Part shown: positions 1 through 64,000 of the stretch, one piece after another
How positions within the stretch are numbered: the stretch's first letter is position 1
How the letters are laid out: each line of letters begins with the position of its first letter
NCBI RefSeq assembly: GCF_041886205.1
Contig: NZ_CP169029.1
Length of the DNA stretch: 64,000 bases
DNA from: Escherichia coli
GTDB lineage: Bacteria; Pseudomonadota; Gammaproteobacteria; Enterobacterales; Enterobacteriaceae
Reading direction: 5' to 3' (one strand)
Notes under the pieces: model-generated
The model's input: only the letters and a program-made list of their open reading frames with translations
What the model was told of the DNA's origin: nothing
Database searches by the model: none
Translations under genes and position numbers: made by a program

Positions 1-855
1 CCATACAGCGCGGGCAACAGAGACCACCGAGTCACGGACGGCACGCAGAACCGTGCGTGCAACAGAGGCAATACAGACGCTCTCCGCCGTGTCAAATATC
101 CGGTCCACCGCACCGGTAAACTGTTCACGGGCCTGAGACCGGACAGATTCCGTGCGCAGCTCGTCCTGCAGGCGGGTCATCAGGGGACTGGCGGCATGGT
201 CGGGAAGCGCTGTCATGAGCGCACTGACCAGCGTATCCAGTTCCCAGCCGGTGCGGGCCGATACGGCCACAACCGGATGTACGGGCCGGAACAGACGGAA
301 TACCGCCTCCGTTTTTTCGCGAATATTCTGTGCCTGTGCAGGAGAAGGCTGAATACCGGCCATATCCCATTCATGGCAGGGCTCCGTTTTGTCGGCCTGC
401 GTCACCACAAACAGTACCCGCTGATGTCCCCGGTGCAGGATGTGTCGCCAGAAATACTCATCCACAGACAGGGCACGGTCATCGGCTTTAATCAGCCACA
501 GTACCAGGTCAAGTTCAGGCAGAATGTCACGGTACAGGGCCTCATACTCTGCATCCCTGTCCCGGCTCTCGCCCACCCCGGGCAGGTCAGTGATAACCAT
601 GCTGTGACCGTGGCCACTCAGACGGAAGCGCCGTACTTCCCGGGTGCCGGCGTGAACATCACTGACCGGGGTGACCTCCCCCTGAAACAGTGCATTACAG
701 AGTGAGGATTTACCGGCCCCGCTTTTACCCATAATGCCAATCACGGGTTCGTGACGGGTGAGTTTGCGCAGATGTTCCAGGATGTGACGGGAAAGTGAGT
801 AAGGCAGGGAGGAGAGCGGTTTTTCAATTGCCTCAATGGCATCAGACGGATTCAT
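1..855 (-). CDS. GTPase of the island-associated YeeP/YkfA/YfjP family; N-terminal 285 codons, C-terminus lies beyond the left window edge
   Basis: Minus-strand frame is open from the ATG at 853-855 to position 1 (no in-frame stop found on manual check of the first 180 nt). Translation begins MNPSDAIEAIEKPLSSLPYSLSRHILEHL and contains a P-loop GIMGKSGAGKSSL. Absent from the ORF track because it runs off the window. Confidence 0.75.
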   Translation of the reverse strand, partial: MNPSDAIEAIEKPLSSLPYSLSRHILEHLRKLTRHEPVIGIMGKSGAGKSSLCNALFQGEVTPVSDVHAGTREVRRFRLSGHGHSMVITDLPGVGESRDRDAEYEALYRDILPELDLVLWLIKADDRALSVDEYFWRHILHRGHQRVLFVVTQADKTEPCHEWDMAGIQPSPAQAQNIREKTEAVFRLFRPVHPVVAVSARTGWELDTLVSALMTALPDHAASPLMTRLQDELRTESVRSQAREQFTGAVDRIFDTAESVCIASVARTVLRAVRDSVVSVARAVW

Positions 856-2085
856 ACATGTATTCCCGGTGAAAAAAGACAAAACCCCGCGCACCGGAAA
901 GGTGGCGGGGGATTCACGGAGATAATATCTGTCTGAAATTGTTTTGAATCGATGGGATTGTTGCGTATTAACATGAAGGAGATCAGGACTTATCCGTTAC
1001 TGGGTGATCTCCTTCCATGAAAATACGCCGTTATTGTTAAACAGCAGGCTGATTTCTCCGTAAAGGGGAAAATATTTATCGGCTGTATGATTATCAGGTG
1101 TGTCTGTGTTTACTGCTGTGAGTATTTTTTAGTGTATTGTGGGGGAGATGTCAGTGGGAGATATTAAATTTACGTTTATAATTATCTTACTTCTTCTGTG
1201 TGTTTTTTATAAGAGTGCACACGTAATGATATCTGTTGATACCATGTGGTTAAGTGTTTCCCTTCCTGGTCATGCGTAATGATTAAATGCTTTTGTGACA
1301 CCATTCTTCCGGTCTGAATATTTATCCCGTTCTTTTTTATTTGTGCAGTGATACTGTCGGAAGAGAATTCAGTAATGTGAGGTGTCCTGGTCAGGATAAT
1401 ATCTGCTGAGATATTATTAGTTGAGTGTGTTTTACTGAGCAAAAGCTGGCTTTTAATTCCTGTACTGAAACACTGTCGCTCGTCCGGGGTTAACTGAAAC
1501 TGGATGATGATGTAAAATGAAGGCTGTTTTTGTGTTTGTCGAAGAAGTGTTATTTTAATCCATTCTCATCATTGGCTGGCGATTATACAGAAGTATTTGA
1601 AGAAAAAATGGTGCATTTTATCTGTGTCAGCAGGGAAGAAGTATTTTATTGATGTATCAGTATTAAATGGTTTTTGTTATTTATAAAAATGTCATCCTGT
1701 CCATAAAATATTGTACTCAGCATTCAGTGCAGGAACTGTAGTCTTCTTTATTTTATTCTTCTTCAGGAGGGGGGGTGATTCCTGAAGGCGTTATTCCCGG
1801 TGTTCTGTTTATGATTCTTCCCGGCAGGAAACCGGTATCTGCAATACCCGGGATGATGCTTTTTGTTCGTACGTGGTTGTGTAAAATTTGAATAGTGGAT
1901 GTGCTCCGAAGGGAAGGAGGGGACACACAGATTCATTTTGTCTTTCTTCAGCAGCAAAATACACCGTGGTTATTATTTAACCATTAAATCAACAAAAAAT
2001 TTTACCTCATATTGATTTGACTGCTATTTTTGCTATTAATAGCCAGAATTGCAGTGCTTTTATATCTGTGTATAGTGAGGTTACT

Positions 2086-3570
2086 ATGTCATTCGGTCAG
2101 CCTTGTGATGAGTTTCCCCTGAGTTCGCTGCCTCCACTCATTCGTGATGCCGTTATTGAAGCTCAGCAAATTACGCAGGCTCCCCTTGGGCTTGTGGCAG
2201 CGTCTGCCCTGGGCGCTGTTTCACTTGTCTGCCAGAATCTGATTGATGTCTGCAGACTGAATACACTGCGGGGGCCGGTCTCTCTTTTTTTCCTGACGCT
2301 TGCCGAGTCCGGAGAACGAAAAACCGCAGTGGACAAATTATTAATGAAGCCCCTGTACCAGCAGGAGATGCAGTTATATTCCAGATACAAAAGTGAACTG
2401 GCTGTCTGGAAAAACAAGGAAGAGCTTTTAAAGGCTCAGAAAAAAGCATTGTTGTCAAAACTGAATAAAGAACTCCGCAAAGGCGCGGATGAGTCAGAAA
2501 CCCTCAGACAACTGGAAGTACTTCAGAAAAACAGTGCGGAAGAACCTGTGAGGTATAAATTCATTTTTAATGATGCCACGACTGCGGCAATTAAGAATCA
2601 GCTTTGTGGTAAATGGCGTTCAGTGGGTATTATGTCAGATGAAGCCGGTATTATATTTGATGGATATACCCTGTCTGAGTTGCCTTTTATTAACAAAATG
2701 TGGGATGGCTCTGTATTGTCTGTGGACAGAAAGAATGAACCCGAACAGATGATTGAAAATGCCAGAATGACGTTATCCCTCATGGTGCAACCCGGTCTTT
2801 TTGACCGATATATGGAGCGAAAAGGTTCTGTTGCCAGGGACAGTGGTTTTCTTGCCCGTTGTCTTATCAGTAAACCTGCAACCACGCAGGGGAAACGCTT
2901 TATTAACGGAGCTGTGATTCCGGGAGGATCATTAACGGCATTTCATGAACGATTAATGGAACTGGCCAGAGGCAGTATTGAAAAATCCAGTGAGGATGAA
3001 CGGTATTGTCTGCATTTTTCGCCTGAAGCGCAAAAAATATTTATTGAGCACTATAATGTTCTGGAGCAGGATTTATCCCCTTCCGGACCCTTAAGCCCGT
3101 TTCGGGGACATGTTTCAAAAAAAACAGAAAACATTGCAAGAATTGCAGCGTTATTTCAGTATTTCAGCTATGGTGAAGGGAAAATCTCTGCCGATATCAT
3201 GACGTCTGCTGTCGTAATAAGTTCGTGGTACACAGATGAATATAAAAAATTATTTGCGTTACCTGATGAATCTGAACTGCAGCAGAAGGACGCCGAGGAG
3301 CTGTTCGACTGGCTCATTGAGGAGTGCCGCGGAGAATGCCCACCCCGTGTCAGGAAAAATTATATTCTCCAGTGTGGCCCGGGTCGGTTCAGAAACAGGA
3401 AAAAACTGAACGCATTGCTGAACATTCTTGAATCTCAGTTCAGGCTTTCTGTCGTGCCGGAAGGAAAAACCATGTATGTTCTGCTTCCCCAGATAGCCAG
3501 TTTAAAGTTGTCTGATGTCTCTGGTATTTTTACCTCGGGTTATCACTACAATAAGCTGAGAGCGAAGTAA
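2086..3570 (+). CDS. large island cargo protein, YfjI/DUF3987-like (about 494 aa)
   Basis: ORF 2017..3570; ATG at 2086 is preceded by a GAGG ribosome-binding site. Family call is from recollection of CP4-57-type islands, not from a search. Confidence 0.5.
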   Translation: MSFGQPCDEFPLSSLPPLIRDAVIEAQQITQAPLGLVAASALGAVSLVCQNLIDVCRLNTLRGPVSLFFLTLAESGERKTAVDKLLMKPLYQQEMQLYSRYKSELAVWKNKEELLKAQKKALLSKLNKELRKGADESETLRQLEVLQKNSAEEPVRYKFIFNDATTAAIKNQLCGKWRSVGIMSDEAGIIFDGYTLSELPFINKMWDGSVLSVDRKNEPEQMIENARMTLSLMVQPGLFDRYMERKGSVARDSGFLARCLISKPATTQGKRFINGAVIPGGSLTAFHERLMELARGSIEKSSEDERYCLHFSPEAQKIFIEHYNVLEQDLSPSGPLSPFRGHVSKKTENIARIAALFQYFSYGEGKISADIMTSAVVISSWYTDEYKKLFALPDESELQQKDAEELFDWLIEECRGECPPRVRKNYILQCGPGRFRNRKKLNALLNILESQFRLSVVPEGKTMYVLLPQIASLKLSDVSGIFTSGYHYNKLRAK

Positions 3571-3891
3571 CCGGTGAGCAGTTTTTCTCCATTATGCTTC
3601 AGACTTAGATGATTGATTATTATGGGGATTTCATCACCGATATTCAGATGTATGAATATCGGTGATGAACTAAAGCTCAGGAGCTGCGTGGTGGTGATGA
3701 ATCAACAGGCATATAACTGATACCCGCCGGTCAGAAGTTCCAGCCTGCGACTTTCCTGTCTGCGTGCCCGCAGTCCGGCGTTCAGGTGCAGCGTGTGACA
3801 GAACGCACGGAGAGCGAAACGGCAGGCAGACAGGCCGTTCAGTCAGCCCTGGCACCCTGCCCGGATACCAGCTTCCCTGAAACAACTGGCA

Positions 3892-4500
3892 TCAGGTGCG
3901 CTTATCGTCAACCGTTGTGCGGTATGCCAGGAGCACGTACTGATCCATCAGATCCGTCAGTGCTGCGCTCTGCTTCTGACGGTTGATGATCCATTCCTCC
4001 AGCTCTTTTTCTGATTTCCGTTTCAGATTCTCCGTCCAGTCGTCAAGGCAGTTTCCGGTCATTAAATCAAGCCAGCAAAGCCAGACCAGTTTGAGGCGCA
4101 ACTCCGTGCCACCAAACTGACGGAAGAGGCTGATCAGTTTATTTGCCAGCGAACGCTGCCTCAGACGTTCACATTCAGACAGGAGAATGCCTTCCAGCAT
4201 CGGATGATGAACCAGCAGATGTTCACTGGTGCATAAATTCACTATCAGATCATCATCCAGGGGCGGCGTGGTCCGTTTGTCCGGACCATAAATCAGCCGG
4301 TGCAGACTCTGGGGTACGATGGCAATCTCCGGTTTTTCACCATTGAATGACACCCACCCGGGCGTCAGATTATGGAAGTAGTAGATATTCGGATGACACA
4401 CGCCCCAGGATACGGCGTGCCGGGTGAAGCCGGTCAGCCATTTCTGGTAGCTTTCGTGGAGCAGCTCGTAACGGGTCTGATACTGTGGTTTCATTTTCAT
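3892..4500 (-). CDS. hypothetical island protein (about 203 aa)
   Basis: ORF 3892..4641; internal ATG at 4500 (MKMKPQYQTRYELL) with a GAGGA RBS avoids overlap with alpA. Confidence 0.45.
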   Translation of the reverse strand: MKMKPQYQTRYELLHESYQKWLTGFTRHAVSWGVCHPNIYYFHNLTPGWVSFNGEKPEIAIVPQSLHRLIYGPDKRTTPPLDDDLIVNLCTSEHLLVHHPMLEGILLSECERLRQRSLANKLISLFRQFGGTELRLKLVWLCWLDLMTGNCLDDWTENLKRKSEKELEEWIINRQKQSAALTDLMDQYVLLAYRTTVDDKRT

Positions 4501-4580
4501 ATTCCTCACGGGGGATAACAGGCAGCAGAACGCCGCCGGCAGGCCGGAGACTGCGTCTGTTGCAGATGAACGGTTAAGAA

Positions 4581-4787
4581 TTACGGACGGGACTGTGCAA
4601 TACGCGCCTGCAGCCAGGCTTCCACTTCGCTTTTCAGCCATCGGGAGCTGCGGCCCATTTTGATGGGCGCAGGAAAGTCACCATCCTTGATGAGTTTGTA
4701 AAACCACTTATCGGTCAGGCCGGTCAGTTGAGTGATAAATGCCATGTCGACCATCTGGTCATCCATCAGTGAAACTGGGGTGATCAT
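4581..4787 (-). CDS. alpA: AlpA-family island/prophage transcriptional regulator (small HTH protein)
   Basis: 68-aa product MITPVSLMDDQMVDMAFITQLTGLTDKWFYKLIKDGDFPAPIKMGRSSRWLKSEVEAWL from the internal ATG at 4787 of ORF 4581..4859. Confidence 0.8.
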   Translation of the reverse strand: MITPVSLMDDQMVDMAFITQLTGLTDKWFYKLIKDGDFPAPIKMGRSSRWLKSEVEAWLQARIAQSRP

Positions 4788-6412
4788 GAGAATGTTCCTC
4801 CGGATGTTGTTAAACCAGCCGGTGTGGTCATGAAAACAACGCACCACCTTCACCGGCATAACAACCGGGGAGAAACGTAAAAAATAATCGGGAATGTGAC
4901 CGCCAGGAGATAAACGGGGAGGTTACGGTGGCTGAGCCGTACCGGTATGCCGGGTGGTTGTTACGAAACGATGCTTCCGCACGCGCGCGCGATAAAGAAG
5001 GGATGATTTTCGTGAGGAAGAGGGGAAAACTGGCGTTCTGATAATTGCAGAGTTATTTACGGGGCGGTTACGATGGGGCAGACCATGTCCGGTGGGCAGG
5101 CGACAGGTATCACCGATGGGATAAGACTGTCTGATTGGTATTATAAATATAAGAAGTTATCAGAGAGTAACGTAAAGGATTTGCCAGAATAACCTAAGAG
5201 AGTAAATCTCTCCGGTAACAGAGCGCTGTGAAGCATTCTGTATCAGAGTGCAAATACATGAACGCTGATGCGTAAAATCAGCAGTGACACGCCAGCTCCC
5301 CCTATGCCCATTCCTGTATAAGACATGAACTGAGCGTATTAATGCTCCTGCCCTGAAACTGAGCCGGTGAGTGAGGGGCTGAGAAATCCCTCTTGACACA
5401 GCTCTAACCAGAAATACTTCCCCGGTTGTTGCGGTGCGTCCGGATCCCCGATAACGGAACACTAAGGCTGTATTGCGGGACACCAGGTAAGTGGCAGCCC
5501 GTAATACGTCAGGAGACGCGGGAAAAGTGATTTCCCATACGCGTTATAAACTTACCCCTGCGGAGATGGAAGCCTTCAACTCTGCGGTCGATCACCGACT
5601 GGCAGAACTGACAATGAACAAGCTTTACGATCGTGTTCCCGCTTCAGTCTGGAAATATGTCATCTGAGCGTTCGGTAATCACAACTGCATCGCGCCAGGT
5701 GTTATCCGCTTTGTGATTCTTATTGGCTCTTCTCAGGTTATTAAAAGCTGAATATGTTCCTGTTGTCGGGAACTAGGATAATACCGGGAACGTTAAGCGG
5801 TATAGCGACAACAAAGAATTCGAAATCAAAAGGGAATGGTGTACGGAGGTGTAGGCGGTAATGGGCCGATTTTCGGGCATTACCGACCTCTGCTGAGGTT
5901 TTCTCGTATTTATCGGGGAGCTGGTGCGTTACTGTCACTGTCTGGCACAGCAAACGCAGAGGTGGCGGGGCGCTCTGCTCCGCTGACTCCGGCTAATCTC
6001 TCCCCTTTTACCTACTGCAACAGTACAAATACACTGACGCCTGAAATGACAGCCAGAATCAGCACAGGCAGTAACGTCAGTAGACAAAGCAGACGATCGG
6101 TATTTCGGTAATAATCGAAGGGATCTGCTGACACGTAGCCCGGGCAACATTCCGTATTATGAGGGATGGCGTTATCACAATCCCTGCACACCGTTTTGCG
6201 TATCACCATCACGTCCTCCTCACAATCTTATCCGTAACCGGCTTTTTGCATTAAAAAAACAACGCTGAAAATTCAGCCGTCAGTCCGGAGACGACAGTCG
6301 GGTTATCTCAGAGTGCCTGAGATATTGCCTGGTTGGAGATCACTTCAGGGACTCTGCGCATTTTTTACGGCGTGGTTAATCCGTATGAACGAAACCATAC
6401 GGAGATTTAACC

Positions 6413-6982
6413 ATGACCTACAAATACAACCCCTTCTGGCAGCAACGTATTCGTGAGACGGTGCGGCACGCACTGGATGTTCATCCCCGTCTGACGGCAT
6501 TGCGGGTTGATCTGCGTCTCCCGGATGTACCGGCAGCAACGGACGCGGCTGTGATATCCCGCTTCATCAATGCCCTGAAAGCCCGCATCGACGCTTACCA
6601 GAAACGTAAGCATCGGGAAGGTAAACGCGTGCATTCCTCGACCCTGCATTACGCCTGGGCCCGGGAGTTCGGGGAGCTTAAAGGCAAAAAACACTATCAC
6701 CTGCTGCTGCTGGTCAACCGGGATACCTGGTGTCGTGCCGGCGATTACCGCGCTCCGGGGTCACTGGCCGGAATGATTAAACAGGCCTGGTGCAGTGCCC
6801 TGGGGGTGGATGCCGGATGTTATGCCACGCTGGTGCATTTTCCGGTCAGGCCGGCGGTGTGGCTGGAACGCGATGATGAAACCGGCTTTCAGCAGGTGCT
6901 GGAACGTGCTGGCTATCTGGCGAAGGAGCATACCAAAGCTCGCGGCACCGGTGAGCGCAACTTTGGCTGCAGTCGTGGCTGA
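6413..6982 (+). CDS. YagK/YfjJ-type (inovirus Gp2-like) island protein with a His-hydrophobe-His motif
   Basis: 189-aa ORF with an ACGGAG RBS; N-terminus MTYKYNPFWQQRI...HPRLTALRVDLRLP and an HYHLLLL motif. Confidence 0.5.
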   Translation: MTYKYNPFWQQRIRETVRHALDVHPRLTALRVDLRLPDVPAATDAAVISRFINALKARIDAYQKRKHREGKRVHSSTLHYAWAREFGELKGKKHYHLLLLVNRDTWCRAGDYRAPGSLAGMIKQAWCSALGVDAGCYATLVHFPVRPAVWLERDDETGFQQVLERAGYLAKEHTKARGTGERNFGCSRG

Positions 6983-7142
6983 GCCCGACAGACGACTTAT
7001 CTGACCTTAGTGTGATGACGCGTTCACAGCGACCACACTGATTTTCCCTTCTGAGACTGAACTGAAAACCGCTATTCACACCTGACCACGCTGCCCGTAC
7101 CGGGACGGCTGTTGCCTGCGTGTCGTCTGGCGGCTGAGGAAT

Positions 7143-7475
7143 ATGACGATGTACGCAAAATCCTTTCTCGCACTTGATGGCAACGGGCGTCTGACTGGTG
7201 CCCGTACCGCACAGACTGCACCTTACGATCGCTACACTTGCCACCTTTGCGGCAGTACACTCAGATACCATCCGCAATACGACACTGAACTTCCCTGGTT
7301 TGAACACACTGACGAAGGGCTGACTAAGCACGGTCATGAGTGCCCTTATGTCAGACCGGAGTGCAGAGAAATACAACTGATTAAGCGTCTGCAGAAATTC
7401 GTACCGGATGCCTTACCCGTGGTGCGTAAAGCCAGCTGGCACTGCACGAAACAAGGCATTGGATCTTGTAGGTAA
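7143..7475 (+). CDS. GC-rich N-terminal segment with a Cys/His cluster (zinc-ribbon-like); possibly the 5' part of a frameshifted or recombined gene continuing in 7408..7725
   Basis: 110-aa ORF containing YTCHLCGS...HGHECPY; it overlaps the next ORF in another frame for 68 nt. Confidence 0.35.
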   Translation: MTMYAKSFLALDGNGRLTGARTAQTAPYDRYTCHLCGSTLRYHPQYDTELPWFEHTDEGLTKHGHECPYVRPECREIQLIKRLQKFVPDALPVVRKASWHCTKQGIGSCR

Positions 7476-7725
7476 TTTAGGAGCGGACTCTAAGCCAGTT
7501 ATCGGACGTTTGGAAGTCAGCGCTGGTAATGGGAAAGTCATAGGGCGGCAATCCAGCGACGGAAAAGTTGGTTGGCGTGTTGATTATGATCCTGAAAAAG
7601 GCACACACATATATATATGGGATTACTCACAGGGTAAAGGTCCTGGAAAAGCGGTGAAGCAAGTCATACCTTTTGAAGGCAATGAAAAGTCTTTTGAAAC
7701 AAAATTGAAACAGCTAAACAGGTAG
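7408..7725 (+). CDS. small toxin-like C-terminal domain (GC-poor), putative
   Basis: 105-aa ORF ending ...GKVGWRVDYDPEKGTHIYIWDYSQGKG...; marked GC drop relative to 7143-7440; its stop lies 5 nt before the next start. Confidence 0.4.
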   Translation: MPYPWCVKPAGTARNKALDLVGNLGADSKPVIGRLEVSAGNGKVIGRQSSDGKVGWRVDYDPEKGTHIYIWDYSQGKGPGKAVKQVIPFEGNEKSFETKLKQLNR

Positions 7726-7730
7726 AGTAA

Positions 7731-8105
7731 ATGACTTTATTTGATGAGTGTCGGGAAGCACTGAGTGCTGATTTTAATATAGTAGAGGGGCTGGCTCAGC
7801 AGGAGGCTATGGGCATTTTAAATAAGTATCCTCTCGCGAAAGGACGTGTTACTTGGTCAGAGATCAGGCATTCTGATTATGAGAGTTTTGATGAGTTATT
7901 GAGTGCAAACTCTGTAAAAAACGATGACATGTTTGTCTTTGCAGATGATGCAAGTATTCCAGTTTTTAGGTCAAATCTAAGATTAATCGCTGAAAATATC
8001 TATGACGTAACAGCTTTATCGCCCAAATTATTCATTTTTAATGATGAAGTGATAATACAACCTTTATTCCCAACTGATATGTTCCGTTTAGGAATCAAGA
8101 AATAG
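7731..8105 (+). CDS. putative cognate immunity/antitoxin protein (124 aa, acidic, GC-poor)
   Basis: Tightly coupled downstream ORF with AGGTAGAG RBS-like sequence, followed by a terminator hairpin. Confidence 0.45.
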   Translation: MTLFDECREALSADFNIVEGLAQQEAMGILNKYPLAKGRVTWSEIRHSDYESFDELLSANSVKNDDMFVFADDASIPVFRSNLRLIAENIYDVTALSPKLFIFNDEVIIQPLFPTDMFRLGIKK

Positions 8106-8122
8106 TGGGAAAGCTCGCAAAT

Positions 8123-8149
8123 CCCGGCCATTATGCCGGGATTTTTTTG
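8123..8149 (+). terminator. rho-independent terminator (CCCGGC-attat-GCCGGG followed by a T tract)
   Basis: Perfect 6-bp stem with 5-nt loop followed by ATTTTTTT immediately after the 7731..8105 ORF; may equally be the left-end hairpin of the adjacent IS200-type element. Confidence 0.5.
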
Positions 8150-8291
8150 TGCACAGAAAACCCCCGGCTAGGCTGGGGGTTCCGGAAAGCTTTCAGCTTT
8201 GAGCCAGTTATTAAAACCCCTTTTGATTTGTTAAAACACCTTGCGGTCTGGCAACTGCAAGTGTCAAACATGAAATCAAAAGGGGGTCCCA

Positions 8292-8836
8292 ATGGGGAAC
8301 GAAAAGAGTTTAGCGCACACCCGATGGAACTGTAAATATCACATAGTTTTTGCGCCAAAATACCGAAGACTGGTGTTCTATAGAGAGAAGCGTAGAGCAA
8401 CAGGCAGTATTTTGAGAAAGCTGTGTGAGTGGAAAAGCGTACGGATTCTTGAAGCTGAATGCTGTGCAGATCATGTCCATATGATTGTGGAGACCCGCCC
8501 AAAATGAGCGTATCCGGCTTTATGGGATATCTGAAAGGGAAAAGCAGTCCGATGCTTTACGAGCAGTCTGGGGATTTGAAATTCAAATACAGGAACAGGG
8601 AGTTCTGGTGCAGAGGGTACTACGTCGATACGGTGGGTAAGAACATGGCGAAGATACAGGATTACATAAAGCACCAGCTTGAAGAGGATAAAATGGGAGA
8701 GCAGTTATCGATTCCCTATCCGGGCAGCCCGTTTAATTCTGGAGGATATTTATTATCAGAAACAGGTCATATTCATATAATAAATAATGTATATAATTTT
8801 ATTGTTAAGTATGTAAAGGATAATACAGCATGGTAG
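8292..8836 (+). pseudogene. tnpA: IS200/IS605-family Y1 transposase TnpA, frameshifted
   Basis: ORF 8292..8507 (MGNEKSLAHTRWNCKYHIVFAPKYRR...HVHMIVE) and ORF 8459..8836 (...MSVSGFMGYLKGKSSPMLYEQSGDLKFKYRNREFWCRGYYVDTVGKN) together reconstruct a typical IS200 TnpA split by a frameshift near 8500. Confidence 0.8.
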
Positions 8837-9156
8837 TTTTGCGACATAACACACAAAAACAACACTCATGAAACAAAATGCCTTTATATGTTTTTATTTT
8901 GATGCATAATTGTTAATGACTATGAATGAGGGATGCAACACTATCGCATCTTCGGTTATTCCCTTAAATACTTACCTGCCATATGTCCGTATGGCAGGCT
9001 TTTTTCATTAACAGGCTTGCTGTTACATATCACTGTATTTCTCTTTTCCTTCCCTGTACTGCTTTTAGACTGGCCCCCTGAATCTCCAGACAACCAGTAT
9101 CACTTATTTAAGTGATAGTCTTAATACTAGTTTTTAGACTAGTCATTGGAGAACAG

Positions 9157-9521
9157 ATGATTGATGTCTTAGGGCCGGAGAAACGCAGACGGCGTACCAC
9201 ACAGGAAAAGATCGCAATTGTTCAGCAGAGCTTTGAACCGGGGATGACGGTCTCCCTCGTTGCCCGGCAACATGGTGTAGCAGCCAGCCAGTTATTTCTC
9301 TGGCGTAAGCAATACCAGGAAGGAAGTCTTCTGCTGTGGCCGCCGGAGAACAGGTTGTTCCTGCCTCTGAGCTTGCTGCCGCCATGAAGCAGATTAAAGA
9401 ACTCCAGCGCCTGCTCGGCAAGAAAACGATGGAAAATGAACTCCTCAAAGAAGCCGTTGAATATGGACGGGCAAAAAAGTGGATAGCGCACGCGCCCTTA
9501 TTGCCCGGGGATGGGGAGTAA
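9157..9521 (+). pseudogene. insC: IS2 InsC (OrfA) with a 1-bp deletion frameshift
   Basis: [58 protein letters not shown] then frame changes; the downstream ORF 9336..9521 carries the InsC C-terminus. The sequence reads GGAAGTCTT-CTGCTGTGGC at 9321-9340 where, from memory, canonical IS2 has one extra A. Confidence 0.75.
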
Positions 9522-10384
9522 GCTTAGTCAGCCGTTGTCTCCGGGTGTCGCGTGCGCAGTTGCACGTCATTCTCAGACGAACCGATGACTGGATGGATGG
9601 CCGCCGCAGTCGTCACACTGATGATACGGATGTGCTTCTCCGTATACACCATGTTATCGGGGAGCTGCCCACGTATGGTTATCGTCGGGTATGGGCGCTG
9701 CTTCGCAGACAGGCAGAACTTGATGGTATGCCTGCGATCAATGCCAAACGTGTTTACCGGATCATGCGCCAGAATGCGCTGTTGCTTGAGCGAAAACCTG
9801 CTGTACCGCCATCGAAACGGGCACATACAGGCAGAGTGGCCGTGAAAGAAAGCAATCAGCGATGGTGCTCTGACGGGTTCGAGTTCTGCTGTGATAACGG
9901 AGAGAGACTGCGTGTCACGTTCGCGCTGGACTGCTGTGATCGTGAGGCACTGCACTGGGCGGTGACTACCGGCGGCTTCAACAGTGAAACAGTACAGGAC
10001 GTCATGCTGGGAGCGGTGGAACGCCGCTTCGGCAACGAGCTTCCGGCGTCTCCAGTAGAGTGGCTGACGGATAATGGTTCATGCTACCGGGCTAATGAAA
10101 CACGGCAGTTTGCCCGGATGTTGGGGCTTGAACCGAAGAGCACGGCGGTGCGGAGTCCGGAGAGTAACGGCATAGCAGAGAGCTTCGTGAAAACGATAAA
10201 GCGTGACTACATCAGTGTCATGCCCAAACCAGACGGGTTAACGGCAGCAAAGAACCTTGCAGAGGCGTTCGAGCATTATAACGAATGGCATCCGCATAGT
10301 GCACTGGGTTATCGCTCGCCACGGGAATATCTACGGCAGCAAGCCAGTAATGGGTTAAGTGATAACAGGTGTCTGGAAATATAG
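9479..10384 (+). CDS. insD: IS2 InsD (OrfB) DDE transposase, 301 aa, apparently intact
   Basis: Full-length ORF with the integrase-core region (...[47 protein letters not shown]...). Confidence 0.9.
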
Positions 10385-10670
10385 GGGCAAATCCAGCTTT
10401 ATCGTCCGTGTGCTGGTGTTATATATGAGGGAAGCAGAGTTGTCGCCGGACCCAGTTCTGGTGTGCAGTGCTGCATTGTCGTAATGTCCGTGATTGATAA
10501 TCATGCTTCTTGTATAACGACAATGAGATGTCCGGGCTCAAATCATAATGTGGTCAGGGCGTCATCGCGAAAATTCGGTTATCATAAATACCTTTCGTTT
10601 TTTCCAGGGCTTTACAGGCAGACCAGTTGAAAAGCACCGTAATATCGAAAAGTAATAACTCTGGAGACAT

Positions 10671-10696
10671 AAAAAAGCCGGCGAAAAACGCCGGCA
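10671..10696 (-). terminator. rho-independent terminator on the minus strand
   Basis: Minus-strand reading GCCGGCG-ttttt-CGCCGGC followed by TTTTTT; the plus-strand reading lacks a T tract. Confidence 0.4.
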
Positions 10697-11863
10697 ATGA
10701 TCATAAACAAAAATAGGCTAATCCCTATGTGCCTTATCATTTTCCCACCATTTCATACAGAATTTCAAGCTGATATACAGAAAAAATAACATTGACTGGC
10801 GAAGCTGTGATAGAACTTAGAATGTATCAGAAAGAAATATTTTGTATGACAAAATGATGTGGCAGATATTAAGGTCGTACCAGCAGTAATTTCCTGTGCG
10901 GTCCGTACAGGAAGGAGTGTCATATATTCTTATTATGTGAATTAGCTCAATTATTAGAGAGATGTCTGTTATATATAATTTATCACAACACGGTGTATCC
11001 TGTATTGTATCAGGGCTAAGTGGCAGTTTGTACATAACCTGCAAAGGATTTGCTAAAGGCACCTCAAGGCGGACCATGGTTTGCCACACCAGTGGTCTAT
11101 CGGTAAAAATCCGACACCGTGTTGTTTTTTCTCTGTACTTTTATCTATAAATCACGAGTTGATGGTGTTTTTTTGCTTCATGAAGGAGGGCTGTGAGGTG
11201 TTTTAACTTTTCTTCGTGAAGTCAAATAGAGATATATAATTTATTCATGTGATAGAATTATGTTTACTGTTAACGGGTTATATTTTGATCCACTTGATCA
11301 AGAAAGGGTTATTGGATGGGGAGTGTATCGTAAATCCCCATGGGACCTTGTTGGTGTTTATCCGACAGAATATATAGCCAGGGAAAAAGCGGTATCATAT
11401 GGCTGCGATTATTTAGTATCACTGGGCCCTTATCGTATTGGCTCACATGATTTCAGACCATTCATGTCATATATATAAATCTGCGTCCTGATATTATCAA
11501 ATATTCCAAGTATAAATACACTCTGATTCAGTGATGACATTGTATATATTATGCATTGCCATGATATATGGATTACTCCTGACGGGTTATCTCCGGACAG
11601 CTGGTGTATCTGAATCTGGAGTGTAAAATACAGTAAATATGTGATTTAAACTCTGTAAAAAAATCCTGCCATACAGATGTATGGCAGGTAAGTGTCAGTT
11701 ACGCTGTAAATAAACATAATATCAGGTACAGCACACCTGATTTACGTCTGCGAAAAAAATTATGTATAGAAATGGAGGAATATAAAGGATTTGTTGTTGA
11801 TTTTATGTATTATGTCACAAAACTATGTATATTGTTGATAAATAATCAGGCTATGTTGAAGGT

Positions 11864-11926
11864 GCGTATTTTCATGAAAGGAGATCACTCAATACTCACC
11901 GATCTCCTTCACGGTAATACGCACTG
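11864..11926. repeat. copy 1 of an unclassified palindromic repeat (GCGTATTTTCATGAAAGGAGATCACTCAATA...CTCACCGATCTCCTTCACGGTAATA), with an internal 23-bp deletion
   Basis: Near-identical to 18491..18577 and 41536..41591; abuts the truncated 3' end of an IS66-family tnpC. Confidence 0.6.
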
Positions 11927-11999
11927 ACTCCGGTAATCCCCGTATTTCATCCTCGATGGCGTACTGTTCACTGATTCGCTTCAGGGCTTCTTCTGCCGT

Positions 12000-13100
12000 C
12001 TATACATCGTGGATTTTTCGCCGGGCATGGGCCCAGCACGCAACTTCTGTCAGTGCACCACCTTCACGTTCTGCACTGAACAACCTGTCGTAACCTGTGA
12101 ACGCATCCGCCTGCAGGATACCCCGGAAGGGGCGGAGGTGTTGCTCCGGGTATTTCCCCTGACGGTTCGGCGAGTACGCGAACCAGACCGCTGGAGGAGA
12201 TGACGAACCCACATTGCGATCATCCCGGACATACGTCCAGATACGCCCTGTTTTCGCCTTTTTCTGACCCGGTGCCAGTACCTTTACCGGTGTGTCATCA
12301 GTGTGAACCTTGCGGGTGTTCATTACATAACGGTACAGGGCATCATTCACCGGTGTCATTAACTGGCAGCACGCGTCAACCCAGTTGGAGAGTAAGGCCC
12401 GGCTCAGTTCGACACCCTGGCGGGCAAAGATTTCACTCTGACGATACAGTGGCAGATGTTCGCAGTATTTTCCCGTTAACACGCGGGCAAGTAATCCGGA
12501 GCCCGCGATACCACGCTCTATCGGGCGGGACGGCGCCGGTGCTTCAACAATACAGTCACATTTTGTACAGGCTTTTTTTACCCGTTCTGTGCGGATCACT
12601 TTCAGGGCACTGCTCACCAGTTCCAGCTGTTCAGCGCTGACTTCCCCCAGATAATCCAGCTCACCGCCACACTCCGGGCAACAGCTTTCTTCTGGCTCCA
12701 GGCGGTGTATTTCACGGGGAAGGTGTGCCGGTAACGGACGACGATGGCGCGACTGTCGCAACTGGCGGGGAACCTGAGGATCGTCTTCCCGCCCACTGTA
12801 ACGATCGCTGTCCTGTTCACGTTGTTTCAGCAGGGCCTCAGCCAGTTCAACTTCACGACGCAGTTTTTCAGAACGGGTACCGAACAGCATCCGGCGCAGT
12901 TTTTCTATCTGAGCCCGCAGATGTTCTATTTCCCGTTCATCTTCTTCGATCTTTTCTTCGGCACGTGTCAGTGCAGAGCGCAGGAAGGCTTCCGTCTCTT
13001 CAACCAGACTCAGTTGCTGGTCTTTCTGACGGAGGGCTTCAGCCTGCTCAGAGAGCAACCTTTCCAGCTCTGCGATGCGAATGAGGTATTTCTGACTCAT
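12000..13100 (-). pseudogene. tnpC: IS66-family TnpC transposase, C-terminally truncated (366 of about 520 aa)
   Basis: MSQKYLIRIAELERLL...CPECGGELDYLGE...[13 protein letters not shown] then premature stop; compare the full-length copies at 14608..16179 and 50332..51903. Confidence 0.8.
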
Positions 13101-13130
13101 GACCGTTTTTATAATGCGGTCAGGAGTTTT

Positions 13131-13481
13131 TTACAACATTGTCAGTGAGTTACGGCGGGATGTTTTTGGCTGACGCCAGTCCAGCTTATCGAGGAGCATT
13201 GCCAGTTGCGAGCGGGTAATGGATACCTTGCCGTCACGTACCGCAGGCCAGATAAACTGGCCTTCCTCCAGGCGTTTGGTGAACAGGCACAGACCATCAG
13301 CATCAGCCCAAAGAATTTTAACGGTGTCACCCCGTCGGCCACGGAAGATAAACAGGTGACCGGAGAAGGGATTATCATTCAGCACATGTTGTACCTGTTC
13401 TCCCAGTCCGTTGAAGGATTTACGCATATCGGTAACGCCGGCAACGAGCCAGATACGGGTACCTGATGGGAGTGAGATCAT
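13131..13481 (-). CDS. tnpB: IS66-family TnpB (Orf2)
   Basis: 116 aa, MISLPSGTRIWLVAGVTDMRKSFNGLGEQV...; start overlaps the tnpA stop. Confidence 0.85.
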   Translation of the reverse strand: MISLPSGTRIWLVAGVTDMRKSFNGLGEQVQHVLNDNPFSGHLFIFRGRRGDTVKILWADADGLCLFTKRLEEGQFIWPAVRDGKVSITRSQLAMLLDKLDWRQPKTSRRNSLTML

Positions 13482-13903
13482 CTTCCCCTCCCGGTCAGTT
13501 CACGGATCAACACCGTGAGCAGCTCTGGCGATGGATTTTCCAGCGTCATGTTACCGTGACGGAATTCCACCTTGCAGGAACTGGCACTGACTCTGGTCTG
13601 AGTGGAAGTGGATAAAGACGGCGCAATGGCCGCCACAGGTTCTTTCTGCTCATCCGGCGTTATTTCTACAGGTAATAATTCAACGCCAGTGTCAGAAGAG
13701 GTCTTTACCGGAAGACGCCGCGAAACACGCCCTTCGTTCTGCCAGAGCCTGAGCCATTTGAAAATAACATTATCATTGACGCCATTTTCACGTGCAATCT
13801 GTGCAACACAAGCTCCAGGTTGTGATGCCAGTTCCACCATACGAAGTTTGAATTCATTCGAATAGTTTTTACGAGGTTCTTTTCGCCAGTCCTGTAATTC
13901 CAT
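13478..13903 (-). CDS. tnpA: IS66-family TnpA (Orf1)
   Basis: 141 aa with HTH region ...ASQPGACVAQIARENGVNDNVIFKWLRLW... Confidence 0.85.
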   Translation of the reverse strand: MELQDWRKEPRKNYSNEFKLRMVELASQPGACVAQIARENGVNDNVIFKWLRLWQNEGRVSRRLPVKTSSDTGVELLPVEITPDEQKEPVAAIAPSLSTSTQTRVSASSCKVEFRHGNMTLENPSPELLTVLIRELTGRGR

Positions 13904-13990
13904 ACTTAGATGTCCGTCTATATCAGATGGGCGTCTAAGTTACCAATTCTCGTCTGATGGCTACATACGGCGGTCAGTTTACGCTTACAC

Positions 13991-14211
13991 AACAATGGCG
14001 CGAGGGAAAGCTGCTATTACCTTCTTCAGAGAGCCCCCAGCTACTTCCTGTGACTCTTGATGCAGTTGCCGAACAGCCAGAATCGCTCGCAGAGGACCCG
14101 GAAACCCTCAGTATCAGTTGTGAGGTAACGTTCCGGCACGGGACGCTCCGCTTCAATGGCAATGTCAGCGAAAAGCTCCTGACTCTGCTGATACAGGAAC
14201 TGAAGCGATGA
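13991..14211 (+). pseudogene. tnpA: IS66-family TnpA, C-terminal fragment only
   Basis: Matches the C-terminal 73 aa of ORF 25092..25493 (...[54 protein letters not shown]). Confidence 0.8.
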
Positions 14212-14558
14212 TCCCGTTACCTTCCGGGACCAAAATTTGGCTGGTTGCCGGTATCACCGATATGAGAAATGGCTTCAACGGCCTGGCTGCGAAAGTACAA
14301 ACGGCGCTGAAAGACGATCCCATGTCCGGCCATGTTTTCATTTTCCGGGGCCGCAGCGGCAGTCAGGTTAAACTGCTGTGGTCCACCGGTGACGGACTGT
14401 GCCTCCTGACCAAACGGCTGGAGCGTGGGCGCTTCGCCTGGCCGTCAGCCCGTGATGGCAAAGTGTTCCTTACGCAGGCGCAGCAACTGGCGATGCTGCT
14501 GGAAGGTATCGACTGGCGACAGCCTAAGCGGCTGCTGACCTCCCTGACCATGCTGTAA
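14208..14558 (+). CDS. tnpB: IS66-family TnpB
   Basis: 116 aa [31 protein letters not shown]...; ATGA overlap with tnpA. Confidence 0.85.
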
Positions 14559-14607
14559 ATCTCTTTATCCTGGTTGTCACAGAATAAGCCCGGTAAAATA
14601 CGGGCTT

Positions 14608-16179
14608 ATGAACGACATTTCTTCTGACGACATCTTCCTGCTGAAACAGCGCCTGGCCGAACAGGAAGCGCTGATCCACGCCCTGCAGGAAAAGCTGAGC
14701 AACCGGGAGCGCGAAATAGACCATCTGCAGGCGCAGTTGGATAAACTCCGCCGGATGAACTTCGGCAGTCGTTCCGAAAAAGTCTCCCGCCGTATCGCAC
14801 AAATGGAAGCCGATCTGAACCGGCTTCAGAAAGAGAGCGATACGCTGACTGGTAGGGTGTATGACCCGGCAGTACAGCGTCCGTTGCGTCAGACCCGCAC
14901 CCGTAAGCCGTTCCCTGAATCACTACCCTGTGACGAAAAGCGACTGTTGCCTGCGGCGCCGTGCTGCCCGAACTGCGGCGGTTCACTGAGCTATCTGGGC
15001 GAGGATACCGCCAAACAGCTGGAGTTGATGCGTAGCGCCTTCCGGGTTATCCGGACGGTACGGGAAAAACATGCCTGTACTCAGTGCGATGCCATCGTGC
15101 AGGCACCTGCACCTTCGCGGCCCATCGAGCGGGGTATCGCCGGACCGGGGCTGCTGGCCCGCGTGCTGACCTCGAAGTATGCAGAGCACACCCCGCTGTA
15201 TCGCCAGTCAGAAATATACGGCCGGCAAGGTGTGGAGCTGAGCCGTTCACTGTTGTCGGGCTGGGTGGATGCATGCTGCCGGCTGCTGTCTCCGCTGGAA
15301 GAGGCGCTTCATGGCTATGTCATGACTGACGGCAAACTCCATGCCGATGATACCCCGGTCCAGGTACTGCTGCCGGGTAATAAGAAGACGAAGACCGGGC
15401 GGTTGTGGGCGTATAAGAAGACGAAGACCGGGCGGTTGTGGGCGTATGTTCGTGATGACCGCAATGCCGGGTCAGCGTTGGCACCTGCAGTGTGGTTCGC
15501 TTACAGCCCGGACAGAAAAGGCATCCATCCGCAGACTCATCTTGCTTGCTTCAGCGGTGTGCTGCAAGCGGATGCGTACGCCGGGTTCAACGAGCTGTAT
15601 CGCAATGGTGGGATAACGGAAGCTGCCTGCTGGGCTCATGCCCGCCGAAAGATCCACGATGTGCACGTCCGCATCCCGTCAGCACTGACGGAAGAAGCCC
15701 TGGAGCAGATCGGTCAGTTGTACGCCATAGAGGCGGATATAAGGGGAATGCCGGCAGAGCAGCGGCTTGCTGAACGTCAGCGAAAAACGAAACCGCTGTT
15801 GAAATCCCTGGAAAGCTGGTTGCGTGAAAAGATGAAGACCCTGTCGCGACACTCAGAGTTGGCGAAGGCGTTCGCGTACGCACTTAACCAGTGGCCGGCA
15901 CTGACGTACTATGCGAACGATGGCTGGGTGGAAATCGACAACAACATCGCTGAAAATGCCCTGCGGGCGGTCAGTCTGGGTCGTAAAAACTTCCTGTTCT
16001 TCGGCTCTGACCATGGTGGTGAGCGGGGAGCGCTACTGTACAGCCTGATCGGGACGTGCAAACTGAATGACGTGGATCCAGAAAGCTACCTTCGCCATGT
16101 GCTTGGCGTCATAGCAGACTGGCCGGTCAACCGGGTCAGCGAACTGCTTCCGTGGCGCATAGCACTGCCAGCTGAATAA
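14608..16179 (+). CDS. tnpC: IS66-family TnpC transposase (523 aa) carrying an in-frame 33-bp tandem duplication
   Basis: Full-length ORF with the CPNCGGSL zinc-ribbon-like motif; [11 protein letters not shown] is repeated twice (15382..15447). Confidence 0.85.
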
Positions 16180-16351
16180 CACATCCCCGTCAATACGGCC
16201 CTCGCTGTACGCTTACGAGTAAGATTTCTTAAAAAATATAACAATAACAAAAAATTGAAATATATCACAAAAAAATCAATATACCCCTTATAAGGCCTGG
16301 ATGACTGTACAGCATGTATATGCCAGAAAACCGGTTTATGTGAATCAGGGT

Positions 16352-17086
16352 TTACCCGTCACCAGTTGTGTCCTTAATACCATACTGTTTTAACCACTGA
16401 CAGGGAGTGACTGAGTAGTATTTTCTGAAACTTAAAATAAAATACGACAGACTGCTATATCCGCACTCTCTAGCGACAATAAAAATGTTAGCATTCCCGC
16501 ACTTCATCAGAGTTATTGCCTTTTTCATACGTACTTCTGTGATTATCCGGCTGAATCCTGCGCCTTCACTGTGCAGTTTTCTTTTAAGCTGACTGGCACT
16601 TATACATAACGCTGATGCAACATCTGACAGATACCATTTCTTTGCCGGCTCTGCGGCAACAATAGCTTCAACACGTAACGAGTAGTTATTCAGCCCACCG
16701 GACAATACAGGCAGCAACTGGTTTTTATCATTAAGATAATCCAGCAGCACAAATAATACTGACTCATAAAGGTTAGTATTTTTCTGTTGTTCCACAAGTG
16801 ACATCAGCGAGTTCAGAAAGGTACCATACGCTTTCTTTCTGAAAAAAGAATTTTTCCTGTCAGTGATGCATAACGCATCGGCATCCCTCAGTCTGATATA
16901 CAGATAGTCGCTGATGATATGACAGGGTATATCAATAAACCTCACACATCCTTCACAGGCATCCGTAATATACTGAATGTCATTTCTTTTAAGAAAGAGA
17001 ATTTCATTCCGGGCAAAATCAAGCTCTTCATTGTAAAATGAAGCACAGAATGGCCTCACTATAATGGCAAAACAATACGGAAACAT
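16352..17086 (-). CDS. AraC-family transcriptional regulator (Rns/CfaD-like, AT-rich gene)
   Basis: 244-aa ORF with a C-terminal AraC-type HTH (...YLSDVASALCISASQLKRKLHSEGAGFSRIITEVRMKKAITLM...GYSSLSYFILSFRKYYSVTPCQW...). Confidence 0.7.
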   Translation of the reverse strand: MFPYCFAIIVRPFCASFYNEELDFARNEILFLKRNDIQYITDACEGCVRFIDIPCHIISDYLYIRLRDADALCITDRKNSFFRKKAYGTFLNSLMSLVEQQKNTNLYESVLFVLLDYLNDKNQLLPVLSGGLNNYSLRVEAIVAAEPAKKWYLSDVASALCISASQLKRKLHSEGAGFSRIITEVRMKKAITLMKCGNANIFIVARECGYSSLSYFILSFRKYYSVTPCQWLKQYGIKDTTGDG

Positions 17087-17241
17087 ACAGTACAGGTGTT
17101 ATTTAGAAATATCCGGTATTTTTCTTATTATAGCTGACAGACTTACTTCCTGACATTATATTAAGAAGTTCGATTTTATTATTAAAGTAACCGGACAAAA
17201 TACAGTCCGGTCACCGTGGTTATACGCGCATATAAATGTTA

Positions 17242-17871
17242 TCAGTCACCTTCATTCAGGCTGACAGTATCCGTAATCACACCATCTTCTGCACCTTTCA
17301 GTGCAAGATTGGCTTCGTAGTATTTCCCTTCGCTCATTAATTTTTGCGCACTGTTAACCTTTTTCTGCGTCTGTTTTAATGGCATCAGCCACTGCGTTTC
17401 TGAAATATCAATTCCGGCGAGATGCAGTACGTCAATTGCTCCTTTTTTGTCACCTTTATCCAGTTTTTTATTGGCCTCATCAATAGCTTTCTGTTTTTCC
17501 GGGGTGACAGTAAAGTCTTCAGACAACATTAAGCTGCTGTTAATAATAATGTAGACATCGCCTTCCTGTGGTGTTTTTTTATCCTTGCGGACAACTGTTT
17601 CCCATGTTTTATCATCAGATTTAAGCAAATCTTCAGCCCGGTTTATCAGCTTATCTGCTGCTCCTGTGTCACCACTGAATAAGGCAAGACGTGCATACTG
17701 CATGTCATCCATAATTTCCATACCACGCTGTTCTGCCTTCAGACTCCTTTCTGATAAAACTGTCTGAGCCTCATTTTTTGTGGATGAAGTGTTTTCTGAA
17801 GTTGCTGAGGCCATTGCGACAGCAGAGGTCAGGGACAGAGCGATTGCTACAGCATTAAAGATATGTTTCAT
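17242..17871 (-). CDS. yfdX: YfdX-family periplasmic protein
   Basis: 209 aa with signal peptide MKHIFNAVAIALSLTSAVAMA and a conserved C-terminal ...SEGKYYEANLALKGAEDGVI... region. Confidence 0.7.
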   Translation of the reverse strand: MKHIFNAVAIALSLTSAVAMASATSENTSSTKNEAQTVLSERSLKAEQRGMEIMDDMQYARLALFSGDTGAADKLINRAEDLLKSDDKTWETVVRKDKKTPQEGDVYIIINSSLMLSEDFTVTPEKQKAIDEANKKLDKGDKKGAIDVLHLAGIDISETQWLMPLKQTQKKVNSAQKLMSEGKYYEANLALKGAEDGVITDTVSLNEGD

Positions 17872-18490
17872 ATTTTTTACTCCGACATCAGGCAGAAAGA
17901 ATCATACCTGATAATAAACATAATATGATTTTCCCCCTGACGATTAGTCATATACTCAGGAAGCCGGACAAGGATGTCCCCCTCCCGGACATTTATATTC
18001 CCCTATCCGGCATGCATATTTTATGTTCTGCAACTGATATAAGAAATCTGACCACTTACCCCCACACAAAAAATAAATACCGAACCGGTAATATCACAAT
18101 ACATCATTATAAAATTATATTTATGTTACCAGTAATTTTTATGCCATCACAAGCCCAAAAAATCATTAATAACCCACCCCGCTCCATGCAAATAAAAGAA
18201 AATACATTTCACATGAAATACCATGATATATATATTGCCCGGAGTGATGGTGTTTTTATGAAGCAATTTAAATAATACAGATAACTGTAATTTATCATTC
18301 AGACGAAGAGATTTGATTTACACGGTAAGAGCATATGGCACATTACAACAGGGGTCTCTGTGAATATATACAGAAAACATATCTCATAAAACCCGGGAAA
18401 TGCCCCATGAATACAGGACAGTGAAAACAGGCATGATAATCAGGAAAGCCATGCCTGATACAGAAAAAGTTACCTGCGGGGATAATGCAT

Positions 18491-18577
18491 GCGTATTTTC
18501 ATGGAAGGAGATCACTCAATAACTTCCATCGAGAGCGGGTAATAACTCACCGATCTCCTTCACGGTAATAAGCAATG
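18491..18577. repeat. copy 2 (most complete) of the unclassified palindromic repeat
   Basis: GCGTATTTTCATGGAAGGAGATCACTCAATAACTTCCATCGAGAGCGGGTAATAACTCACCGATCTCCTTCACGGTAATAAGCA; the arms AAGGAGATC and GATCTCCTT can pair. Confidence 0.6.
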
Positions 18578-18622
18578 CACAACCAGGCACTTACTGGCCG
18601 GTTATCCATGTCTATATTATAT

Positions 18623-18850
18623 TTACATCACGTCAGTTTTCATAAAGGCTGTGAACAGCCAGTAAATCAGGCCACTGAATACCAGCCACAGCACAACTAG
18701 GGCTGCAACCCTCACAGGGATATCACACTCTTCCGGCACTTTTTCCACAGCCATACTGCACAGATGGACTGTCATAACAGAAATCATCACAACAGCAAGG
18801 ATATGAATGAAAAGAAAAACGACTTTCATTTTCCGGAAATGCATATACAA
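18623..18850 (-). CDS. small hydrophobic (membrane) protein, hypothetical
   Basis: 75-aa ORF with two predicted transmembrane stretches; no family recognised. Confidence 0.25.
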   Translation of the reverse strand: MYMHFRKMKVVFLFIHILAVVMISVMTVHLCSMAVEKVPEECDIPVRVAALVVLWLVFSGLIYWLFTAFMKTDVM

Positions 18851-19162
18851 ACCCTGACTCAGCCTGTCCTGTCTTTCCTGATCCTCTGTAATCTTAACTT
18901 ATCCATGCGCTGACGAAGTCTGCCCGGAACACGCCCGCTCTTTCTTGAAATATGAGCACAGATAAAATCTTCAAGCAGAAAATGCATGTCCTGCATTACC
19001 ACATCTTCTTTTTTGTCTTTCACTGAAAAATGCCTGACAAAATCGCTCATGAAAATGTTTCTGAAACGCTGTTATCCAGCTTCAGAAACCGGTACTGCCT
19101 TCACCAACACAAATCATTTTGTTGTCACTGTCTGACCTGTTCTCCCCTCCCGGAACTCGCTG

Positions 19163-20197
19163 TTACTGATAGGAAAATGTAAATGTTGATATTCCGTTAA
19201 CCGTACCCGGATTAATTCCCTCACCAGTATTCACATACTTTACATACAACCGGACTGAGGGTGACGTTTCCGTTCCTGTTGATAACTGCCACTGGTTTTC
19301 ATTTCCCTTTACCGGCGAATCAGGTCCAAACTTCAGGGGCGTACTGTCAGTGTTTTTGTATATTCTCAGCCCGACTCCGGTTGCAGTCGATGCCCCCGTC
19401 AGTGTGAGTATATCGCTTCTGTTGGACGGTGTGGTCGCATCAGTCAGTGTTGCCCATACTGTTACTCCGGCATCACACTGTAATTTCAGTGATGTTGTCC
19501 CGGCGACAACTTCATCACCGGATGATGGCAGTTGTCCGGCAGAAATTGCAGCCAGGCTGACATTGACTGCGGAAGGTGTCAGTAATCTGCACGATGTTAC
19601 TGTGTCATTCAGCGTAAATGGATTCAGGCTGAAATTCACTGTGGTCTGAACACTGCCTGCAGATGAACCGTTATAGGGCCTCATTCTGATACTCCCGATG
19701 CTGGTCTTCTGTACACTGTATCGCGCAGAGGAATTTCTTTTTAAAATTACAGGTGTTACACGAACAGACAGTCCCTGGGTTGATGCAGTATTAGCTCCGA
19801 CACACCATCCGGAAAAGACATTTTCCCATGAGTTTCCGCTCATCGCGGTACCCCTGGAATAATTCGTGTCCCCCATCCATATAAGGAGCCCCACCTCCTC
19901 TGTCAGCCCATAAATACTCTGCCCGTCAAGACTGCCAACCACGGGTAAATCCACTTTCCCGTCCAGCCCGACACAAAATCCCTTAGAAATACGCCAGACA
20001 TTTGCATTCTGATATCCAATGTTGTTACCGGTATTATAGACAAATGGCAGGTTATCCATTGCATGAGTTCTGGAATAAGAGCCTGGAGATGGTCCCACAT
20101 CGTTTTCCGTACTGCCAATAAATGAAACTGCCGCCTGACTGATATTGCAGCAAACCAGAATGAATACAGCCAGAAAGACCTTATAAAAATTTGTCAT
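19163..20197 (-). CDS. fimbrial tip adhesin, F17-G-like two-domain adhesin (344 aa)
   Basis: Signal peptide, then an N-terminal lectin-like domain and a C-terminal pilin domain; last gene of a major pilin/chaperone/usher/adhesin operon. Confidence 0.7.
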
Positions 20198-20198
20198 A

Positions 20199-22736
20199 TT
20201 ATTGCCTCATGCATACTACATGATGGTTTTCCGGAACAGCATTTCCCCTGGCATTTTCTCCGGACGCACTATAGTGAATGACACAACTGTCATTCTGCCC
20301 GCTTCCCCAGACTATCCTGAGCATCCCTTTTTCAGCATCCAGGTCACGTACAAATAACCGGCCTCCCTGAGCAATGTAGCCTGCAGATTTCCCGTCTGCT
20401 GTTAATGCTTCCGCGGCCATCGGCGGCGGCGTTCCGTCCGGCATCTTCACATCAAACAACATGGCTTTCCCCGTTTTTGTTGTGAAGGTCACCATGGTGG
20501 TACTGTTGGCCCGGGGAATAATTTCCCGCTCTGTTGCAGACAGTTCCACATCCGCAGCCAGCGCTGTCGGGTCGATACTGATATAATTCTTTTCGTAAGG
20601 TGTGACATACGGAACAATGCCGTTACCCCAGGGGTCCAGCCGGTTACCCGGCGCATTATTAATCACCGCCCCACCGGCACCATCAGCATGAATAACGGTA
20701 AATGTGTCACCAAGGTCATTACTGGCCGTCACACCAAACGGATGCGCCACTATTGCCCCGGATATACCGGCAGATATCTGACGGTTATGGCGACTGTCAT
20801 TCCCTGCCGTGGCCTGCAGGGTGGCCACCGGTGAACGATAACTGCCATTCACCGCATACCCTGTCGGTCCGTTTTCCTGGGTGTTCAGGGACACACCATA
20901 TGACAACTGATTGTCATCCCCGCTGACACCACTGATACTGCTCTGAATGCTGTTACTGTTTTTATCGCTGACATTCACTGTCGTGGACAGCAACGTCCTT
21001 CCCGTATCTGAAAGTGGCAGGGAAAAACTGAAAAAGAACCGGTTATCATGATGATAATCACCACTCCGTCGGGTCTGGGAAAAGCCAATCTGGTAACTCA
21101 TTTTTTTCCAGACGTTGTTATAACCGGCCTGGTACTCATTGAATGTCCCTGTATGTCCCCAGTAATGATAAGTGGCTCCGGTCAGATACAGGTTTCCCCA
21201 TCCCTCACCAAGACTCTGGTTCACAGTCAGTTGCAACTGATTCCTTGGCCGGTAACCAGTTGCACTCCTGACCGATGAATCATTAATCACATCACGATTC
21301 CTGGTCAGGATGGCATCCCGAAGACTCCAGAAGTCACGGGATGAATAACGGTAAGCCGCCAGCGTCACATTTGTACTGGTTTCCGGTATTCGTGCACTGT
21401 AACCGGCATGCAGGCTGTAGCCGCGATGTGTCGTGTCAGAACCCGGGAAAGTCGTTCTGGCCAGCGTAATATCCGTGGCAACAGCCCCCAGTGGTGTATT
21501 GAATGCCACACCACCCAGCCCTGACAGATAATGAGGTGCGGTACTCATCCCCGTATTCAGGGTGATATCATTTGTCAGCCCGTACTGCAGGGTCCCCTGG
21601 AATACGGTATCGCTGAATGTCCTGTTACCGTAACGATAACGCCCGGCTGCCACCTGCCAGCGACTGAACCCCGGGCGAACCAGTTGTGCAACCGAAGCAA
21701 ACGGCACGATAAAACTCCTGGTCTGTCCGTCTGACTCTGTCACAGTGACTGTCAGGTCACCACCATATCCACTGGGATAAAGGTCACTGATGGAGAAAGG
21801 CCCTGCCGGCACGGTAGTTTCATAAATAATGTTACCGTTCTGCCGGACAGTAACCCTGGCGTTACTTCCGGCCATCCCCCGAACCACAGGGGCATAACCA
21901 CGCAACGAACCCGGCAGCATCCGGTCATCAGAAGCCAGTCTTATTCCCCTGAGGCTGTTACTGTCCATAAGCTCACCTGTGGTGGTGAAATCCCCCAGTG
22001 TCAGTTGCGCACGCAACATGGCTATGTCGTGCTGAAGGTTCGTTTCAATACTCCGGTAACCTTCTGCATGACCGTCACTCCAGCTTTCTGTCCCCCGGTG
22101 ACGAAATGCCCAGCCTCCTGCGTTAAAGCCGGCACGAAGACCAAGATAACTCTGATTATTTTCCATATCGGGCGTCCGGTAACGCCAGTGATTCACGTCA
22201 TAACTGACAAAGGCAGCCGGCACCCCCGTCTGCCACTGAGAAGGTGATATGTATCCCCGTGGACGGGAAACCAGCATGGCCTGCGGAATTTCAACATTCA
22301 GCCGCAGCAGTGACAGGTCAAAACGGATTTTGGCATCAGGTACAACTGCAGAAAATGGCATGCAACGACCATTTCCGGTATCCGGTTCACGGGCAACGGC
22401 CTCGGGTGACACATCCAGAATGGATAACAGTTCCGGCGTCACACACAGAACACTCTCCTCCTGTGAAGAGGACATATCACGGAATGACAATTCCGCATTT
22501 CCTTTCCATTCACCGTTCAGATAAATGTCTGAATAATAATTCCCTGAGGGAACAGGATTCCCGTGCGTGAAACGACGGACATCAATCACACTGCTCCCTG
22601 GCGTGCGGCTCAGAAAACTCGGGTCAAATTCTGCATCCTCTGCCGCCCACAAAGGCGCAGACAGCATATAAAGTCCCGGCAGACAACATAAATAAATGAC
22701 ACGATATTTCAGACCGGATAAAGAATAATGACTCAC
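20199..22736 (-). CDS. fimbrial outer-membrane usher (845 aa)
   Basis: Size and position between the chaperone and adhesin genes; typical usher length. Confidence 0.85.
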
Positions 22737-22749
22737 TTACGGGCCCTTA

Positions 22750-23472
22750 TTATTTCAGAACGGATTCACCTTTCTGGTAACCACCATTATCATTCACCAC
22801 CGTCCATTCCACTTTTCCTGACGGAGAAACCTTCTGCTTCAGTCTGAAAGTGACAGATGAAAACGGTGCGGCCATCCCCCCCTGAGTACTGCTGACTTTC
22901 TGAGCTCCCTGTCCGACACTGACAGTACTGAAGGTAATAAAATAAGGCGTGGGATTACTGGCCTGAAGGGTATCACCGCCTGTAAGCTGCCATGTCACTT
23001 TCTTATATGCATCATCAGGAGAAAAAGGCAGACCATCAGGACGGAAAAAAAACTTAATCCGGGTGCGTACGGCAAACTGAAGGTAATTATATCCCTGTGC
23101 TTTTTCAGATTTTCCGGCAAAAGAAGGTTTGGCCGGAATATCAAGAACATTCAGCCAGAACAGTGATTCCCTGTCTGCCGGAAGTTTTTCTCCCGTATAC
23201 ATAATTCGCATTGTCTGTCCGGAAAGCGGCTCCATCCGGAAAACAGGAGGCGTAATAATAAACGGCACCCTGACAGAGTCAGGAGGGGAAGACGGGTCCC
23301 CTGTATCAAGCCATGCCTGTATCAGGGATGGCGTACTGTCTCCGTTATTCAGCCGGACATTAATACTTTTTTGTTCTGCAGGATAAATAACCCTGGTCCC
23401 CATAATAACCACACTGCCATATGAGGGCAGAGACAAAAGAACGGTAAAAATGAACAGCAGAATATGTTTCAT
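22750..23472 (-). CDS. periplasmic fimbrial chaperone (PapD-like)
   Basis: Start MKHILLFIFTVLLSLPSYG at 23472 with a GGAG RBS; about 240 aa, immediately upstream of the usher. Confidence 0.85.
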   Translation of the reverse strand: MKHILLFIFTVLLSLPSYGSVVIMGTRVIYPAEQKSINVRLNNGDSTPSLIQAWLDTGDPSSPPDSVRVPFIITPPVFRMEPLSGQTMRIMYTGEKLPADRESLFWLNVLDIPAKPSFAGKSEKAQGYNYLQFAVRTRIKFFFRPDGLPFSPDDAYKKVTWQLTGGDTLQASNPTPYFITFSTVSVGQGAQKVSSTQGGMAAPFSSVTFRLKQKVSPSGKVEWTVVNDNGGYQKGESVLK

Positions 23473-23539
23473 ACAGGCTCCGTAAACACGGGGCAAAATG
23501 CCCCGTGAACACTTAAGAAGGCAGGTATTAAGATAAAAA

Positions 23540-24088
23540 TTACTGATAAGCGATGGTGTAATTCACAGTGGCAGAAACGTTGCCGGCGGTGGCCTGACCT
23601 GTTGCATAGTACTGTGCGTTATAACGTAATGTCATTGCGTCATTATTAATAACAACAGGTGTTACTCCCTGATTAGCAGAATCATTACCAAGTAGTATCT
23701 GTGTGGTACCATCAGCATTCAGAAGCTGAATCTGGACTTTTGTTGCGTTACCAGAGCCACTACTTGAAATATTAAGGTTATGGCTATCATAATCAGTGGT
23801 CGCATTAGGCTCAAAATAAGCCTTCACACTTTGAGCTCCTGTAGCGGCAGCAGTATTACACCCACTCAGTGAAATTGTGAAAGGAGTAAGGCCTGCTACC
23901 TTCCCGGTTGAATCTAATGATTTTGTGGAGACAGTTGGTAGTGTAACTGTCAAGGGATCGGTTCCTGTAGTAACAGAACAAGTTTGATCAACAACTTTTC
24001 CATTAAAAGTAATTGTACCGTCATAAGCAAGTGTAGCAGAAGATGACGCAGCCGCCAGTATTCCAAGGATAAATTGAATTTTCCGCAT
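23540..24088 (-). CDS. major fimbrial subunit, F17-A-like pilin (182 aa)
   Basis: MRKIQFILGILAAASSSATLAYDGTITFNGKVVDQTCSV...NYTIAYQ resembles F17 major pilins (resemblance judged from memory, no alignment run). Confidence 0.8.
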   Translation of the reverse strand: MRKIQFILGILAAASSSATLAYDGTITFNGKVVDQTCSVTTGTDPLTVTLPTVSTKSLDSTGKVAGLTPFTISLSGCNTAAATGAQSVKAYFEPNATTDYDSHNLNISSSGSGNATKVQIQLLNADGTTQILLGNDSANQGVTPVVINNDAMTLRYNAQYYATGQATAGNVSATVNYTIAYQ

Positions 24089-24227
24089 AGAATCCTCAGT
24101 GAAACTGATAAGAATATATCATGAAAACAGCAGCAATTAAGAATTTAACTTAATATATTAAGAATAAATTTAATTGCCTATATACAAGATTATCCATAGT
24201 TAAAAAAACTCTCAAAACGTTAAAAAC

Positions 24228-24294
24228 GATCGATATTTCAATTTTGATAGATAAAAGCTATCAATAAACAAATTAACGATCGGTTGTAACGATC
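24228..24294. promoter_or_regulatory. cluster of three GATC (Dam) sites in ACGATCG contexts in the AT-rich region upstream of the fimbrial operon; candidate methylation-dependent switch
   Basis: GATC at 24228, 24278 and 24291, each within ACGATCG[AG]T. Confidence 0.3.
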
Positions 24295-25091
24295 GATAAA
24301 ATATATGAATCAACGTTGCCAAATAAAATAACACATCTGCAAAATAAAACTTTTTCATATTCAATAAATTAATTTCTATTTGTAACTATTACTTTTGATC
24401 ATGTATACGTTTTTAATCATAAATAATGATAATTAGCTTAGTTGATTATATAAAGGCTGTTTAGCCTGTGTTTAAGTTTTCATTTTTGTGAATTAAATCA
24501 CAAACAAGGATTTTCTGCGAATATAAATATATATAAAGTAAGATATATTATGTGCGTGTTTTATGCAGTTTATTTTTATTATCCCTATTTTCTGCAAAAC
24601 AACATATTAATCACTCTATCCATTTCTGACTCAGTTCCTTTTCTGTTCCAGGAAACCATTCATCATATTGCAGGAGAACACTCTCTGCGGGGAAATGGGA
24701 TGCAGAAACTTACAGACTACTGGCAACTTTAAATCTGTTTTTTCCGTTCAAAACGTGGGGGGATATAAGACCATACAGTGTCCAGCCAGGAAAAGTAACA
24801 ATAAAGCGCTACAGCATGGCTTCTTCCCCGGAAGAGTAGAGCGTAAAGAAGCTGTACATCACACCAATAAAGGAAACTGCCTGCACTTTTTCGCATCAGC
24901 CGTATTCTGAACAATCACCAGTGCCGCCCTCAACAGAATATACAGTATGATGATTTGGCTACCATGGCCAGGTTAACCAGTACGTTACGATGACTGTGCT
25001 GAGACATACTTATGGTCATCGTAAGCGTACAGCCTGAACCGTCTGGTCAGAATCTGACGAATTAGACAAAGTGGTGTCCACCAAATAAGTA

Positions 25092-25493
25092 GTGGGAACC
25101 AAAGTATCAGATATGCAGAAAAATGTGACTCCCGCCAGGCGAAAAGGCTGCCCTAATTATCCTCCCGAATTTAAACAGCAGCTCGTTGCTGCCTCCTGTG
25201 ACCCCGGGATATCCATCTCAAAACTTGCTCTTGAAAATGGCATTAACGCCAATCTGTTGTTCAAATGGCGACAACAATGGCGCGAGGGAAAGCTGCTATT
25301 ACCTTCTTCAGAGAGCCCCCAGCTACTTCCTGTGACTCTTGATGCAGTTGCCGAACAGCCAGAATCGCTCGCAGAGGACCCGGAAACCCTCAGTATCAGT
25401 TGTGAGGTAACGTTCCGGCACGGGACGCTCCGCTTCAATGGCAATGTCAGCGAAAAGCTCCTGACTCTGCTGATACAGGAACTGAAGCGATGA
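25092..25493 (+). CDS. tnpA: IS66-family TnpA
   Basis: 133-aa ORF, HTH region ...ISISKLALENGINANLLFKWRQQW... Confidence 0.85.
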   Translation: MGTKVSDMQKNVTPARRKGCPNYPPEFKQQLVAASCDPGISISKLALENGINANLLFKWRQQWREGKLLLPSSESPQLLPVTLDAVAEQPESLAEDPETLSISCEVTFRHGTLRFNGNVSEKLLTLLIQELKR

Positions 25494-25837
25494 TCCCGTT
25501 ACCTTCCGGGACCAAAATTTGGCTGGTTGCCGGTATCACCGATATGAGAAATGGCTTCAACGGCCTGGCTGCGAAAGTACAGACGGAGCTGAAAGACGAT
25601 CCCATGTCCGGCCATGTTTTCATTTTCCGGGGCCGCAGCGGTAGTCAGGTTAAACTGCTGTGGTCCACCGGTGACGGACTGTGCCTCCTGACCAAACGGC
25701 TGGAGCGTGGGCGCTTCGCCTGGCCGTCAGCCCGTGATGGCAAAGTGTTCCTTACGCAGGCGCAACTGGCGATGCTGCTGGAGGGTATAGTCTGGATGCA
25801 ACCGGGAAGGTCGAAAAGTAATAGTCTGCGGATCTGA
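25490..25837 (+). CDS. tnpB: IS66-family TnpB
   Basis: 115 aa, nearly identical to 14208..14558 over most of its length. Confidence 0.85.
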   Translation: MIPLPSGTKIWLVAGITDMRNGFNGLAAKVQTELKDDPMSGHVFIFRGRSGSQVKLLWSTGDGLCLLTKRLERGRFAWPSARDGKVFLTQAQLAMLLEGIVWMQPGRSKSNSLRI

Positions 25838-25856
25838 ATCCCTTTACCTGGGCAGG

Positions 25857-26443
25857 ATGAAAAATATCCCGCTTCCTGATAATATCGACCAGCTGAAAGC
25901 CCTGTTGCGTCAGCAGCAGGTTGCTGTGGAACAGCTAAATGTTACCATGAAAAAGCAGCAGGCCCGGCTGCGCCAGTACGCCGGACAGGTTGCCGACTAC
26001 GAACAGGAAATCGAACGGCTGAAGGCACAGCTTGATAAGTTGATAAGCTGCGGCGGATGCTGTTCGGGCAGAGTTCAGAGAAAAGCCGCAATAAACTGGA
26101 AAATAAAATCCGCCAGGCAGAGAAGCGGCTGGCTGAGCTGGAAAACCGTCTTGCAGCGGCAAAACGCTGTCTGCAGGACGATGAGCCCACTGTCAGTACG
26201 GTTGAGCAGGCAGAGCCCCCGGTGGCGGTCGCCCCACAGGACCGGCCTGCACGCCGCTCCCGTCGTCAGAAACTGCCGGCAGACCTGCCACGTGAAACCC
26301 GGCGCATCACCCCGACAGTGACTGTCTGCCCGAAATGCGGCGGCGACCTGAAGGTGATGAGTGAAACCGTCTCAGAGCAACTGGAGATAATCCGCAGCGC
26401 CTTTAAGGTCATCGAAACGGTGCGCCCGAAGCTGGCCTGCAGC
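25857..26443 (+). pseudogene. tnpC: IS66-family TnpC, N-terminal part, frameshifted by an 8-bp duplication and truncated
   Basis: MKNIPLPDNIDQLKALL...QLDKL then frame shifts at the duplicated TTGATAAG (26033..26048); continues in the 26057 frame (MLFGQSSEKSRNKL...CPKCGGDL...) and ends at the junction with cdiA. Confidence 0.75.
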
Positions 26444-29400
26444 GGTGTGCTTGTTGGTTCCGCCCTGAATACACAGTCACAGACCCTGACCAACAGTGGT
26501 CTGTTGCAGGGGGAGGCCTCACTCACCGTTAACACACAGAGGCTTGATAATCAGCAGAACGGCACGCTGTACAGTGCTGCAGACCTGACGCTGGATATAC
26601 CGGACATCCGCAACAGCGGGCTTATCACCGGTGATAATGGTTTAACGTTAAACACTGCCTCCCTCAGCAATCCGGGAAAAATCATCGCTGACACGCTGAA
26701 CGTCAGGGCGACCACGCTGGATGGTGATGGTCTGTTGCAGGGCGCCGGTGCACTGGCGCTTGCAGGCGACACCCTCTCACAGGGCCGTAACGGACGCTGG
26801 CTGACGGCGGGCGACCTCTCCCTCCGGGGTAAAACACTGCATACCGCAGGGACCATGCAGGGACAGAATCTCACCGTGCAGGCGGACAACTGGGCGAACA
26901 GTGGCTCCGTGCTGGCAACCGGTAACCTTACTGCTTCGGCAACCGGTCAGTTGACCAGTACCGGCGATATCATGAGCCAGGGTGACACCACGCTGAACGC
27001 AGCCACCACGGACAACCGGGGCAGTCTGCTTTCGGCCGGCACGCTCTCTCTTGATGGAAATTCACTGGATAACAGCGGCACTGTCCAGGGTAACCATGTC
27101 ACGCTTCACCACAGAAGCACTGACAACAGCGGTACGGTCACGGGGCTGAGCGGTCTGACCCTGCACAGCGCGGACGGGCTTACCAACAGTGGCGCGCTGC
27201 TGAGCCAGAACTCGCTGGCGCTGAGCGCAGGAGATGTGACCAACAGCGGCCGGATTCAGGGGCAGAACATCACTCTGGATGCCAGCAGCCTGACCAGCAG
27301 CGGTGCTGTTCAGAGTGCGCTGGATTTGGCTCTGACCCTGAGTGGCGATGTTATTGCTGCCACCGGCAGCAAAATTACCGCCATGGGCGATGCCCGCCTG
27401 ACCGGGAAAGTGCTGGGTAACCAGGGATTAATCAGCGCGAAGACGCTGGAAGTGAATGGTGATTCGCTCAGCAACAGTGGCGAAATCAGTGGTGTTAACA
27501 GCCTGAACGTGACACTCAGTGGTAATCTGCAACAGCACGGTAAAATGCTGACAGGCGGTGCATTAAACGTCAACGCCAGAGACATCAGCAATAGTGGGCA
27601 GCTTCAGGGGGCGGATAACCGAATCACCGCCAGTTCGCTGACCAACTCAGGTCGTGTGCAGGGCGACAGCGGGCTGACTCTTACATTGCTGAATGCCCTG
27701 ACCAACCAGACCAGCGGTGTGCTTCTCAGCCAGAACGTATCAGCGCTTTCCGCACCCGTGCTGACCAATGACGGCACCATTCAGGGCAACGGTAAAACCA
27801 CGCTCAGCGCGGCAACGCAGGCCCACAACAGTGGCAAGATTCTTTCCGGCGGTGAGCTGACGTTCACCACGCCGGACTACAGTGGCAGTGGCTGGCTACA
27901 GGCCACTGACCTGCTGCTGAACGTGGCGAAGCTTGCCGGTAATGGCACTGTGATGGCGGCGAATCAGGCAACGCTCACAGGTAACAGTCTGACCAACCGT
28001 GGCCTGTTCCAGGCCGCACAACTGAACGTCAACACGCAGACCATCACCAACAGCGGCACGCTGCTGGGTAATCAGGGCCTGACAATAAAAGGGAACAGCC
28101 TGAACAACGCCGGCGGGAAGGTATTCAGCGGCGGTGATATGCTTGCTGATATGGTCTCGCTCAGCGGCGCGGGCCAGCTGGTTGCACTCGGTAACCTGAC
28201 GCTGAAGCTCACCCGTGGTTTGACAGCACAGGGCGTTATCGCCGCGAATAAACAACTCTCCGTCAGCAGCCAGGGTGATATTACCAATGGCGCCACATTG
28301 CAGGGCAACGGTATCACGCTGAATGCGGCGGGCAGGCTGACCAACAATGGCCAGTTGACCGCCGGCAACGGCACCACGGCACTGAGCGGCAGCGGGATTG
28401 CGATGAATGCCAGCGGCAGCCTGCAGGCAGGCGGGGACGTCAGTCTGACCAGCCGGGGGGATATCACTCTCGACGGTTTTACCGGCACGACGGGTAGTCT
28501 GATGTTAACGGCCGCCGGGTCAGTCATTAACGCCGCACTGTTGTATGCGGGCAATAACCTCTCGCTGTTTGCCAGCACCATCCGGAACCATCACGGCGAT
28601 ATGCTGGCGGGTGACAGCCTGGTGATGCAGAAAGATGTCAGTGGTGCCGCGAATGCTGAAGTGATTAATACCTCCGGGAATATCGAAACCACCCGCGGTG
28701 ATATCACCATCAGAACCGGACATTTACTGAATCAGCGGGAGGGTATAAATGAGACAAAATCATACATTCCGGTTGAGAATGTCGCAGTACCTGATGGTGC
28801 AAATTCTGTTTCAGTCAGAGTGGGCGATTTAGGTGAAGATGGATGGGGATATTATGTGAAGTCCTGGAGCGGTACTGCCGGTGGTGGTTTTGAGGCATGG
28901 GCCGTTCCGACTGAAAAGGGAGCCACCCGGAAATTTCTGACTGGCACAACACGCGTCGATGTTGGTGCAACAGGGGGGGATGCCAGAATTTCGGCCGGGA
29001 ATAATCTGCTGATTGACGCGGACAAACTGGATAATACGGGAAGTCATCTTCTTGCCAGCGAGTTTGTCAGCCTGTCGGGTTCACAACTGAATAATCAGTC
29101 CTTCTTTGGCTATACACAGGATGAATACAATGTGTATCGCTATTACGGCAAACTGGCCATGATCCCCAACGACGGGCATCTGCAGTATGGAGATGCTTCT
29201 GCCGATGATCGCGTTACCTTTACTCTCTCCGGAGCTCCGGAATATGTCACCAGAGACACCGGTCAGGCTCTGAGAGCCGTGATTCAGGCAGGCAAAAATG
29301 TCACTGCCGTTTTTTCCAGTGATATCAGTAATACATCCACAACCTCAAATGCAGGACGGATCACAAATACCCTTGCGGCACCTGAAATTAACACGCCGGC

Positions 29401-29553
29401 AGAGAAAAATATCAGCCCGGGAATGGCTCAACTGGCGCCGGATGGCACAGAGACGCTGACCGTCACGGCCCCGGACTGGACTGACACCATTACCCGTCTG
29501 ACGATCGGCAGTGGTACGGACCTGGCTTCCGGCATCGTGGTGGGGAACTATCC
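26444..29553 (+). pseudogene. cdiA: cdiA internal segment (filamentous haemagglutinin-type repeat region), 5'-truncated and fused in frame to the tnpC remnant
   Basis: Long Gly/Asn/Thr/Ser-rich repeat region (...LTNSGLLQGEASLTVNTQRLDNQ...); no cdiB or CdiA secretion domain upstream; interrupted at 29553 by IS186. Confidence 0.8.
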
Positions 29554-30892
29554 CATAAGCGCTAACTTAAGGGTTGTGGTATTACGCCTGATATGATTTA
29601 ACGTGCCGATGAATTACTCTCACGATAACTGGTCAGCAATTCTGGCCCATATTGGTAAGCCCGAAGAACTGGATACTTCGGCACGTAATGCCGGGGCTCT
29701 AACCCGCCGCCGCGAAATTCGTGATGCTGCAACTCTGCTACGTCTGGGGCTGGCTTACGGCCCCGGGGGGATGTCATTACGTGAAGTCACTGCATGGGCT
29801 CAGCTCCATGACGTTGCAACATTATCTGACGTGGCTCTCCTGAAGCGGCTGCGGAATGCCGCCGACTGGTTTGGCATACTTGCCGCACAAACACTTGCTG
29901 TACGCGCCGCAGTTACGGGTTGTACAAGCGGAAAGAGATTGCGTCTTGTCGATGGAACAGCAATCAGTGCGCCCGGGGGCGGCAGCGCTGAATGGCGACT
30001 ACATATGGGATATGATCCTCATACCTGTCAGTTCACTGATTTTGAGCTAACCGACAGCAGAGACGCTGAACGGCTGGACCGATTTGCGCAAACGGCAGAC
30101 GAGATACGCATTGCTGACCGGGGATTCGGTTCGCGTCCCGAATGTATCCGCTCACTTGCTTTTGGAGAAGCTGATTATATCGTCCGGGTTCACTGGCGAG
30201 GATTGCGCTGGTTAACTGCAGAAGGAATGCGCTTTGACATGATGGGTTTTCTGCGCGGGCTGGATTGCGGTAAGAACGGTGAAACCACTGTAATGATAGG
30301 CAATTCAGGTAATAAAAAAGCCGGAGCTCCCTTTCCGGCACGTCTCATTGCCGTATCACTTCCTCCCGAAAAAGCATTAATCAGTAAAACCCGACTGCTC
30401 AGCGAGAATCGTCGAAAAGGACGAGTAGTTCAGGCGGAAACGCTGGAAGCAGCGGGCCATGTGCTATTGCTAACATCATTACCGGAAGATGAATATTCAG
30501 CAGAGCAAGTGGCTGATTGTTACCGTCTGCGATGGCAAATTGAACTGGCTTTTAAGCGGCTCAAAAGTTTGCTGCACCTGGATGCTTTGCGTGCAAAGGA
30601 ACCTGAACTCGCGAAAGCGTGGATATTTGCTAATCTACTCGCCGCATTTTTAATTGACGACATAATCCAGCCATCGCTGGATTTCCCCCCCAGAAGTGCC
30701 GGATCCGAAAAGAAGAACTAACTCGTTGTGGAGAATAACAAAAATGGTCATCTGGAGCTTACAGGTGGCCATTCGTGGGACAGTATCCCTGACAGCCTAC
30801 AAAACGCAATTGAAGAACGCGAGGCATCGTCTTAACGAGGCACCGAGGCGTCGCATTCTTCAGATGGTTCAACCCTTAAGTTAGCGCTTATG
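29554..30892 (+). mobile_element. IS186 (IS4 family), 1339 bp, with a 10-bp target-site duplication GGAACTATCC
   Basis: Terminal inverted repeats CATAAGCGCTAACTTAAGGGTTG (29554) and CAACCCTTAAGTTAGCGCTTATG (ending 30892); GGAACTATCC at 29544-29553 and 30893-30902; the cdiA frame is restored across the insertion. Confidence 0.9.
29609..30721 (+). CDS. insL: IS186 transposase
   Basis: 370-aa product MNYSHDNWSAILAHIGKPEELDTSARNAG... from the ATG at 29609. Confidence 0.9.
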   Translation: MNYSHDNWSAILAHIGKPEELDTSARNAGALTRRREIRDAATLLRLGLAYGPGGMSLREVTAWAQLHDVATLSDVALLKRLRNAADWFGILAAQTLAVRAAVTGCTSGKRLRLVDGTAISAPGGGSAEWRLHMGYDPHTCQFTDFELTDSRDAERLDRFAQTADEIRIADRGFGSRPECIRSLAFGEADYIVRVHWRGLRWLTAEGMRFDMMGFLRGLDCGKNGETTVMIGNSGNKKAGAPFPARLIAVSLPPEKALISKTRLLSENRRKGRVVQAETLEAAGHVLLLTSLPEDEYSAEQVADCYRLRWQIELAFKRLKSLLHLDALRAKEPELAKAWIFANLLAAFLIDDIIQPSLDFPPRSAGSEKKN

Positions 30893-30902
30893 GGAACTAT
30901 CC

Positions 30903-33900
30903 CCTGCCTTCCGGTAACAATGGTTATTTTGTCCCGTCCACGGACCCGGACAGTCCGTATCTGATTACGGTGAATCCGAAACTGGATGGTCTCGGAAAGG
31001 TGGACAGCAGTCTGTTTGCCGGACTGTATGACCTGCTCAGGATGCACCCCGGGCAGGCACCACGTGAAACAGACCCGGCGTATACTGATGATAAACAATT
31101 CCCGGGCTCATCGTATTTTCTTGACCGGCTCGGGCTGAAACCGGAAAAAGATTATCGCTTCCTGGGGGATGCCGCTTTTGATACCCGCTATGTATCGAAC
31201 TATATGCTGAACCAGATCGGGGGGCGCTATATCAACGGGGTTGGTTCAGACACCGACCAGATGCGCTACCTGATGGATAACGCTGCCCGTGCACAGAAGG
31301 CGCTCGGTCTGAAGTTTGGTGTGGCACTGACAGCAGACCAGGTGGCGGCTCTCGACCAAAGTATTCTGTGGTATAAAGCCGTCACGATAAAGGGTCAGAC
31401 GGTGATGGTGCCGGAAGTGTATCTGTCACCGAAAGATGTGACGCTGCAGAACGGCAGTATTATCAGCGGTCAGAATGTGCACCTGGCAGGAGGGAATGTC
31501 ACTAACAGTGGCAGTACCCTGATGGCGCAGAATGATCTCACCATCGACAGCGCTGACAGTCTGGGTAACCTTGAGTCCGGGCTTATAAATGCCGGTGGCG
31601 CTCTCGGACTGAAAGCGATGGGCGATATCAACAATATCAGTGCCACGATTACCGGTAAGACTGTCCGGCTGGAGAGTCTCGCCGGCAATGTCAATAATCT
31701 CACCCGGTACTCACACTGGCAGCTTGATGCACCGGAAGACAGCCTCGCCCTGAAACACACTTATACGGGAAGCATTGCCTCTGTCAGTGCCATGGATAGT
31801 CTGGACATCCGGGCAGATAAAAACATTTCGGTCACAGGGGCAGAAATCAGCGCCGGAGGTCGCGCAGCACTTATTGCCGGCAATGATCTCAGTCTGAATG
31901 CCATTGACAGGGTAAGCAGCAGTCGCCATGCAAACAGTGAATCTCACCAGCGCAGTGCAGAACTTACGACCATTACTGCCGGCGACAGTGTGATGCTGAG
32001 TGCAGGCCGGGATGTGAGCAGTCAGGGTGCAGGTATCGCAGCGGAAGACAACATCACTGTCCGGGCCGGGCGCGACGTTAATCTGCTGGCGGAAGAGTCC
32101 GTGACCGGCAGCAGTTCATACTCGAAAAAGAAAACGGTCATTGATGAAACCGTTCGCCAGCAGGGAACGGAAATCGCCAGCGGTGGTGACACCACCATTA
32201 CTGCAGGACGGGATATCACCGCTGTTGCGTCATCCGTTACCGCAACCGGCAATATCAGTGTGAATGCCGGTCGTGATGTCGCCCTGACCACGGCGACAGA
32301 AAGTGACTATCACTATCTGGAAACGAAGAAAAAAAGCGGAGGTTTTCTCAGTAAGAAAACCACCCACACCATCAGTGAGAACAGTGCCACCCGTGAAGCA
32401 GGCGCCCTGCTGTCGGGGAACCGCGTGACCGTTAACGCCGGTGATAACCTGACAGTACAGGGTTCGGATGTGGTGGCTGACCGGGATGTGTCACTGGCGG
32501 CGGGTAACCATGTTGATGTTCTTGCTGCCACCAATACAGATACGTCCTGGCGCTTTAAGGAAACGAAGAAATCCGGTCTGATGGGTACCGGCGGTATTGG
32601 TTTCACCATTGGCAGCAGTAAGACAACGCACGACCGCCGCGAGGCCGGGACAACGCAGAGTCAGAGTGCCAGCACCATCGGCTCCACTGCCGGTAATGTC
32701 AGTATTACCGCGGGCAAACAGGCTCATATCAGCGGTTCGGATGTGATTGCGAACCGGGATATCCGCATTACCGGTGACAGTGTGGTGGTTGACCCGGGGC
32801 ATGACCGTCGTACTGTGGACGAAAAATTTGAGCAGAAGAAAAGCGGGCTGACGGTTGCCCTTTCCGGCACAGTGGGCAGTGCCATCAATAATGCGGTTAC
32901 CAGTGCACAGGAGACGAAGGAGAGCAGTGACAGCCGTCTGAAAGCCCTGCAGACCACAAAGACAGCGCTGTCTGGTGTGCAGGCCGGACAGGCTGCGGCA
33001 ATGGCCACCGCAACCGGTGACCCGAATGCGACGGGAGTCAGCCTGTCGCTCACCACCCAGAAATCGAAATCACAACAACATTCTGAAAGTGACACAGTAT
33101 CCGGCAGTACGCTGAATGCCGGGAATAATCTGTCTGTTGTCGCAACCGGCAAAAACAGGGGCGATAACCGCGGAGATATTGTGATTGCAGGAAGCCAGCT
33201 TAAGGCCGGTGGTAACACAAGCCTGGATGCCGCGAATGATATTCTGTTGAGTGGCGCTGCAAATACACAAAAAACAACGGGCAGGAACAGCAGCAGTGGC
33301 GGTGGCGTGGGTGTCAGTATCGGTGCCGGTGGTAACGGTGCCGGTATCAGTGTCTTTGCCAGCGTTAATGCGGCAAAAGGCAGCGAGAAAGGTAACGGTA
33401 CTGAGTGGACTGAAACCACAACAGACAGCGGTAAAACCGTCACCATCAACAGTGGTCGGGATACGGTACTGAACGGTGCTCAGGTCAACGGCAACAGGAT
33501 TATCGCCGATGTGGGCCACGACCTGCTGATAAGCAGCCAGCAGGACACCAGTAAGTACGACAGTAAACAGACCAGCGTGGCTGCCGGCGGCAGTTTTACC
33601 TTTGGCTCCATGACCGGCTCAGGTTACATCGCTGCCTCCCGGGATAAGATGAAGAGCCGCTTTGATTCCGTTGCTGAACAAACCGGAATGTTTGCCGGTG
33701 ACGGCGGCTTCGACATTACAGTGGGCAGACATACCCAACTGGATGGTGCGGTGATTGCCTCCACTGCCACACCGGATAAAAACCACCTGGATACCGGAAC
33801 GCTGGGGTTCAGTGACCTTCACAACGAAGCGGATTATAAAGTCAGTCACAGTGGAATCAGTCTGAGCGGTGGTGGCAGCTTCGGGGATAAATTTCAGGGT

Positions 33901-35406
33901 AACATGCCGGGTGGCATGATATCCGCCGGAGGTCACAGCGGACATGCGGAAGGAACGACTCAGGCCGCAGTGGCAGAAGGCACTATCACCATCCGGGACA
34001 GGGACAATCAGAAGCAGAATCTGGCGAACCTGAGCCGTGACCCTGCGCACGCTAATGACAGTATCAGCCCGATATTTGACAAGGAGAAAGAGCAGAGGCG
34101 TCTGCAGACAGTGGGGCTTATCAGTGACATAGGCAGTCAGGTGGCGGATATTGCGCGTACACAGGGAGAACTGAATGCGTTGAAGGCCGCGAAGGAAGCA
34201 ACCGGCGAAACACTTCCTGCTAATGCAACAGAGAAACAACGTCAGGAATATCTTGCGAAACTGCGTGACACGCAGGCTTACAGGAATGAAATGGCGAAGT
34301 ATGGCACTGGTAGTGAAATTCAGCGGGGTATCCAGGTCGCGATGGCAGCGCTTCAGGGCCTGGCGGGCGGCAATATGGCAGGCGCGCTGGCAGGTGCTTC
34401 AGCGCCGGAGCTGGCGAACATCATCGGTCATCACGCGGGTATTGATGACAATACAGCTGCAAAAGCCATTGCCCATGCCATTCTCGGTGGTGTGACAGCA
34501 GCCCTTCAGGGCAACAGTGCGGCAGCAGGCGCAATTGGCGCGGGTACTGGCGAAGTGATCGCGTCAGCCATTGCGAAAAGCCTCTACCCGGACGTAGATC
34601 CGTCGAAACTGACAGAAGAGCAGAAGCAAACTGTAAGCACGCTGGCAACGCTGTCAGCGGGTATGGCCGGCGGTATTGCCAGTGGCGATGTGGCTGGCGC
34701 GGCTGCTGGGGCTGGTGCCGGGAAGAACGTTGTTGAGAATAATTTACTTGGCGGTAGTGAAGATGCTCAGGCTGCGTGGATACGCCAGCATGGTATCGAC
34801 ATGGCGACATGTGCAGAAAACCCTTCCGGTGCCGCCTGCCAGAAAGCAATGAATGAGAGGGATGCTGTAGGGCTGGCTCTGGCAACAGGTACAGTGGCAC
34901 TACTCCCCGGTAGTGCTCAGGCTATGTGGGGACTGGGAGCAAGTGCGAATGCTGGTATCAGTTATCTGGCTGATGGTACTGTAGATCCGGCAAACGCAGC
35001 CATTGCAGGCTGGGTGAATGTGTTCAGCATGGGTAATGGCCTGGCGGGGACTGTGGGCTGGAATGCGGCAGGTGGTGCGCTGGGTAACTGGATCGACAAC
35101 AAAGATCCTCTGTCTGGTGCAATTTCAAATGGTATCGGTTCTGCTGCCGGGTATGGTATCGGTAAAGGTGTTACTTGGGGGACAGATAAGATTACGAATG
35201 CTGTAGGAAAATGGGTGACAAATGGCTGGGATCCTAAGTACGATCCAACATGGATAAAATATGCTGAAGTAAATCGTAACGATATCATTCGAGAAGGCAT
35301 GAAACCGAGCAATGTTCCTGGAACTGCTGGAGATATTGGCGGTTCTATAGGATCTGAGCTAGGTGGAAAAGTAACAGATAAAGTATCTGAGGAACTCAAG
35401 AAATGA
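30903..35406 (+). pseudogene. cdiA: cdiA 3' portion: repeat region, pretoxin region, VENN motif (34732..34743) and a Gly-rich C-terminal toxin domain (CdiA-CT)
   Basis: In-frame continuation of 26444..29553 once IS186 and one duplicate are removed; ...[15 protein letters not shown]... precedes a Gly/Ala-rich CT resembling membrane-acting CdiA-CTs. Confidence 0.8.
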
Positions 35407-35660
35407 AATATTCTTCTCGAGTGGTAATAGGTAAGTTTATTATATGCAGTTCAATTCTCTTATTGTGTTTTATTGGCATGATCTTAGCGGCCATAATAAC
35501 TAAACTAACGTTTGTAGCGTTAGCATGGTTTCAAAGCGGGATTTTTGAAGTTTTGTGGAGCGATATTGTTTATGCTGCTCAGTTGGGTGGTCTGGGGGGG
35601 GGCATATTAGGTTTTTGTTGGGTTTTGTTATATCTTTTTAGGGCAAAGGGCTTTAGTTGA
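35403..35660 (+). CDS. cdiI: CdiI immunity protein (85 aa, integral membrane)
   Basis: Overlaps the cdiA stop (ATGA); hydrophobic small protein [35 protein letters not shown]... Confidence 0.75.
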
Positions 35661-36564
35661 GAATAACTACCTCAGCTACGACGAGGCGCATGCTTTTGAC
35701 AGAGAAATGACGGCCTGTCGTAAAGCGGGTGGAGACTGTGGCGATATTCAGAATAAATATGCTGTATTAAGCGCAGAGAACCGACAGAAATTACACATTG
35801 ATGTGGCTGCAGATCCTCTTACGGCTCTGTCCGGGGAAGATAAATGGAATATTGAGGGCGGACTCAGCGCGGCGGGCCGACCTGGCTGGCTGTATGGTTC
35901 ACTGACTAATCAGGAGGTGAAGGATTACGTGACTGAAGGCAACAGCTACGACCTGAACTATCTGAACAGTAATACGTCGAAGGGTGACAGGGCTCTGGCT
36001 TTCTTCGGGGAACCGGAAAATTACTGGGGTACGGTTGCCGGAGCGGGTTCGTTGTTAACGTCATCAGCCACGCTGACTGAAAAATTTGTCAGTGCCGGGC
36101 TGAGCTATGGGGCTAATGGTGCGGTACAAATTGGTACGGGAAATATCGGTGATAAGTTCGATTATCTCAGTTTCATGATGTCAGGCTTGACTGGTGTAGG
36201 TACAGCCGGGAAAGGATATTACGCTAACCAGTTGTTGGGTGCTGGTAGTGCTTACATGAGCAGCCAGATTGAAGGCCAGGACAGTACCGCATCAGTAGTG
36301 GGTAGCATGGCTGGTACAGGCCTAGGATATAACGTTGGTGCTTCAATTACTAATAAGTTAGAAGCTCAATACATCAAAAATCAACTGGGAATGGACGCCA
36401 GTAAATATTCACTGCAATATTCGGAAAAGTCTATCGGATACGGTATGTATCAAGGCGGACAAATGAGTTCTATACCAGGAACATTTGGTGGATTTGTTGG
36501 TTCATTCGTATCAGAAGGTGCAAGCAGCGCAACGCAAAAAGAAGTTGATGGAGACAAAAAATGA
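35656..36564 (+). CDS. orphan cdiA-CT module 1 (VENN onward; no start codon of its own)
   Basis: Begins [55 protein letters not shown]...; ORF track 35707..36564. Confidence 0.7.
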   Translation, partial: VENNYLSYDEAHAFDREMTACRKAGGDCGDIQNKYAVLSAENRQKLHIDVAADPLTALSGEDKWNIEGGLSAAGRPGWLYGSLTNQEVKDYVTEGNSYDLNYLNSNTSKGDRALAFFGEPENYWGTVAGAGSLLTSSATLTEKFVSAGLSYGANGAVQIGTGNIGDKFDYLSFMMSGLTGVGTAGKGYYANQLLGAGSAYMSSQIEGQDSTASVVGSMAGTGLGYNVGASITNKLEAQYIKNQLGMDASKYSLQYSEKSIGYGMYQGGQMSSIPGTFGGFVGSFVSEGASSATQKEVDGDKK

Positions 36565-36779
36565 AAAAATATCTACTACTTCTTATTAAGTTGTTACTTA
36601 TATCTATAGCTACTTGCTCTATTGGAATAGTGGTTAGTATCTGGCTTATAGCTCGGGAACCAATACCTTCTGAGGTGTATGTAAAATACGGAATAATTGG
36701 CGCAGTAGTTGGCTTATGGGGAGGTGCTGGGATTTGGTTACAACTCTATCTACAAATGCGAAGATACTATCGTAAATAG
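36561..36779 (+). CDS. orphan cdiI immunity 1 (72 aa, membrane)
   Basis: ATGA overlap with the preceding CT; hydrophobic product MKKYLLLLIKLLLISIATCSIGIVVSIWL... Confidence 0.65.
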   Translation: MKKYLLLLIKLLLISIATCSIGIVVSIWLIAREPIPSEVYVKYGIIGAVVGLWGGAGIWLQLYLQMRRYYRK

Positions 36780-36784
36780 TTGTT

Positions 36785-37429
36785 GTTGAGAATAACTCAC
36801 TGGCGCATGTACTGGCAGCAGCGGAAGCGAACAAAGCAGGGACTGCAGAGAAATGGCAGGAAGAGCAGCAGGCTGCGATTAGAGAGGCGTGCAGTGGTGG
36901 TACGCCGGTTTCGTGTGAAACAGCAGTCGCAGCGATGGGAAGTGCAATGGTATGGCCGCTATTGCCAGGGGCGGCAGCCACTACAAGTCTGATAGGTGCA
37001 GGAGCGAATGCCGGCATCGGGTTACTGATTAACGGTGAAGTGAATCCAAATGATGTCATTCTTGGTTACTGGACGGGAGTCTTTACAGCAGGAACTAGGC
37101 TGTGGGGGACGATGGGTGTGAATGCGGCCAGCGGAGCCACATCCAGCTATCTAAAAGGTGATGATCCGCTGAAAGGTGGGGCAATGGGGGGAATGTCGTC
37201 AGGATTAGGATATGGTGCTGGCAAAGTTCTTCAGGGGCAACTCGATAAGTTCATTAATCCAAACTGGAAGAATTGGGAGTGGGTTGATGTTGGTATGGGC
37301 ATATCGAAGCCAATGCCATTAGATCCACTGCCTGGGGTTATCGGCAATATGGGAGGTTCTGCGTCTACAGAATACATCAACGATCGAATAGGAAAATCTT
37401 TGAGTGATAAATCAGGAGATAAGAAATGA
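36785..37429 (+). CDS. orphan cdiA-CT module 2 (VENN onward)
   Basis: Begins VENNSLAHVLAAAEANKAGTAEKWQEEQQAAIREACSGG...; ORF track 36935..37429; Gly-rich CT. Confidence 0.7.
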   Translation, partial: VENNSLAHVLAAAEANKAGTAEKWQEEQQAAIREACSGGTPVSCETAVAAMGSAMVWPLLPGAAATTSLIGAGANAGIGLLINGEVNPNDVILGYWTGVFTAGTRLWGTMGVNAASGATSSYLKGDDPLKGGAMGGMSSGLGYGAGKVLQGQLDKFINPNWKNWEWVDVGMGISKPMPLDPLPGVIGNMGGSASTEYINDRIGKSLSDKSGDKK

Positions 37430-37680
37430 GTTCTTCTGACCGCAAAAAGATCCTGATCCTTTTAATATGCATGGTGACTGGTAGTGCTGTTGGTGTTTTT
37501 ATAACCATACTATCTATGTCTTTATTAATAGATATATATCTATATATCGCAGAAGGTATAAGGTTAGACATGCATACATATAATCTTGAAAAACTTTTTA
37601 AAGTAAGTTCATTCTGTGGTTGTATAGGCGGCGGTGGCTGTTGGTTACTCTATTATCGAAATTATAGAAAAAATAAATAA
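37426..37680 (+). CDS. orphan cdiI immunity 2 (84 aa, membrane)
   Basis: ATGA overlap; MSSSDRKKILILLICMVTGSAVGVFITILSMSLLIDIYL... Confidence 0.65.
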   Translation: MSSSDRKKILILLICMVTGSAVGVFITILSMSLLIDIYLYIAEGIRLDMHTYNLEKLFKVSSFCGCIGGGGCWLLYYRNYRKNK

Positions 37681-37683
37681 TAG

Positions 37684-37809
37684 TTGAGAATAACTACCTC
37701 AGCTACGACGAGGCGCATGCTTTTGACAGAGAAATGACGGCCTGTCGTAAAGCGGGTGGAGACTGTGGCGATATTCAGAATAAATATGCTGTATTAAGCG
37801 CAGAGAACC
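37684..37809 (+). pseudogene. remnant duplicate of the 5' end of orphan cdiA-CT 1, closed by a TAG
   Basis: 37684-37806 matches 35656-35778 ([45 protein letters not shown]) then TAG. Confidence 0.7.
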
Positions 37810-39173
37810 GACAGAAATAGGATATTGCCGGGCTCAGCCGGGACCCGGAAAACGCCAACGGCAGCATTGCACCGATATTTGACAGGGAGAAAGAGCAGAA
37901 GCGTCTTCAGGAAGCGCAGGTTATCAGCCAGATTAGCGGTCAGATGAGTAACATCGTCATGACGTATGGCGAAACTGAAGCGATGAAAGCAGCCAGGAAA
38001 GAGCATCCTGGCATGAGCGATGCACAGTTGCGGGAGACTCCGGAATACAGAGAGGTCATGAAAGGCTACGGTACGGGCAGTACGCCGCAGATGGTGGTAC
38101 AGGCCATCACAGGCGTGCTGGGCGGACTGAATGCAGGGAATCCGGGGCAGGTACTGGCTGGCGGTCTGAATCCGGCAGTGGCACAGCTTATAAAACAGGC
38201 CACCGGCGATAACCGGGAAGCAAACCTGATGGCTCACGCAGTCTGGGGAGCGCTTGCCGCACAACTGGGCGGAAACAATGCGGCTTCCGGTGCTGCAGGG
38301 GCATTCAGCGGTGAACTTGCAGCCCGGTATATCATTGATAACTACTACGGTGGTCGTACCGATAACCTGAGTGAACAGGAACGTCAGCAAATCAGCATGC
38401 TGGCCACCATTGCCTCAGGTATTGCGGGCGGGCTTGTCGGCAACAGTACAAGTGCTGCCGGTACGGGGGCACAGGCAGGCAGGAACTCGGTTGAGAATAA
38501 TGCGCTGAGTCTGGTTGCCAGAGGCTGTGCGGTCGCAGCACCTTGCAGGACTAAAGTTGCAGAGCAGTTGCTGGAAATCGGGGCGAAAGCGGGCATGGCC
38601 GGGCTTGCCGGGGCGGCAGTCAAGGATATGGCCGACAGGATGACCTCCGATGAACTGGAGCATCTGATTACCCTGCAAATGATGGGTAATGATGAGATCA
38701 CTACTAAGTATCTCAGTTCGTTGCATGATAAGTACGGTTCCGGGGCTGCCTCGAATCCGAATATCGGTAAAGATCTGACCGATGCGGAAAAAGTAGAACT
38801 GGGCGGTTCCGGCTCAGGAACCGGTACACCACCACCATCGGAAAATGATCCTAAGCAGCAAAATGAAAAACCTGTAGATAAGCTTAATCAGAAGCAAGAA
38901 AGTGCGATTAAGAAGATCGATAACACTATAAAAAATGCTCTGAAAGATCATGATATTATTGGAACTCTCAAGGATATGGATGGTAAGCCAGTTCCTAAAG
39001 AGAATGGAGGATATTGGGATCATATGCAGGAAATGCAAAATACGCTCAGAGGATTAAGAAATCATGCGGATACGTTGAAAAACGTCAACAATCCTGAAGC
39101 TCAGGCTGCGTATGGCAGAGCAACAGATGCTATTAATAAAATAGAATCAGCCTTGAAAGGATATGGAATATGA
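37810..39173 (+). CDS. orphan module 3: pretoxin region, VENN and a distinct C-terminal toxin domain, derived from a different cdiA allele
   Basis: ...[26 protein letters not shown]... parallels the main cdiA pretoxin region (34010-34740); VENN within [14 protein letters not shown] track 37944..39173. Confidence 0.7.
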
Positions 39174-39556
39174 TTACCTTACGTAAATTGATTGGAAACA
39201 TCAATATGACAAAAGAGCCTGAGCAACAATCACAGCTTGAACTCTGGTTCGAACGTATCATAGATGTGCCTCTTGAAAAGTTAACAGTGGAAGATCTTTG
39301 CCGCGCTATCCGACAAAATTTATGTATTGATCAGTTGATGCCAAGAGTGTTGGAAGTTCTAACTAAAGAGCCGTTAGCGGGTGAATATTACGATGGTGAA
39401 CTAATTGCAGCTTTATCAACGATAAAAGGAGAAGATCTAAAAGATCAGAAAAGTACCTTTACCCAAATAAGGCAACTTATAAACCAGCTAGAACCGTCAG
39501 ATATTAACGATGATTTAAGAAAAGATATATTAAAAATCAATCAGATAATTGTATAA
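39170..39556 (+). CDS. orphan cdiI immunity 3 (128 aa, soluble)
   Basis: ATGA overlap with the module 3 stop; product [43 protein letters not shown]... Confidence 0.6.
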
Positions 39557-39588
39557 CTAATCCCGGTCACTGAGCCGAGATCTTCTTT

Positions 39589-41380
39589 GTGTGCCGGGCA
39601 TGTTCAGCAGCTCGGGGGTGAAAGTCCCCTGTCCAGCCTGATGGTGGCGAAGGACTAGCGAAGCGCAAGGGCGTCGTCGTAAGGCGGGGTCTGAAGGAAG
39701 CGTGAAGCAAATCCATGACCTGACGAACAGAAATCCGATACGAGGCCTACCCGGTTGGCGGAGCAAGCAAAGAATTGCGAAGGCCATAACCATCAAGAAC
39801 CGGGGGGTAAATCGGACAGGTGTGTGGTGAAGGCGTCTGAACTTACCCCGGGAGGCCTGTCCGTCGTTCTGTATCTAGAACTTAGCGTACCGTAAGGGGC
39901 GCTGACCGGCGGACAGGAGTCAGCAGAGGGCATAGTAGGGCATGACACCCGAAGGCCCGAACGGTAATGAGTGACGAGTATCAACGGAGGTTCTGAACGG
40001 TCATGCAGCAGAAAACGCATCGCGCCCCTGAGGCCGGAGAACGGGGTGAAGCCCCGAACGCCGCCCTTCCGGGGGCTGAAACCGTGCAGGCACCGACGAA
40101 CAGAGAAAGTCCGTCGTCAACAGTGTGGCTGATGGAAGCCATTTGTGAACCAGTCAATCTCAGGCAAGCCCTGAAAAGAGTTAAAGCCAACAAAGGTGCA
40201 GCGGGAGTCGATGGTATGCGCGTAAGCGAACTGCCGGACTACCTGAGGCACCACTGGCCAGAGCTGAAAGCGCAACTACTGTCTGGCAGATACCGCCCAT
40301 CTCCTGTGAGAAGAGTGTCCATACCGAAGCCCGGCGGCGGCGAACGTCTGCTGGACATCCCGACGGTGGTGGATCGCTTCATCCAGCAGGCGATGATGCA
40401 GGTATTGCAGGGGCACTGTGGGATAGCTCGTTCAGCGATAACAGCTACGGGTTCCGTCCCGGTCGTTCGGCCCACCAGGCAGTGATACAGGCCCGGGAAC
40501 ATATCGGGGCCGGGTATCACTGGGTGGTCGACCTCGATCTGGAGAAGTTCTTCGACCGGGTAAATCACGATGTGCTGATGAGCCGGATAGAGAAACGAGT
40601 ATCGGATAAACGGGTGTTGTCACTTATCCGCAGGTTCATGAATGCAGGGGTGATGGACGCAGGTCTGGTAAGGCCGGTGACAGAAGGAACGCCGCAGGGC
40701 GGCCCACTGTCGCCGCTGCTATCGAACCTGCTGCTTGACGACCTCGACAAGGAACTGGAGAAACGTGGTCTGAAGTTCGTGCGGTACGCAGACGACTGTA
40801 ATGTCTACGTGAAAAGCGAACGGGCAGACAACCGGATCATGGCGGGGTTGACGCACTGGCTGAGCCATAAACTGAAGCTGAAGGTCAACGCGAAGAAGAG
40901 TGCTGTAGCACGCCCTGAAACGCGCAAGTTCCCTGGATACAGCTTCATAAGGGGGCGGAAGGTATGGTGCGTGGTATCGCCGGAGTCGATAAAACGGTTC
41001 AAAATGCGGATAAGAGCACTGACCGGACGCAACACAGGGAGAAGCCTTGAACAGCTAACCCGGTTGCTAAAACGATATCTGACGGGCTGGAAAAGTTACT
41101 ACGGGCTGAACCAGAGGCCATCGCTGATGCGAGAGCTGAACGGATGGATAAGGCGCAGTCGAGGCGTAAGCAAGGACCTTGCGGCGCAAACAGCAGGAAG
41201 CTGCCATAAAGAGTGGCGGATAAGCTGTAGTCCGGCACTGAATATAGCACTCCCCAATAATCTGTTCTCCAGACTGGGCCTGCCAGAAGTATAGGCAGGC
41301 GACGATCAACATAACCGAACCGCCGTATACGGCCCCATACGTACGGTGGTGTGGGAGGAAGCTGATCGTGAGATCAGCTC
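39589..41380 (+). mobile_element. bacterial group II intron (about 1.8 kb) with a frameshifted intron-encoded protein
   Basis: 5' GTGTG at 39589; internal ORFs encode reverse-transcriptase motifs including the YADD box; a domain V-like hairpin (ACCGCCGTATACGG...ACGTACGGTGGT) lies near 41318-41350; the 3' boundary is approximate (about 20 bp either way). Confidence 0.7.
40003..41294 (+). pseudogene. group II intron reverse transcriptase/maturase split into two ORFs by a frameshift
   Basis: ORF 40003..40485 ends ...QGHCGIARSAITATGSVPVVRPTRQ while the next frame reads SSFSDNSYGFRPGRSAHQAVIQAREHIG... and continues into ORF 40482..41294, which carries ...FVRYADDCNVYV... Confidence 0.75.
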
Positions 41381-41446
41381 CTATCCCGATTTAACCGTCA
41401 GTCTCCCCCAAAATGCCCGTCCTGGCGCTTGTACACTGGCATATTG

Positions 41447-41535
41447 GCATGATCTTAGCGGCCATCATAGCTAAACTAACGTTTGTAGCGTTAACATGGT
41501 TTCAAAGCGGGATTTTTTAAGTTTTGTGGAATGAT
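41447..41535 (+). pseudogene. partial duplicate of cdiI (matches 35473-35561)
   Basis: GGCATGATCTTAGCGGCCAT[CA]ATA[GA]CTAAACTAACGTTTGTAGCGTTA[AG]CATGGTTTCAAAGCGGGATTTTT shared with the cdiI gene. Confidence 0.6.
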
Positions 41536-41591
41536 GCGTATTTTCATGAAAGGAGATCACTCAATAACTTCCATCGAGATCGGGTAATAAC
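41536..41591. repeat. copy 3 of the unclassified palindromic repeat (left half only), truncated by an IS66-family end
   Basis: GCGTATTTTCATGAAAGGAGATCACTCAATAACTTCCATCGAGATCGGGTAATAAC then GTAAGC of the IS begins at 41595. Confidence 0.6.
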
Positions 41592-41956
41592 ATTGTAAGC
41601 TTCCGGGGAACTCATATTGACGCGTTTTTCAGGCGCGCGTCATCGGCGGCGCATACGAACGATCGTGGTCTGATAACGGTTGATTTATTTTGTTGCACAG
41701 GGGCGATCGCCAGGCAGGTACCGGAGGCGGGCTCTGAAGTACTGAGTAGGGTGATCGCGTCAGGCCGCGAAGTACTGACTCGGGGATTAATGGCAGGTGA
41801 TGATGTACTGACCCGGGAATGACTCCGGGCTGATTCAGGTTCTTATTCGCTGTCAGCCCGTGTGGTTGCTGGTCTGGCTCATTTCCTGTCGTCAGGAGTT
41901 CAACTCCCGACTGCAGGTTATGGCCCGGTGCACGAACACCTGACGGCAGGTATCAC

Positions 41957-43444
41957 TCACCCGGAGAAGGTAAATCCCTCAAGAGGCAGCAACTCTGCCA
42001 GTCGCTCCTCCGGCCACTCCGGCAGACGCATCAGGACGTCTGTCAGCCAGGCATGCGGCTCCAGACCGTTGCGTTTCGCGGTTTCCAGCAAGCTCATTAT
42101 TTGCGCGGCGCGTTCTCCTGCCATCTGCGAACCGGCGAACAGCCACGATTTTCTGCCCAGGACCACGTTTTTGATGGCCCGTTCACACACATTATTATCC
42201 AGCGGCACCGCACCATCTTCCAGGAAGCGGCTTAGTTCCACGCGATGAGACAGCGCATAGACAATGGCTTTGTGTAATGCCCTTCCCGGAGAACATTGCG
42301 GTTCCTGCTCTTCAAGCCATGACCACAGATCTTCCAGTATCGGACGGGCATAACGCTGTCGCCACTGGCGGATTTTTTCCACGGGGCGGCTACTGATCTT
42401 CTTCTCAAGACGGTACAACCCCGCGATTTTCTTCACGGCGATGGCAGCCCGTGGATCTTTACTGATTTTATACAGGTCGGCGAAGCCCCTGCGGGCATGG
42501 GACCAGCATCCGGCCAGCGTGATCTCCGGCACTTTGTTTGCCAGAGTCCGGTAAGCTTTATGTCCGTCGACAACCAGCGTCCCGCCCCAGCCCTGAAGCC
42601 AGTTTTCAGGATACTCATGGCTACGTCCGGTCCGGCAGTTGAAGCACACAACTGACGGTCCCGTCCTTTCTCCACTGACGTATGCCCACAGATAACCGGA
42701 GCAGGATTTACCGCCTTTCTTCGTGTTCAGGAGCTTCAGGGTAGTCTCATCTGCATGCACCACCGGACGGTTTATCAACTCGCGATGGAGTAACGCCGCC
42801 AGGGGAGATAATGCGGCACCCGCCGCGCCAACCATGTCAGCCATCGAACTGACGGGAAGCCCGACATCTGAACGGGCAAAGACCTGTTGCTGGCGATACA
42901 GAGGCAGGTGGTCACCGTATTTATTGATGATCACCTGTGCGATGACTGATGGCTCAACGGCACTTTTCGGGAGGATATGTGCCGGCATTTCACCGCTGAA
43001 CACCTTCTGGCAACAGGGACAACTGTATTGCGGACGGACATAACAGTTCACCACGAAGTGAGCGGGAATATACTCCAGCTTTTCACTCACCGCATCACGG
43101 ATATAGTGCAGCGGCTCGTCACATTCAGGGCAATGGTCAGTGTCCGGCTGGATAATTTTTTCCACCCGTGGAAGATGAGCCGGTAAGGATTTGCGTATCG
43201 GGCGTGAACGGGACGCTTTTTCGTCTTCTTCAGGGGATTGCGGGAGCAGTTTATCCAGATGTGCGGTAAGCGCGGCGATATCGACATCAACATCCTCTTC
43301 GAACAGGGAGCGTTGCATACCAGCCAGCGTTTCACATTTTTTACCGAAGCGCTGTTGACGAACCAGTTTCAGCATTTCTTCCAGAAGCTGGATGCGCCGG
43401 CTTTTCTCCAGTAATTCCCGCTCTTTTTCGGCATTCTCCGACAT
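41957..43444 (-). CDS. tnpC: IS66-family TnpC transposase (495 aa)
   Basis: MSENAEKERELLEKSRRIQLLEE...CPECDEPL...DGAVPLDNNVCERAIKNVVLGRKSWLFAGS... Confidence 0.85.
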   Translation of the reverse strand: MSENAEKERELLEKSRRIQLLEEMLKLVRQQRFGKKCETLAGMQRSLFEEDVDVDIAALTAHLDKLLPQSPEEDEKASRSRPIRKSLPAHLPRVEKIIQPDTDHCPECDEPLHYIRDAVSEKLEYIPAHFVVNCYVRPQYSCPCCQKVFSGEMPAHILPKSAVEPSVIAQVIINKYGDHLPLYRQQQVFARSDVGLPVSSMADMVGAAGAALSPLAALLHRELINRPVVHADETTLKLLNTKKGGKSCSGYLWAYVSGERTGPSVVCFNCRTGRSHEYPENWLQGWGGTLVVDGHKAYRTLANKVPEITLAGCWSHARRGFADLYKISKDPRAAIAVKKIAGLYRLEKKISSRPVEKIRQWRQRYARPILEDLWSWLEEQEPQCSPGRALHKAIVYALSHRVELSRFLEDGAVPLDNNVCERAIKNVVLGRKSWLFAGSQMAGERAAQIMSLLETAKRNGLEPHAWLTDVLMRLPEWPEERLAELLPLEGFTFSG

Positions 43445-43564
43445 GACTTTTTATACCATGGCAAGTGCCATGGCACGCAGTTTTTCGATGTCATTCGTGG
43501 TGTTGAGAGCGGAGATGTCCATACAGGGGAGCATACCACTCCGGATACGGATATTAATTATTTT

Positions 43565-43957
43565 TCAATTAGTTAGCAGTGTATTTTGCGTGTTTTCAGG
43601 GCGCAGTTCAGGTTCATTCTGCCAGACCCATTTCGTCAGGTCATGTCCCTTAACCTGCTGCCAGTCAACACCGGCAATCAGCCAGTTAAACTCGTCGGGA
43701 GTGAGGTGCCAGGCAGCATCATTTGCACATGGCCAGCGGAAGCTGCCTTTGTGCAGACGGCGGGTACACAACCACACCCCGTGTTTATCCCACCGGAGAA
43801 CTTTGATACGCGAACGGGCTTTGTTAACAAAGACGAAGGCGGCTCCCCCATGCCATATCGACCGGAGTTCATCCTGTATATACTGCGTCAGTGCGTCGAT
43901 GCCCCGGCGCATGTCAACAGGTTTAATTGCGATGAAGACATTATCAGGACTGAGCAT
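43565..43957 (-). CDS. tnpB: IS66-family TnpB
   Basis: Start MLSPDNVFIAIKPVDMRRGIDAL within ORF 43565..44251. Confidence 0.75.
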   Translation of the reverse strand: MLSPDNVFIAIKPVDMRRGIDALTQYIQDELRSIWHGGAAFVFVNKARSRIKVLRWDKHGVWLCTRRLHKGSFRWPCANDAAWHLTPDEFNWLIAGVDWQQVKGHDLTKWVWQNEPELRPENTQNTLLTN

Positions 43958-44273
43958 ATTTGAGCGCCCTGAAGACATCGGTAAGTTGTGACGGCTGACA
44001 GCACATCCGTACTCCACCGGGAAGGAGGAGCGTGACTGGCTCATTCGTGACGGGCTGTGGTACATCAGCATGCAGTGGTGGCGCAATATGAACGGGAAGA
44101 ACGGTCGGTTCATTTGCCCGGCGTTCAGCTTTTGCGACATCCTGCGGCCATTCGCGAAGTGATGTGAAGGGAATATCGTTGAGTTCACAGTATTGCTGAC
44201 GTGTAAGACCACTGGCGCGCCAGGCAGCACGTTGCTGCCTTTTCTGTTCAATGGTCCATCGGGGTTTTGACAT
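43944..44273 (-). CDS. tnpA: IS66-family TnpA
   Basis: 109 aa, MSKPRWTIEQKRQQRAAWRASGLTRQQYCELNDIPFTSLREW... Confidence 0.8.
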   Translation of the reverse strand: MSKPRWTIEQKRQQRAAWRASGLTRQQYCELNDIPFTSLREWPQDVAKAERRANEPTVLPVHIAPPLHADVPQPVTNEPVTLLLPGGVRMCCQPSQLTDVFRALKYAQS

Positions 44274-44357
44274 TGATTATCTCCGGTAAGTTGGTGAATG
44301 AATGTCGGTAATGCTAACTGACTGAAAATCTCTGTGAAGATGACTTCCCCGTAACGA

Positions 44358-45413
44358 CACCTTCTTTATCGCCTGCCGAATGACGCTGTTCAGCGATTCG
44401 ATGGCATTCGTCGTGTAGATGGCCTTGCGGATATCCGGTGGGTAACCGAAGAAGGTGTTGAGATTTTCCCAGTGTGTGCGCCAGCTCTTGCTGATTTGCG
44501 GGTATTTTTTATCCCAGACGCCTGCAAACTTATCCAACGCCATCAACGCAGCTTCCTCTGTCGGGGCCTGATATACCGCTTTCAGCCCGCTGGTGACGGC
44601 TTTGTAATCCTTCCACGACACGAATTTCAGGCTGTTGCGCACCATATGGATGATGCAGAGCTGAATATGCGTCTGCGGGTATACGCTATTTATCGCTTCC
44701 GGGAAGCCTTTCAGGCCGTCCACGCAGGCAATCAGGATGTCCTGAAGGCCACGATTTTTCAGCTCAGTCAGTACACCCAGCCAGAACTTTGCACCTTCAT
44801 TTTCTGCCAGCCACATACCCAGCAGCTCTTTCTGACCGTCGGTATTGATGCCCAGCGCGAGGAACACCGCTTTGTTAATGACACTCCCGCCGTGACGAAC
44901 CTTAACCACAATACAGTCAAGATAAACAATGGGATACAGTGCATCCAACGGTCGGTTTTGCCATTCAGAGACCTGTTCTTTAACCGCATCGGTCACTTTG
45001 GATATCAGCGTGGGCGAGACATCGGCGTCGTACATTTCTTTGAACGTGGCAACGATTTCCCGCGTAGTCATGCCTTTGGCATACAGGGACAAAATCTGGC
45101 TGTCCATCTGGGTGATGCGTGTCTGATGCTTCTTAATTAGTTGCGGTTCGAAGGTATTTTCACGGTCACGCGGCGTGTTAAGTTCGATCTCGCCATCATC
45201 GCACAATACCGTTTTTGACGAGTAGCCATTACGGGTATTAGAGCCTGATTTAGGAGCATTTTTCTCATGACCGAGATGGTCAGTCAGTTCTGCATTGAGC
45301 GCCGTTTCGACGGTAAGCTTTGTCAACATGCGTGAAAACTGGTTGAGGTCGGCTTCGGTTTTAAGGCCTTTGGCCAGTTCAGCCGCAAGAGCTTTAAGTT
45401 TCTTTTCGTCCAT
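44358..45413 (-). pseudogene. IS256-family transposase, 3'-truncated by IS66-family element 4
   Basis: ORF 44277..45413: MDEKKLKALAAELAKGLKTEADLNQF...; the native sequence ends at ...AIKK and the last 25 codons are read from the IS66 terminal repeat. Confidence 0.75.
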
Positions 45414-45718
45414 CGTTTGCCTGTCTCCGTTGTTGGAGTGAACATATCAAAAACAGGCAATTACACAATTTTAATTACAGTCTCTTCGGTTATTAACGAA
45501 ACTCAACAATAGCGCCTGGTTGTGAAACCAGTTTAACCATTTGAAGCTTAAACTCATTTGAAAATGATCTGCGGGGTTTTGCAGATAATGTTTTCTGTTC
45601 CATAACAGGTGTCCACTAGTTTTGAAGGTGGGCACCTACGTTACCAATACTGGCTTAATGTGTATTAGCTCAGACCTGATCTGACAGTTACCGGTTATTT
45701 ATACAGGTATCTGTCAGA

Positions 45719-46759
45719 TTACATCTGGCTTAAATTTTTCTCGACCCAGATGCGTTTTCCATCAAGTAACGTTTCCATTGGCGTCCGCCCATTGCACATT
45801 TTTCCCTGATGGGTTCGCTCATTATTATAGTGAGCCAGCCATTCATCAAGATCCGACTGTAATGTATCAAGATCGCCGTACAGTTTTTTACGGAACGTTA
45901 CCTGATAAAATTCGTTCAGGATTGTTTTATGGAACCGCTCGCAGATGCCGTTGGTCTGCGGGGACATCGCCTTTGTTTTCGTGTGTTCTATATCGTTTAT
46001 TGCCAGATAAAGCTGATAATCATGCTGCTCTACTTTGCCACAGTACTCCGTGCCTCTGTCGGTCAGTATTCTCAGCATCGGCAGGCCCTGAGACGCATAA
46101 AACGGCAGTACACGATCATTCAGTAAGTCAGCTGCGGTAATCGGTGTTTTGGTGACGTAAAGCTTACAGTGAGCCACTTTCGAGTACGTATCAACGAACG
46201 TCTGCTGATAAATACGCCCGACACCTTTCAGGTTGCCTACATAGAACGTGTCCTGCGAACCCAGATATCCAGGATGAGCCGTTTCGATTTCGCCACAGGC
46301 CTCGTCATCACTGGCTTTACGCTCCAGTGCTGCGATCTGGCTGTCAGTTAGCTCAATGCCATCACGGGCTACTTTTTCTTCCAGTGCTTTCAGACGTTTT
46401 TTGAAATTCTCAAGGTTATGGCGTAACAAGACAGAACGGACACCACTGCCGGAGATAAAAACGCCCTGTTTACGCAGCTCGTTGCTGGTCCGGTGCTGAC
46501 CGTGTGCCGGGAAAGCGACGGCGTAATCAACAACAGCCTGTTCAGTTGCCTCATCGGTACGGTTCTTAAGGTTAGGAGCGCGGCGACTACGATTAATCAG
46601 CGCATCCACACCGCCTTCATCGACCAGTTCGCGGTAACGATAAAACGTATCACGCGAAACGCCCATGATTTTACAGACTTTTGATTCGTTGCTGAGTTCT
46701 TCCGCCAGATTGAGCAAACCGGCTTTGTGTTTGATAACGGGATTGGTAGTATGAAGCAT
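45719..46759 (-). CDS. single-ORF DDE (integrase-core) transposase, IS481-family-like
   Basis: ORF 45719..46804; N-terminal HTH (...KVCKIMGVSRDTFYRYRELV...) and integrase-core region (...LTDRGTEYCGK...SPQTNGICERFHKTI...). Confidence 0.6.
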   Translation of the reverse strand: MLHTTNPVIKHKAGLLNLAEELSNESKVCKIMGVSRDTFYRYRELVDEGGVDALINRSRRAPNLKNRTDEATEQAVVDYAVAFPAHGQHRTSNELRKQGVFISGSGVRSVLLRHNLENFKKRLKALEEKVARDGIELTDSQIAALERKASDDEACGEIETAHPGYLGSQDTFYVGNLKGVGRIYQQTFVDTYSKVAHCKLYVTKTPITAADLLNDRVLPFYASQGLPMLRILTDRGTEYCGKVEQHDYQLYLAINDIEHTKTKAMSPQTNGICERFHKTILNEFYQVTFRKKLYGDLDTLQSDLDEWLAHYNNERTHQGKMCNGRTPMETLLDGKRIWVEKNLSQM

Positions 46760-46936
46760 GAGAGTTACCTCGTGTTTTGTATAAGGATTCGACACCCATA
46801 TCAAAACCGGTAACTCTCAACCTTTCAAGGCTCAGTGTTAGCGCCAATGATATAAGACAGTAATTCACCATTTGAATTGTCCGCTCCACCCAACATGTTG
46901 TTTCCTTGAGGTTCTCACACCAGAAAGGACATCAAC

Positions 46937-48906
<1,970 letters not shown>

Positions 48907-48992
48907 TCAAACAGCGGACATTAAAAATGGCGAAACGGTCATAAATCCTGGCGTTGACATCAGTGTCAGATCAAGTCGCGACTAATACACTT

Positions 48993-49024
48993 AATGGCTA
49001 CATACGGCGGTCAGTTTACGCTTA
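48993..49024. repeat. solo copy of the 32-bp IS66-type terminal sequence ATGGCTACATACGGCGGTCAGTTTACGCTTAC
   Basis: Identical to 13959..13990 (the terminus of IS66-family element 1) but flanked by unrelated sequence on both sides. Confidence 0.6.
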
Positions 49025-49317
49025 CGAAAGGACGAACTTTTCTAAGGGCTTTTTTCCTTAAGTGGGGCTTGGATATTCGGAGTGGATTGTATTTAAAACG
49101 AATATCCAAGCAATCAAACTCTAGTCTACAAAACACATAAATTCATGCACGTATCCATCCATGCTGTAGATAATCAGCTGTGATAATAGCAGCCGCTACT
49201 GAAGCAATTGAATGGAAAGCGTCGTCTTTTGTGCGTAACCGGCTCATTTAAACCGTCTGGTCTGTTTCCTCCGGCTCTACAAAAATAATGTCCATCATTT
49301 TTAATGGACACTATCGT

Positions 49318-49536
49318 ATGAAACACCGGACCTGGATCACTGAAGCTTTACGTCTTCACTTTGAAGAACATTTACCCCGGGTTGTGGCCGGGCGTCGCCT
49401 GGGTGTACCAAAATCAACAGTTTGTAGTATGTTCGTGCGCTTTCGGAGAGCTGGCCTTTCGTGGCCTTTGCCCGCAGGCATGTCGGAGCAGGAACTTGAT
49501 GCCTGCCTTTACGGACAATTTTCCACGGTACCAGTC
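49318..49536 (+). pseudogene. possible N-terminal fragment of an IS21-family IstA-like HTH, read in frame with the next tnpA
   Basis: MKHRTWITEALRLHFEEHLPRVVAGRRLGVPKSTVCSMFVRFRRAGLSWPLPAGMSEQELDACL resembles IS21-family IstA N-termini; it lies inside ORF 49288..49965. Confidence 0.35.
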
Positions 49537-49572
49537 GTACGTCCTGAAAGCACCGTTATATCCGAAGCCCCC

Positions 49573-49965
49573 GTGGTAAAAAAACGTCCCCGGCGGCCCA
49601 ACTTCCCTTATGAGTTTAAAATCGCCTTAGTGGAGCAGTCACTGCAGCCCGGAGCCTGTGTGGCGCAGATCGCCCGGGAAAACGGAATCAACGATAACCT
49701 GCTCTTCAACTGGCGCCATCAATACCGGAAAGGTGGCCTGCTGCCTTCCGGAAAAAATATGCCGGCACTGCTTCCCGTGACGTTAACGCCGGAGCCGGAT
49801 AATAAAATCCCGGCCCCCGCACAGGAACCAGAGCAGATAAATACACCGTCCGACAGTCTGTGTTGTGAGCTGGTTCTGCCGGCCGGAACTCTCAGGCTTA
49901 AAGGTAAACTGACGCCGGCGTTATTACAGACACTTATCCGCGAAATAAAAGGGAGCAGCCACTGA
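49573..49965 (+). CDS. tnpA: IS66-family TnpA (GTG start assumed)
   Basis: ...KKRPRRPNFPYEFKIALVEQSLQPGACVAQIARENGINDNLLFNWRHQY...; in-frame GTG at 49573. Confidence 0.65.
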   Translation: MVKKRPRRPNFPYEFKIALVEQSLQPGACVAQIARENGINDNLLFNWRHQYRKGGLLPSGKNMPALLPVTLTPEPDNKIPAPAQEPEQINTPSDSLCCELVLPAGTLRLKGKLTPALLQTLIREIKGSSH

Positions 49966-50312
49966 TGATATCTCTCCCTGCAGGTTCGCGTATCTGGCTG
50001 GTTGCAGGTATCACCGATATGCGAAATGGCTTTAACGGCCTGGCATCAAAAGTTCAGAACGTCCTGAAGGATGACCCGTTCTCCGGACACCTGTTCATCT
50101 TCCGCGGACGCCGGGGTGACCAGATAAAAGTGTTGTGGGCTGACAGTGACGGACTGTGCCTCTTCACCAAACGCCTGGAGCGGGGCCGCTTCGTCTGGCC
50201 AGTCACCCGTGACGGCAAGGTGCACCTTACTCCGGCTCAGTTATCCATGCTTCTTGAAGGTATCAACTGGAAGCACCCGAAACGAACGGAACGCGCTGGA
50301 ATCCGCATATAA
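49965..50312 (+). CDS. tnpB: IS66-family TnpB
   Basis: 115 aa, [31 protein letters not shown]... Confidence 0.85.
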   Translation: MISLPAGSRIWLVAGITDMRNGFNGLASKVQNVLKDDPFSGHLFIFRGRRGDQIKVLWADSDGLCLFTKRLERGRFVWPVTRDGKVHLTPAQLSMLLEGINWKHPKRTERAGIRI

Positions 50313-50331
50313 CCCGTTGTAAAGTGAGGAT

Positions 50332-51903
50332 ATGGACACCTCACTTGCTCATGAGAACGCCCGCCTGCGGGCACTGTTGCAGACGCAACAGGACACCATC
50401 CGCCAGATGGCTGAATACAACCGCCTGCTCTCACAGCGGGTGGCGGCTTATGCTTCCGAAATCAACCGGCTGAAGGCGCTGGTTGCGAAACTGCAACGTA
50501 TGCAGTTCGGTAAAAGCTCAGAAAAACTTCGTGCAAAAACCGAACGGCAGATACAGGAAGCACAGGAGCGAATCAGCGCACTTCAGGAAGAAATGGCGGA
50601 AACGCTGGGTGAGCAATATGACCCGGTACTGCCATCCGCCCTGCGCCAGTCTTCAGCCCGTAAACCGTTACCGGCCTCACTTCCCCGTGAAACCCGGGTT
50701 ATCCGGCCGGAAGAGGAATGCTGTCCTGCCTGTGGTGGTGAACTCAGTTCTCTGGGATGTGATGTGTCAGAGCAACTGGAGCTTATCAGCAGCGCCTTTA
50801 AGGTTATCGAAACACAACGTCCGAAACAGGCCTGTTGCCGGTGCGACCATATCGTGCAGGCACCAGTACCTTCAAAACCCATTGCACGCAGTTATGCCGG
50901 AGCGGGGCTTCTGGCCCATGTTGTCACCGGGAAATATGCAGACCATCTGCCGTTATACCGCCAGTCAGAAATATACCGTCGTCAGGGAGTGGAGCTGAGC
51001 CGTGCCACACTGGGGCGCTGGACAGGTGCTGTTGCTGAACTGCTGGAGCCGCTGTATGACGTCCTGCGCCAGTATGTGCTGATGCCCGGTAAAGTCCATG
51101 CTGATGATATCCCCGTCCCGGTCCAGGAGCCGGGCAGCGGTAAAACCCGGACAGCCCGGCTGTGGGTCTACGTCCGTGATGACCGTAACGCCGGTTCACA
51201 GATGCCCCCGGCGGTCTGGTTCGCGTACAGTCCGGACCGGAAAGGTATCCATCCACAAAATCACCTGGCCGGTTACAGCGGTGTGCTTCAGGCCGATGCT
51301 TACGGTGGTTACCGGGCGTTATACGAATCCGGCAGAATAACGGAAGCCGCGTGTATGGCTCATGCCCGGAGAAAAATCCACGATGTGCATGCAAGAGCGT
51401 CCACCTACATCACCACGGAAGCCCTGCAGCGTATCGGTGAACTGTATGCCATCGAGGCAGAGGTCCGGGGCTGTTCAGCAGAACAGCGTCTGGCGGCAAG
51501 AAAAGCCAGAGCCGCGCCACTGATGCAGTCACTGTATGACTGGATACAGCAACAGATGAAAACACTGTCGCGTCACTCAGATACGGCAAAAGCGTTCGCA
51601 TACCTGCTGAAACAGTGGGATGCACTGAACGTGTACTGCAGTAATGGCTGGGTGGAAATCGACAACAACATCGCAGAGAACGCCTTACGGGGAGTGGCCG
51701 TAGGCCGGAAAAACTGGATGTTCGCGGGTTCCGACAGCGGTGGTGAACATGCGGCGGTGTTGTACTCGCTGATCGGCACATGCCGTCTGAACAATGTGGA
51801 GCCAGAAAAGTGGCTGCGTTACGTCATTGAACATATCCAGGACTGGCCGGCAAACCGGGTACGCGATCTGTTGCCCTGGAAAGTTGATCTGAGCTCTCAG
51901 TAA
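50332..51903 (+). CDS. tnpC: IS66-family TnpC transposase (523 aa)
   Basis: Full length with CPACGGEL motif and conserved C-terminal ...[28 protein letters not shown]... Confidence 0.85.
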
Positions 51904-51906
51904 ATA

Positions 51907-53367
51907 TCAATACGGTTCTGACGAGTCGCTTACTTTTGTGCTGTCGCCAAAATCACTAATCCCTCTCACAATAAGCGCTGGAACTCCCTGCTTTTCGCAG
52001 GCATCAAATACCCCATAGGCTTCCATTTCGGCAACACAGGCTTTGTCATGAAGCGACCTGAAACGTTCTAGTAAAGCAGGATCGCGGATAAGAAGCTCTC
52101 CTGATGCGATAGTGGCTGAAGAAACAATTATCCCAGCAGCTACGTCTCCAGCCTGCGAATTTTCAGGCATTTCGAGTCCTATAGCCTGTGCCCGTTCGCC
52201 AAGACGTGCGGATAGTGACGTTGTTGCAAGGTAAGTATTGAGGTTTTGTTTAGTTGGCATATGGAGACATAATATTTCAGGTCGAGGAGCAAACTTCCCA
52301 CCTTCTAATGCGGCTGCACTTTCATAATAAATGACACGCTCAGAAATAATGACTTCACCTAGCACCATTTTTTCTCTCAACCCCGCCGCAATCCCCATCA
52401 TCAAGACTTTTTGGGGTTTGAATTCCGACAACAACATGGTAGTAATAGCTGAAGCATTCACATTTCCAGCACTAGCGAAAGACGCCACTATGCCAGTTAC
52501 TGGGCCATCTGAGCGTTGTATGGATGTGGACCAGAAATGTATTCCATTTGATGTGAGCCGCGGAGATTCATCATCAGCTATGCCAAATACTTTCTTGGCT
52601 GCAGCAAGTTCAACTGGTAGAGCTGTCAAAATCAACACATTTGGAGTATGCAGCAACTGTTGTGCAGCCCATTCAGCTTTAAGCAATTCAACTGCGATTT
52701 CTGAAAGTCGTTCCAGTCCATAGTAAGGTTCCTGTAACGATAAAGTGTCGAGCTGATTTTTTACGGCTTCACCGGTGCAAGGGAACATAGACAGCGGCTC
52801 TGCATAAAAACGTGCATGTAGGCCTAAAGCACCTTTTCCGTCATCGCAAATTCCCCCAAGCTCCAAGTCAAACGGTAATATGGGGTGGTTGGCTTTACGC
52901 ATTTTACTCGCACGATCGGAAACGCCTTTTCCTCCACCTAATGCAATCATGGCTGTGGCAGCATCAACCTGCTCGCTTCCAATATTTCCTCCAGTAATGA
53001 GATCATCATCTAGATAGCTGACATCAGCAAATCTAGCTGCCTGAAGTTTACGAATAAGCATCCGATTCTCTTCAGACATTTTCTCCCGCATTGCAGAACG
53101 CGACGTGACGATCTTGAGTTGGTGGGCTGGCGTATAATTCTCCATTAAATCTACAGCTTCTTTTACTATCGTCCAGTCGAAGGTCAGGAGATCCCCATTT
53201 TCATTAACAGGTTCTCCTGCCAAATAGACAACTAGTCCCACATTTGCATCAAGGATGCTCTTCGTCAATGCTCGAACGAAACTATGTGCTCGATCAATAT
53301 AAAGTTTTTCTGTATTTTTGGATATACTTCCAGCGATCAGAACATACTCATTATTAGTATTTGTCAT
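51907..53367 (-). CDS. two-domain defence-effector candidate: N-terminal Rossmann-like putative ligand-sensing domain (SLOG-like?) fused to a C-terminal nucleoside-phosphorylase (PNP/MTA-nucleosidase) domain; the 3' end is replaced by IS66 terminal sequence
   Basis: ORF 51907..53382, ATG at 53367. C-terminal half ...KVLMMGIAAGL...GEVIISERVIYYES...CVAEMEAYGVFDACEKQGVPALIVRGISDFGDSTK is phosphorylase-like; N-terminal half has ...YVLIAGSIS...VGLVVYLAG...IALGGGKGV... The last 8 codons (VSDSSEPY) are read from the reverse complement of the IS66-5 terminal repeat. Confidence 0.6.
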   Translation of the reverse strand: MTNTNNEYVLIAGSISKNTEKLYIDRAHSFVRALTKSILDANVGLVVYLAGEPVNENGDLLTFDWTIVKEAVDLMENYTPAHQLKIVTSRSAMREKMSEENRMLIRKLQAARFADVSYLDDDLITGGNIGSEQVDAATAMIALGGGKGVSDRASKMRKANHPILPFDLELGGICDDGKGALGLHARFYAEPLSMFPCTGEAVKNQLDTLSLQEPYYGLERLSEIAVELLKAEWAAQQLLHTPNVLILTALPVELAAAKKVFGIADDESPRLTSNGIHFWSTSIQRSDGPVTGIVASFASAGNVNASAITTMLLSEFKPQKVLMMGIAAGLREKMVLGEVIISERVIYYESAAALEGGKFAPRPEILCLHMPTKQNLNTYLATTSLSARLGERAQAIGLEMPENSQAGDVAAGIIVSSATIASGELLIRDPALLERFRSLHDKACVAEMEAYGVFDACEKQGVPALIVRGISDFGDSTKVSDSSEPY

Positions 53368-53396
53368 CACAATTCTTCCCAAAGGAGTATTACTTG

Positions 53397-54296
53397 TTAC
53401 TGTTTAAGTAAGGCATAGATTTCATCCTTGTTTTTTAATGCTAACTGTAATGCTTCCGGCGCCTGATGTGACTGAGTCTCTGTAAGATTTAACTGGAAAA
53501 GAAGGTAGTGCAGCAAAGCTTGTCGGCATTCCAGATGGATTTCTCCGTCGATCATTGCATAATCTCTCTCAATAAGGTTTCGTTGAGCAAGGCATAGTCC
53601 AGGATGCGCTATAAGAATAATTTTGATGAATGTATTCCACGCTAAATCACCATTAGCCCTCTCTTCATCGGGTCCGGCGTTTTGTGCCTGCACTATTCGC
53701 GACAATAAAAAGTCCCTATATTCACCACGTTTATGACACCATGCTCTTGTGTGCCAGCGATAACCATCATGGACTAATGAATGAGGAGTCAAGGTTCGTT
53801 TACTGCCTTGAGGGTCACTCATGGATTGATAAATAACATGAACAGCCTCATTTTCACGTATAGCTCGTAATATTTGACTTACGACATCAGTGTCCAGTCT
53901 ACGTAACAGTCGTGGAACCGCTGCAACGGGTGAGCGCCAGCCCAGAAAGCTTCCAAAATGAATTTCAGGTTGTATTGCCACTCGCAGCAAATCATTCAGA
54001 TAACATTCCAGAGAGCTGGTCATATAAACTGGCTGAAACAATTTCGTTGAACGGTAAACTCGGGAACTCATATCGTACTCAAGATTATCGGGGGCTAACT
54101 TAGTATATTCACTAAGATCCAGCGAAGCTTGAGGTACTGATATGCCGAAAAAATCAGTGAGGCTGCTACGATTGATTTGCCCATCCCATCGAAGTCGATA
54201 ATCAATAAATTCAAGCCGACGCTCTTGGCCCCATCTCGCACCTTGCCGTCCTTTTTGGCTGTCTTGCTTATCCCCTTCTCTAAAGTTATCTGGCAT
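53397..54296 (-). CDS. WYL-domain transcriptional regulator (CapW/BrxR-like)
   Basis: 299 aa; WYL-type core ...DGYRWHTRAWCHKRGEYRDFLLSRIV...; stop is 29 nt upstream of the phosphorylase-gene start; divergent from the CBASS operon. Confidence 0.65.
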   Translation of the reverse strand: MPDNFREGDKQDSQKGRQGARWGQERRLEFIDYRLRWDGQINRSSLTDFFGISVPQASLDLSEYTKLAPDNLEYDMSSRVYRSTKLFQPVYMTSSLECYLNDLLRVAIQPEIHFGSFLGWRSPVAAVPRLLRRLDTDVVSQILRAIRENEAVHVIYQSMSDPQGSKRTLTPHSLVHDGYRWHTRAWCHKRGEYRDFLLSRIVQAQNAGPDEERANGDLAWNTFIKIILIAHPGLCLAQRNLIERDYAMIDGEIHLECRQALLHYLLFQLNLTETQSHQAPEALQLALKNKDEIYALLKQ

Positions 54297-54395
54297 CTTA
54301 GTTCCCGGTAGCGTATAAAAAATATCTCAATATAAAAAGTAGACGCAGAATAAAAACTGAACGTATAATAATGCTACGCTATAGGGCGGTAAGGT

Positions 54396-54433
54396 GCAAC
54401 CATCACCTCAGTCACTTCTGAGGTGATGGTTGC
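54396..54433. promoter_or_regulatory. perfect 16-bp inverted repeat with 6-bp spacer (GCAACCATCACCTCAG-TCACTT-CTGAGGTGATGGTTGC); candidate operator in the divergent promoter region
   Basis: Lies between the WYL gene start (54296) and the nucleotidyltransferase start (54466), 32 bp upstream of the latter. Confidence 0.5.
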
Positions 54434-54465
54434 AGTTTTCATGAATGATCTTCGGAAGGATGTGA

Positions 54466-55410
54466 ATGCCACTCACTAATACTCAGATCCGATACTACGA
54501 CAGCAATGTACTGCGTTTGCCTAAGGATAAGCGTGAAACCTACAATGCCCAAGTAGATCGGCTTATTACAGCGTTACGTAAAAAACTGAAAGATCAGGAT
54601 AAAATAACAATAAAACGTGTCGTTAAAGCTGGTTCGTTTGCTAAACACACTATTCTACGCAAAACCTCAGACAGTCAGGTCGATGTGGATGTTGTGTTTT
54701 ACGTTAGTGGAGAGAAAGTTGCTGAGGAAACCTTCGCAAGCCTGAGCGAAAAAATTTACGAAGCCTTACTTAAAATGTATCCCAACAAAGCTGTAGAAGA
54801 TTTCGAGATTCAACGTAAGGCTGCTACTGTTTCTTTTGTCGGGACTGGATTAGATGTTGATATTGTTCCCGTCATCGAAAATCCGGACAAAGAAGGCTAT
54901 GGATGGCAGTTTGACCGTATCGATGGTTCGAAGACAGAGACTTGTGCTCCTTGCCAGATCAAATTTGTGAAAGATCGCAAAGACCAAGACCCGGACTTTC
55001 GTACTTTAGTACGCTTAGCTAAACGTTGGCGTACCAACATGGAATGCCCACTTAAGTCATTTCATATAGAACTAATCATGGCTCATGTACTAGAAGTCAA
55101 TGGAAAAGATGGTTCGTTGGAGAAGCGATTTCGGGATTTTCTACTGTACATTGCTGAATCAGGATTAAAAGAAGTTATCACCTTCCCTGAAAATAGCACT
55201 ATACCAGCATTTTCCCATCCAGTTGTCATACTGGATCCTGTTTGCGATACGAACAACGTTACCAGCCGTATTACCGAGGATGAGCGAAAAGAGATCGTCC
55301 GGATTGCTGAGGAAAGTTGGGCGACGGCAAATTTTGCGTCGGTAGAAGGAGACTATGATATCTGGAAGGAGCTGTTTGGTCGTTCATTTAAAGTGGAGGA
55401 TACAGCATGA
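54466..55410 (+). CDS. cGAS/DncV-like nucleotidyltransferase (CBASS CD-NTase), 314 aa
   Basis: GGAAGGA RBS; nucleotidyltransferase signature ...VKAGSFAKHTILRKTSDSQVDVDVVFYV... (GS motif and acidic DVD); first gene of a four-to-five-gene operon. Confidence 0.7.
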   Translation: MPLTNTQIRYYDSNVLRLPKDKRETYNAQVDRLITALRKKLKDQDKITIKRVVKAGSFAKHTILRKTSDSQVDVDVVFYVSGEKVAEETFASLSEKIYEALLKMYPNKAVEDFEIQRKAATVSFVGTGLDVDIVPVIENPDKEGYGWQFDRIDGSKTETCAPCQIKFVKDRKDQDPDFRTLVRLAKRWRTNMECPLKSFHIELIMAHVLEVNGKDGSLEKRFRDFLLYIAESGLKEVITFPENSTIPAFSHPVVILDPVCDTNNVTSRITEDERKEIVRIAEESWATANFASVEGDYDIWKELFGRSFKVEDTA

Positions 55411-55895
55411 GTTACTCCTCAACTGAAACATCGACTTATACCACAACAGACGTTGAAGCAGTCATGCGACGCATCACAGCTGACTTAGTGATGATTGCCG
55501 CCAGTACCGGTGCGATAACTGAATCAAAAGCACGTGAGTATGCTCACGATATAGAACTCTTAGCAAAAAATGGATATCTGGATTACGTCGATGTGACCCT
55601 TATAAGCAATGGCGTTGAACAGAAAGCAACCCGGTTTCATGTGAATGAGTCCGGAGAATTGGCAAATGACAGACCTGGAGACGCTCGTTGGCCGAGAATT
55701 CAGGGGGCTTATCTGCGGATTGTTGTGAACAACCGGAGTACCTACGATCAGGCTGCGAGGCAAAAGCTTTCAGGTAAGATGAAAATATCGTGGTCGCCAT
55801 GTAGTGATGACATCAGTCATTCAGGTTTGACCCAAAGTGGTGGTCGTGAATATTCCAGCAATGGTTATGGTATGCAACGTAAGGATTACAATTAA
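55407..55895 (+). CDS. small CBASS accessory protein, HORMA-like by position (162 aa)
   Basis: ATGA overlap with the nucleotidyltransferase gene; size and position between CD-NTase and AAA+ ATPase match Cap7-type HORMA proteins; no motif can be verified by eye. Confidence 0.45.
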   Translation: MSYSSTETSTYTTTDVEAVMRRITADLVMIAASTGAITESKAREYAHDIELLAKNGYLDYVDVTLISNGVEQKATRFHVNESGELANDRPGDARWPRIQGAYLRIVVNNRSTYDQAARQKLSGKMKISWSPCSDDISHSGLTQSGGREYSSNGYGMQRKDYN

Positions 55896-56791
55896 TGAGC
55901 AAGAGTAGTGTTTTCGACTCAGTGATTGATTTACCGCAGCGCGAACTGACAGAGCGAGAGAACATTTTACTTGGCTTTGAAAGTCGTTATGAGAGTGTCC
56001 ACAACCAACTCAACCTGCTGCTTAACCAAGGGCAACTCCTTGACTGGAGCAAGAAGTACCATAAGAGCGTTTTACCGCTCTGCAAGCTCGTTGCTGAGCA
56101 GTATCCGCTTGTTATTTTTCATGGTGATGTAGGAACAGGTAAAACAGCAACTGCTGAGTGCATCGCGAATCGTCTTGTCCGCGAGTCTCGCACTGAAGAT
56201 TCGGCCCTCTTTAAGCTCAGCAATCGGGTCCGTGGTTCCGGAAAAGTGGGGGAGATGGGGACGCTACTAACTCAGGCATGGGCAGAAGTGTGCGAGGCTG
56301 CGGGTAAAAATCGCAGAGCAATACTGATTATTGATGAAGGGGATTCAATTGCAGCTTCCCGTTCTCAAAACCACAGCCATCATGAAGATAAAGTAGCAGT
56401 AAATACTTTAATTCAAGGAGTGGATGAGCTACGAAAATTTGGCGGCCGGGTTGTGGTAATTTTATGTACTAATAGACTATCCGTCCTTGACCCTGCACTT
56501 CGTAGGCGAGCAGCGATTGTCGAAGAATTTACTCGCCCCGGGCTCACAGAACGAGAATCGCTTTTTCGCATGGATCTTGGAGGGATGGGATTGTCAGATA
56601 GTCAATATCGTCAACTAGCGGTGGCAACTGGTGAGAAAGAAAATCTGCCAGCATGGACATACTCTGATATCCGTACGCGCCTCTATCCCGCAGCAATGTC
56701 AAGAGCGTTTCCTGAACGGGCTTTAAGTTTTAATGATTTGATGGAATTATTGAAAATAATGAGGCCTTCCCCCGTCATGGGAGATATATAA
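55895..56791 (+). CDS. AAA+ ATPase, TRIP13/Pch2-like (Cap6-like), 298 aa
   Basis: Walker A GDVGTGKTATAECIANRL, Walker B ILIIDEGD; start overlaps the preceding stop. Confidence 0.6.
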   Translation: MSKSSVFDSVIDLPQRELTERENILLGFESRYESVHNQLNLLLNQGQLLDWSKKYHKSVLPLCKLVAEQYPLVIFHGDVGTGKTATAECIANRLVRESRTEDSALFKLSNRVRGSGKVGEMGTLLTQAWAEVCEAAGKNRRAILIIDEGDSIAASRSQNHSHHEDKVAVNTLIQGVDELRKFGGRVVVILCTNRLSVLDPALRRRAAIVEEFTRPGLTERESLFRMDLGGMGLSDSQYRQLAVATGEKENLPAWTYSDIRTRLYPAAMSRAFPERALSFNDLMELLKIMRPSPVMGDI

Positions 56792-56887
56792 GGCCCCATT
56801 TCTTAATCAACTGATATACTATAAAAATCAACTCCAATTCCGGTACATTTGTTGATTTACGGTGCACTTCTTGCAAGCAGGAACTAT

Positions 56888-57451
56888 ATGAGAACTGATA
56901 AAGAAATTTTCGTTTCAGTTGATGTGGAAACATCAGGCCCTATTCCGGGGAAATACAGTATGTTATCGATAGGTGCTTGTGTGGCATTTGAACCATCAAA
57001 GCAATTTTCATGTTACCTTAAACCGATATCTGAAGATTTTATCCCTGCGGCTATGGAAGTGACTGGGTTATCGCTGGAGAAGTTGCACGTCGATGGTTTG
57101 GATCCTGTTGATGCAATGGTTCAATTTAAAGAATGGATTAATTCGGTCGTAAAGGAAGATGAGACTGTAGTTTTTGTTGGTTTCAATGCTTCATTTGACT
57201 GGAGCTTTATTAATTATTATTTCCATGTATATTTAGGTGATAATCCTTTTGGCATCGCAGCACTCGATATAAAATCAATGTATTTTGGCGTTTCTCACGC
57301 CTCATGGAGATTAACACGTTCTAGTGAAATAGCGAAAGTTGTCAAACCTGAGACATATGGTGATCATGATGCATTACATGATGCCCGATATCAGGCTGAA
57401 CTATTCCGGTTGATCGATAAATTGAGCGAGAAGAAAAAATTAGATCGATGA
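56888..57451 (+). CDS. DEDD-family 3'-5' exonuclease (DnaQ-like; CBASS Cap18-like accessory)
   Basis: Exo motifs [10 protein letters not shown] (DxE) and ...[10 protein letters not shown]...; ATG at 56888 with GCAGGA RBS (ORF track start 56849 is a TTG). Confidence 0.6.
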
Positions 57452-57538
57452 GTTGCGCAAATAATCATATGGAATTTTCAAAGATTAATTTACTGGAAGT
57501 ACAGTGAATTACCTTATGACAAGAGTTCTGGTGGATAT

Positions 57539-57994
57539 ATGAATGACGAATTTAGCTGTGCAAGTGAGCATATCTGGAAATATTTCGAATTGCATGCACA
57601 ACAAAGAATGACTGTTTTCAATTTTTACATTGCGATAACAGGACTTCTTGCTGCTGGCATTGGGGTTACTCTCCAACAAGGAGGGAAGTATGTATTATTT
57701 ACTTCACTTATGGGGGTGTTTGTAGCATTTATTTCATTTATTTTCTGGAAATTGGATCAGCGAGTGTCGATTTTAATAAAAAATGCTGAAATTGCTCTAC
57801 AAGATCTTGAATGTCAATTTTCCAATGAAAAGCTGAGGATAATCACTAAAGATAATAGCAGTCATTTGCTAAACTTAGGCATTAGTTCTTCTTGGACTTA
57901 TGGAAAATGCTTCCGCATTTCATTTGTTATAGTAGGTCTTACTGGGATATTACTTGCGATTACACCTTTTCTGATGAAAGTCTCGACTTCTTAA
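57539..57994 (+). CDS. small multi-pass membrane protein (151 aa); candidate membrane-disrupting effector
   Basis: Three hydrophobic helices (VFNFYIAITGLLAAGIGVTL, YVLFTSLMGVFVAFISFIFW, ISFVIVGLTGILLAITPFL); last gene of the operon; its stop directly abuts an IS2-like end. Confidence 0.5.
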   Translation: MNDEFSCASEHIWKYFELHAQQRMTVFNFYIAITGLLAAGIGVTLQQGGKYVLFTSLMGVFVAFISFIFWKLDQRVSILIKNAEIALQDLECQFSNEKLRIITKDNSSHLLNLGISSSWTYGKCFRISFVIVGLTGILLAITPFLMKVSTS

Positions 57995-59330
57995 TACATT
58001 TGAGCCGGCCCCTTGAAACGCCAGACAGTGGATGTATCTTAAAATAAGAGATAGGCTTGGATATATGTCTAACACTAGTTCTAATTTTGAGATGACAGGA
58101 ACTTTGCTGGGGCAGGGGCTTCGTAAACGTAAAACTCCTCAGGAAAAAATTGACATTATTCAGCAGACAATGGAGCCTGGCATGACGGTGTCCCATGTGG
58201 CGCGTTTGCACAGTATTCAGCCCGGCCTGTTATTTAAGTGGAAAAAACAATATCTGGAAGGAAGTCTCACTGCTGTTGCTGCCGGAGAGGATGTTGTTCC
58301 TGCCTCAGAACTGGCTGCCGCTATAAAACAAATAAAAGAGTTACAGCGCTTTCTGGGTAAAAAACCATGGAAGTTGAGATCCTCAAAGAAGCAGTGGAGT
58401 ATGGTCAGTCGTAAAAATGGATAGCGCATGCGCCCTTGTTGCCAACGGACAAGGAATAACCATGGTAATCCGTATTCTGGACGTGTCGCGTGCGTAACTG
58501 GCACAACGGATGAAAATATCTGGTAATAAGCCGGATAAACGTCGTCGCAGATGTGATGAGGCTGCGGATGCGGAAGTGTTAGCACGCATCCTTGATATCA
58601 TCAGCGATATGCCGACATATGGCTATCGTCGTGTCCGGGCTATTCTCAGACGGCAGTCTTAACGAAGGACTGCAGTTCGTGAATGCAAATCGCGTTTATC
58701 GAATAATGAGCGAGAATAACCTGTTGTTATTACATGACAAACCTTCACGACCGCAGAGGGAACATAAAGGCCCGAATATCGGTGAAGGAAAGCGACCCGC
58801 GCTGGTGTGCCGATGGCTTTGAGTTCGGTTGTGATGATGACGAAAAACTGCGTGTCACGTTCGCACTGGACTGTTGCGATCTTGAATCCATAGACTGGGC
58901 CGCAAGCACGGGAGGTTATGGCAAAGCAACGGTGCAGGATGTCATGTCAGGAGCGATAGAAAAACGCTTTGGCGATAGACCGGGATGGCCCATCCAGTGG
59001 CTGACCGATAACGGTTCAGCTTATACAACTCATGAAACACGGCAGTTCGCCAGAGAGTTGAATCTGGAGCTCTGCACGACGGCAGTCAGTAGCCCTCAGA
59101 GTAATGGAATGAGAGAACGGTTCGTGAAAACGATGAAGAGCGATTACATCAGTATCATACCTAAACCGGACGTGTTAACGGCAGTAAAAAACCTTGCGGA
59201 GGCGTTCGAACACTATAACGAATAGCATCCTCATGGTGCCTTGGTTATCTCTCACCGAGGGAATATCAACGTCACTCGGTAACGTTAACTTAAGCTCAAC
59301 GGCTGTCTGGATATAGTGGTTCAAGGGCAC
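57995..59330 (+). mobile_element. degenerate IS2-like (IS3-family) element with fragmented orfA/orfB
   Basis: Left end resembles the IS2 left inverted repeat; orfA-like ORF 58032..58424 (...[78 protein letters not shown]...) and an orfB fragment 58734..59225 lacking the N-terminus. Confidence 0.7.
58734..59225 (+). pseudogene. IS2-like OrfB (InsD-like) transposase fragment
   Basis: ...[27 protein letters not shown]...[47 protein letters not shown]... matches the C-terminal two-thirds of InsD. Confidence 0.75.
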
Positions 59331-59692
59331 CTAAGGGCCTTATTTACGGTGTTTTCGCTGATTGGTTTACGCGGGTCATGTGCTCCCGTAAAGACCAGAC
59401 CATTTTCAACTGCCCATGTCTGAAGTTTTATCAGTATGGCTACAGCCTGTTTGCTGAGTGGCACAAGATGTGGTGTTCGCATCTTATGGATTCACCATTA
59501 TAGTGACATGTTCAAGATGATGATATATCTTTGAAAAGTGTTCTCTTTGCGAACGGTATAGAATTTCTAGCGTTACTTTTCATAATTACACTTTTTAGGG
59601 TTAGGCAGGCACAATCTATGCGCTGTCTTAGATAACTACATCCATTTTTACTGGACTACCACCAACAAAAATTTAGTGGTGCAGGAGAAAAC

Positions 59693-62600
59693 GTGAAGTA
59701 TCAGATAGTAGGTGGTGCTGGCCTGCACCGCAGCGAAACCAAAACAGTTGATATGATGGTTAAGCAGTTACCAGATAGTTGGTTTGGCTATGCTGGCTTA
59801 GTTGTTACTGATAGCCAAGGGTCGATGGAAATCGATATGCTAATTATTACTGCTGACCGTCTGCTATTAGTCGAGCTTAAAGAGTGGAATGGTAACATCA
59901 CATTTGAAGGGGGGAAGTGGCTGCAAAATGGTAAGTCACGAGGCAAAAGTCCCTATCAGATCAAGCGTGAGCATGCACTGCGACTAAAAGATTTGTTGCA
60001 GGAAGAGTTATCTCGTAAGCTGGGTTACTTTTTGCATGTTGAGGCTCATGTAGTGCTGTGTGGCACAGCTGGTCCTGAAAACTTGCCATTAAGTGAGAGG
60101 CGCTATGTTCATACCCGTGATGAATTCTTGACTATAGGTAACCCAAAAAATTACGAAAAGCTGGTGCAACACACTAACTTTTTTCATCTTTTTGAAGGGG
60201 GAAAGCCTCGACCAAATTCTGATGAGGCATTACCTATAATTAAGTCCTTCTTTGAAGGACCAAAAGTCAGGCCTTTGCCACTAAAAGAAAGCGGTTATCT
60301 TGCGAACGATAAGCCATTCTTTAGTCACCCTCACATGGTCTACAACGAATTCAGGGCTACCCACAAAGACAATAGTCAACACAGAGGTCTGCTACGGCAG
60401 TGGAACTTTGATGCCTTGGGTGTAGCAAACGCAATGCAAACATTGTGGGCTGAGATAGCTCTGCGTGAGACTCGAGTCGGTCGCCTAGTTCGTCATGGCA
60501 GCGCAACTATGCAGGATTATATGTTGCGTGCTGTAAGGGAACTATCCGAGGAGGATATAACTGATGATGCCCGTGAGCTGTATGAGTTACGCCGTAGTTT
60601 TAGCCGATTAGATGAGATTCTAGATAGCGAAGCTGACGGATGGAGTAAATCTGAGCGTATTGATCGCGTTCGTGCATTATTAGCTCCATTCTCGGAATTA
60701 CATAGCTTGGGTATCAGTCATTGTGATATTGACCCGCACAATCTATGGTACGCAGGGGATCAGAAGAGCATTGTCGTTACTGGCTTTGGCGCAGCCTCAC
60801 TGGAGGGACATAATAGCCTAGAGTCATTGCGTCCGATATTGCAAAGTGCTCCATATATTTTGCCCGAAGATGCTTTTGAAGAAGCAGTTGAGCCCTATCG
60901 CCTAGATGTATTCATGTTGGCTGTAATTGCTTATCGTATTTGTTTTGCAGGTGAATCATTACTGACTCCTGGACAGATGCCTGAATGGAGAGCTCCATTA
61001 ACTGATCCTTTTAGCGGTATTCTAAATAGCTGGTTTGAGCAAGCTCTTAACCTTGAGCCAAGTAAACGCTTTCCACGTGCGGACATAATGCTCAATGAGT
61101 TTAATGCAGCTACTAAGGAACATAGCCAAGAATTTGATGAAGCTAACCAGATTTATCAAGAATTAAAGCAAAACAAATTCTTTCGCGAAGGGATGAACAG
61201 CGTTGGTGTGTTAATTGAGTTTCCTCCACTTCCTGAACAGTTGTCTATGGTTTACTCTGCTCTTGCTGCTATTGCTACGACTGGCAGCATCAGTTATCAC
61301 TGTGAACAAGGTGGGAAAGCTCTGCAGGTAAAATTGTGGGATGGTGTTATTTTGACCCCTCAACAACCTGGTGTTAACCGCCGTATCCACGCTTTTAAGC
61401 AACGGATCGATAAGCTTACGCATATAAATCTGCCAACTCCTAAGGTGCAGTCCTATGGACTATTAGGACAAGGCGGCTTGTATGTAGTGAGCGAGTATGT
61501 GGATGGCCTACCGTGGTCACAGTTTATTGCTGAGAACGTGTTAGTACAATCCCAACGTTTTACAATTGCGGAAAAGTTGATCAACACCATTCATGCTTTT
61601 CATGAAAAGCAGTTACCTCATGGAGATCTTTGCCCAGAGAAACTGCTGGTACAAGTCGGGGAGCAGACAGTAATTACTCTGATTGGATTGCTTGAATTCA
61701 GTGATGAATTAACTGCAGATAATCGCTACCAGCCAGAGAATCCCGAAAGTACTGATGCTTTTGGGCGAGATTGCTTTGCAGTATATCGTATGGTGGAGGA
61801 GCTATTTAGTGAAGATATGCCAGTACTGGTGCAGGCTGAGCTAGAACGCGCAAAACAAACCGTTGACGGTATACCTATCGCGCTCGATCCTTTGCTGCAG
61901 TCAATTCGAGCACCGGAACAAGCTGAGATTAATCAAGTTGTGGCGTCTGAGTCACAGGATAAGGTAATTCCTGTTTGCTGGGGCACAGATGATTGGCCGC
62001 AAGAAGTGAAGCTTCTAGAACAAAATGATGGGATCTATTATTTTCAATGTAACTGGTCATCGAACCCACGCTTTGCGCATGAATTGCGTTGTTACATCAC
62101 TGGCCTAGGAGAGCGGCTATTGATAGACTTAGATCCTGATAATCGCACTATTAATAGAATAGTGTATGAAAAAGGATTATCGATCGAAGAAAGTATAAAG
62201 GCTGGTAAATATTCCCAGGCTAAAATTAATACTCAACTTTCATTACAACGTGGCTCACTTAATCAGCGTAATACTTTTATTGAACTACTGTTTAACCTCG
62301 AGCCAGTAATTGATGCCATCATTGAGCGAGCTAATCCTAATCAAGAGATGGATGAAGATGACTTCGATAGTAGTGAGTCAAGCCCAATTGAGTTATGGCA
62401 GGCATTATCTGATACAGAAGTAGACCTACGAGATATAGTCAACATCGACTCTACTGACTTTCAGGAATCACCGAGTGGTTGCTTACTCTACCCATATACT
62501 ACGGAATCCGGTGCTGACCTCAGCTTTGAACTTGATGATAAGATCATTGTTTATATTAAAGATAAGCGTGAATCAGTGCAATTAGGGGAATTGCAGCTAA

Positions 62601-64000
62601 GTGAGACTACGCCGAGTCTATTGGCTATTCGCTTTGATTTTGATGCTGCTCGTAAGCGAATTAGTAGCGGCAGCCAGCTACAATTGGAATCGATCCGTGA
62701 CAAATCATCAAGAGAGTTGCGTCAAAGAGCCCTTCAACGGGTAATTGAAAACAAAGCAGAGATCCAGCATCTGCCACAGTATTTTGATTACCACCAGAAA
62801 CCCTGCATGCAGCAAATGCAACCGCGGCCATCCGCGGAGACATTACGCGCACTTTATGATCAGCCTGGACAACGTTTTAATGAACAGCAGCTAATGGCAT
62901 TTCAACAGTTGGTCGAGTTTGGACCAGTTGGAGTTCTGCAGGGACCACCTGGAACAGGTAAAACAACATTTATTTCAAAATTTATTCACTATCTGTATCA
63001 ACATTGCGGTGTGAATAACATTCTTTTGGTCGGGCAATCCCATGCCTCTGTTGATAATGTAGCCATCAAGGCTCGAGAGCTCTGCCATACGAAAGGAATG
63101 GAACTGGATACAGTACGTATTGGTAATGAACTTATGATTGATGAGGGTATGCTAAGTGTTGCAACTAAAGCTCTTCAGCGACAGATTCAGCATAAATTTC
63201 ACCGTGAATATGATCTGCGAGTTAGCTCCCTAGGAAAGCGCCTAGGGATGGCCCCATTATTAGTCCAACAGTTATGTCAGTTACATCGTACGCTGAATCC
63301 CTTGATGGTGACATATGGCCAATATAGCCGTGAGCTGGATAAAGTAGAACAAATAAAGAGTAGTAGTATTAGTCATCAAGAGCGACTGGCTGAATTATTA
63401 GAACAAAGCAATCAGCTTAAACTGCGAACACAAGAAATTATTAACTCAATATTCGATGACAGCTTGCTGAAAACTCTTGTCTATGATGAAACCTTGATAA
63501 GACAGTTGGCTGAGCAAGTTGCCATACAATACAATTATAACAATCCAGAGAACCTTGAACGTTTTATGCAGCTATTGGAAATGAGCCAAGAGTGGATGGA
63601 TGTATTACGCGGCGGCGAGGCTGGATTTGATCGATTTATGTTCAAAAGTAAGCGATTGGTTTGTGGAACTCTTGTTGGTGTTGGGAATCGTCGACTAGAA
63701 CTAGCTGAGTCCAGCTTTGATTGGGTAATAGTTGATGAGGCTGGCCGAGCACAAGCTGCTGAATTGATGGTAGCGCTGCAATCAGGCAAGCGGGTGCTGT
63801 TGGTAGGGGATCATAAACAATTGCCACCATTCTATCATCAACAGCATCTTAAGTTAGCCTCTAAGAAATTAGAACTCGGGAAAGGGATCTTTTATGAGTC
63901 TGATTTTGAACGTGCTTTTAAAGCAACAGGCGGCGTAACACTCGATACTCAATATCGAATGGTAGAACCAATTGGCGAGTTAGTATCGGAGTGCTTTTAC
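59693..64000 (+). CDS. giant multidomain protein (>1,435 aa, continues past the window): N-terminal NERD nuclease-like domain, two protein-kinase-like domains, and a C-terminal superfamily-1 (Upf1/DNA2-like) helicase; defence-system candidate
   Basis: GTG at 59693 after AGGAGA RBS; frame verified stop-free at sampled stretches (59882-59940, 60062-60360, 60662-60780, 61502-61620, 61862-61980, 62162-62250, 62921-62970). NERD-like VKYQIVGGAGLHRS...EIDMLIITADRLLLVELKEWNG; kinase catalytic-loop-like LHSLGISHCDIDPHNLW and VTGFGAAS; helicase motifs GPPGTGKT, VIVDEAGRA, LVGDHKQLPP. Not in the ORF track because there is no stop in the window. Confidence 0.7.
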   Translation, partial: MKYQIVGGAGLHRSETKTVDMMVKQLPDSWFGYAGLVVTDSQGSMEIDMLIITADRLLLVELKEWNGNITFEGGKWLQNGKSRGKSPYQIKREHALRLKDLLQEELSRKLGYFLHVEAHVVLCGTAGPENLPLSERRYVHTRDEFLTIGNPKNYEKLVQHTNFFHLFEGGKPRPNSDEALPIIKSFFEGPKVRPLPLKESGYLANDKPFFSHPHMVYNEFRATHKDNSQHRGLLRQWNFDALGVANAMQTLWAEIALRETRVGRLVRHGSATMQDYMLRAVRELSEEDITDDARELYELRRSFSRLDEILDSEADGWSKSERIDRVRALLAPFSELHSLGISHCDIDPHNLWYAGDQKSIVVTGFGAASLEGHNSLESLRPILQSAPYILPEDAFEEAVEPYRLDVFMLAVIAYRICFAGESLLTPGQMPEWRAPLTDPFSGILNSWFEQALNLEPSKRFPRADIMLNEFNAATKEHSQEFDEANQIYQELKQNKFFREGMNSVGVLIEFPPLPEQLSMVYSALAAIATTGSISYHCEQGGKALQVKLWDGVILTPQQPGVNRRIHAFKQRIDKLTHINLPTPKVQSYGLLGQGGLYVVSEYVDGLPWSQFIAENVLVQSQRFTIAEKLINTIHAFHEKQLPHGDLCPEKLLVQVGEQTVITLIGLLEFSDELTADNRYQPENPESTDAFGRDCFAVYRMVEELFSEDMPVLVQAELERAKQTVDGIPIALDPLLQSIRAPEQAEINQVVASESQDKVIPVCWGTDDWPQEVKLLEQNDGIYYFQCNWSSNPRFAHELRCYITGLGERLLIDLDPDNRTINRIVYEKGLSIEESIKAGKYSQAKINTQLSLQRGSLNQRNTFIELLFNLEPVIDAIIERANPNQEMDEDDFDSSESSPIELWQALSDTEVDLRDIVNIDSTDFQESPSGCLLYPYTTESGADLSFELDDKIIVYIKDKRESVQLGELQLSETTPSLLAIRFDFDAARKRISSGSQLQLESIRDKSSRELRQRALQRVIENKAEIQHLPQYFDYHQKPCMQQMQPRPSAETLRALYDQPGQRFNEQQLMAFQQLVEFGPVGVLQGPPGTGKTTFISKFIHYLYQHCGVNNILLVGQSHASVDNVAIKARELCHTKGMELDTVRIGNELMIDEGMLSVATKALQRQIQHKFHREYDLRVSSLGKRLGMAPLLVQQLCQLHRTLNPLMVTYGQYSRELDKVEQIKSSSISHQERLAELLEQSNQLKLRTQEIINSIFDDSLLKTLVYDETLIRQLAEQVAIQYNYNNPENLERFMQLLEMSQEWMDVLRGGEAGFDRFMFKSKRLVCGTLVGVGNRRLELAESSFDWVIVDEAGRAQAAELMVALQSGKRVLLVGDHKQLPPFYHQQHLKLASKKLELGKGIFYESDFERAFKATGGVTLDTQYRMVEPIGELVSECFY

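Follow-up and report, generated by a model that had tools for sequence, protein, structure and literature searches.

Known systems related to the locus

Orphan cdiA-CT/cdiI modules have no initiation signals of their own, start just upstream of VENN and lie downstream of a complete cdiBAI locus (Poole et al., 2011; PMC3150448). For IS186, PMC6925257 describes insertion hot spots of the form GGGG(N6/N7)CCCC, one of them in the lon promoter (citing saiSree et al., 2001). We found nothing specific in the literature on IS66 TnpC structure or on IS-fused cdiA pseudogenes.

Here, we analysed a 64-kb stretch of Escherichia coli DNA (64,000 nucleotides of contig NZ_CP169029.1, “the window”) in which part of an IS66-family tnpC gene runs in frame into cdiA (Table 1). 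We are highly confident that this locus, part of a mosaic genomic island of E. coli, is a non-functional relic of a contact-dependent inhibition (CDI) locus, cdiBAI, left by a series of ordinary events.

Table 1. Features of the tnpC–cdiA locus, with positions in the window
Feature	Position	Strand	Details
ISEc22-like left end, tnpA (25113-25493), most of tnpB (from 25490)	25021..25771	+	left inverted repeat (IRL) starts GTAAGCG
Crossover tract ATGCTGCTGGA	25772..25782	+	common to both IS66-family elements; switch from ISEc22-like to rare IS66
Rare IS66-family fragment	25783..26443	+	tnpB 3′ end and tnpC nt 1-587 (ATG 25857); carries the duplication
ORF from tnpC start codon	25857..26321	+	154 codons; frame lost after codon ~60; no Pfam match
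8-bp tandem duplication	26032..26047	+	TTGATAAG x2; tnpC frameshift
Chimeric ORF	26057..29596	+	1,179 codons: TnpC residues ~65-193, CdiA 623-1661, then 14 IS186-encoded codons
TnpC/CdiA junction peptide	within ORF residues 120-140		...RPKLACSGVLVG...
tnpC::cdiA joint	26439..26443	+	5-bp microhomology GCAGC in a 14/19 imperfect match; three-way alignment
cdiA remnant	26444..29554	+	codons 624 to ~1661 (FHA-1 repeats to start of Tyr/Pro-rich segment)
IS186 (IS186B/IS421)	29555..30891	+	12-bp target duplication GGGAACTATCCC at 29543-29554 and 30892-30903
cdiA 3′ part	30892..35406	+	FHA-2, PT-VENN, C-terminal toxin; Pfam Fil_haemagg_2, PT-VENN
85-aa hydrophobic ORF over cdiA stop codon	35403..35660	+	likely cdiI, by position only

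The chimeric reading frame

The start and length of the chimeric ORF, its passage from the TnpC zinc-ribbon region into CdiA and its end in IS186 are all as given in the original prediction. Its stop codon (29594-29596) lies 42 nt into the IS186 copy, and the frame is limited upstream by a TAA at 26036-26038, in the first copy of the duplication. ORF residues 130-1167 share 96% identity with residues 623-1661 of the GmM077 CdiA, in CdiA's own frame, and the length of the ORF is that of the cdiA coding frame and no chance feature. Pfam domains in the ORF are LZ_Tnp_IS66, zf-IS66 (profile positions 2-43 of 46) and Fil_haemagg. The zf-IS66 zinc finger is severed inside its second Cys pair, where the TnpC portion ends (KLAC/S). 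Apart from LZ_Tnp_IS66 and zf-IS66, nothing was detected in the tnpC product; DDE_Tnp_IS66 is absent, and the NCBIfam IS66 transposase model scored 47.5 bits (cutoff 180). Pfam identified no TPS domain (PF05860) in either window ORF, whereas the intact GmM077 CdiA has one at residues 36-288. The PGAP (RefSeq) label for the locus is a frameshifted pseudogene in both complete genomes.

The duplication is found in other genomes without the joint

The duplicated stretch (TTGATAAGTTGATAAG) exists much as originally described, one base to the left of the coordinates first given for it (26033-26048), and it does shift the tnpC frame: the 154-codon ORF from the tnpC start codon runs out of frame after codon ~60. 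The proposal that the duplication created the chimera does not hold, as 15 genomes have the same duplicated tnpC allele at another, unrelated locus. The fusion keeps the native frame of tnpC, so all that the duplication does is deprive the ORF of the first 64 tnpC codons.

Of the 5,426 complete genomes searched, 17 have the allele with the duplication and 15 the allele without it, and this tnpC occurs only under tnpC/IS66-transposase annotations or at the cdiA joint. The allele is annotated as tnpC in 15 of the 15 other genomes with the duplication (the relic-locus position was inspected in strain 135). In strain 135 it lies in a full-length, frameshifted tnpC at a relic IS66 locus adjacent to MarR/sit; the C11 allele lacks the duplication. 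In ZYB39 and JML285, the unduplicated allele is present elsewhere on the chromosome; the ZYB39 copy was confirmed to be at the MarR/sit relic locus, which is the site of all four tnpC copies inspected. Window positions 25784-26443 are identical to the strain 135 relic copy at 659 of 660 positions, duplication included, vs 8 mismatches and an 8-bp indel against the relic copy of ZYB39 itself. By sequence comparison, the duplication is older than the tnpC::cdiA joint.

The strain 135 and C11 copies were used as tnpC references for the breakpoint. A ZYB39 locus (L001, 1709-3280) was considered as an intact tnpC reference and rejected, as it is a distant IS66 relative of no use for placing the breakpoint.

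The joint and the missing 5′ part of the cdi locus

The IS66 segment is itself a hybrid, and therefore more than one event was involved. Its left part has 39-40 of 40 identical positions per 40-nt bin with ISEc22 of strain 61, vs about 50-75% identity per bin with the rare IS66, and includes NCBIfam matches to IS66 TnpA and TnpB. In the alignment, bases specific to ISEc22 extend to 25771, and those specific to the rare element begin at 25783.

The joint connects tnpC nt 587 in frame with cdiA codon 623/624 (cdiA nt 1865-1869). Microhomology of at least 5 bp has a probability of about 0.005 at a random joint. Because the joint happens to be in frame, the cdiA frame extends back through the native tnpC frame as far as the stop made by the duplication. 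We rejected a transposase-mediated adjacent deletion because the breakpoint is within tnpC, 1,102 bp from the IS end as positioned in strain 135.

A tblastn search of the whole window with the GmM077 CdiB gave no match at E ≤ 1e-3, and CdiA residues 1-622 have no counterpart anywhere in the 64 kb. No precursor, with the same tnpC at full length beside an intact cdiBA, occurs among the 5,426 complete genomes, so the deletion is not exactly sizeable; at least about 4.75 kb would have been lost if the element had stood immediately upstream of cdiB.

The cdiA remnant, immunity genes and IS186

The cdiA remnant upstream of IS186 shares 98.4% nucleotide and 96% amino-acid identity with GmM077 cdiA. 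IS186 puts the 3′ part (85% identity with GmM077 CdiA residues 1683-3103) out of frame with the ORF upstream of it. The 85-aa ORF that follows is, judging only from its position, likely the cdiI immunity gene, and it has the strongest Shine-Dalgarno pairing among the starts tested (−6.1 kcal/mol). More orphan toxin/immunity modules are located downstream, at 35707-39556. To judge from orphan modules, the downstream immunity genes are probably what stays useful in the locus.

The IS186 here is 100% identical to IS186B/IS421 copies and is absent from the corresponding ZYB39 site. Its target, GGGGAACTATCCCC, is GGGG-N6-CCCC and matches the GGGG(N6/N7)CCCC consensus (PMC6925257). This cdiA site of IS186 insertion is also filled in two unrelated genomes (N10 and JNEC-KY203). 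A look-up of the 1,179-aa product by exact protein sequence returned nothing on record, so that the IS186-interrupted state of the frame was not seen elsewhere.

Occurrence and decay in different lineages

The duplication and joint were found base-for-base in E. coli ZYB39 and JML285, three NCBI drafts, two Logan run assemblies and one ENA metagenome assembly. These assemblies come from varied groups and methods; two are closed genomes, of Chinese and Japanese origin. The 40-nt joint pattern had no matches in JGI metagenome contigs. Several of the joint-bearing E. coli also have an F17 fimbrial operon adjoining the locus. The joint could serve as a lineage marker for a group of E. coli.

The frame has met different fates. 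In the ZYB39 type it is open without interruption for 2,666 aa, down to the toxin domain; in JML285 it ends at an in-frame stop (LSN*GTIQG); in the window it is split by IS186. With the loss of cdiB, CdiA residues 1-622 and TPS, and the PGAP pseudogene label, this different breakage in three lineages supports the original preference for a scar, left when cdiB and the 5′ end of cdiA were lost, over a working hybrid protein. One observation runs the other way: an unconstrained pseudogene would in time gather lesions, yet the 2,666-aa version is amino-acid-identical on at least 15 contigs. That identity fits recent clonal spread equally well as constraint.

Alternative explanations

An IS- and repeat-rich region can mislead short-read assemblers, and an error at 26,030-26,450 had been named at the outset as what would undo the original prediction. 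The exact 40-nt joint and 46-nt duplication strings recur in nine loci of eight other assemblies, however, and it is very improbable that misassembly of this one genome produced the joint, the duplication or both. We also consider it very unlikely that the chimeric ORF is translated into a functional cytoplasmic TnpC(N-terminal)-CdiA protein, for example an immunity-dependence toxin or a leucine-zipper/zinc-finger regulator. The 2,666 open codons reaching the toxin domain, identical on at least 15 contigs, would suit such a product, as would the IS66 tnpA-tnpB genes upstream in the same orientation, and read-through transcription from the tnpA promoter may occur. However, there is no Shine-Dalgarno-like pairing at ATG 26057 (−1.1 kcal/mol, equalled or bettered by 67% of window ATG triplets) and a consensus scan of 24800-26700 for sigma-70-like promoters found 0 sites vs 1.1 expected; terminator-like sites in this interval are on the minus strand only, at chance level. 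The zinc finger is cut, the DDE domain is missing, and the frame was broken independently in the window and in JML285 with no sign of counter-selection. Very probably, no useful product is translated from the ORF. Even if one were made, it would not be exportable, having no signal peptide, TPS domain or CdiB. It is conceivable, at a very low probability, that transcription from the IS66 promoter and weak translation of the ZYB39-type frame yield a cytoplasmic toxin-bearing CdiA fragment, which would create dependence on the 85-aa immunity gene. If so, a dead CDI locus would act as an addiction module that stabilises the island.

A different history, which we regard as unlikely, involves no simple deletion in cis: a ~660-bp rare-IS66 fragment from another genome would have been patched in, in one step, by short homology at both ends (the 11-bp tnpB tract and GCAGC in cdiA), replacing the ISEc22 3′ part, cdiB and the cdiA 5′ end. 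The short identical tracts on both sides of the fragment, the differences between its allele and the relic copy resident in the same genomes (8 mismatches and the indel in ZYB39) and the lack of a full-length hybrid precursor in the genomes surveyed are consistent with this. But sequential events, or an island built in another host and then transferred, explain the same facts, and the sequence offers nothing to tell one step from two.

We favour a stepwise history. A rare IS66-family element gained the 8-bp duplication in tnpC, inactivating the gene, and a copy of this allele was joined to an ISEc22-like element within the 11-bp identical tract at the tnpB 3′ end; both changes can be read from the alleles. 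Illegitimate recombination at GCAGC then, or before the IS66 exchange, probably produced the joint seen here, with loss of the remaining IS, cdiB and the first 622 cdiA codons, which encode the signal peptide and TPS export domain. Later, as the empty ZYB39 site documents, IS186 entered its consensus target in the window's strain only, shortening the ORF from 2,666 to 1,179 codons.

Gene decay of this kind, associated with IS elements within a mosaic island, is already known, and the case matters little except for annotation. There, the locus should be entered as a cdiA pseudogene joined to a dead IS66 hybrid and not as a coding gene; public collections nevertheless contain a 2,666-aa “protein” that gene callers predict from it. 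It also illustrates neatly how a CDI locus can be taken apart by IS decay, short-homology recombination and IS186 insertion at a hot spot, with survival of the immunity genes.

Comparison with known systems

As in the IS66 family (tnpA-tnpB-tnpC; ISEc22 and relatives), the segment has a GTAAGCG left inverted repeat, tnpA, tnpB and the N-terminal leucine zipper and zinc finger of TnpC. It differs in being a two-element hybrid with a frameshifted tnpC cut at nt 587 in place of the DDE-encoding tnpC the family requires, and in the two terminal inverted repeats which, with an 8-bp target duplication, mark the family: the left is present at 25021 and the right was lost at the joint. Lacking the DDE domain and the right inverted repeat, the hybrid cannot transpose.

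The joint resembles those of microhomology-mediated illegitimate recombination in bacteria, with a perfect 5 bp inside the 14/19 match and neither partner at an IS end. There is no difference of note; a random joint falls in frame with a 1-in-3 chance, and the in-frame outcome is a coincidence of that order.

The IS186 copy has the typical features of this IS4-family element: a size of ~1.34 kb, terminal inverted repeats of 23 bp, a transposase of the IS4 family and a duplicated GGGG(N6/N7)CCCC target, for which 10-12 bp is usual. It is like the hot-spot insertions described in PMC6925257, such as that in the lon promoter, in its consensus target, 12-bp duplication and IS186B identity, and differs from them in that the hot spot is within cdiA coding sequence.

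Of the features of CdiA, a toxin of the TpsA family, the locus retains FHA repeats, PT-VENN and a variable toxin followed by an immunity gene (its function judged by position only); it lacks the signal peptide and TPS domain and an adjacent gene for CdiB (ShlB/FhaC family), and the single unbroken frame is split at 29555-30891 into halves in different frames. As in orphan or 5′-truncated cdiA remnants (PMC3150448), a cdiA fragment without initiation signals is followed by toxin/immunity modules. In contrast to these, the remnant retains ~2,490 CdiA residues and, at its 5′ end, continues the frame of an IS66 tnpC fragment; it starts at codon 623, far upstream of VENN, with no complete cdiBAI before it. 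The cdiA remnant here works like an orphan, yet falls outside the orphan definition.

The chimeric reading frame and its occurrence in other genomes

The original prediction described a frame that opens within tnpC and continues into cdiA, and we recovered it: from ATG 26057 (plus strand) the frame is open over 1,179 codons to 29596, and its stop codon (29594-29596) lies 42 nt into IS186, as proposed. The first 129 residues comprise the leucine-zipper and zinc-finger domains of IS66 TnpC and are followed by haemagglutinin repeats (Pfam); a Pfam search of the product found no TPS secretion domain. The 154-codon frame from the tnpC start codon (25857) of a scarce IS66-family element (the “rare element”) does lose register through a tandem duplication, and stops at 26321. 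The duplication is real, but the coordinates first reported for it (26033-26048) were one base off.

Assembly error had been raised as a possible source of the joint between tnpC and cdiA, and is excluded within the limits of a comparison between assemblies. Over 12900-29554 the window and the ZYB39 chromosome (E. coli; bovine, China) are 100% identical, and over 30892-37798 the match continues with one mismatch; thus, ZYB39 lacks this IS186 copy. Given this absence and a different ISCro1 site, the window derives from a close relative of ZYB39 and not from ZYB39 itself. In JML285 (human, Japan), the duplication and the joint match the window base for base. ZYB39 and JML285 are the only 2 of 5,426 complete E. 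coli genomes with the joint. A protein look-up placed the uninterrupted ZYB39-type product (2,666 aa) on at least 15 further contigs. Sequence was retrieved for six of these loci, of which three are from NCBI draft genomes, two from Logan run assemblies and one from an ENA metagenome assembly; each matches both the 40-nt joint string and the 46-nt duplication string exactly.

Formation of the joint and extent of the deletion

We mapped the joint by aligning the window with the full-length tnpC of strain 135 and the intact cdiA of GmM077 (3,116 aa). The last tnpC-homologous base is 26443, and from 26444 the sequence is cdiA only. The final five bases before the joint, GCAGC (26439-26443), are common to both parents and embedded in a 14/19 imperfect match. 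As microhomology of at least 5 bp is improbable at a random joint (P ~0.005), illegitimate recombination through short homology is indicated. A deletion made by transposase from one end of the IS is ruled out, because the tnpC breakpoint (nt 587, duplication counted) is 1,102 bp short of the element's right end. Within cdiA, unique sequence starts at nt 1870, which opens codon 624, so the fusion keeps CdiA's own frame; that it also preserves the native tnpC frame is a 1-in-3 coincidence.

The proposed loss of cdiB and the cdiA 5′ end is borne out: CdiA residues 1-622 are missing, including the TPS domain (Pfam, residues 36-288 of the intact protein), and tblastn found no match to CdiB in the whole 64 kb. 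Comparison with an intact locus, suggested for sizing the deletion, gave a conditional minimum but no exact size. Under the GmM077 layout the losses sum to ~4.75 kb, a figure valid only if the IS directly adjoined cdiB on the upstream side. No precursor locus occurs in the collection of complete genomes.

Features of the chimeric locus and minimum losses under the GmM077 layout
Feature	Position	Size	Remark
Crossover tract ATGCTGCTGGA	25772-25782	11 bp	tnpB 3′ end; common to both IS66 elements
Tandem duplication	26032-26047		two copies of TTGATAAG
IS186 copy	29555-30891		12-bp target duplication GGGAACTATCCC on either side
Minimum loss: IS		1,102 bp	
Minimum loss: cdiB		1,773 bp	
Minimum loss: spacer		12 bp	
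Minimum loss: cdiA		~1,865 bp	

The IS66 segment, too, is a hybrid: it is ISEc22-like (39-40/40 identity per bin) from the left inverted repeat (25021) as far as 25771, and from 25783 on it is the rare element (40/40 per bin). Together with the joint, this switch leaves two recombination scars ~660 bp apart upstream of cdiA. As a minor alternative to sequential events, a single double-ended short-homology patch could have produced both.

Age and role of the duplication

An exact-string search of complete genomes found the rare element's tnpC in 17 genomes as the allele with the duplication and in 15 as the allele without it. Among the 17 duplicated copies, 15 are annotated as IS66 tnpC and are remote from any cdiA. 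Inspection of one, that of strain 135, showed a frameshifted full-length tnpC; it belongs to a relic IS66 next to the sit operon and a gene of the MarR family. This relic locus also houses the unduplicated copies that were examined, those of C11, 33F4 and ZYB39. Window 25784-26443 is identical to the strain 135 copy at 659/660 positions and differs from the unduplicated alleles by 8-9 substitutions and the indel. Because the duplicated allele occurs away from cdiA in nearly the form of the window fragment, the duplication, on parsimony, was already present before tnpC was joined to cdiA.

Contrary to the original suggestion, the duplication did not create the chimera. With the joint in the native tnpC frame, all that the duplication does to the chimeric frame is to introduce an in-frame TAA (26036-26038), at the cost of the first 64 tnpC codons. 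Both ZYB39 and JML285 carry an unduplicated allele elsewhere in the chromosome (confirmed at the relic locus for ZYB39), and these resident copies were not the source of the fragment. Two origins would fit: assembly of the island elsewhere, or import of the fragment.

Decay of the locus

Nothing suggests that the chimeric frame is used. The 17 nt upstream of ATG 26057 (26037-26053) have an anti-Shine-Dalgarno pairing of only -1.1 kcal/mol, a value that 67% of the window's ATG triplets equal or exceed; the two cdiI-like starts tested pair more strongly (-6.1 at 35403 and -5.4 at 39170). No sigma-70-like promoter was matched within 24800-26700. The TnpC portion is missing its N-terminus, is cut inside the second zinc-finger cysteine pair and has no DDE domain. 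The CdiA portion would be unable to reach the cell surface, since signal peptide, TPS domain and CdiB are all absent. Three lineages have three frame states: 2,666 uninterrupted codons in the ZYB39 type, a split by IS186 in the window and, in JML285, an in-frame stop (LSN*GTIQG) that ends the frame after 578 codons. In ZYB39 and JML285, the two closed genomes, PGAP labels the entire locus a frameshifted pseudogene. In favor of use, the 2,666-aa version is identical on at least 15 contigs, but recent clonal spread explains this without selection. The suggestion of a deletion marker, rather than a working hybrid, therefore holds, and the locus is ordinary IS-associated gene decay, already in RefSeq as a pseudogene.

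JML285 (L002 13875-17821 versus window 27145-32140) has the joint and the initial ~700 bp of the cdiA remnant in common with the window. Beyond window position 27145 its cdiA is recombined to a different type, with a middle (receptor-binding) region that is ~77% identical to the window or unalignable, and 97% identity again afterwards. Given this pattern, either the pseudogene recombined with another cdiA class after the joint formed, or recombination moved the joint.

Two further complete genomes, whose flanks differ, have IS186 at exactly this cdiA site (window 29543-30903) and likewise oriented: N10 (NZ_CM165902.1; L010 9001-10440) and JNEC-KY203 (NZ_AP045179.1; L011 9001-10441). N10 retains an intact cdiB and cdiA 5′ end, and in ZYB39, the nearest relative of the window, the site is empty. 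As GGGGAACTATCCCC is a perfect IS186 consensus target, this looks like recurrent hot-spot inactivation of cdiA. The shared site could also reflect common descent followed by recombination, since N10 and the window differ at only ~6 positions over 26920-32500.

The surrounding island

Direct repeats of IS66 tnpA/tnpB (13989-14516 and 25271-25795, 98.3% identical) bracket an F17 fimbrial operon and its neighbors. JML285 has one repeat copy and is missing the intervening 10.75 kb (window 14517-25270), as would fit homologous recombination across the two repeats that either deleted or inserted the F17 block. The IS66-family element ISCro1 is sited differently in the two genomes: the window has a copy at 49234-51933 (2.7 kb, 98.5% identical, inverted), whereas the ZYB39 insertion point at 37798 (37791-37798) is empty in the window; we infer from this that IS activity in their lineage has been recent.

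Downstream of cdiA, 35403-39556 holds an array in which every short toxin-like ORF has a small ORF behind it; most of the small ORFs are hydrophobic (85, 72 and 84 aa), and a further one has 128 aa. A 409-aa fragment at 37944-39173 has a VENN motif, and a related contig's counterparts of the 37944-39556 pair match Pfam PT-VENN/Ntox28 and CdiI_3. The arrangement is typical of orphan toxin/immunity arrays. Near 40482-41294 there is a gene with a reverse-transcriptase domain, and ~44,600-48,900 contains IS21 and IS481 elements. Window ~52000-64000 corresponds to ZYB39 NZ_CP098234.1 4461600-4473700 in reverse. By the ZYB39 annotation, the right-hand part encodes a CBASS oligonucleotide cyclase cluster (with a 3′-5′ exonuclease, a WYL-domain protein and a nucleosidase-family protein) and a 4.96-kb AAA-domain gene.

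Comparison with known systems

Compared with a functional CdiA, the locus has neither TPS domain nor CdiB and its frame is interrupted; compared with a functional IS66 element, both the DDE domain and the right end are absent. Orphan cdiA-CT/cdiI modules consist of toxin fragments that lack initiation signals, together with immunity genes that can still be expressed (Poole et al., 2011; PMC3150448). The locus falls outside that definition because ~2,490 residues of CdiA remain and no complete cdiBAI lies ahead of it, but it behaves like such modules, several of which lie downstream (35707-39556). The IS186 copy is typical of its family, and its target GGGGAACTATCCCC matches the published preference, GGGG(N6/N7)CCCC (PMC6925257).

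Follow-up and report, generated by a model that had tools for sequence, protein, structure and literature searches.

The segment between 25.1 and 39.6 kb of the window (the 64-kb stretch of Escherichia coli DNA analyzed here) is best interpreted, with a probability of about 0.8, as the remnant of a second cdiBAI (contact-dependent growth inhibition, CDI) locus carried by a mobile-element-rich island of a bovine-type E. coli, where a deletion was followed by the insertion of IS186. It is a decayed second CDI locus and not a loss of CDI. A separate intact cdiBAI locus probably keeps the host CDI-competent, as judged from strain ZYB39. The locus comprises the following features:

25092..26443, + strand: IS66-family remnant with tnpA, tnpB, and the first ~497 nt of tnpC (from the ORFs and the ZYB39 annotation of tnpA and tnpB)
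26420..26443, + strand: deletion breakpoint, a 24-nt patch of imperfect tnpC/cdiA homology with a crossover in the shared GCAGC
26444..29553, + strand: cdiA remnant part 1, FHA-1 repeats and receptor-binding region (about residues 624–1660 of full CdiA)
29544..29553, unstranded: left copy of the 10-bp target-site duplication GGAACTATCC (right copy, 30893–30902)
29554..30892, + strand: IS186/IS421 (IS4 family), 1339 bp, delimited by inverted repeats (transposase ORF, 29603–30721)
30893..35406, + strand: cdiA remnant part 2, YP domain, FHA-2, pre-toxin domain, and CdiA-CT (from frame continuity after IS186 excision)
35403..35660, + strand: cdiI (hydrophobic immunity protein, 85 aa), overlapping the cdiA stop by ATGA and preceded at 7 nt by a GAGGA ribosome-binding site
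35656..36779, + strand: orphan module 1, CT from the VENN codons (35656–35667) to 36564 and 72-aa membrane immunity ORF (36561–36779)
36935..37680, + strand: orphan module 2, CT fragment without VENN (36935–37429) and 84-aa membrane immunity ORF (37426–37680)
37683..39556, + strand: orphan module 3, VENN start, pre-toxin stretch, UPEC536-type CT (ORF 37944–39173), and CdiI (39170–39556)
39673..41294, + strand: degenerate group II intron directly after the array, with RNA domains (39673–39957) and a split RT ORF (40003–41294)

The truncated cdiA and its junction with IS66

The sequence from 26420 to 34770 shares 96–98% nucleotide identity with annotated cdiA genes. Its product matches the FHA repeat model TIGR01731 (E = 6.5e-15) and the pre-toxin domain PT-VENN (PF04829, E = 5.6e-17). 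VENN is encoded at 34732–34743 and the CdiA-CT toxin region at 34744–35403; module homology begins exactly at VENN. The FHA-type beta-helical repeats, the nucleotide identity, the PT-VENN domain, and the adjacent cdiI all support the initial annotation, which had identified a decayed CDI locus. It had also stated that cdiB and the secretion domain are absent from the window, as we observed. Using the strain N10 proteins and genes as queries, no significant match to cdiB, the TpsB/Omp85 transporter gene, was found in the whole 64 kb by tblastn and blastn, and CdiA residues 1–615 gave nothing beyond weak internal-repeat similarity by tblastn and no match by blastn. In blastp alignments, residue 1 of the remnant corresponds to residue 624 of full-length CdiA; cdiB and CdiA residues 1–623 are thus what is absent from all 64 kb. 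As the remnant begins at residue 624, it lacks the signal peptide, the TPS domain, and the first part of FHA-1. This supports the view, already put forward, that this copy of CdiA is devoid of export signals and that neither it nor its toxin tip can be secreted.

Comparison with intact tnpC and intact cdiA genes showed that homology to IS66 tnpC extends up to 26443 and homology to cdiA starts at 26444, the position correctly proposed before as the start of cdiA. tnpC is cut at nt ~497 of 1562. The description of cdiA as fused in frame to a truncated tnpC needs to be amended: the fusion ORF is in frame, but tnpC was already frameshifted by an 8-bp duplication at about 26033–26049, so the fusion ORF can start only at ATG 26057 and not at the tnpC start (25857). 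The IS66 remnant is identical to "full" copies at 603 of 604 positions, and the same frameshift is present in those copies. At the junction, the 24-nt patch reads GTGCGCCCGAAGCTGGCCTGCAGC in IS66 and GTGCGCCGGAACTGACCAGCAGC in five intact cdiA alleles. This pattern identifies the truncation as a deletion that occurred at microhomology shared by cdiA and an IS66 that was already defective, and not as a clean IS66 insertion.

Among 5,426 complete genomes, the IS66::cdiA junction was found in only two, ZYB39 and JML285. As the first step in the history of the locus, the deletion joined nt ~497 of the frameshifted tnpC to about codon 624 of cdiA at the 24-nt imperfect homology. Lost with it were cdiB, the native promoter region, and the coding sequence for the signal peptide, the TPS domain, and the first FHA repeats, and a tnpC'-'cdiA ORF was by chance left in frame. 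This event is older than the split of the three lineages represented by the window strain, ZYB39, and JML285.

IS186 and its target site in cdiA

IS186 is bordered by perfect 23-bp inverted repeats (CATAAGCGCTAACTTAAGGGTTG) and encodes the IS421 transposase WP_001300563.1, as annotated in identical or homologous copies. It is flanked by two copies of the 10-mer GGAACTATCC, for which the chance expectation is 0.14 per window; part 2 of the cdiA remnant opens with the right copy. A third copy of this 10-mer is located at 60538 in unrelated sequence. In-silico removal of IS186 and one repeat copy restores a single uninterrupted ORF of 2,666 codons, as expected from the initial description of an element inserted into cdiA with a 10-bp duplication and a frame restored across it. 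The excised sequence exactly matches the empty site of ZYB39, whose flanks show 0 mismatches over 9.0 kb and 1 over 6.9 kb. With at most one mismatch over 16 kb of flanks, the insertion can indeed be considered recent and simple.

The original target, GGGG-AACTAT-CCCC, conforms to the canonical GGGG-N6-CCCC motif and encodes G-N-Y-P where the receptor-binding region meets the YP domain. A very recent insertion of IS186 into this perfect hotspot is the second step in the history of the locus. IS186 hotspots with a GGGG(N6/N7)CCCC motif have been described in the lon promoter, fimA, and menC (Lee et al. 2016, PMC5009759). As at those sites, we observed a perfect N6 motif, a 10-bp duplication, and repeated occupation of the same site, here in both orientations. 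In contrast, the cdiA site lies inside codons of one allele class only: the G-N-Y-P hotspot is absent from the class formed by strain 11, the primary ZYB39 locus, and JML285. The site is also occupied by IS186 in three other genomes, N10, JNEC-KY203, and CFIAFB20180511, in the last case in the opposite orientation. The IS186 allele of N10 is nearly identical to that of the window over 6 kb, and shared descent plus recombination possibly explains this pair. That one cdiA allele class contains a canonical IS186 hotspot, with insertions in both orientations and in no fewer than four genomes, is relevant to annotators and to population studies of CDI loss; in the papers that we consulted, cdiA is not mentioned as an IS186 hotspot. 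The insertions in the window strain, CFIAFB20180511, and JNEC-KY203, and possibly that in N10, may be independent. One could propose that GGGG-AACTAT-CCCC is a recurrent, natural, and adaptive "off switch" of CDI, by which IS186 inactivates a costly or self-harming delivery arm and the immunity genes are kept. We consider this very unlikely. If true, it would provide a one-site answer to Lee et al. (2016, PMC5009759), who asked whether IS186 targets are selectively retained.

Toxin and immunity modules of the array

By homology, the 3' end of the locus encodes an "o6"-type ionophore tip with an 85-aa membrane immunity protein, followed by three orphan modules. The main CT/cdiI module is 100% identical to that of strain 11, a cattle isolate with an intact cdiB-cdiA-cdiI encoding the same toxin tip and immunity protein, and 99.9–100% identical to the sixth orphan ("o6") of the O157:H7 FRIK944 array; it is conserved at 100% identity across many serotypes. 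The "o6" and "o10" labels were assigned by counting FRIK944 modules from two landmarks, the annotated o11 and the o9 split by SSuT. As previously stated, cdiI is intact: its ORF is identical to WP_000877779.1, the protein encoded after the full-length cdiA of strain 11. CdiI has two hydrophobic segments, at about 4–45 and 61–79, and can be aligned to its counterparts from o8, o9, and o10, with which it shares a C-terminal G-rich/W-L motif. Of nine genomes checked, four carry this cdiI as a pseudogene, through W52* in GmM077, ATCC 25922, and CFT073 and through a frameshift in the second copy of JML285. In the lineages with W52*, the CT is also broken.

The toxin domain has no Pfam or PDB sequence match. 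It contains a GxxxGxxxG glycine zipper, whose residues G124, G128, and G132 are invariant in 30 homologs, and its family aligns over 117 columns with the CT at the o10 position of FRIK944 (HHalign 95.4%, E = 1.7e-8); by position, this module would be o10 of EC869, an ionophore with experimentally validated depolarizing activity. For a family whose toxin domain is predicted to be a five-helix bundle, the AF2 model is all-helical (48–69, 74–86, 91–109, 114–133, and 140–150) and of poor quality (mean pLDDT 45.5, pTM 0.35). By homology, the tip is an EC869 "o6"-type toxin predicted to belong to the glycine-zipper CDI ionophore superfamily, with an 85-aa membrane CdiI; this assignment is based on profile homology and composition. 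Like the CDI ionophores of EC93 and CTo10-EC869 (PMC11630599, PMC7858069), it combines a glycine zipper, an all-helical prediction (here a poor AF2 model), the lack of a database domain, and profile homology to o10. In the same family, CdiI proteins are hydrophobic two-helix hairpins of 72–100 aa, compared with 85 aa and two hydrophobic stretches here. No accession or sequence match was found in the supplements of Halvorsen et al. (2024, PMC11630599). Two conserved Cys residues and Edwardsiella homologs hint at entry-domain group 4/YciB, but sequence comparisons gave no link to the TA271 entry domain.

Beyond the end of cdiI at 35660, where it had initially been delimited, the locus extends to about 39.6 kb and includes three orphan toxin/immunity modules. 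Orphan 1 shares 96.6% identity with orphan o1 of FRIK944 and is related to the main CT family (HHalign 91.7%), as is orphan 2 (HHalign 99.6%, E = 6.5e-24). The immunity proteins of these two modules are also related to each other (E = 2e-6). Orphan 3 starts with a duplicated 136-bp o1-type VENN segment (37683–37818), and its CT and CdiI match chains B and C of PDB 5J5V (E = 5.9e-147 and 1.7e-78, respectively). On the basis of this homology, its CT is predicted to be a UPEC536-type CysK-dependent tRNase. A group II intron marks the end of the cdi array (Rfam RF02001, 130 bits; RF01998, 50.5 bits; RT matches in PADLOC).

This organization recalls previously described arrays. The CT and CdiI of orphan 3 are near-identical to the CysK-activated tRNase and immunity protein of UPEC 536 (PDB 5J5V), and in EC93 (orphan o1) as in the window the 536-type module is an orphan downstream of an ionophore module. 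However, in the window two additional ionophore-like orphans precede it, and the duplicated o1 VENN start that it contains is a scar of recombination. The cdi locus of EC869/O157:H7 has 11 orphan modules (Poole et al. 2011, PMC3150448), among which the sixth resembles the main CT/cdiI of the window and o1 resembles orphan 1. In both cases, modules without start codons begin at VENN and are followed by small immunity ORFs, and the arrays are disrupted by ISs. Conversely, the o6-type module of the window is in the main position and continues in frame from the body of a cdiA belonging to another allele class; this cdiA is 5'-truncated and without cdiB, and the array is short (three orphans) and ends in a group II intron. 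Stand-alone orphan cdiI islets, such as that of Salmonella Typhi with an EC869-like CdiI (cited in PMC9086364), similarly show immunity genes persisting without working delivery at the locus, but the decay in the window is recent and has left most of cdiA in place.

Related genomes and the persistence of the immunity genes

ZYB39 differs from the window by one mismatch in about 27 kb and by the absence of IS186. It also carries an intact cdiB and a 3,176-aa cdiA at 0.90 Mb, ~1.4 Mb at nearest from its remnant at 4.49 Mb on the 5.04-Mb circular chromosome. The remnant of JML285 has the same junction but is altered by frameshifts and an internal stop; a separate full-length cdiA is also present. 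The initial annotation had named, as evidence against it, a cdiB and a cdiA 5' region located elsewhere on the replicon and able to reconstitute an intact gene. This partly applies to relatives, which encode an intact cdiB and cdiA (ZYB39) or a full-length cdiA (JML285), but these are separate complete genes of another allele class and not the missing half. Every module in the window is near-identical to public genome sequences, and decayed or orphan-bearing cdi loci, IS disruption, and the "immunity repertoire" idea are already in the literature: this is ordinary, well-understood gene decay. The main value of the analysis is corrective, as the strain is probably not CDI-negative and an intact cdiI is no evidence of selection. 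In addition, a single IS186 in cdiA separates the window strain from ZYB39, a naturally isogenic pair with which polarity on the downstream immunity genes could be measured. This copy would deliver no toxin, and its four intact immunity ORFs could protect the cell if transcribed. A promoter scan of 30.7–39.7 kb showed no enrichment over shuffled sequences (10 found vs. 9.4 expected).

The intact cdiI had been considered consistent with selection for immunity. As divergence from ZYB39 is near zero and the whole 2,666-codon remnant is equally intact, the preservation of 85 codons carries no selection signal. The recency of the decay, rather than any demonstrable selection, best explains why the immunity ORFs are intact. 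Selection by neighboring E. coli with the matching toxin, keeping cdiI and the orphan immunity genes while the delivery part was free to decay, is possible but doubtful. The complete locus of strain 11, with identical CT and CdiI in the host niche of ZYB39, speaks in favor of it. cdiI has its own GAGGA ribosome-binding site, its module is 100% identical across many serotypes, an orphan CdiI is expressed and functional in EC93, and orphan modules are commonly viewed as an immunity repertoire (PMC3150448, PMC9086364). Against this, one mismatch per ~27 kb leaves no divergence on which to measure selection, and the remnant is likewise stop-free. Furthermore, W52* occurs in all three sampled members of the 95–99% identity class (275 of 339 records), the second JML285 copy is frameshifted, and in the window the native promoter region is deleted and IS186 now intervenes.

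The remnant might instead be an extended orphan array, a reservoir of CT/cdiI modules for recombination onto an intact or incoming cdiA and hence for toxin switching, as proposed in PMC3150448. Several observations are compatible with exchange: the intact cdiA of ZYB39 and the remnant have blocks in common (726 bp at 97% and 2.7 kb at 91% nucleotide identity), modules start exactly at VENN codons, and a 136-bp segment with a VENN start is present twice. The main CT/cdiI module of the window is an orphan in GmM077, where it follows another main CT, and the JML285 remnant has a different downstream allele after the same junction, implying exchange after truncation. However, no exchange is documented between the two loci of this lineage, which are ~1.4 Mb apart in ZYB39, and a population-level benefit is hard to select for. 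We regard this role as unlikely. Retention of cdiI as in a toxin–antitoxin pair, the remnant still producing an intracellular toxin from ATG 26057 or internal starts, appears extremely improbable. Before the insertion of IS186, the fusion ORF was continuous from the ATG inside tnpC to the CT, but it is now split. Extra N-terminal residues have been published to blunt or abolish cytosolic ionophore toxicity, and here the CT lies behind at least 1,478 residues. Finally, the second JML285 copy combines an intact CT with a frameshifted cdiI, indicating that the loss of cdiI is tolerated.

The cdiA remnant and its origin

The initial annotation described a cdiA gene lacking its 5′ end, fused to IS66 tnpC and split by IS186, next to an intact cdiI gene, taken as consistent with selection for immunity. 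The observation is confirmed and its interpretation is supported in part: the locus represents an ordinary, already known type of decay of a known contact-dependent growth inhibition (CDI) system. The ORF listing and the comparison of orphan toxin/immunity modules give the following features.

26057-29596, ORF of 1,179 codons
29603-30721, transposase, 372 codons
30970-35406, ORF of 1,478 codons
35403-35660, cdiI, 85 codons
36935-37680, orphan 2, no VENN, clearly related to the main CT family (HHalign 99.6%)
37683-39556, orphan 3, opening with a duplicated 136-bp VENN segment of orphan o1

The tnpC gene of full IS66 copies aligns with the window as far as 26443 and intact cdiA genes align beyond it, which places the join at 26443/26444. 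In the protein alignment, the first residue of the remnant lies opposite residue 624 of CdiA proteins of full length, so that the remnant lacks the signal peptide, the TPS domain and the earliest FHA-1 repeats. Neither cdiB nor the 5′ end of cdiA from strain N10, used as queries in tblastn and blastn, had a match anywhere in the 64-kb window, which bears out the initial reading that cdiB and the secretion domain are absent. At the breakpoint, both parents share a 24-nt imperfect homology (GTGCGCCCGAAGCTGGCCTGCAGC in IS66 and GTGCGCCGGAACTGACCAGCAGC in cdiA); tnpC breaks off at nt ~497 of its 1562, and the junction has no IS end. This homology patch and the missing IS end point to a deletion that joined a copy of IS66 to cdiA, and rule out a truncation by IS insertion. 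An 8-bp duplication, also found in the "full" IS66 copies, frameshifts tnpC, and the sole possible start of the fusion ORF is the ATG at 26057. That the join is in frame carries no apparent functional significance.

The IS66::cdiA junction was found in two of 5,426 complete genomes, ZYB39 (bovine, China), which has the same locus as the window, and JML285 (human, Japan). In JML285, the remnant already contains frameshifts and an internal stop, and the cdiA body downstream of the junction belongs to a different allele class. As the junction is shared but this body is decayed and of another class, the truncation predates the IS186 event. The remnant has been recombining and decaying ever since.

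A chimeric query combining tnpC with cdiB and the cdiA 5′ end yielded extra cdiB/cdiA-5′ matches in both genomes, with six places in ZYB39 against two for tnpC alone. One of the extra ZYB39 places is a primary cdi locus on a pheV-type island (900174-911489), which encodes an intact cdiB (591 aa), a full-length cdiA (3,176 aa), and its own orphans. This cdiA is another allele, at 66.5% protein identity and with a different CT; it has nucleotide blocks at 97% and 91% identity in common with the remnant. JML285 has a separate full-length cdiA too. Given these genes, the window locus is best regarded as a second cdi locus that has decayed. The initial annotation held that its reading would fall if cdiB and the cdiA 5′ region lay elsewhere in the replicon, arranged so that an intact gene can be reconstituted. 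This applies only in part, as the genes in ZYB39 and JML285 are complete and separate and not the missing half.

IS186 insertion at a recurrent target

IS186 is 1339 bp long. Its 23-bp inverted repeats (CATAAGCGCTAACTTAAGGGTTG, at 29554 and 30892) are perfect, and it is bordered on each side by the 10-mer GGAACTATCC, whose chance expectation is 0.14 per window. A third copy of this 10-mer at 60538 lies in unrelated sequence and is a chance match. When the IS and one of the repeat copies are removed in silico, one unbroken 2,666-codon ORF results, in full agreement with the clean 10-bp duplication and restored frame initially described. Over 20543-29554 and 37791-49000, ZYB39 and the window are 100% identical; over 30892-37798 they differ by a single mismatch, at 37677. 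ZYB39 lacks IS186 at cdiA. This natural empty site with near-identical flanks indicates that the insertion is very recent, as had been proposed, and simple.

The target, GGGG-AACTAT-CCCC, perfectly fits the motif 5'-GGGG(N6/N7)CCCC-3'. In mutation-accumulation lines, such sites were hit independently up to 16 times, in either orientation, and IS excision was rare (PMC5009759). Three further complete genomes carry an IS at the same cdiA site. Its orientation is that of the window in N10, where cdiB and the cdiA 5′ end are present, and in JNEC-KY203, where the right flank is the rpiA region; it is opposite in CFIAFB20180511, with an identical IS sequence and the same duplication. The opposite orientation makes the CFIAFB20180511 insertion unambiguously independent, and a single ancestral event for all copies is thereby ruled out. 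N10 is near-identical to the window over 26920-33170, and at all sites where the two differ ZYB39 sides with the window. This grouping implies either two gains, or one gain and a loss. We favor two gains, as a hotspot would have it. The GGGG-N6-CCCC motif is present in the cdiA class of N10, GmM077 and the window, and missing from that of strain 11, the ZYB39 primary locus, and JML285. A recurrent IS186 hotspot in one cdiA allele class is the sole new point here, and a mildly new one.

The rpiA-region flank of JNEC-KY203 implies that two IS copies recombined at a later time. In this genome (L004, 12001-13440), the rpiA region (flank GGAGGTTCCCCC) takes the place of the rest of cdiA after IS186, which indicates that recombination of two IS186 copies removed or inverted the cdiA 3′ half. 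Its cdiB is also frameshifted.

Toxin tip and immunity gene

The main CT follows a VENN motif at 34732-34743. Pfam detected only PT-VENN in it, NCBIfam only the FHA repeat among the CT, cdiI and orphan proteins, and PADLOC gave no matches for the CDI parts. The family is widely distributed in Enterobacterales; its GxxxGxxxG is invariant, and two cysteines close to the N-terminus are almost so. The module (34760-35670) occurs in 258 of the 5,426 genomes, chiefly as an orphan, and is the sixth orphan of O157:H7 FRIK944. We numbered the FRIK944 modules from the main cdiA, via the orphan split by a resistance element, which is o9 (Poole 2011, PMC3150448), to the NCBI-annotated CdiA-o11. The module at the o10 position, for which depolarization of target cells was demonstrated experimentally (PMC7858069), matches the profile of the main CT family over the glycine-zipper region (95.4% probability, E 1.7e-8). 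The main CT is thus a probable member of the ionophore superfamily, judging from its sequence. The grade of probable reflects an all-helical AF2 model of low confidence (30-sequence alignment; pLDDT 45.5, insufficient for fold searching) and a search of PDB sequences that found no relative, only insignificant matches to ammonium-channel TM segments. Comparison by accession, peptide and strain name placed the main CT in none of the six published ionophore groups. The PDB sequence search found no counterpart of the TA271/o11 entry domain, and so lends no support to an entry domain of YciB type. The homologues in Edwardsiella prove to be fragments of orphan type, distinct from the tested ACR70209.1.

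In 2014C-4587 and PS2Canimalfeces12, the same CT/cdiI module ends a cdi locus containing cdiC (lysine acyltransferase), with cdiB and the cdiA 5′ end in fragments. This is an independent decay route with the same toxin tip.

The cdiI product, with 85 aa and two hydrophobic stretches, can be aligned with the immunity proteins of o8, o9 and o10 and fits the hairpin CdiI proteins, 72-100 aa in length, that are described for CDI ionophores (PMC11630599). Its retention by selection for immunity, a standard hypothesis in the field (PMC3150448; PMC9086364), is favored by the cattle E. coli strain 11, which has an intact inhibitor matching the window CT/cdiI. Against it, there is virtually no divergence from ZYB39, the long remnant of cdiA is equally stop-free, and cdiI is intact in five of nine genomes checked and inactivated in four, by W52* in GmM077, ATCC 25922 and CFT073 and by a frameshift in the second copy of JML285. 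All three W52* genomes belong to the 95-99% identity class, which comprises 275 of 339 records. The native promoter region of the locus is deleted in the window, and a sigma-70 promoter scan over 30.7-39.7 kb showed no enrichment over shuffles, so that we claim no internal promoter for cdiI; the gene has its own GAGGA ribosome-binding site. An "addiction" to cdiI, whereby the cell would be harmed by its own toxin without immunity, is unlikely, as these ionophores are less toxic in the cytosol when extended at the N-terminus. Altogether, the intact cdiI at the window locus is no evidence of selection for immunity.

Orphan modules and neighboring elements

Orphan 1 starts exactly at the VENN codons (35656), overlapping the cdiI stop, and is 96.6% identical to FRIK944 o1. 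Orphan 3 encodes a UPEC536-type tRNase CT and its CdiI (PDB 5J5V). The substitution at 37677, the only one against ZYB39 in the ~27 kb shared, falls in the final codon of the immunity ORF of orphan 2, which reads AAC in ZYB39 and AAA in the window. ZYB39 carries ISCro1 amid its orphan modules (L002, 15938-18553), where 8 bp overlap at window positions 37791-37798; the window lacks it there and has a 98.5%-identical ISCro1 at 49234-51936. Directly 3′ of the last orphan cdiI lies a degenerate group II intron (39673-41294), with its reverse transcriptase in two ORFs (40003-40485 and 40482-41294). Rfam identified D1-D4 at 39673-39957 and no D5/D6 above threshold.

A complete-looking type III CBASS anti-phage system occupies 51907-57451, all its parts being strong PADLOC matches.

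51907-53382, −, TIR/PN-superfamily effector, 491 aa
53397-54296, −, WYL regulator
54466-55410, +, oligonucleotide cyclase
55407-55895, +, HORMA protein
55895-56791, +, TRIP13 ATPase
56849-57451, +, exonuclease

About 18 kb upstream of the remnant, a CdiA-CT toxin domain (7408-7725) and CdiI (7731-8105) stand alone, with no cdiA body attached, and are near-identical to the toxin/immunity pair of PDB 5T86 (E 2.9e-58 and 3.4e-78). The arrangement is the same in JML285, which matches the window over 1-14516 and again from 25271, without the ~10.7-kb segment between, where the window encodes an F17 fimbrial operon and a potE fragment. Two 98%-identical IS66 tnpA/tnpB stretches (13989-14516 and 25271-25795) flank this segment, which suggests that the F17 cluster was inserted or deleted via IS66.

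Follow-up and report, generated by a model that had tools for sequence, protein, structure and literature searches.

Three orphan cdiA-CT/cdiI modules in tandem behind the cdiI gene of a decayed CDI locus in Escherichia coli

Five exact copies of the VENN-coding sequence GTTGAGAATAAY were identified in the window (i.e., the whole stretch of 64,000 nt of E. coli DNA analysed here), at 34732, 35656, 36785, 37683, and 38490, all on the plus strand, as are all features described below; 0 copies would be expected by chance (100 shuffles). These sites head the resident cdiA-CT, three orphan cdiA-CT/cdiI modules (o1, o2, and o3), and one short fragment. Translation from the VENN of each module gave a toxin frame without internal stops (o1, 35656–36564; o2, 36785–37429; o3, 38490–39173), and each toxin stop overlaps the ATG of its immunity gene as ATGA. 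The orphan sites at 35656, 36785, and 38490 come directly after the previous cdiI stop or after a joint, with no TPS domain or long FHA region ahead of them. The small cdiI ORFs behind o1, o2, and o3 encode 72, 84, and 128 aa, respectively; hydropathy profiles show strong hydrophobicity for CdiI-o1 and CdiI-o2 and a soluble CdiI-o3. All CTs of the locus (o1, o2, o3, and resident) were also found on full-length cdiA in other strains, among which module order varies. [quoted passage not shown] A sequence-only reading had proposed three such modules with two membrane and one soluble immunity proteins, and had pointed to full-length cdiA as a place where these CTs might be found; it is borne out in these respects for o1, o2, and o3 alike.

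The resident cdiA in front of the array is truncated at its 5′ end. In a chimeric ORF (26057–29596), the N-terminal part of an IS66 TnpC (zf-IS66 and LZ_Tnp_IS66 at residues 1–129) runs into the cdiA haemagglutinin-repeat region (Fil_haemagg repeats), and no TPS domain is among the Pfam matches of the ORF; IS66 tnpA and tnpB adjoin this ORF on its upstream side, and the operon promoter upstream of the resident cdiA is lost to IS66. An IS4-family insertion sequence (29542–30904), with 35-nt inverted repeats at 29542–29576 and 30870–30904 and a transposase matching NF033592 (133 bits, above the cut-off), splits the resident cdiA; the copy of the locus in ZYB39, a relative of the source strain, is without this element, and ZYB39 also carries an apparently intact cdiA at a second locus. 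Because its 5′ end is replaced by the IS66 fusion, it is interrupted by the IS4-family element, and no ORF of a size fitting cdiB is present within the window, the resident cdiA is dead. The locus therefore lacks what defines a functional cdiBAI system (cdiB, a signal peptide with a TPS domain, and an uninterrupted cdiA), and it cannot deliver toxin, since the toxin fragments have no secretion domain and the resident cdiA is truncated and interrupted. The resident cdiA-CT (34732–35406, VENN to stop) encodes a Gly-rich ionophore-type toxin with 34% identity to CT-o2 (E = 1e-20) and 28% identity to CT-EC93 (E = 3e-4; 2.7e-4 unrounded). CTs of this type are orphans in CFS3292 and O157:H7 FRIK944 and sit on full-length cdiA in strain 11. 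The resident cdiI (35403–35660) encodes 85 aa with two hydrophobic helices (hydropathy); its product is WP_000877779.1, a protein that was also found behind the same CT in other strains.

The first orphan toxin, o1 (35656–36564), combines an entry domain with an ionophore domain. Its residues 10–160 match the N-terminal domain of the EC869 CdiA-CT o11 (4G6U_A residues 5–157; E = 7.7e-15), including a shared Cys pair (CRKAGGDC in o1, CRKSGGNC in 4G6U_A), and its C-terminal domain matches CT-EC93 (E = 1.8e-6). The entry domain of the TA271/EC869 o11 DNase toxin, which is YciB-type, and the conserved disulfide pair define group 4 of the CDI ionophores (PMC11630599); having both, o1 may be called group 4-like, with predicted YciB-dependent entry, by entry-domain homology only, and the o1 accession was looked for in the group lists of PMC11630599 and not found there. 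CT-o1 shares 97–99% protein identity with the CTs of full-length cdiA in CFS3292, QA-1986 630, MEI4BO-21, and PapRG-04-4, and the hydrophobic 72-aa CdiI-o1 (36561–36779) differs at one residue (Y4H) from the version that follows full-length cdiA genes.

The second module, comprising o2 (36785–37429) and the gene for the hydrophobic 84-aa CdiI-o2 (37426–37680), shows 100% DNA identity to the CT and cdiI of full-length cdiA in BN01, 33F4, CFS3273, and 7-58 72A; CdiI-o2 is WP_040088721.1, which is found behind full-length cdiA genes with the same CT. The BN01 CdiA (WP_113983914.1) appears in both group 5 blocks of the S1 Appendix of PMC11630599, where its BLAST statistics are those of PSU-3786. 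Through this listing, o2 belongs with the PSU-3786/TMC005-type CTs that those authors grouped together, and is assigned by sequence to the group 5 ionophores, for which the receptor is PuuP/PlaP (PMC11630599); this route of entry is predicted for o2 as well.

The three toxin domains had been taken to be mutually unrelated; this does not hold for the first two. CT-o1 and CT-o2 share homology in their C-terminal domains (BLASTP E = 4e-5), and the resident CT is homologous to both (E = 2e-6 with CT-o1 and E = 1e-20 with CT-o2). A profile–profile comparison of CT-o1 with the resident CT, covering the C-terminal domain only, gave 97.5% probability (E = 6e-12). Because the direct comparison of o2 with CT-EC93 was not significant (E = 0.31), the link between these two is transitive, and leans also on the listing in PMC11630599. 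Small-xxx-G-xxx-small motifs are present in the ionophore-type CTs of the locus, so that the two marks of a CDI ionophore (homology to the CT-EC93 family and a glycine-zipper-type motif) are found together, for o2 via the resident CT. CdiI-o1 and CdiI-o2 each reach a maximum 19-residue Kyte–Doolittle value of 2.5, and each has a strong hydrophobic N-terminal stretch and a Gly-rich C-terminal segment; in length and hydropathy, both agree with the ionophore CdiI proteins, which are described as very hydrophobic two-helix hairpins of 72–100 aa (PMC11630599). Modules 1 and 2 are accordingly both predicted to encode CDI ionophore toxins with two-helix membrane CdiI proteins.

The third toxin had been left without an assignment, but can be named: o3 (38490–39173) is the CdiA-CT of E. 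coli 536, a CysK-activated tRNA anticodon nuclease (Ntox28). It is identical to 5J5V_B at 226 of 227 residues (E = 4e-148), and its immunity protein, the soluble 128-aa CdiI-o3 (39170–39556), is identical to the 536 CdiI (5J5V_C) at 127 of 128 residues (E = 2e-78); the Pfam Ntox28 match is weak (E = 0.013). The protein ends in KGYGI, and in the 536 CdiA-CT a C-terminal tail ending in Ile binds CysK (PMC5562914); module 3 thus has both the toxin sequence with its Ile-ending tail and the 536-type CdiI. DNA identity to strain 536 (99.6%) begins exactly at VENN, and CTs of this type sit on full-length cdiA in 536, UTI89, C311, and many other strains. Downstream lies a group II intron (39589–41390) with a frameshifted reverse transcriptase, supported by Rfam matches (RF02001, 130 bits; RF01998, 50 bits; RF00029, weak) and by matches of both ORF halves to TIGR04416; it shares 87% identity with introns that have an intact ltrA. 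The same intron block is found behind the 536-type cdiI in C311, A2, and C41, indicating that the intron travels with the 536-type module. It is followed by a 94-nt fragment of a resident-type cdiI (41442–41535; 94% identity to 35471–35564), which is part of a conserved block on the 3′ side of the 536-type cdiI.

Module 3 is preceded by a composite stretch, which begins with a stump of the o1 module (37681–37820; VENN and 41 codons, ending with TAG at 37818–37820). A stop-closed duplicate of the module 1 start had been placed here at a recombination joint, with a length of 123 bp; duplicate, stop, and joint are confirmed, and the length is corrected to 138 bp (37681–37818 against 35654–35791, 100% identity). 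At the joint, CAGAAAT of o1 is joined to AGGATATT from cdiA, with a 5-nt microhomology (CAGAA) and the frame kept; the TAG stop of the stump is itself created at the joint. The same joint was found uninterrupted in 9 of 5426 complete E. coli genomes, and is hence inherited; strains sharing it include BN01, CFS3273, and 33F4. In ZYB39, the joint is split by ISCro1 with an 8-bp target duplication (GTATTAAG). The CT behind the joint differs in BN01 and in the second ZYB39 locus. Since o2 is normally followed by o1 in other strains, the apparent duplicate is the stump of an o1 that once stood behind o2; a partial duplication of module 1 at this locus, as previously proposed, is rejected, because the joint is common to other strains and the order o2–o1 is the usual one. 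Between the joint and o3 lie 223 in-frame codons of pretoxin sequence (37821–38489) with a PT-VENN match (PF04829, E = 7e-17). This region shows 97.5% DNA identity to full-length cdiA of MEI4BO-21 and 88-3493 and 43% protein identity to the resident cdiA, and therefore derives from a different cdiA allele, in agreement with the approximately 230 codons of such sequence suggested before.

Taken together, we estimate a probability of about 0.88 that 35656–39556 holds three orphan cdiA-CT/cdiI modules in tandem, which follow the cdiI of a CDI locus that has decayed and are composed and assembled as described below. Module 1 would pair a group 4-like ionophore, whose entry domain is YciB-type, with its 72-aa membrane CdiI, and module 2 a group 5 ionophore (PuuP/PlaP route) with its 84-aa membrane CdiI. 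In the composite module 3, a 45-codon o1 stump would end in a TAG created at an illegitimate joint; pretoxin sequence of another allele (223 codons) would come next, followed from VENN onward by the 536 tRNase and its soluble CdiI. Recombination in or close to the VENN-coding sequence probably brought the modules together, and cdi loci across E. coli exchange the same pieces. That the pairs work as toxin and cognate immunity is suggested by how nearly they match pairs that have been characterised (536) or catalogued (group 5). The intact cdiI genes may shield the cell from neighbours using these three toxins, and the toxin-tip sequences may persist as a stock that can recombine onto functional cdiA elsewhere; the array most likely represents retained immunity genes and recombination stock.

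An unlikely reading, albeit the strongest competitor, regards the array as the neutral and decaying remains of an IS-eroded cdi island in which toxin and immunity genes are neither expressed nor selected. The IS66 fusion, the IS4-family insertion, the frameshifted group II intron, the cdiI fragment, and the further ISCro1 in ZYB39 are all signs of heavy erosion and fit this reading, as does the frequency of promoter-like sites in 34600–39700, which were no commoner than in shuffles; however, the three cdiI ORFs are intact and each 0–1 residue away from copies behind functional-looking cdiA, the toxin frames have kept free of internal stops, and the orphan CdiI of EC93 is reported to be expressed (Poole 2011, PMC3150448). 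It is far less probable that the orphan toxins are translated from internal starts and act inside the cell as addiction-type toxin–antitoxin pairs stabilising the island. ATG-initiated ORFs do exist at 35707–36564 (285 aa) and 37944–39173 (409 aa), and equivalent ORFs are annotated as proteins by RefSeq, but these ATGs sit within entry or pretoxin sequence, the same sequences are in-frame within 3,000-aa CdiA proteins of other strains, and CDI ionophores require an entry domain and delivery from outside, according to PMC11630599. Although VENN-proximal repeats can mislead assemblers when collapsed or chained, an assembly artefact as the source of the 138-bp duplicate and its joint can practically be dismissed, given that the identical joint in nine independent complete genomes counts strongly against it and that the ZYB39 joint is bracketed by ISCro1 with a clean target duplication.

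The region is a clear worked example of CDI toxin-tip shuffling at the VENN boundary in E. coli and adds little that is new: the same three modules are gene tips in some strains and orphans in others, and one old recombination scar has been passed down in cattle-associated strains, with a swap of the toxin that follows it. The RefSeq label “hypothetical protein” can be replaced with group 4-like ionophore/CdiI, group 5 ionophore/CdiI, and 536 tRNase/CdiI pairs. Expression of the immunity genes, if it occurs, would make the strain resistant to three toxin types that it cannot itself deliver from this locus. A further and rather doubtful possibility is that the composite unit of VENN-o1 stump, TAG, 223 pretoxin codons, and second VENN is a mobile adapter cassette that has been conserved; the unit occurs ahead of two or more different CT/cdiI pairs and in two or more different upstream contexts. 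Such a cassette would offer one homology arm for o1-containing arrays and another for cdiA of the second pretoxin class, so that toxin tips could cross between cdiA classes which otherwise have too little pretoxin sequence in common for recombination.

The array is ordinary for E. coli; its pattern is already known and agrees with Poole 2011 and Halvorsen 2024, and its three pairs all match toxins already known. Orphan arrays have previously been described as showing variable pretoxin retention and borders running from VENN to VENN, with a 536-like orphan in EC93 (Poole 2011, PMC3150448). As in the EC869/O157:H7 and EC93 arrays (PMC3150448), tandem start-less VENN fragments, each before a small cdiI, are found behind a cdiI, with variable pretoxin, IS interruptions, and CTs that sit on full-length cdiA elsewhere; in contrast to those arrays, the upstream cdiA is non-functional here, cdiB is absent, the array order is another, and one module carries the 45-codon stump of another module in-frame via a joint-made TAG. 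Like the ionophores of groups 4 and 5 (Halvorsen 2024, PMC11630599), the ionophore-type toxins here have an entry domain that is short and contains Cys, a Gly-rich C-terminal domain in which small-xxx-Gly-xxx-small motifs occur, and hydrophobic CdiI proteins of 72–85 aa, but they stand as orphans and do not tip a full-length CdiA, and the group 5 toxin tested in that study, CT-TMC005, is a different allele from o2. Module 3 shares near-identical toxin and immunity proteins with the E. coli 536 pair (PDB 5J43, 5J5V, and 8ZYC; PMC5562914, PMC11724271), as well as flanking DNA including the 5′ end of the group II intron. In strain 536, the CT forms the tip of a working cdiA with a pretoxin like that of the window's resident gene; in the array, by contrast, a pretoxin fragment from a different allele precedes it, the junction falling at VENN, and there is no secretion apparatus. 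The 536-related orphan of EC93 is 73% identical to o3, and in the EC869-like array of O157:H7 FRIK944, the first orphan corresponds to o1 and the sixth to the resident CT.

The 64-kb window contains five copies of the VENN-coding pattern GTTGAGAATAAY, all on the plus strand (34732, 35656, 36785, 37683, and 38490), while none was expected from shuffled sequences. Translation from these sites, together with the ORFs that follow them, delimits on this strand the toxin tip of the decayed CDI locus directly preceding the array (resident CT, 34732–35406) with its immunity gene (resident cdiI, 35403–35660), and three orphan modules: CT-o1 (35656–36564) with cdiI-o1 (36561–36779; 72 aa), CT-o2 (36785–37429) with cdiI-o2 (37426–37680; 84 aa), and CT-o3 (38490–39173) with cdiI-o3 (39170–39556; 128 aa). 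The remaining VENN site opens a 45-codon fragment closed by TAG (37683–37820), which is followed by 223 in-frame pretoxin codons (37821–38489) running into CT-o3. The toxin stop overlaps the next start as ATGA in all four toxin/immunity pairs, and hydropathy analysis indicated strongly hydrophobic products for cdiI-o1 and cdiI-o2 and a soluble product for cdiI-o3. Coordinates, VENN frames, overlapping immunity ORFs, and the division into two hydrophobic and one soluble immunity protein all agree with the sequence-only reading of this array.

That reading had also considered the three toxin domains mutually unrelated, which does not hold for the first two: CT-o1 and CT-o2 are homologous to each other and to the resident CT, as judged by BLASTP (CT-o2 vs. 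resident CT, 34% identity, E = 1e-20; CT-o1 vs. resident CT, E = 2e-6; CT-o1 vs. CT-o2, E = 4e-5) and by a profile-profile comparison of homologue alignments restricted to the C-terminal domain (97.5% probability, E = 6e-12, 151 columns); the trimmed comparison replaced an untrimmed one inflated by pretoxin sequence common to both alignments. CT-EC93, the founding CDI ionophore, matched o1 (E = 1.8e-6) and the resident CT (E = 2.7e-4). According to Halvorsen et al. 2024 (PMC11630599), CDI ionophores combine an N-terminal entry domain, which varies, with a glycine-zipper ionophore domain of five helices; the same source describes their CdiI proteins as two-helix hairpins of 72–100 aa and distinguishes six ionophore groups in E. 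coli by entry domain and receptor. NCBIfam assigned none of the eight toxin and immunity proteins to a family, and Pfam yielded only weak matches for o1 (CdiA_helical, E = 0.014), with no useful hit for o2.

The groups of o1 and o2 were assessed by comparison with individual toxins. The o1 entry domain (residues 10–160) matched the N-terminal domain of EC869 CdiA-CT o11 (4G6U_A; E = 7.7e-15), including the Cys pair; entry domains of this type are YciB-dependent and define group 4 (PMC11630599), and the o1 entry domain is accordingly predicted to be of that type. CT-o2 and its cdiI are identical at the DNA level (100%) to the end of a full-length cdiA locus in strain BN01, whose CdiA (WP_113983914.1) is present in the group 5 blocks of the PMC11630599 supplement, with the statistics of PSU-3786. 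Judged from this identity, o2 is a group 5 CDI ionophore with a predicted route through the putrescine importers PuuP and PlaP, the receptors of group 5 toxins (PMC11630599). An assignment of o2 to group 3, based on a 98.8% match of its first 321 nt to a plasmid of 94-3024 (placed in group 3 by S1 Table), was rejected, since the plasmid match is a remnant and not the cdiA of that strain. This entry-domain remnant is found on pO104_H21 of 94-3024 (6001–6323) and on about 40 similar STEC virulence plasmids, unannotated, with IS3 copies on either side and saa and espP nearby. Placement of the resident CT in group 6 is plausible, because group 5 ionophore domains are common to some group 6 toxins (S6 Fig legend, PMC11630599). 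CdiA accessions bearing the o1 or resident CT were not found in the PMC11630599 supplements; the WP numbers for the resident CT are high and probably postdate the 2024 lists of that paper. A homologue search with o1 and the resident CT returned orphan-sized fragments only and no full-length CdiA, with both CT types spread across Enterobacterales.

The third toxin, initially regarded as one that could not be assigned, is the E. coli 536 CdiA-CT (PDB 5J5V, 5J43, 8ZYC; E = 4e-148) and shares 226 of 227 residues with it, the C-terminal KGYGI included; its immunity protein is identical to 536 CdiI in 127 of 128 residues. The 536 CdiA-CT is a tRNA anticodon nuclease that stays latent unless bound to CysK (PMC5562914), and it is listed in the Discussion table text of PMC11630599 as an Ntox28 toxin with FtsH-dependent entry. 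Pfam analysis of CT-o3 with its pretoxin gave a clear PT-VENN match and a weak Ntox28 match; this weak signal may be the reason why the toxin was not placed at first. DNA identity to strain 536 (99.6%) begins exactly at the VENN codons and ends 97 nt beyond the cdiI stop.

The pretoxin preceding CT-o3 comes from a different cdiA allele, as had been proposed; it is 97.5% identical to cdiA of MEI4BO-21 and 88-3493 and shows only 43% protein identity to the resident cdiA. A stop-closed duplicate of the o1 start is indeed present upstream of this arm, with an exact length of 138 bp (37681–37818 = 35654–35791) rather than the 123 bp initially given. At the joint between this copy and the pretoxin, the parental sequences are CAGAAAT/TACAC (o1) and CAGAAGC/AGGATATT (cdiA), and the window reads CAGAAAT followed by AGGATATT, therefore suggesting a crossover at a 5-nt microhomology that kept the frame and created the TAG. 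It is equally possible that an in-frame fusion came first and a C-to-T change followed. The joint is not private to the source strain: of 5426 complete genomes, 9 have it without interruption, and most of these are from cattle (CFS3273, RM8082, BN01, 33F4, 32F4, 33E, ZYB62, USMARC-49610, and ZYB39 at a second locus). In BN01 it lies behind cdiI-o2, as in the window, with a different CT after VENN; the block at the second locus of ZYB39 starts at the o1 VENN and has another module ahead of it. Module order varies among strains, and o1 directly follows o2 in 7-58 72A and OkiPb01714; since the joint also recurs in several genomes, the apparent duplicate is the stump of an o1 module formerly situated behind o2. 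Recombination at VENN later exchanged the CT behind the joint, and the 536 CT occupies this position only in the window and in the first locus of ZYB39, the closest complete genome. In that ZYB39 locus, the 138-bp stump is split by ISCro1 (IS66-like; 15100–17800 of the locus extract, corresponding to window position ~37798) and flanked by a duplicated 8-bp target, GTATTAAG; the window therefore represents the empty site and stems from another, related strain or isolate.

A search for the same tips on full-length cdiA, as the sequence-only reading had suggested, was successful for all three modules. The o1 tip is carried by CFS3292, MEI4BO-21, QA-1986 630, and PapRG-04-4 (97–99% protein identity, with one residue different in CdiI), the o2 tip by BN01, 7-58 72A, CFS3273, and 33F4, and the o3 tip by 536, UTI89, C311, and many others. 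In strain 11, the resident CT forms the end of a full-length cdiA; it is an orphan in CFS3292 and O157:H7 FRIK944, and the EC869-like array of the latter has o1 as its first orphan. Sequence comparison between strains thus establishes the shuffling of these modules as well as their identities. Orphan arrays with variable pretoxin retention, VENN-to-VENN module borders, and IS disruption, as well as a 536-related orphan in EC93, were described by Poole et al. 2011 (PMC3150448), and the array does not depart from that description; its toxin families are likewise covered by the ionophores of PMC11630599 and by the structural work on 536. The locus, although correctly read, is ordinary.

The resident cdiA is a pseudogene unable to function, as shown by the stretch 25857–30904. 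An ORF at 26057–29596 fuses the IS66 TnpC N-terminus in frame to haemagglutinin repeats and contains no TPS domain; an IS4-family element bounded by inverted repeats of 35 nt (29542–30904), missing from ZYB39, lies within the gene, and no cdiB was found in the 64-kb window. RefSeq also labels the ZYB39 counterpart a pseudogene. With no secretion domain on any toxin fragment and no working CdiB/CdiA, toxin delivery from this locus is ruled out; immunity and a recombination stock are putative roles. All three orphan cdiI genes are intact and, if transcribed, would protect against neighbours deploying the matching toxins; the CT sequences could still recombine with a functional cdiA, for example that of the second ZYB39 locus. 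The main rival to these roles is neutral decay of the array; a promoter scan of the array region gave no signal above chance. At the second ZYB39 locus (901959–918162), a 9.5-kb cdiA that looks intact is accompanied by a separate orphan array, including the o1-stump/pretoxin block; by analogy, a functioning CDI system may also exist elsewhere in the strain studied here.

Directly after cdiI-o3, a group II intron was identified on the basis of Rfam D1–D4 matches (39589–41390; 130 and 50 bits, domain V/VI weak); its reverse transcriptase is frameshifted into two ORFs (40003–40485 and 40482–41294). Just beyond it lies a 94-nt cdiI fragment (41442–41535) corresponding to the central part of the resident cdiI (35471–35564) at 94% identity. 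This intron and cdiI-fragment block is found downstream of cdiI-536 in strains with full-length 536-type cdiA, the intron being present in C311, A2, and C41, while strain 536 has kept no more than its first ~64 nt, with an IS66 fragment next to them. The cdi remnant has an F17-type fimbrial operon upstream of it on the minus strand (19163–24088; F17A adhesin, chaperone, and usher), which fits a bovine-associated background; an AT-rich stretch (GC 0.27 at 24000–24500) and a potE fragment separate the two. Past the array, 41957–48906 is dense in IS-type ORFs, named in ZYB39 as IS66 with an internal stop, ISEc39 (IS256-like), IS481, and IS21; this IS-rich run indicates an island edge.

Follow-up and report, generated by a model that had tools for sequence, protein, structure and literature searches.

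Positions 39589-41390 (plus strand) of the window, as we call the whole stretch of 64,000 nucleotides that was analysed, hold a complete group II intron of 1802 nt. In our reading, of which we are highly confident, this is a structurally complete, immobile group IIC intron that goes back to a single ancestral insertion and carries inherited lesions. It belongs to a known kind, the class C introns, as an ordinary copy that is now dead and travels with a toxin/immunity cassette. That class C introns lie behind terminators and decay to dead copies on islands is textbook knowledge.

The intron boundaries were set by where homology to independent copies starts and stops, in a megablast search of 5,426 complete E. 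coli genomes. They coincide with the ends of homology at four unrelated sites and fit the pattern 5′ GUGYG / 3′ AY, the intron beginning with GUGUG at 39589 and ending with CCCGAU at 41390. An initial annotation of this DNA had located the intron just behind the orphan immunity gene cdiI-3 (cdiI-o3 in Table 1), and this is where it lies: the stop of the gene ends at 39556, and 32 nt separate it from the first intron base. The start given in that annotation was thereby borne out, whereas the end has to be moved. The intron stops at 41390 and not at 41591, so that the earlier range included 201 nt of flank past the intron end. The features of the intron and its surroundings are listed in Table 1.

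Table 1 Features of the intron and of its 5′ and 3′ surroundings, in window coordinates.
Feature	Position	Strand	Evidence
Orphan cdiA-CT-o3, UPEC536 tRNase type; VENN from 38490; protein ends GYGI	37944-39173	+	ORF list
Orphan cdiI-o3, CdiI-UPEC536-type immunity gene, 128 aa	39170-39556	+	ORF list, annotation WP_000631803.1 / WP_000631802.1
Terminator-like hairpin in the 5′ exon, arms ATCCCGGT / GCCGAGAT, one internal mismatch	39561-39581	+	Folds
IBS1 TCTTT, last 5 nt of the 5′ exon	39584-39588	+	Complementary to AAAGA 39769-39773; covariation, 7 sites
Domain 1 core	39673-39841	+	RF02001 (group-II-D1D4-3), 130.2 bits, E 1.6e-26, above gathering
Candidate EBS3 (A)	39705	+	Comparison of four sites only
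EBS1 AAAGA	39769-39773	+	Rfam structure line, fold, IBS1 covariation
D2/D3 region	39881-39957	+	RF01998 (group-II-D1D4-1), 50.5 bits, above gathering
IEP N-terminal piece, RT-0 to RT-2, ends out of frame	40003-40485	+	ORF list, alignment
GGGG run, two extra G causing the frameshift	40410-40413	+	Alignment with relatives
IEP C-terminal piece, beginning right behind the FSDNSYGFRPGRS motif and running via YADD to the truncated maturase domain	40482-41294	+	
Junction of the 63-nt in-frame deletion, GCGCAG	41153-41158	+	Alignment with L002 and L004
Domain 5, CGC triad where the RF00029 consensus has AGC	41319-41350	+	RF00029 alignment, fold
Domain 6; the branch-point A (41383) is bulged and lies 7 nt upstream of the 3′ splice site	41352-41388	+	Fold
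3′ exon, 51 nt, no other copy in the window; first base T = candidate IBS3	41391-41441	+	
Main-type cdiI pseudogene fragment, about residues 24-49, GAA to TAA stop	41442-41530	+	BLAST within the window
Left half of the imperfect-palindrome repeat, truncated	41530-41591	+	95% to 18484-18546
IS66-type terminal sequence (..TGTAAGCTTCCGGGG..), cuts the palindromic repeat	41592-41660	. (not assigned)	
IS66 tnpC ORF	41957-43444	minus	ORF list, annotation

The whole 64-kb window was scanned against Rfam at gathering threshold, followed by a permissive scan. Covariance models do detect group II ribozyme domains, as expected from the initial annotation of the element as a group II intron. RF02001 and RF01998 matched domain 1 and the D2/D3 region above gathering, and RF00029 matched D5/D6 (41318-41390) with 33.6 bits (E 2.8e-4), a permissive-scan result that lies under the gathering score of 40. 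No second intron match was found in the 64-kb window in the gathering-threshold scan. In D1-D3, 104 of 105 consensus pairs are kept in the window copy, and at 37 pairs the seven homologues use two or more types of standard pair; no damage is visible in this 5′ part of the ribozyme. The D5+D6 segment folds into two hairpins at -37.3 kcal/mol (z -5.0).

The reading frame for the reverse transcriptase (RT)/maturase occupies domain 4 and is broken in the window copy. It had been described as an intron-encoded protein (IEP) with a YADD box, split into two frames. We found the YADD box in place and the break just before the FSDNSYGFRPGRS motif. The protein was rebuilt by removal of two G and then searched against solved structures and Pfam. 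Its top PDB matches are all RTs of IIC introns, with GsI-IIC first (6ar1, E 3.6e-127), and further matches to the Eubacterium rectale protein (7uim, E 3.7e-93) and to 5hhj/5hhl. RTs of other classes matched with much higher E values, 9e-38 for LtrA (IIA) and 2e-31 for the IIB entry 6me0. Pfam finds RVT_1 (E 8e-41) and GIIM (E 7e-12) in the repaired IEP and no endonuclease domain, and in an intact relative the protein extends about 30 aa past GIIM. As IIC RTs are by far the better PDB matches and an endonuclease domain is absent, the intron is, judged by its encoded protein, a bacterial class C (group IIC) intron. In RefSeq, the element is labelled only as 'hypothetical protein' and 'reverse transcriptase domain-containing protein', and both split products are listed as shared proteins (WP_001491540.1 and WP_001564266.1).

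Two lesions were found in the reading frame. The first is the frameshift, caused by two extra G in the GGGG run. At this site GG is found in the 98%-identical copy from a prophage of E. coli 2012C-4221 (L002), and the 87%-identical copies (L004 and L005) are shorter by two bases in the alignment. Nine of nine further full-length copies that were checked share the GGGG, five of them from complete genomes (ZYB39, 1303, Z142-6, EC11 and JNU; copies L001 and L007-L010) and four from metagenome contigs (L017, L018, L022 and L026). Because the lesion is identical in all nine, the frameshift is inherited, and the broken RT of the initial annotation stands. An error of sequencing or assembly that hides an intact RT and a mobile intron had to be considered, as a change in homopolymer length from GG to GGGG is a typical error site; we regard it as hardly conceivable. 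The five complete genomes are independent and come from different laboratories, the four metagenome contigs were assembled from short reads, and RefSeq shares both split products (WP_001491540.1, WP_001564266.1) between genomes. The lesion shared by these copies refutes a sequencing error. Moreover, repair of the frame leaves the second lesion untouched.

This second lesion, absent from the initial annotation, is a deletion of 63 nt at 41152/41153, between two copies of the direct repeat GCGCAG, through which the maturase domain loses 21 aa (RRLRS.LWKQWK...). The Pfam GIIM match on the repaired ORF accordingly covers only model positions 1-57 of 80. The loss is inactivating. Both lesions are absent from the prophage copy, which is itself split by IS100.

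Class C introns use EBS1 and EBS3 only for exon recognition and insert after Rho-independent terminators (PMC3522654, PMC1702495). We compared seven independent insertion sites: the window, the prophage copy of 2012C-4221, the two 87%-identical E. coli copies (on a pAA-type plasmid and on the 06-00048 chromosome), and three further plasmids, from Klebsiella, Providencia and Aeromonas. A GC-rich hairpin followed by a T-run is located directly 5′ of the intron at all seven. In the window, the corresponding hairpin folds at -6.4 kcal/mol, compared with -8.1 kcal/mol for the variant in strain 536. It has a z-score of about -2.2, and 8 of 200 shuffled sequences fold equally well. The hairpin behind cdiI-o3 is the weakest of the seven, the other six being far stronger, and for this reason its designation as a terminator, which comes from predicted folds, is not demonstrated. 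It would nevertheless represent the class C target motif, and class C homing to such a terminator-like hairpin would account for the position of the intron 32 nt after cdiI-o3. A competing hairpin, in which the exon arm pairs with the 5′ end of the intron (-14.3 kcal/mol, z -1.7), was not significant and was rejected.

EBS1 is displayed in an 8-nt loop (39768-39775) of a hairpin at 39763-39778, and its pairing with IBS1 comprises 5 bp in the window copy (AAAGA/TCTTT). Across the seven sites, EBS1 positions 1-3 covary perfectly with exon positions -1 to -3, in five different combinations (AAA/TTT and CAT/ATG twice each, AAG/CTT, ATG/CAT and ATA/TAT once each). This covariation describes the target rule of the E. 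coli/Klebsiella IIC family. For the second contact, position 39705 is A in two copies with a 3′ exon T and G in two copies with a 3′ exon C. The A at 39705 is thus a candidate EBS3 that may pair with the first 3′ exon base, the putative IBS3.

On the 3′ side, the initial annotation had described an 89-bp duplicate of the main cdiI immediately behind the intron. The duplicate is real (95.5% identity over 89 nt between 41442-41530 and main cdiI 35471-35559), but it does not follow immediately, as 51 unique nt (41391-41441) lie in between. Behind the cdiI fragment comes the truncated palindromic repeat that had also been noticed; the left half is present and is cut by an IS66-type end. Full copies of this imperfect-palindrome family are located at 18490-18580, from 11854, and at 955-1028. 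The repeat was recovered only with small-word BLAST inside the window, and an inverted-repeat search around 41380-41900 returned nothing. The IS66-type end is common to related strains up to about 41660.

This arrangement had been taken as a recombination hot spot in which the intron sits. The flank is indeed a patchwork, yet it does not explain the intron position, because 51 nt separate its onset from the splice site, and class C homing suffices as a cause. We consider it very unlikely that the intron was brought beside cdiI-o3 by illegitimate or homologous recombination during cassette shuffling, with no homing involved. The succession of 51 unique nt, a cdiI fragment of 89 nt, the half-repeat and the IS66-type end would be in line with such an event. 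So would the fact that the intron is now a breakpoint for later rearrangements elsewhere, namely IS66 at +65 in strain 536, the fusion of cdiB to position 40949 in APEC E956 and IS100 in the prophage copy. However, the 5′ junction has the hairpin, a T-rich tail and a perfect 5-bp IBS1 to the intron's own EBS1, and the T of the 3′ exon faces the candidate EBS3 A. An identical EBS1 is found in the prophage copy, which follows a different hairpin with the same TCTTT. Finally, the splice site itself does not coincide with the onset of the patchwork, which lies 51 nt farther on.

The module in front of the intron, o3, is the CdiA-CT/CdiI-UPEC536 cassette, consisting of a VENN-delimited CT and its cognate cdiI, and lies downstream of the main cdiA. 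At near-identical loci, RefSeq annotates the two genes as VENN pre-toxin and cdiI. Between strain 536 and the window, identity is 99.6% over a stretch that runs exactly from VENN (38490) to intron nt 65 (39653). UPEC 536 thus carries the first 65 nt of the intron at the identical site, followed by an internal fragment of an IS66 transposase. Of the 5,426 complete E. coli genomes, 209 have the cdiI/intron junction: nine contain the full-length intron, and about 200 show the strain 536 arrangement (a 65-nt stub). The 3′ junction of the intron is present in 12 complete genomes, including three of the APEC E956 type, in which a truncated cdiB has been joined by a deletion to position 40949, inside the intron. 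In the metagenome collection, 16 contigs have the occupied junction (four hold the full-length intron, eleven hold the stub, and one is truncated by the end of its sequence). The intron gave no matches in the phage collection.

A comparison with empty sites in related loci had been suggested by the initial annotation, and no such site was found. A composite exon-exon query had no spanning match in the 5,426 complete E. coli genomes, and the hairpin with TCTTT followed by a base other than G had none in the species-representative genomes or the metagenome collection. As a positive control, the hairpin with TCTTT followed by G recovered the 16 metagenome contigs and nothing in the species-representative genomes. 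As the control is also negative there, the set with one genome per species simply does not contain the cassette. Every 3′ end of the cassette that was found carries either the whole intron or the stub. With no empty site found, the pre-insertion sequence is inferred and not observed.

We infer a single ancestral retrohoming event, inactivity at present and the following order of events. An active ancestor would have reverse-spliced once into single-stranded DNA after the hairpin and T-run behind a UPEC536-type cdiI, guided by the 5-bp EBS1-IBS1 pairing (AAAGA/TCTTT) and probably by an EBS3-IBS3 pair (A/T). The insertion would have become fixed together with the cassette, before the UPEC536-type cassette spread. 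RT/maturase function would have been lost later in the lineage of the window, by a +2 slippage in the G run and by the 63-nt deletion between the 6-nt direct repeats. The window would represent the older, full-length state, and the 536 type a 65-nt stub of it. As it stands, the element should be unable to mobilise itself. Lacking a maturase of its own, the window copy has probably also lost the ability to splice efficiently in vivo, while residual splicing may occur, either self-catalysed or with a maturase acting in trans. Hydrolysis is the typical splicing route of class C introns.

The preservation of the ribozyme raises the question of a retained role. The base pairs are nearly all intact despite two lesions in the ORF, about 200 genomes retain the 65-nt stub with a conservation of 98.8-99.6%, and the intron has the same orientation as the cdi genes. 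All this would suit an intron kept for the splicing of read-through RNA by a trans-acting maturase, as a portable 3′ homology arm or as an RNA-stabilising 3′ end. We nonetheless judge such a role to be very improbable. The copies differ by only about 2% from the prophage copy, so that an intact structure may simply reflect youth. The stub has no catalytic domain at all, and the window gave no second intron match that could supply a maturase. In addition, the stub is conserved to the same degree as the adjoining cassette and hence shows no sign of extra constraint. Very unlikely, too, is a function of intron or stub as a fixed 3′ end of the cassette, a sequence derived from a retroelement that would offer downstream homology or an RNA 3′ structure for exchange of the cassette between CDI loci, or would make downstream expression dependent on read-through and splicing. 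If true, this would explain why no intron-less cassette occurs among the 209 genomes and 16 metagenome contigs.

For annotation, the gain is one label, that of a pseudogenised IIC intron at 39589-41390. Mildly notable is that the widely studied CdiA-CT/CdiI-UPEC536 cassette has the 5′ end of an intron as its 3′ boundary, which also provides a sharp marker for moves of the cassette between main and orphan positions. Among the papers that we searched, none mentions this boundary as an intron 5′ end, and a search for literature tying group II introns to CDI loci returned nothing except one unrelated paper that contains both terms.

The intron was compared with the IIC introns B.h.I1 of Bacillus halodurans and GsI-IIC of Geobacillus stearothermophilus and with those of Eubacterium rectale and Roseburia intestinalis. 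It shares with them an endonuclease-free RT/maturase, the CGC triad in D5, a short EBS1/IBS1 pairing and insertion directly after a hairpin and T-run (PMC1702495, PMC3522654). Unlike these introns, the window copy has a +2 frameshift, a 21-aa deletion in the maturase and a weak target hairpin. Its EBS1/IBS1 pairing extends over 5 bp, in contrast to 3 bp at most related sites.

Further comparisons come from the same family. Relatives bearing ltrA, found on E. coli pAA-type plasmids, on a Klebsiella pneumoniae plasmid and on the chromosome of E. coli 06-00048, are 86-88% identical at the nucleotide level over the full length and have the same architecture and the same type of target. They differ in EBS1, which is CAT or AAG, and hence in their exon ends. 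The copy on pNORD58_1 has an uninterrupted ORF of 450 aa (WP_021562748.1), whereas the 06-00048 copy has a C-terminal deletion of its own. The prophage copy L002 matches the window intron in its EBS1 (AAAGA), with TCTTT after a strong terminator hairpin, but occupies another genomic site, downstream of phage tRNA genes.

S.d.F1 of Shigella/E. coli virulence plasmids is 94% identical to nt 605-1142 of the window intron. S.d.F1 copies are plasmid fragments of 0.5 kb, unlike the complete intron of the window. For S.d.F1, a similarity of 82% to Di.ze.I1, a class C intron, has been reported (PMC3522654 supplement).

A further class C intron, E.c.I6, is known from the selC island of CFT073, ED1a, S88 and APEC O1 (Leclercq & Cordaux 2012, PMC3522654). 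Identity of the window intron with E.c.I6 was rejected, as only patches align at about 69-86%; E.c.I6 starts with GUGCG and belongs to a separate lineage. The two are nevertheless alike in their situation, since E.c.I6 is 1807 nt long, lies behind a terminator, has a disrupted ORF and is passively carried by a genomic island. The intron of the window likewise fits the extinction pattern that has been described for introns of Enterobacterales (PMC3522654).

A further copy of the group IIC intron, 98% identical to the one behind the orphan immunity gene cdiI-o3, is carried by a prophage of E. coli 2012C-4221 (locus L002, 6007-9800), where it is placed behind a strong terminator and downstream of phage tRNA genes. 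This copy is split by IS100, and its reading frame is intact at both sites of the lesions in the window intron, i.e., the GGGG frameshift and the 63-nt in-frame deletion. In APEC E956 (locus L003, 7930-8040), a deletion joins a C-terminally truncated cdiB directly to position 40949 of the intron (window numbering) and takes out cdiA, every cassette and the first 1360 nt of the intron; the same fusion was found in 10035210-2 and GmF052. In E. coli 2016C-3878, 45 nt (locus L015, 2501-2545) are identical to window 41348-41392 and comprise the last 43 nt of the intron and the first 2 nt of its 3' exon. This remnant, which adjoins an acyltransferase gene within an island and is shared by about 60 other genomes, is a third insertion of the lineage of the window intron, almost completely deleted.

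The main CDI system of the window looks non-functional. A ~1.36-kb element flanked by inverted repeats of 35 nt (89% complementarity) breaks the main cdiA, and a cdiB ORF is absent upstream of this gene in the window. Further downstream, a 147-nt direct repeat (97%) includes the VENN-proximal start of the orphan toxin region CT-o1; its second copy lies between cdiI-o2 and the o3 module, close to the latter. It looks like a cassette-junction duplication. On the 3' side of the intron, the unique 51-nt spacer holds the start of a 36-codon ORF that extends into the adjoining cdiI-like fragment. Instead of a mere duplicate, this may represent what is left of a variant small membrane immunity gene.

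Positions of features in the window.
Feature	Window position	Remark
Imperfect palindrome	955-1028	
Imperfect palindrome	11854-11925	
Imperfect palindrome	18490-18580	
Imperfect palindrome	41536-41591	
STnc490 (RF01405)	8159-8282	full-length match, 141.7 bits
IS66 tnpA/tnpB-like ORFs	25092-26321	at the place upstream of main cdiA
Main cdiA	26057-35406	interrupted gene
Element within main cdiA	29542-30904	
147-nt repeat, first copy	35654-35800	
147-nt repeat, second copy	37681-37827	
36-codon ORF	41413-41523	
CBASS region	~51907-57451	

Elsewhere, the window encodes the Hfq-binding sRNA STnc490 and, as annotated via near-identity to the genome ZYB39, a CBASS cyclase operon together with a protein that has a WYL domain and a large one of the nucleosidase family. 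This region is a predicted defence island beside an IS cluster.

Imperfect palindromes of a single family, each of ~70-90 nt, are dispersed across the window. They follow the pattern GCGTATTTTCATGRAAGGAGATCAC ... GATCTCCTTCAYG..AATACGC, and the family resembles small elements of the MITE or REP type.

Follow-up and report, generated by a model that had tools for sequence, protein, structure and literature searches.

We find that the 10,339 bp between positions 41595 and 51933 of a 64,000-nt stretch of Escherichia coli DNA (the window; contig NZ_CP169029.1) very probably consist of seven known insertion sequences (ISs), piled up and partly nested in one another, three of the IS66 family, two of the IS21 family and one each of the IS256 and IS481 families. 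With high confidence, we place this tract within an E. coli genomic island, where a decayed CDI locus meets a type III CBASS island, and there is little doubt that it grew by ordinary DDE transposition together with at least one IS-associated deletion or recombination. About 98% of the tract is IS DNA, with non-IS-derived sequence limited to 235 of 10,339 bp (2.3%; 45486-45511, 26 unassigned bp, and 49026-49234), and it holds zero cargo genes, as the first-pass annotation had claimed: the remaining ORFs of ≥60 aa inside it all overlap transposase genes on the opposite strand. Its transposase genes, of the IS66, IS256, IS481 and IS21 families, score well over curated Pfam and NCBIfam cut-offs, and the tract copies are 94-100% identical in DNA to named E. 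coli elements, the names being those of the PGAP annotation of matching copies, not of ISfinder. Both edges are exact outer termini, that of an ISEc49-like element at 41595 and that of ISCro1 at 51933; domains, identity and these IS66-family termini thus bear out the proposed cluster of four families and its outer coordinates.

At the element level nothing is new: every component is already known, and the locus represents ordinary island decay. Gene content, termini, lengths and duplication sizes fit the norms of the IS66 (ISCro1, ISEc49), IS21 (IS21-like, ISEc12), IS481 and IS256 (ISEc39) families, with departures confined to ISEc49, which lacks a duplication and carries a stop in tnpC, and to ISEc39, ISEc12 and one IS66 element, which are truncated. 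For the greater part, the tract consists of simple insertions nested in an orderly way, and their succession can be reconstructed (Table 1). An earlier description of elements packed end to end holds in part, but the IS21-like element is nested in IS481 and IS481 in an IS66-family end remnant; the accompanying statement that clean target duplications are absent is wrong for ISCro1 (TTTTGTGC), the IS21-like element (TCAG) and the IS481-family element (TTAAT). All three duplications are perfect, each is backed by an empty site in other genomes, and among the larger elements only ISEc49 and the truncated ISEc39 are without one.

Table 1. Features of the IS tract and its flanks, in window coordinates.
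Feature	Position	Strand	Remarks
Group II intron, full length, 1,802 bp	39589-41390	+	downstream of orphan cdiI; outside the IS tract
ISEc12 (IS21 family) left-end remnant, 60 bp	41535-41594	+	cut off by ISEc49; just outside the tract start first claimed, 41595
ISEc49-like IS66-family element, 2,766 bp, two ends present	41595-44360	-	
ISEc49-like genes	tnpA 43944-44273, tnpB 43565-43957, tnpC 41957-43558	-	Pfam and NCBIfam IS66 domains
ISEc39 (IS256 family) remnant, 1,125 bp	44361-45485	-	left end and first 351 codons retained
Old IS66-family (ISEc23-like) left-end remnant, inner 148 bp	45512-45659	-	split from terminal 30 bp by IS481
IS481-family element, main part	45660-46835	-	right inverted repeat and 346-aa transposase gene (45719-46759)
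IS21-like element, 2,124 bp	46836-48959	+	istA 46937-48109, istB 48109-48906, both intact
IS481-family left inverted repeat, detached	48964-48990	-	
Same IS66-family remnant, terminal 30 bp (...GCTTAC)	48996-49025	-	oldest shared boundary feature
Displaced cap17 3' end	49143-49234	-	codons 479-505 and stop codon
ISCro1-family IS66 element, 2,699 bp	49235-51933	+	all three genes intact
ISCro1 genes	tnpA 49288-49965, tnpB 49965-50312, tnpC 50332-51903	+	
Truncated cap17 (CBASS ATP-nucleosidase effector)	51907-53367	-	native codons 1-478 = 53367-51934

The IS66-family end remnant on the CBASS side survives as a 178-bp stump. Its rejoined pieces (45512-45659 with 48996-49027) form one unbroken stretch that occurs at 93-95% identity in thousands of genomes, where the IS66 end runs uninterrupted across what is here the IS481 insertion site, and this stretch maps to the tnpA-proximal end of IS66-like elements. 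A blastn-short search with the 34-bp piece 45626-45659 gave no match in loci L002 and L003; the megablast alignment spans this piece, and we relied on it. Positions 48994-49025 recur unchanged at the end of a further IS66 element (13957-13988 of the window), and self-comparison reveals several IS66-family copies in the window. In each of the four complete genomes that have this CBASS (EcPF14, SCU-101, FDAARGOS_1262 and ZYB39), the remnant is found 117 bp downstream of cap17, and it has been struck independently, by IS481 in the window and ZYB39 versus an IS3 element in the other three, the IS3 copy being itself interrupted by ISEc21 in one strain.

When rejoined, the two IS481 pieces amount to 1,203 bp, with TTAAT on either side (45655-45659 and 48991-48995) and 27-nt inverted repeats at the ends (45660-45686 and 48964-48990); unbroken full-length copies in 76 genomes match this element over positions 1-1203 at 98-99% identity. 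Its single rve-type DDE transposase (transpos_IS481, E = 4e-86, 289 bits vs a cut-off of 224), terminal inverted repeats and short duplication are those of an IS481-family member. The IS21-like element has entered IS481 in the stretch that separates the left inverted repeat from the start codon of the transposase gene, with a perfect 4-bp TCAG on either side (46832-46835 and 48960-48963) and termini TGTTAGCGCC...GGCGTTGACA, boundaries that the uninterrupted IS481 copies confirm. It has the IS21-family organization, istA followed by an AAA+ istB (transpos_IS21, E = 4e-84; IS21_help_AAA, E = 6e-88), TG...CA ends and a duplication within the 4-8 bp range. By parting the IS481 transposase gene from its left inverted repeat, this insertion probably disables IS481 as an autonomous element. 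An IstA fragment had also been proposed between IS21 and ISCro1; it is not there, as 48907-49287 is wholly accounted for by the IS21 end, the IS481 inverted repeat, a duplication, the IS66 end, the 117-bp spacer, the displaced end of cap17 and the ISCro1 terminus, and the next ORF (49288-49965, 225 aa) is ISCro1 TnpA (NCBIfam IS66_access_TnpA, E = 1e-88). The actual IS21-family scrap near the tract is the ISEc12 left end, outside the interval.

IS66-family elements have terminal inverted repeats that start GTAA... and an 8-bp target duplication. The ISCro1 copy has both: its termini (GTAACC...CGCTTAC) read GTAACCGGC... and ...GTCGCTTAC, and it is flanked by a perfect 8-bp TTTTGTGC, the left copy of which lies at 49227-49234. 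The tnpA-tnpB-tnpC products carry full-length domains (TnpB_IS66, E = 5e-40; transpos_IS66, the DDE_Tnp_IS66 transposase, E = 2e-143, beside the TnpA match above), and a copy elsewhere in ZYB39 is 98.5% identical; one paper gives ISCro1 a length of 2,824 bp, vs 2,699 bp for the copy in the window. E. coli ZYB39, the nearest complete genome, is 100% identical to the window over 37791-49234 and differs by one mismatch over 51933-64000. It has no ISCro1 at the cap17 site, which there holds one copy of the 8-bp sequence within an uninterrupted, 505-aa cap17, and we therefore place the ISCro1 insertion as the latest event. No ISCro1::cap17 junction was found in complete E. coli genomes, with no record covering ≥80% of the query, and cap17 is intact in all four complete genomes with the CBASS.

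The interrupted gene belongs to a well-studied system. The CBASS in the window combines a CD-NTase, HORMA, TRIP13, Cap17 and CapW, as expected for type III, with Cap17-like_N plus PNP_UDP_1, WYL and SMODS domains found, and is the experimentally studied upec-117 system, at 99.2% DNA identity to CP054230.1 69873-76528 (locus L002) and with the same gene order. The E. coli upec-117/KTE188 type III CBASS encodes Cap17, CapW, CdnC, Cap7, Cap6, Cap18 and Cap19; Cap17 is an ATP nucleosidase, the substitution D472A/N abolishes defence, and the PNP domain expressed alone is toxic (bioRxiv 10.1101/2022.01.04.474952; 10.1101/2023.01.24.525353). Those tested systems have the full 505-aa Cap17, in contrast to the window, where cap17 is interrupted after K478. 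The final 27 codons are thus cut off, and the truncated gene continues from codon 478 through 8 IS-encoded codons (VSDSSEPY) to a stop within the ISCro1 end. Residues 1-478 are identical to the intact ZYB39 protein and retain the catalytic D472, which falls on the catalytic Asp in an alignment to solved MTA/SAH nucleosidases, in which we assume a 10-residue tag offset for the 1jys numbering; Cap17-like_N is matched at E = 3e-65, and the PNP_UDP_1 match ends at profile position 201 of 233. Residues 479-505 presumably correspond to the C-terminal helix of these nucleosidases, and loss of this helix makes loss of Cap17 function likely. From the sequence, the truncated protein would be misfolded or inactive, in which case the CBASS would still signal but no longer kill infected cells; residual or altered activity of the Cap17(1-478)+8 product is possible, with the catalytic Asp and the entire sensor domain kept.

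The first-pass annotation had an IS66 terminus destroy the 3' end of the effector gene. ISCro1 does interrupt cap17, but the 3' end is displaced rather than destroyed: 49143-49234 is 100% identical to the ZYB39 gene (locus L001, 23144-23235) and translates as DDAFHSIASVAAAIITADYLQHGWIRA*. If ISCro1 were lost along with one of the two 8-bp repeats, the cap17 sequence would be wild type again. The suggestion that defence functions may be inactivated likewise stands for cap17, but for this one defence gene only and through one recent insertion; the remaining six CBASS genes contribute to a 12-kb stretch with a single mismatch relative to the intact ZYB39 copy.

On the CDI side the footprints are of another kind. 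The 60-bp ISEc12 remnant is 100% identical to sequence in ~1,800 E. coli genomes, opens with TG as do IS21-family ends, and, in four of four loci inspected, lies 134 bp upstream of ISEc12 istA, starting where the flanks diverge. These four outside loci identify it as an ISEc12 left end, and with no Rfam match we discarded the idea that this dispersed repeat is a MITE or small RNA; further copies are present in the window near 11.9 kb and 18.5 kb. The adjoining ISEc49-like element is an IS66 member by its tnpA-tnpB-tnpC genes and both termini, with full-length copies in 180 genomes matching exactly 41595-44360 at 98.0-98.6% identity, and codon 36 of its tnpC is an in-frame stop, which PGAP also notes. 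Its flanks differ (ATAACATT vs CTTCTTTA), and RM8082, which shares the left junction, likewise lacks a target duplication; as judged from these flanks, the copy in its present setting does not represent a simple insertion. Intact ISEc39 copies in ~450 genomes match the next element at 99.5-99.6% identity, with homology from 44361 to 45485/6; here the 3' end of the gene and the second inverted repeat are gone at the ISEc49 junction, leaving a Transposase_mut match (E = 3e-111) and transpos_IS256 profile positions 1-315 of 338, which PGAP describes as "missing C-terminus". ISEc39 is thus a truncated IS256 member by homology, without the complete Mutator-type gene and two inverted repeats of that family. 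The lack of duplications at ISEc49 and ISEc39 indicates that deletion or recombination occurred there, and the ISEc49-ISEc39 joint in particular can be read as the scar that brought CDI and CBASS together.

These comparisons establish the element identities, boundaries, duplications, empty sites and relative order, except that of the ISEc39/ISEc49 events with respect to the IS481 and IS21 insertions, and they lend good support to the original proposal of repeated insertion and deletion at the island boundary. In the history that we propose, an IS66-family element would first have been present 117 bp downstream of cap17, of which just the left end survives, in every genome with the CBASS. In the lineage of the window and ZYB39, ISEc39 would then have come to adjoin this remnant, and ISEc49, already beside the 60-bp ISEc12 stump at the CDI locus, would have become joined to the ISEc39 interior, by adjacent deletion or by recombination between IS copies; either mechanism may apply, and these events may precede or follow the next two. 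An IS481-family element would have entered at a distance of 30 bp from the end of the IS66 remnant (TTAAT), followed by the IS21-like element into IS481, between inverted repeat and start codon (TCAG). Last, and in this strain only, an intact ISCro1 would have entered cap17 (TTTTGTGC) and split it after codon 478. The DNA into which the pile-up grew was already IS-derived and would therefore have been free of selection.

An adaptive account, which we regard as unlikely, is that giving up a toxic abortive-infection effector was selected for, for instance as an escape from self-killing, with the ISEc12/ISEc49 joint perhaps a recurrent exchange point at which cargo blocks beside the CDI locus are swapped. 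Toxicity of the Cap17 PNP domain on its own and fast IS turnover at the locus are both in keeping with it, as is the junction between the ISEc12 remnant and ISEc49, which occurs in 14 of 5,426 genomes with three different right-hand partners: one left-hand junction is followed, depending on the strain, by CBASS (here), dnd/dpt (RM8082) or an arc cluster (12 other genomes). However, there is a single interrupted allele, and with cap17 intact in four of four complete CBASS genomes parallel loss is not in evidence; neutral deletions, moreover, would account equally well for three variants of the junction among 14 genomes. The stronger form, in which the joint would be an IS-scaffolded recurrent exchange point and the ISCro1 knock-out of cap17 a selected, sequence-restorable switch-off of a costly effector rather than neutral decay, is likewise unlikely.

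We consider improbable the view of the tract as dead IS fragments heaped one after another, formed mainly by deletion, devoid of intact footprints and eroding the defence island generally. The ISEc49 and ISEc39 features fit such a picture (no duplication and a tnpC stop in the one, a lost 3' end in the other), as does the reduction of ISEc12 and one IS66 element to stumps of 60 bp and 178 bp, but among the five larger elements three show perfect duplications with verified empty sites, which speak against chance matches, the ISCro1 and IS21 genes are all intact, and cap17 is the sole defence gene touched. A functional composite transposon, in which paired ISs would mobilize the CBASS or the DNA between them, is highly improbable. 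Two IS66-family elements do bracket the tract, and IS481 with its IS21 insert, in which the two IS481 inverted repeats persist and the IS481 transposase gene is intact, might in theory be mobile as a 3.3-kb unit; however, self-comparison of 41595-44360 with 49235-51933 gives no similarity passing E = 1e-5, just IS DNA lies between the bracketing pair, which share no duplication, and the IS481+IS21 unit occurs at one site only, in ZYB39 and the window. IS-rich regions with several IS66-family copies are prone to misassembly, but collapsed or mis-joined copies have a negligible probability here, since the same order recurs at 100% identity in the independent ZYB39 genome, and the termini of the strain-specific ISCro1 are perfect, with a duplication that leaves the gene intact when it is taken out.

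The nested-insertion history that we favour has close parallels. In E. coli ST131, ISCro1, IS1 and ISEc10 are found at one site upstream of afaA (PMC8764528), and in ST131 clade C, ISEc12 splits tssM with a 5-bp duplication (PMC10711316). As in the window, the same named IS types make simple insertions with duplications that split or silence genes, different ISs repeatedly strike one short stretch, and the history is read from junctions and empty sites; the window differs in that the target is a phage-defence effector gene, the hotspot is old IS DNA, and the case is known from sequence alone. The locus leaves current understanding of IS biology and CBASS unchanged, and shows, with base-level footprints, old IS DNA absorbing further insertions. 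Between near-identical strains, IS insertions can approach point mutations in number, with 4 insertions against 15 mismatches over ~61 kb of the window and ZYB39. The practical bearing is mainly on annotation: software that scans for defence systems would still report the CBASS here, despite the IS that splits its effector. In a system near-identical to that used in the laboratory, the strain also provides a naturally occurring Cap17 truncated at its C terminus, with the break six residues beyond the catalytic Asp.

Next to the tract, a reverse-transcriptase ORF (40482-41294) might suggest a defence RT (retron or DRT) wrecked by the ISs; Rfam and Pfam instead show a group II maturase gene. The intron has the RNA of domains I-IV and V/VI (Rfam group-II-D1D4-3, 130 bits; D1D4-1, 50 bits; domain V/VI at 41318-41390, 33.6 bits, under the gathering score of 40) and an RT-maturase ORF in domain IV, with RVT_1 and GIIM domains, and introns with intact ltrA match exactly its full extent at 87% identity. 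A frameshift divides the reverse-transcriptase/maturase gene into two pieces (40003-40485 and 40482-41294), and the intron is therefore probably immobile.

Profile models identify every large ORF between 41595 and 51933 as a transposase or transposition helper, with IS66-, IS256-, IS481- and IS21-family scores far exceeding curated cut-offs, and only 235 of the 10,339 bp are non-IS DNA. This agrees with the first-pass annotation of the tract, which lies between a CDI remnant and a CBASS defence island, as an IS cluster free of cargo genes. Both proposed ends are exact: full-length ISEc49 copies in 180 genomes precisely match 41595-44360, and 51933 is the outer end of ISCro1. The elements are 94-100% identical to named E. 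coli IS; the names come from PGAP annotation of matching copies, and ISCro1 is 2,699 bp here versus 2,824 bp given elsewhere. The adjacent ISEc12 stump has 100% identical copies in ~1,800 genomes, and in all four loci inspected 134 bp separate this sequence from ISEc12 istA downstream of it. Further short ISEc12 left-end remnants occur across the island on the minus strand at 11863-11923, 18484-18574 and 996-1028, that near 11.9 kb carrying an internal deletion relative to that near 18.5 kb.

Mobile elements and flanking features of the IS tract, with IS differences from strain ZYB39
Feature	Position	Strand	Remarks
IS100	site 10650-10656		ZYB39 only; empty in window
IS4-family element in cdiA	~29554-30892		window only, not in ZYB39
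Second ISCro1	site 37791-37798		ZYB39 only; empty in window
Group II intron	39589-41390	+	complete, 1,802 bp; frameshifted RT-maturase gene
ISEc12 (IS21 family) left-end stump	41535-41594		60 bp
ISEc49-like IS66 element	41595-44360	-	both ends retained; stop at tnpC codon 36
ISEc39 (IS256) remnant	44361-45485		3' end missing
Stretch between ISEc39 remnant and IS66-family remnant			26 bp without IS assignment
Old IS66-family left-end remnant	45512-45659, 48996-49025		two pieces
IS481-family element	45660-46835, 48964-48990		two pieces
IS21-like element	46836-48959		inside IS481-family element
Spacer between IS66-family end and cap17 3' end			117 bp
cap17 3' end	49143-49234		last 27 codons and stop
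ISCro1 (IS66 family) in cap17	49235-51933		window only; tnpA, tnpB, tnpC all intact
cap17 body	right of ISCro1	-

We find that the elements adjoin one another, as an end-to-end arrangement implies, but are also nested, the IS21-like element lying within IS481 and IS481 within the old IS66 end. Clean target duplications had been reported absent, yet three insertions have perfect ones, each independently confirmed: TTTTGTGC for ISCro1 (49227-49234 and 51934-51941), TCAG for the IS21-like element (46832-46835 and 48960-48963) and TTAAT for IS481 (45655-45659 and 48991-48995). The cap17 gene of ZYB39 is unbroken at exactly the ISCro1 position; the IS481 pieces rejoin into 1,203 bp that match unbroken copies end to end in 76 genomes (98-99% identity); and the rejoined IS66 pieces correspond to an unbroken stretch that thousands of genomes carry at the tnpA-proximal end of IS66-like elements. 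The IS481 insertion must have preceded that of the IS21-like element. A supposed IstA fragment proved mistaken, as the DNA from the IS21-like element to ISCro1 comprises an IS481 piece, the IS66 end, the spacer and the cap17 3' end. Comparison of the ISEc49 flanks (ATAACATT versus CTTCTTTA) reveals no duplication, nor was one found for the truncated ISEc39, and the joint between the two (44360/44361) is the sole clear deletion or recombination scar within the tract.

The complete genome of ZYB39 (NZ_CP098234.1) is 100% identical to the window over 37791-49234 and differs by one mismatch over 51933-64000. Because ISCro1 is missing from this site in an otherwise near-identical genome, its insertion is the most recent event in the tract. 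All four complete genomes with this CBASS (ZYB39, EcPF14, SCU-101 and FDAARGOS_1262) retain the IS66 end remnant, which begins 117 bp beyond the 3' end of cap17. In ZYB39, as in the window, IS481 struck this remnant 30 bp from its terminus; in the other three an IS3-family element inserted at 69 bp, and in EcPF14 only that element is itself interrupted by ISEc21. The ISEc12-stump/ISEc49 junction is common to 14 of 5,426 genomes, with varying right-hand partners: full ISEc49, the ISEc39 remnant and CBASS in the window and ZYB39; full ISEc49, an IS66 tnpC fragment and a dnd/dpt cluster in RM8082; and 67 bp of ISEc49 followed by an arginine-deiminase cluster in 12 genomes (e.g., 1303 and Z142-6). 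This junction reconstruction, together with a shared remnant hit by different IS, gives good support to the proposal of recurrent insertion and deletion at the boundary. In RM8082, a dndBCDE-dptFGH phosphorothioation defence cluster takes the place of CBASS after the junction (15366-26861 of that locus, L005).

The interrupted gene, cap17, encodes the effector of the adjoining type III CBASS, the system cloned from 'E. coli upec-117' (CP054230.1 69873-76528; locus L002), which shares 99.2% DNA identity with the window over 12 kb and comprises Cap17, CapW, CdnC, Cap7, Cap6, Cap18 and Cap19 (window 53397-57700; L002 14182-20326). Cap17 is an ATP nucleosidase in which D472A/N abolishes defence (bioRxiv 10.1101/2022.01.04.474952; 10.1101/2023.01.24.525353). 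The window protein is identical to intact 505-residue Cap17 up to K478, then reads VSDSSEPY and a stop inside the ISCro1 end; it retains D472, which aligns with the catalytic Asp of MTA/SAH nucleosidases, assuming a 10-residue tag on the 1jys chain. Its Pfam PNP match ends at profile position 201 of 233, and the missing residues 479-505 align with the C-terminal helix of solved MTA/SAH nucleosidases. This alignment and the short PNP match make loss of function likely, as judged from sequence. The 3' end is not destroyed, as first thought; the missing codons are intact 2.7 kb away, and removal of ISCro1 with one duplication copy would therefore restore the wild-type sequence. The capW-cap17 transcription unit ends with cap17, so the insertion should affect no CBASS gene downstream. 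The suggested inactivation of defence functions thus probably holds for cap17 but does not extend to the remainder of the island, which differs from ZYB39 by one mismatch in 12 kb.

Overall, the first-pass annotation was mostly right in observation and partly right in interpretation. The tract is an already-known kind of feature: published examples exist both of hotspots, in which several IS have inserted within a short stretch, and of genes inactivated by ISCro1 and ISEc12 (PMC8764528, PMC10711316). Useful additions are the nested order and a recent, cleanly footprinted insertion in a characterised effector gene.

Over the whole window, four IS insertions separate the two genomes, versus 15 mismatches. 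The 1.34-kb IS4-family element in cdiA encodes a 372-aa transposase and has 26-bp perfect inverted repeats and a ~10-bp duplication, GGAACTATCC; its ends resemble those of IS186. The second ZYB39 ISCro1 is 98.5% identical to the window copy, in opposite orientation, and is located within the second copy of a perfect 138-bp direct repeat (35654-35791 and 37681-37818). This and an 89-bp repeat (95.5%; 35471-35559 and 41442-41530), both in the CDI orphan-module region, are probably conserved joints between cdiA-CT/cdiI modules.

The group II intron adjoins the tract, so that mobile DNA is almost unbroken from 39589 to 51933. Directly downstream of orphan cdiI, it accounts for the ORFs at 40003-41294 (PGAP 'reverse transcriptase domain-containing protein'), its maturase being split by the frameshift into 160-aa and 270-aa ORFs. 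Nine other complete E. coli genomes carry this insertion at ≥99.7% identity, and plasmid copies with intact ltrA are 87% identical. Elsewhere in the island, the Hfq-binding small RNA STnc490 has an Rfam match at 8159-8282 (plus strand; 141.7 bits). Downstream of CBASS, past an IS3 pseudogene and an integrase fragment, two large genes (~56986-63491; 30987-37492 of the ZYB39 locus, L001) encode a protein of 1,652 aa with an AAA domain and a hypothetical protein of 515 aa. Both genes are conserved in all four genomes with this CBASS and may constitute another defence system.
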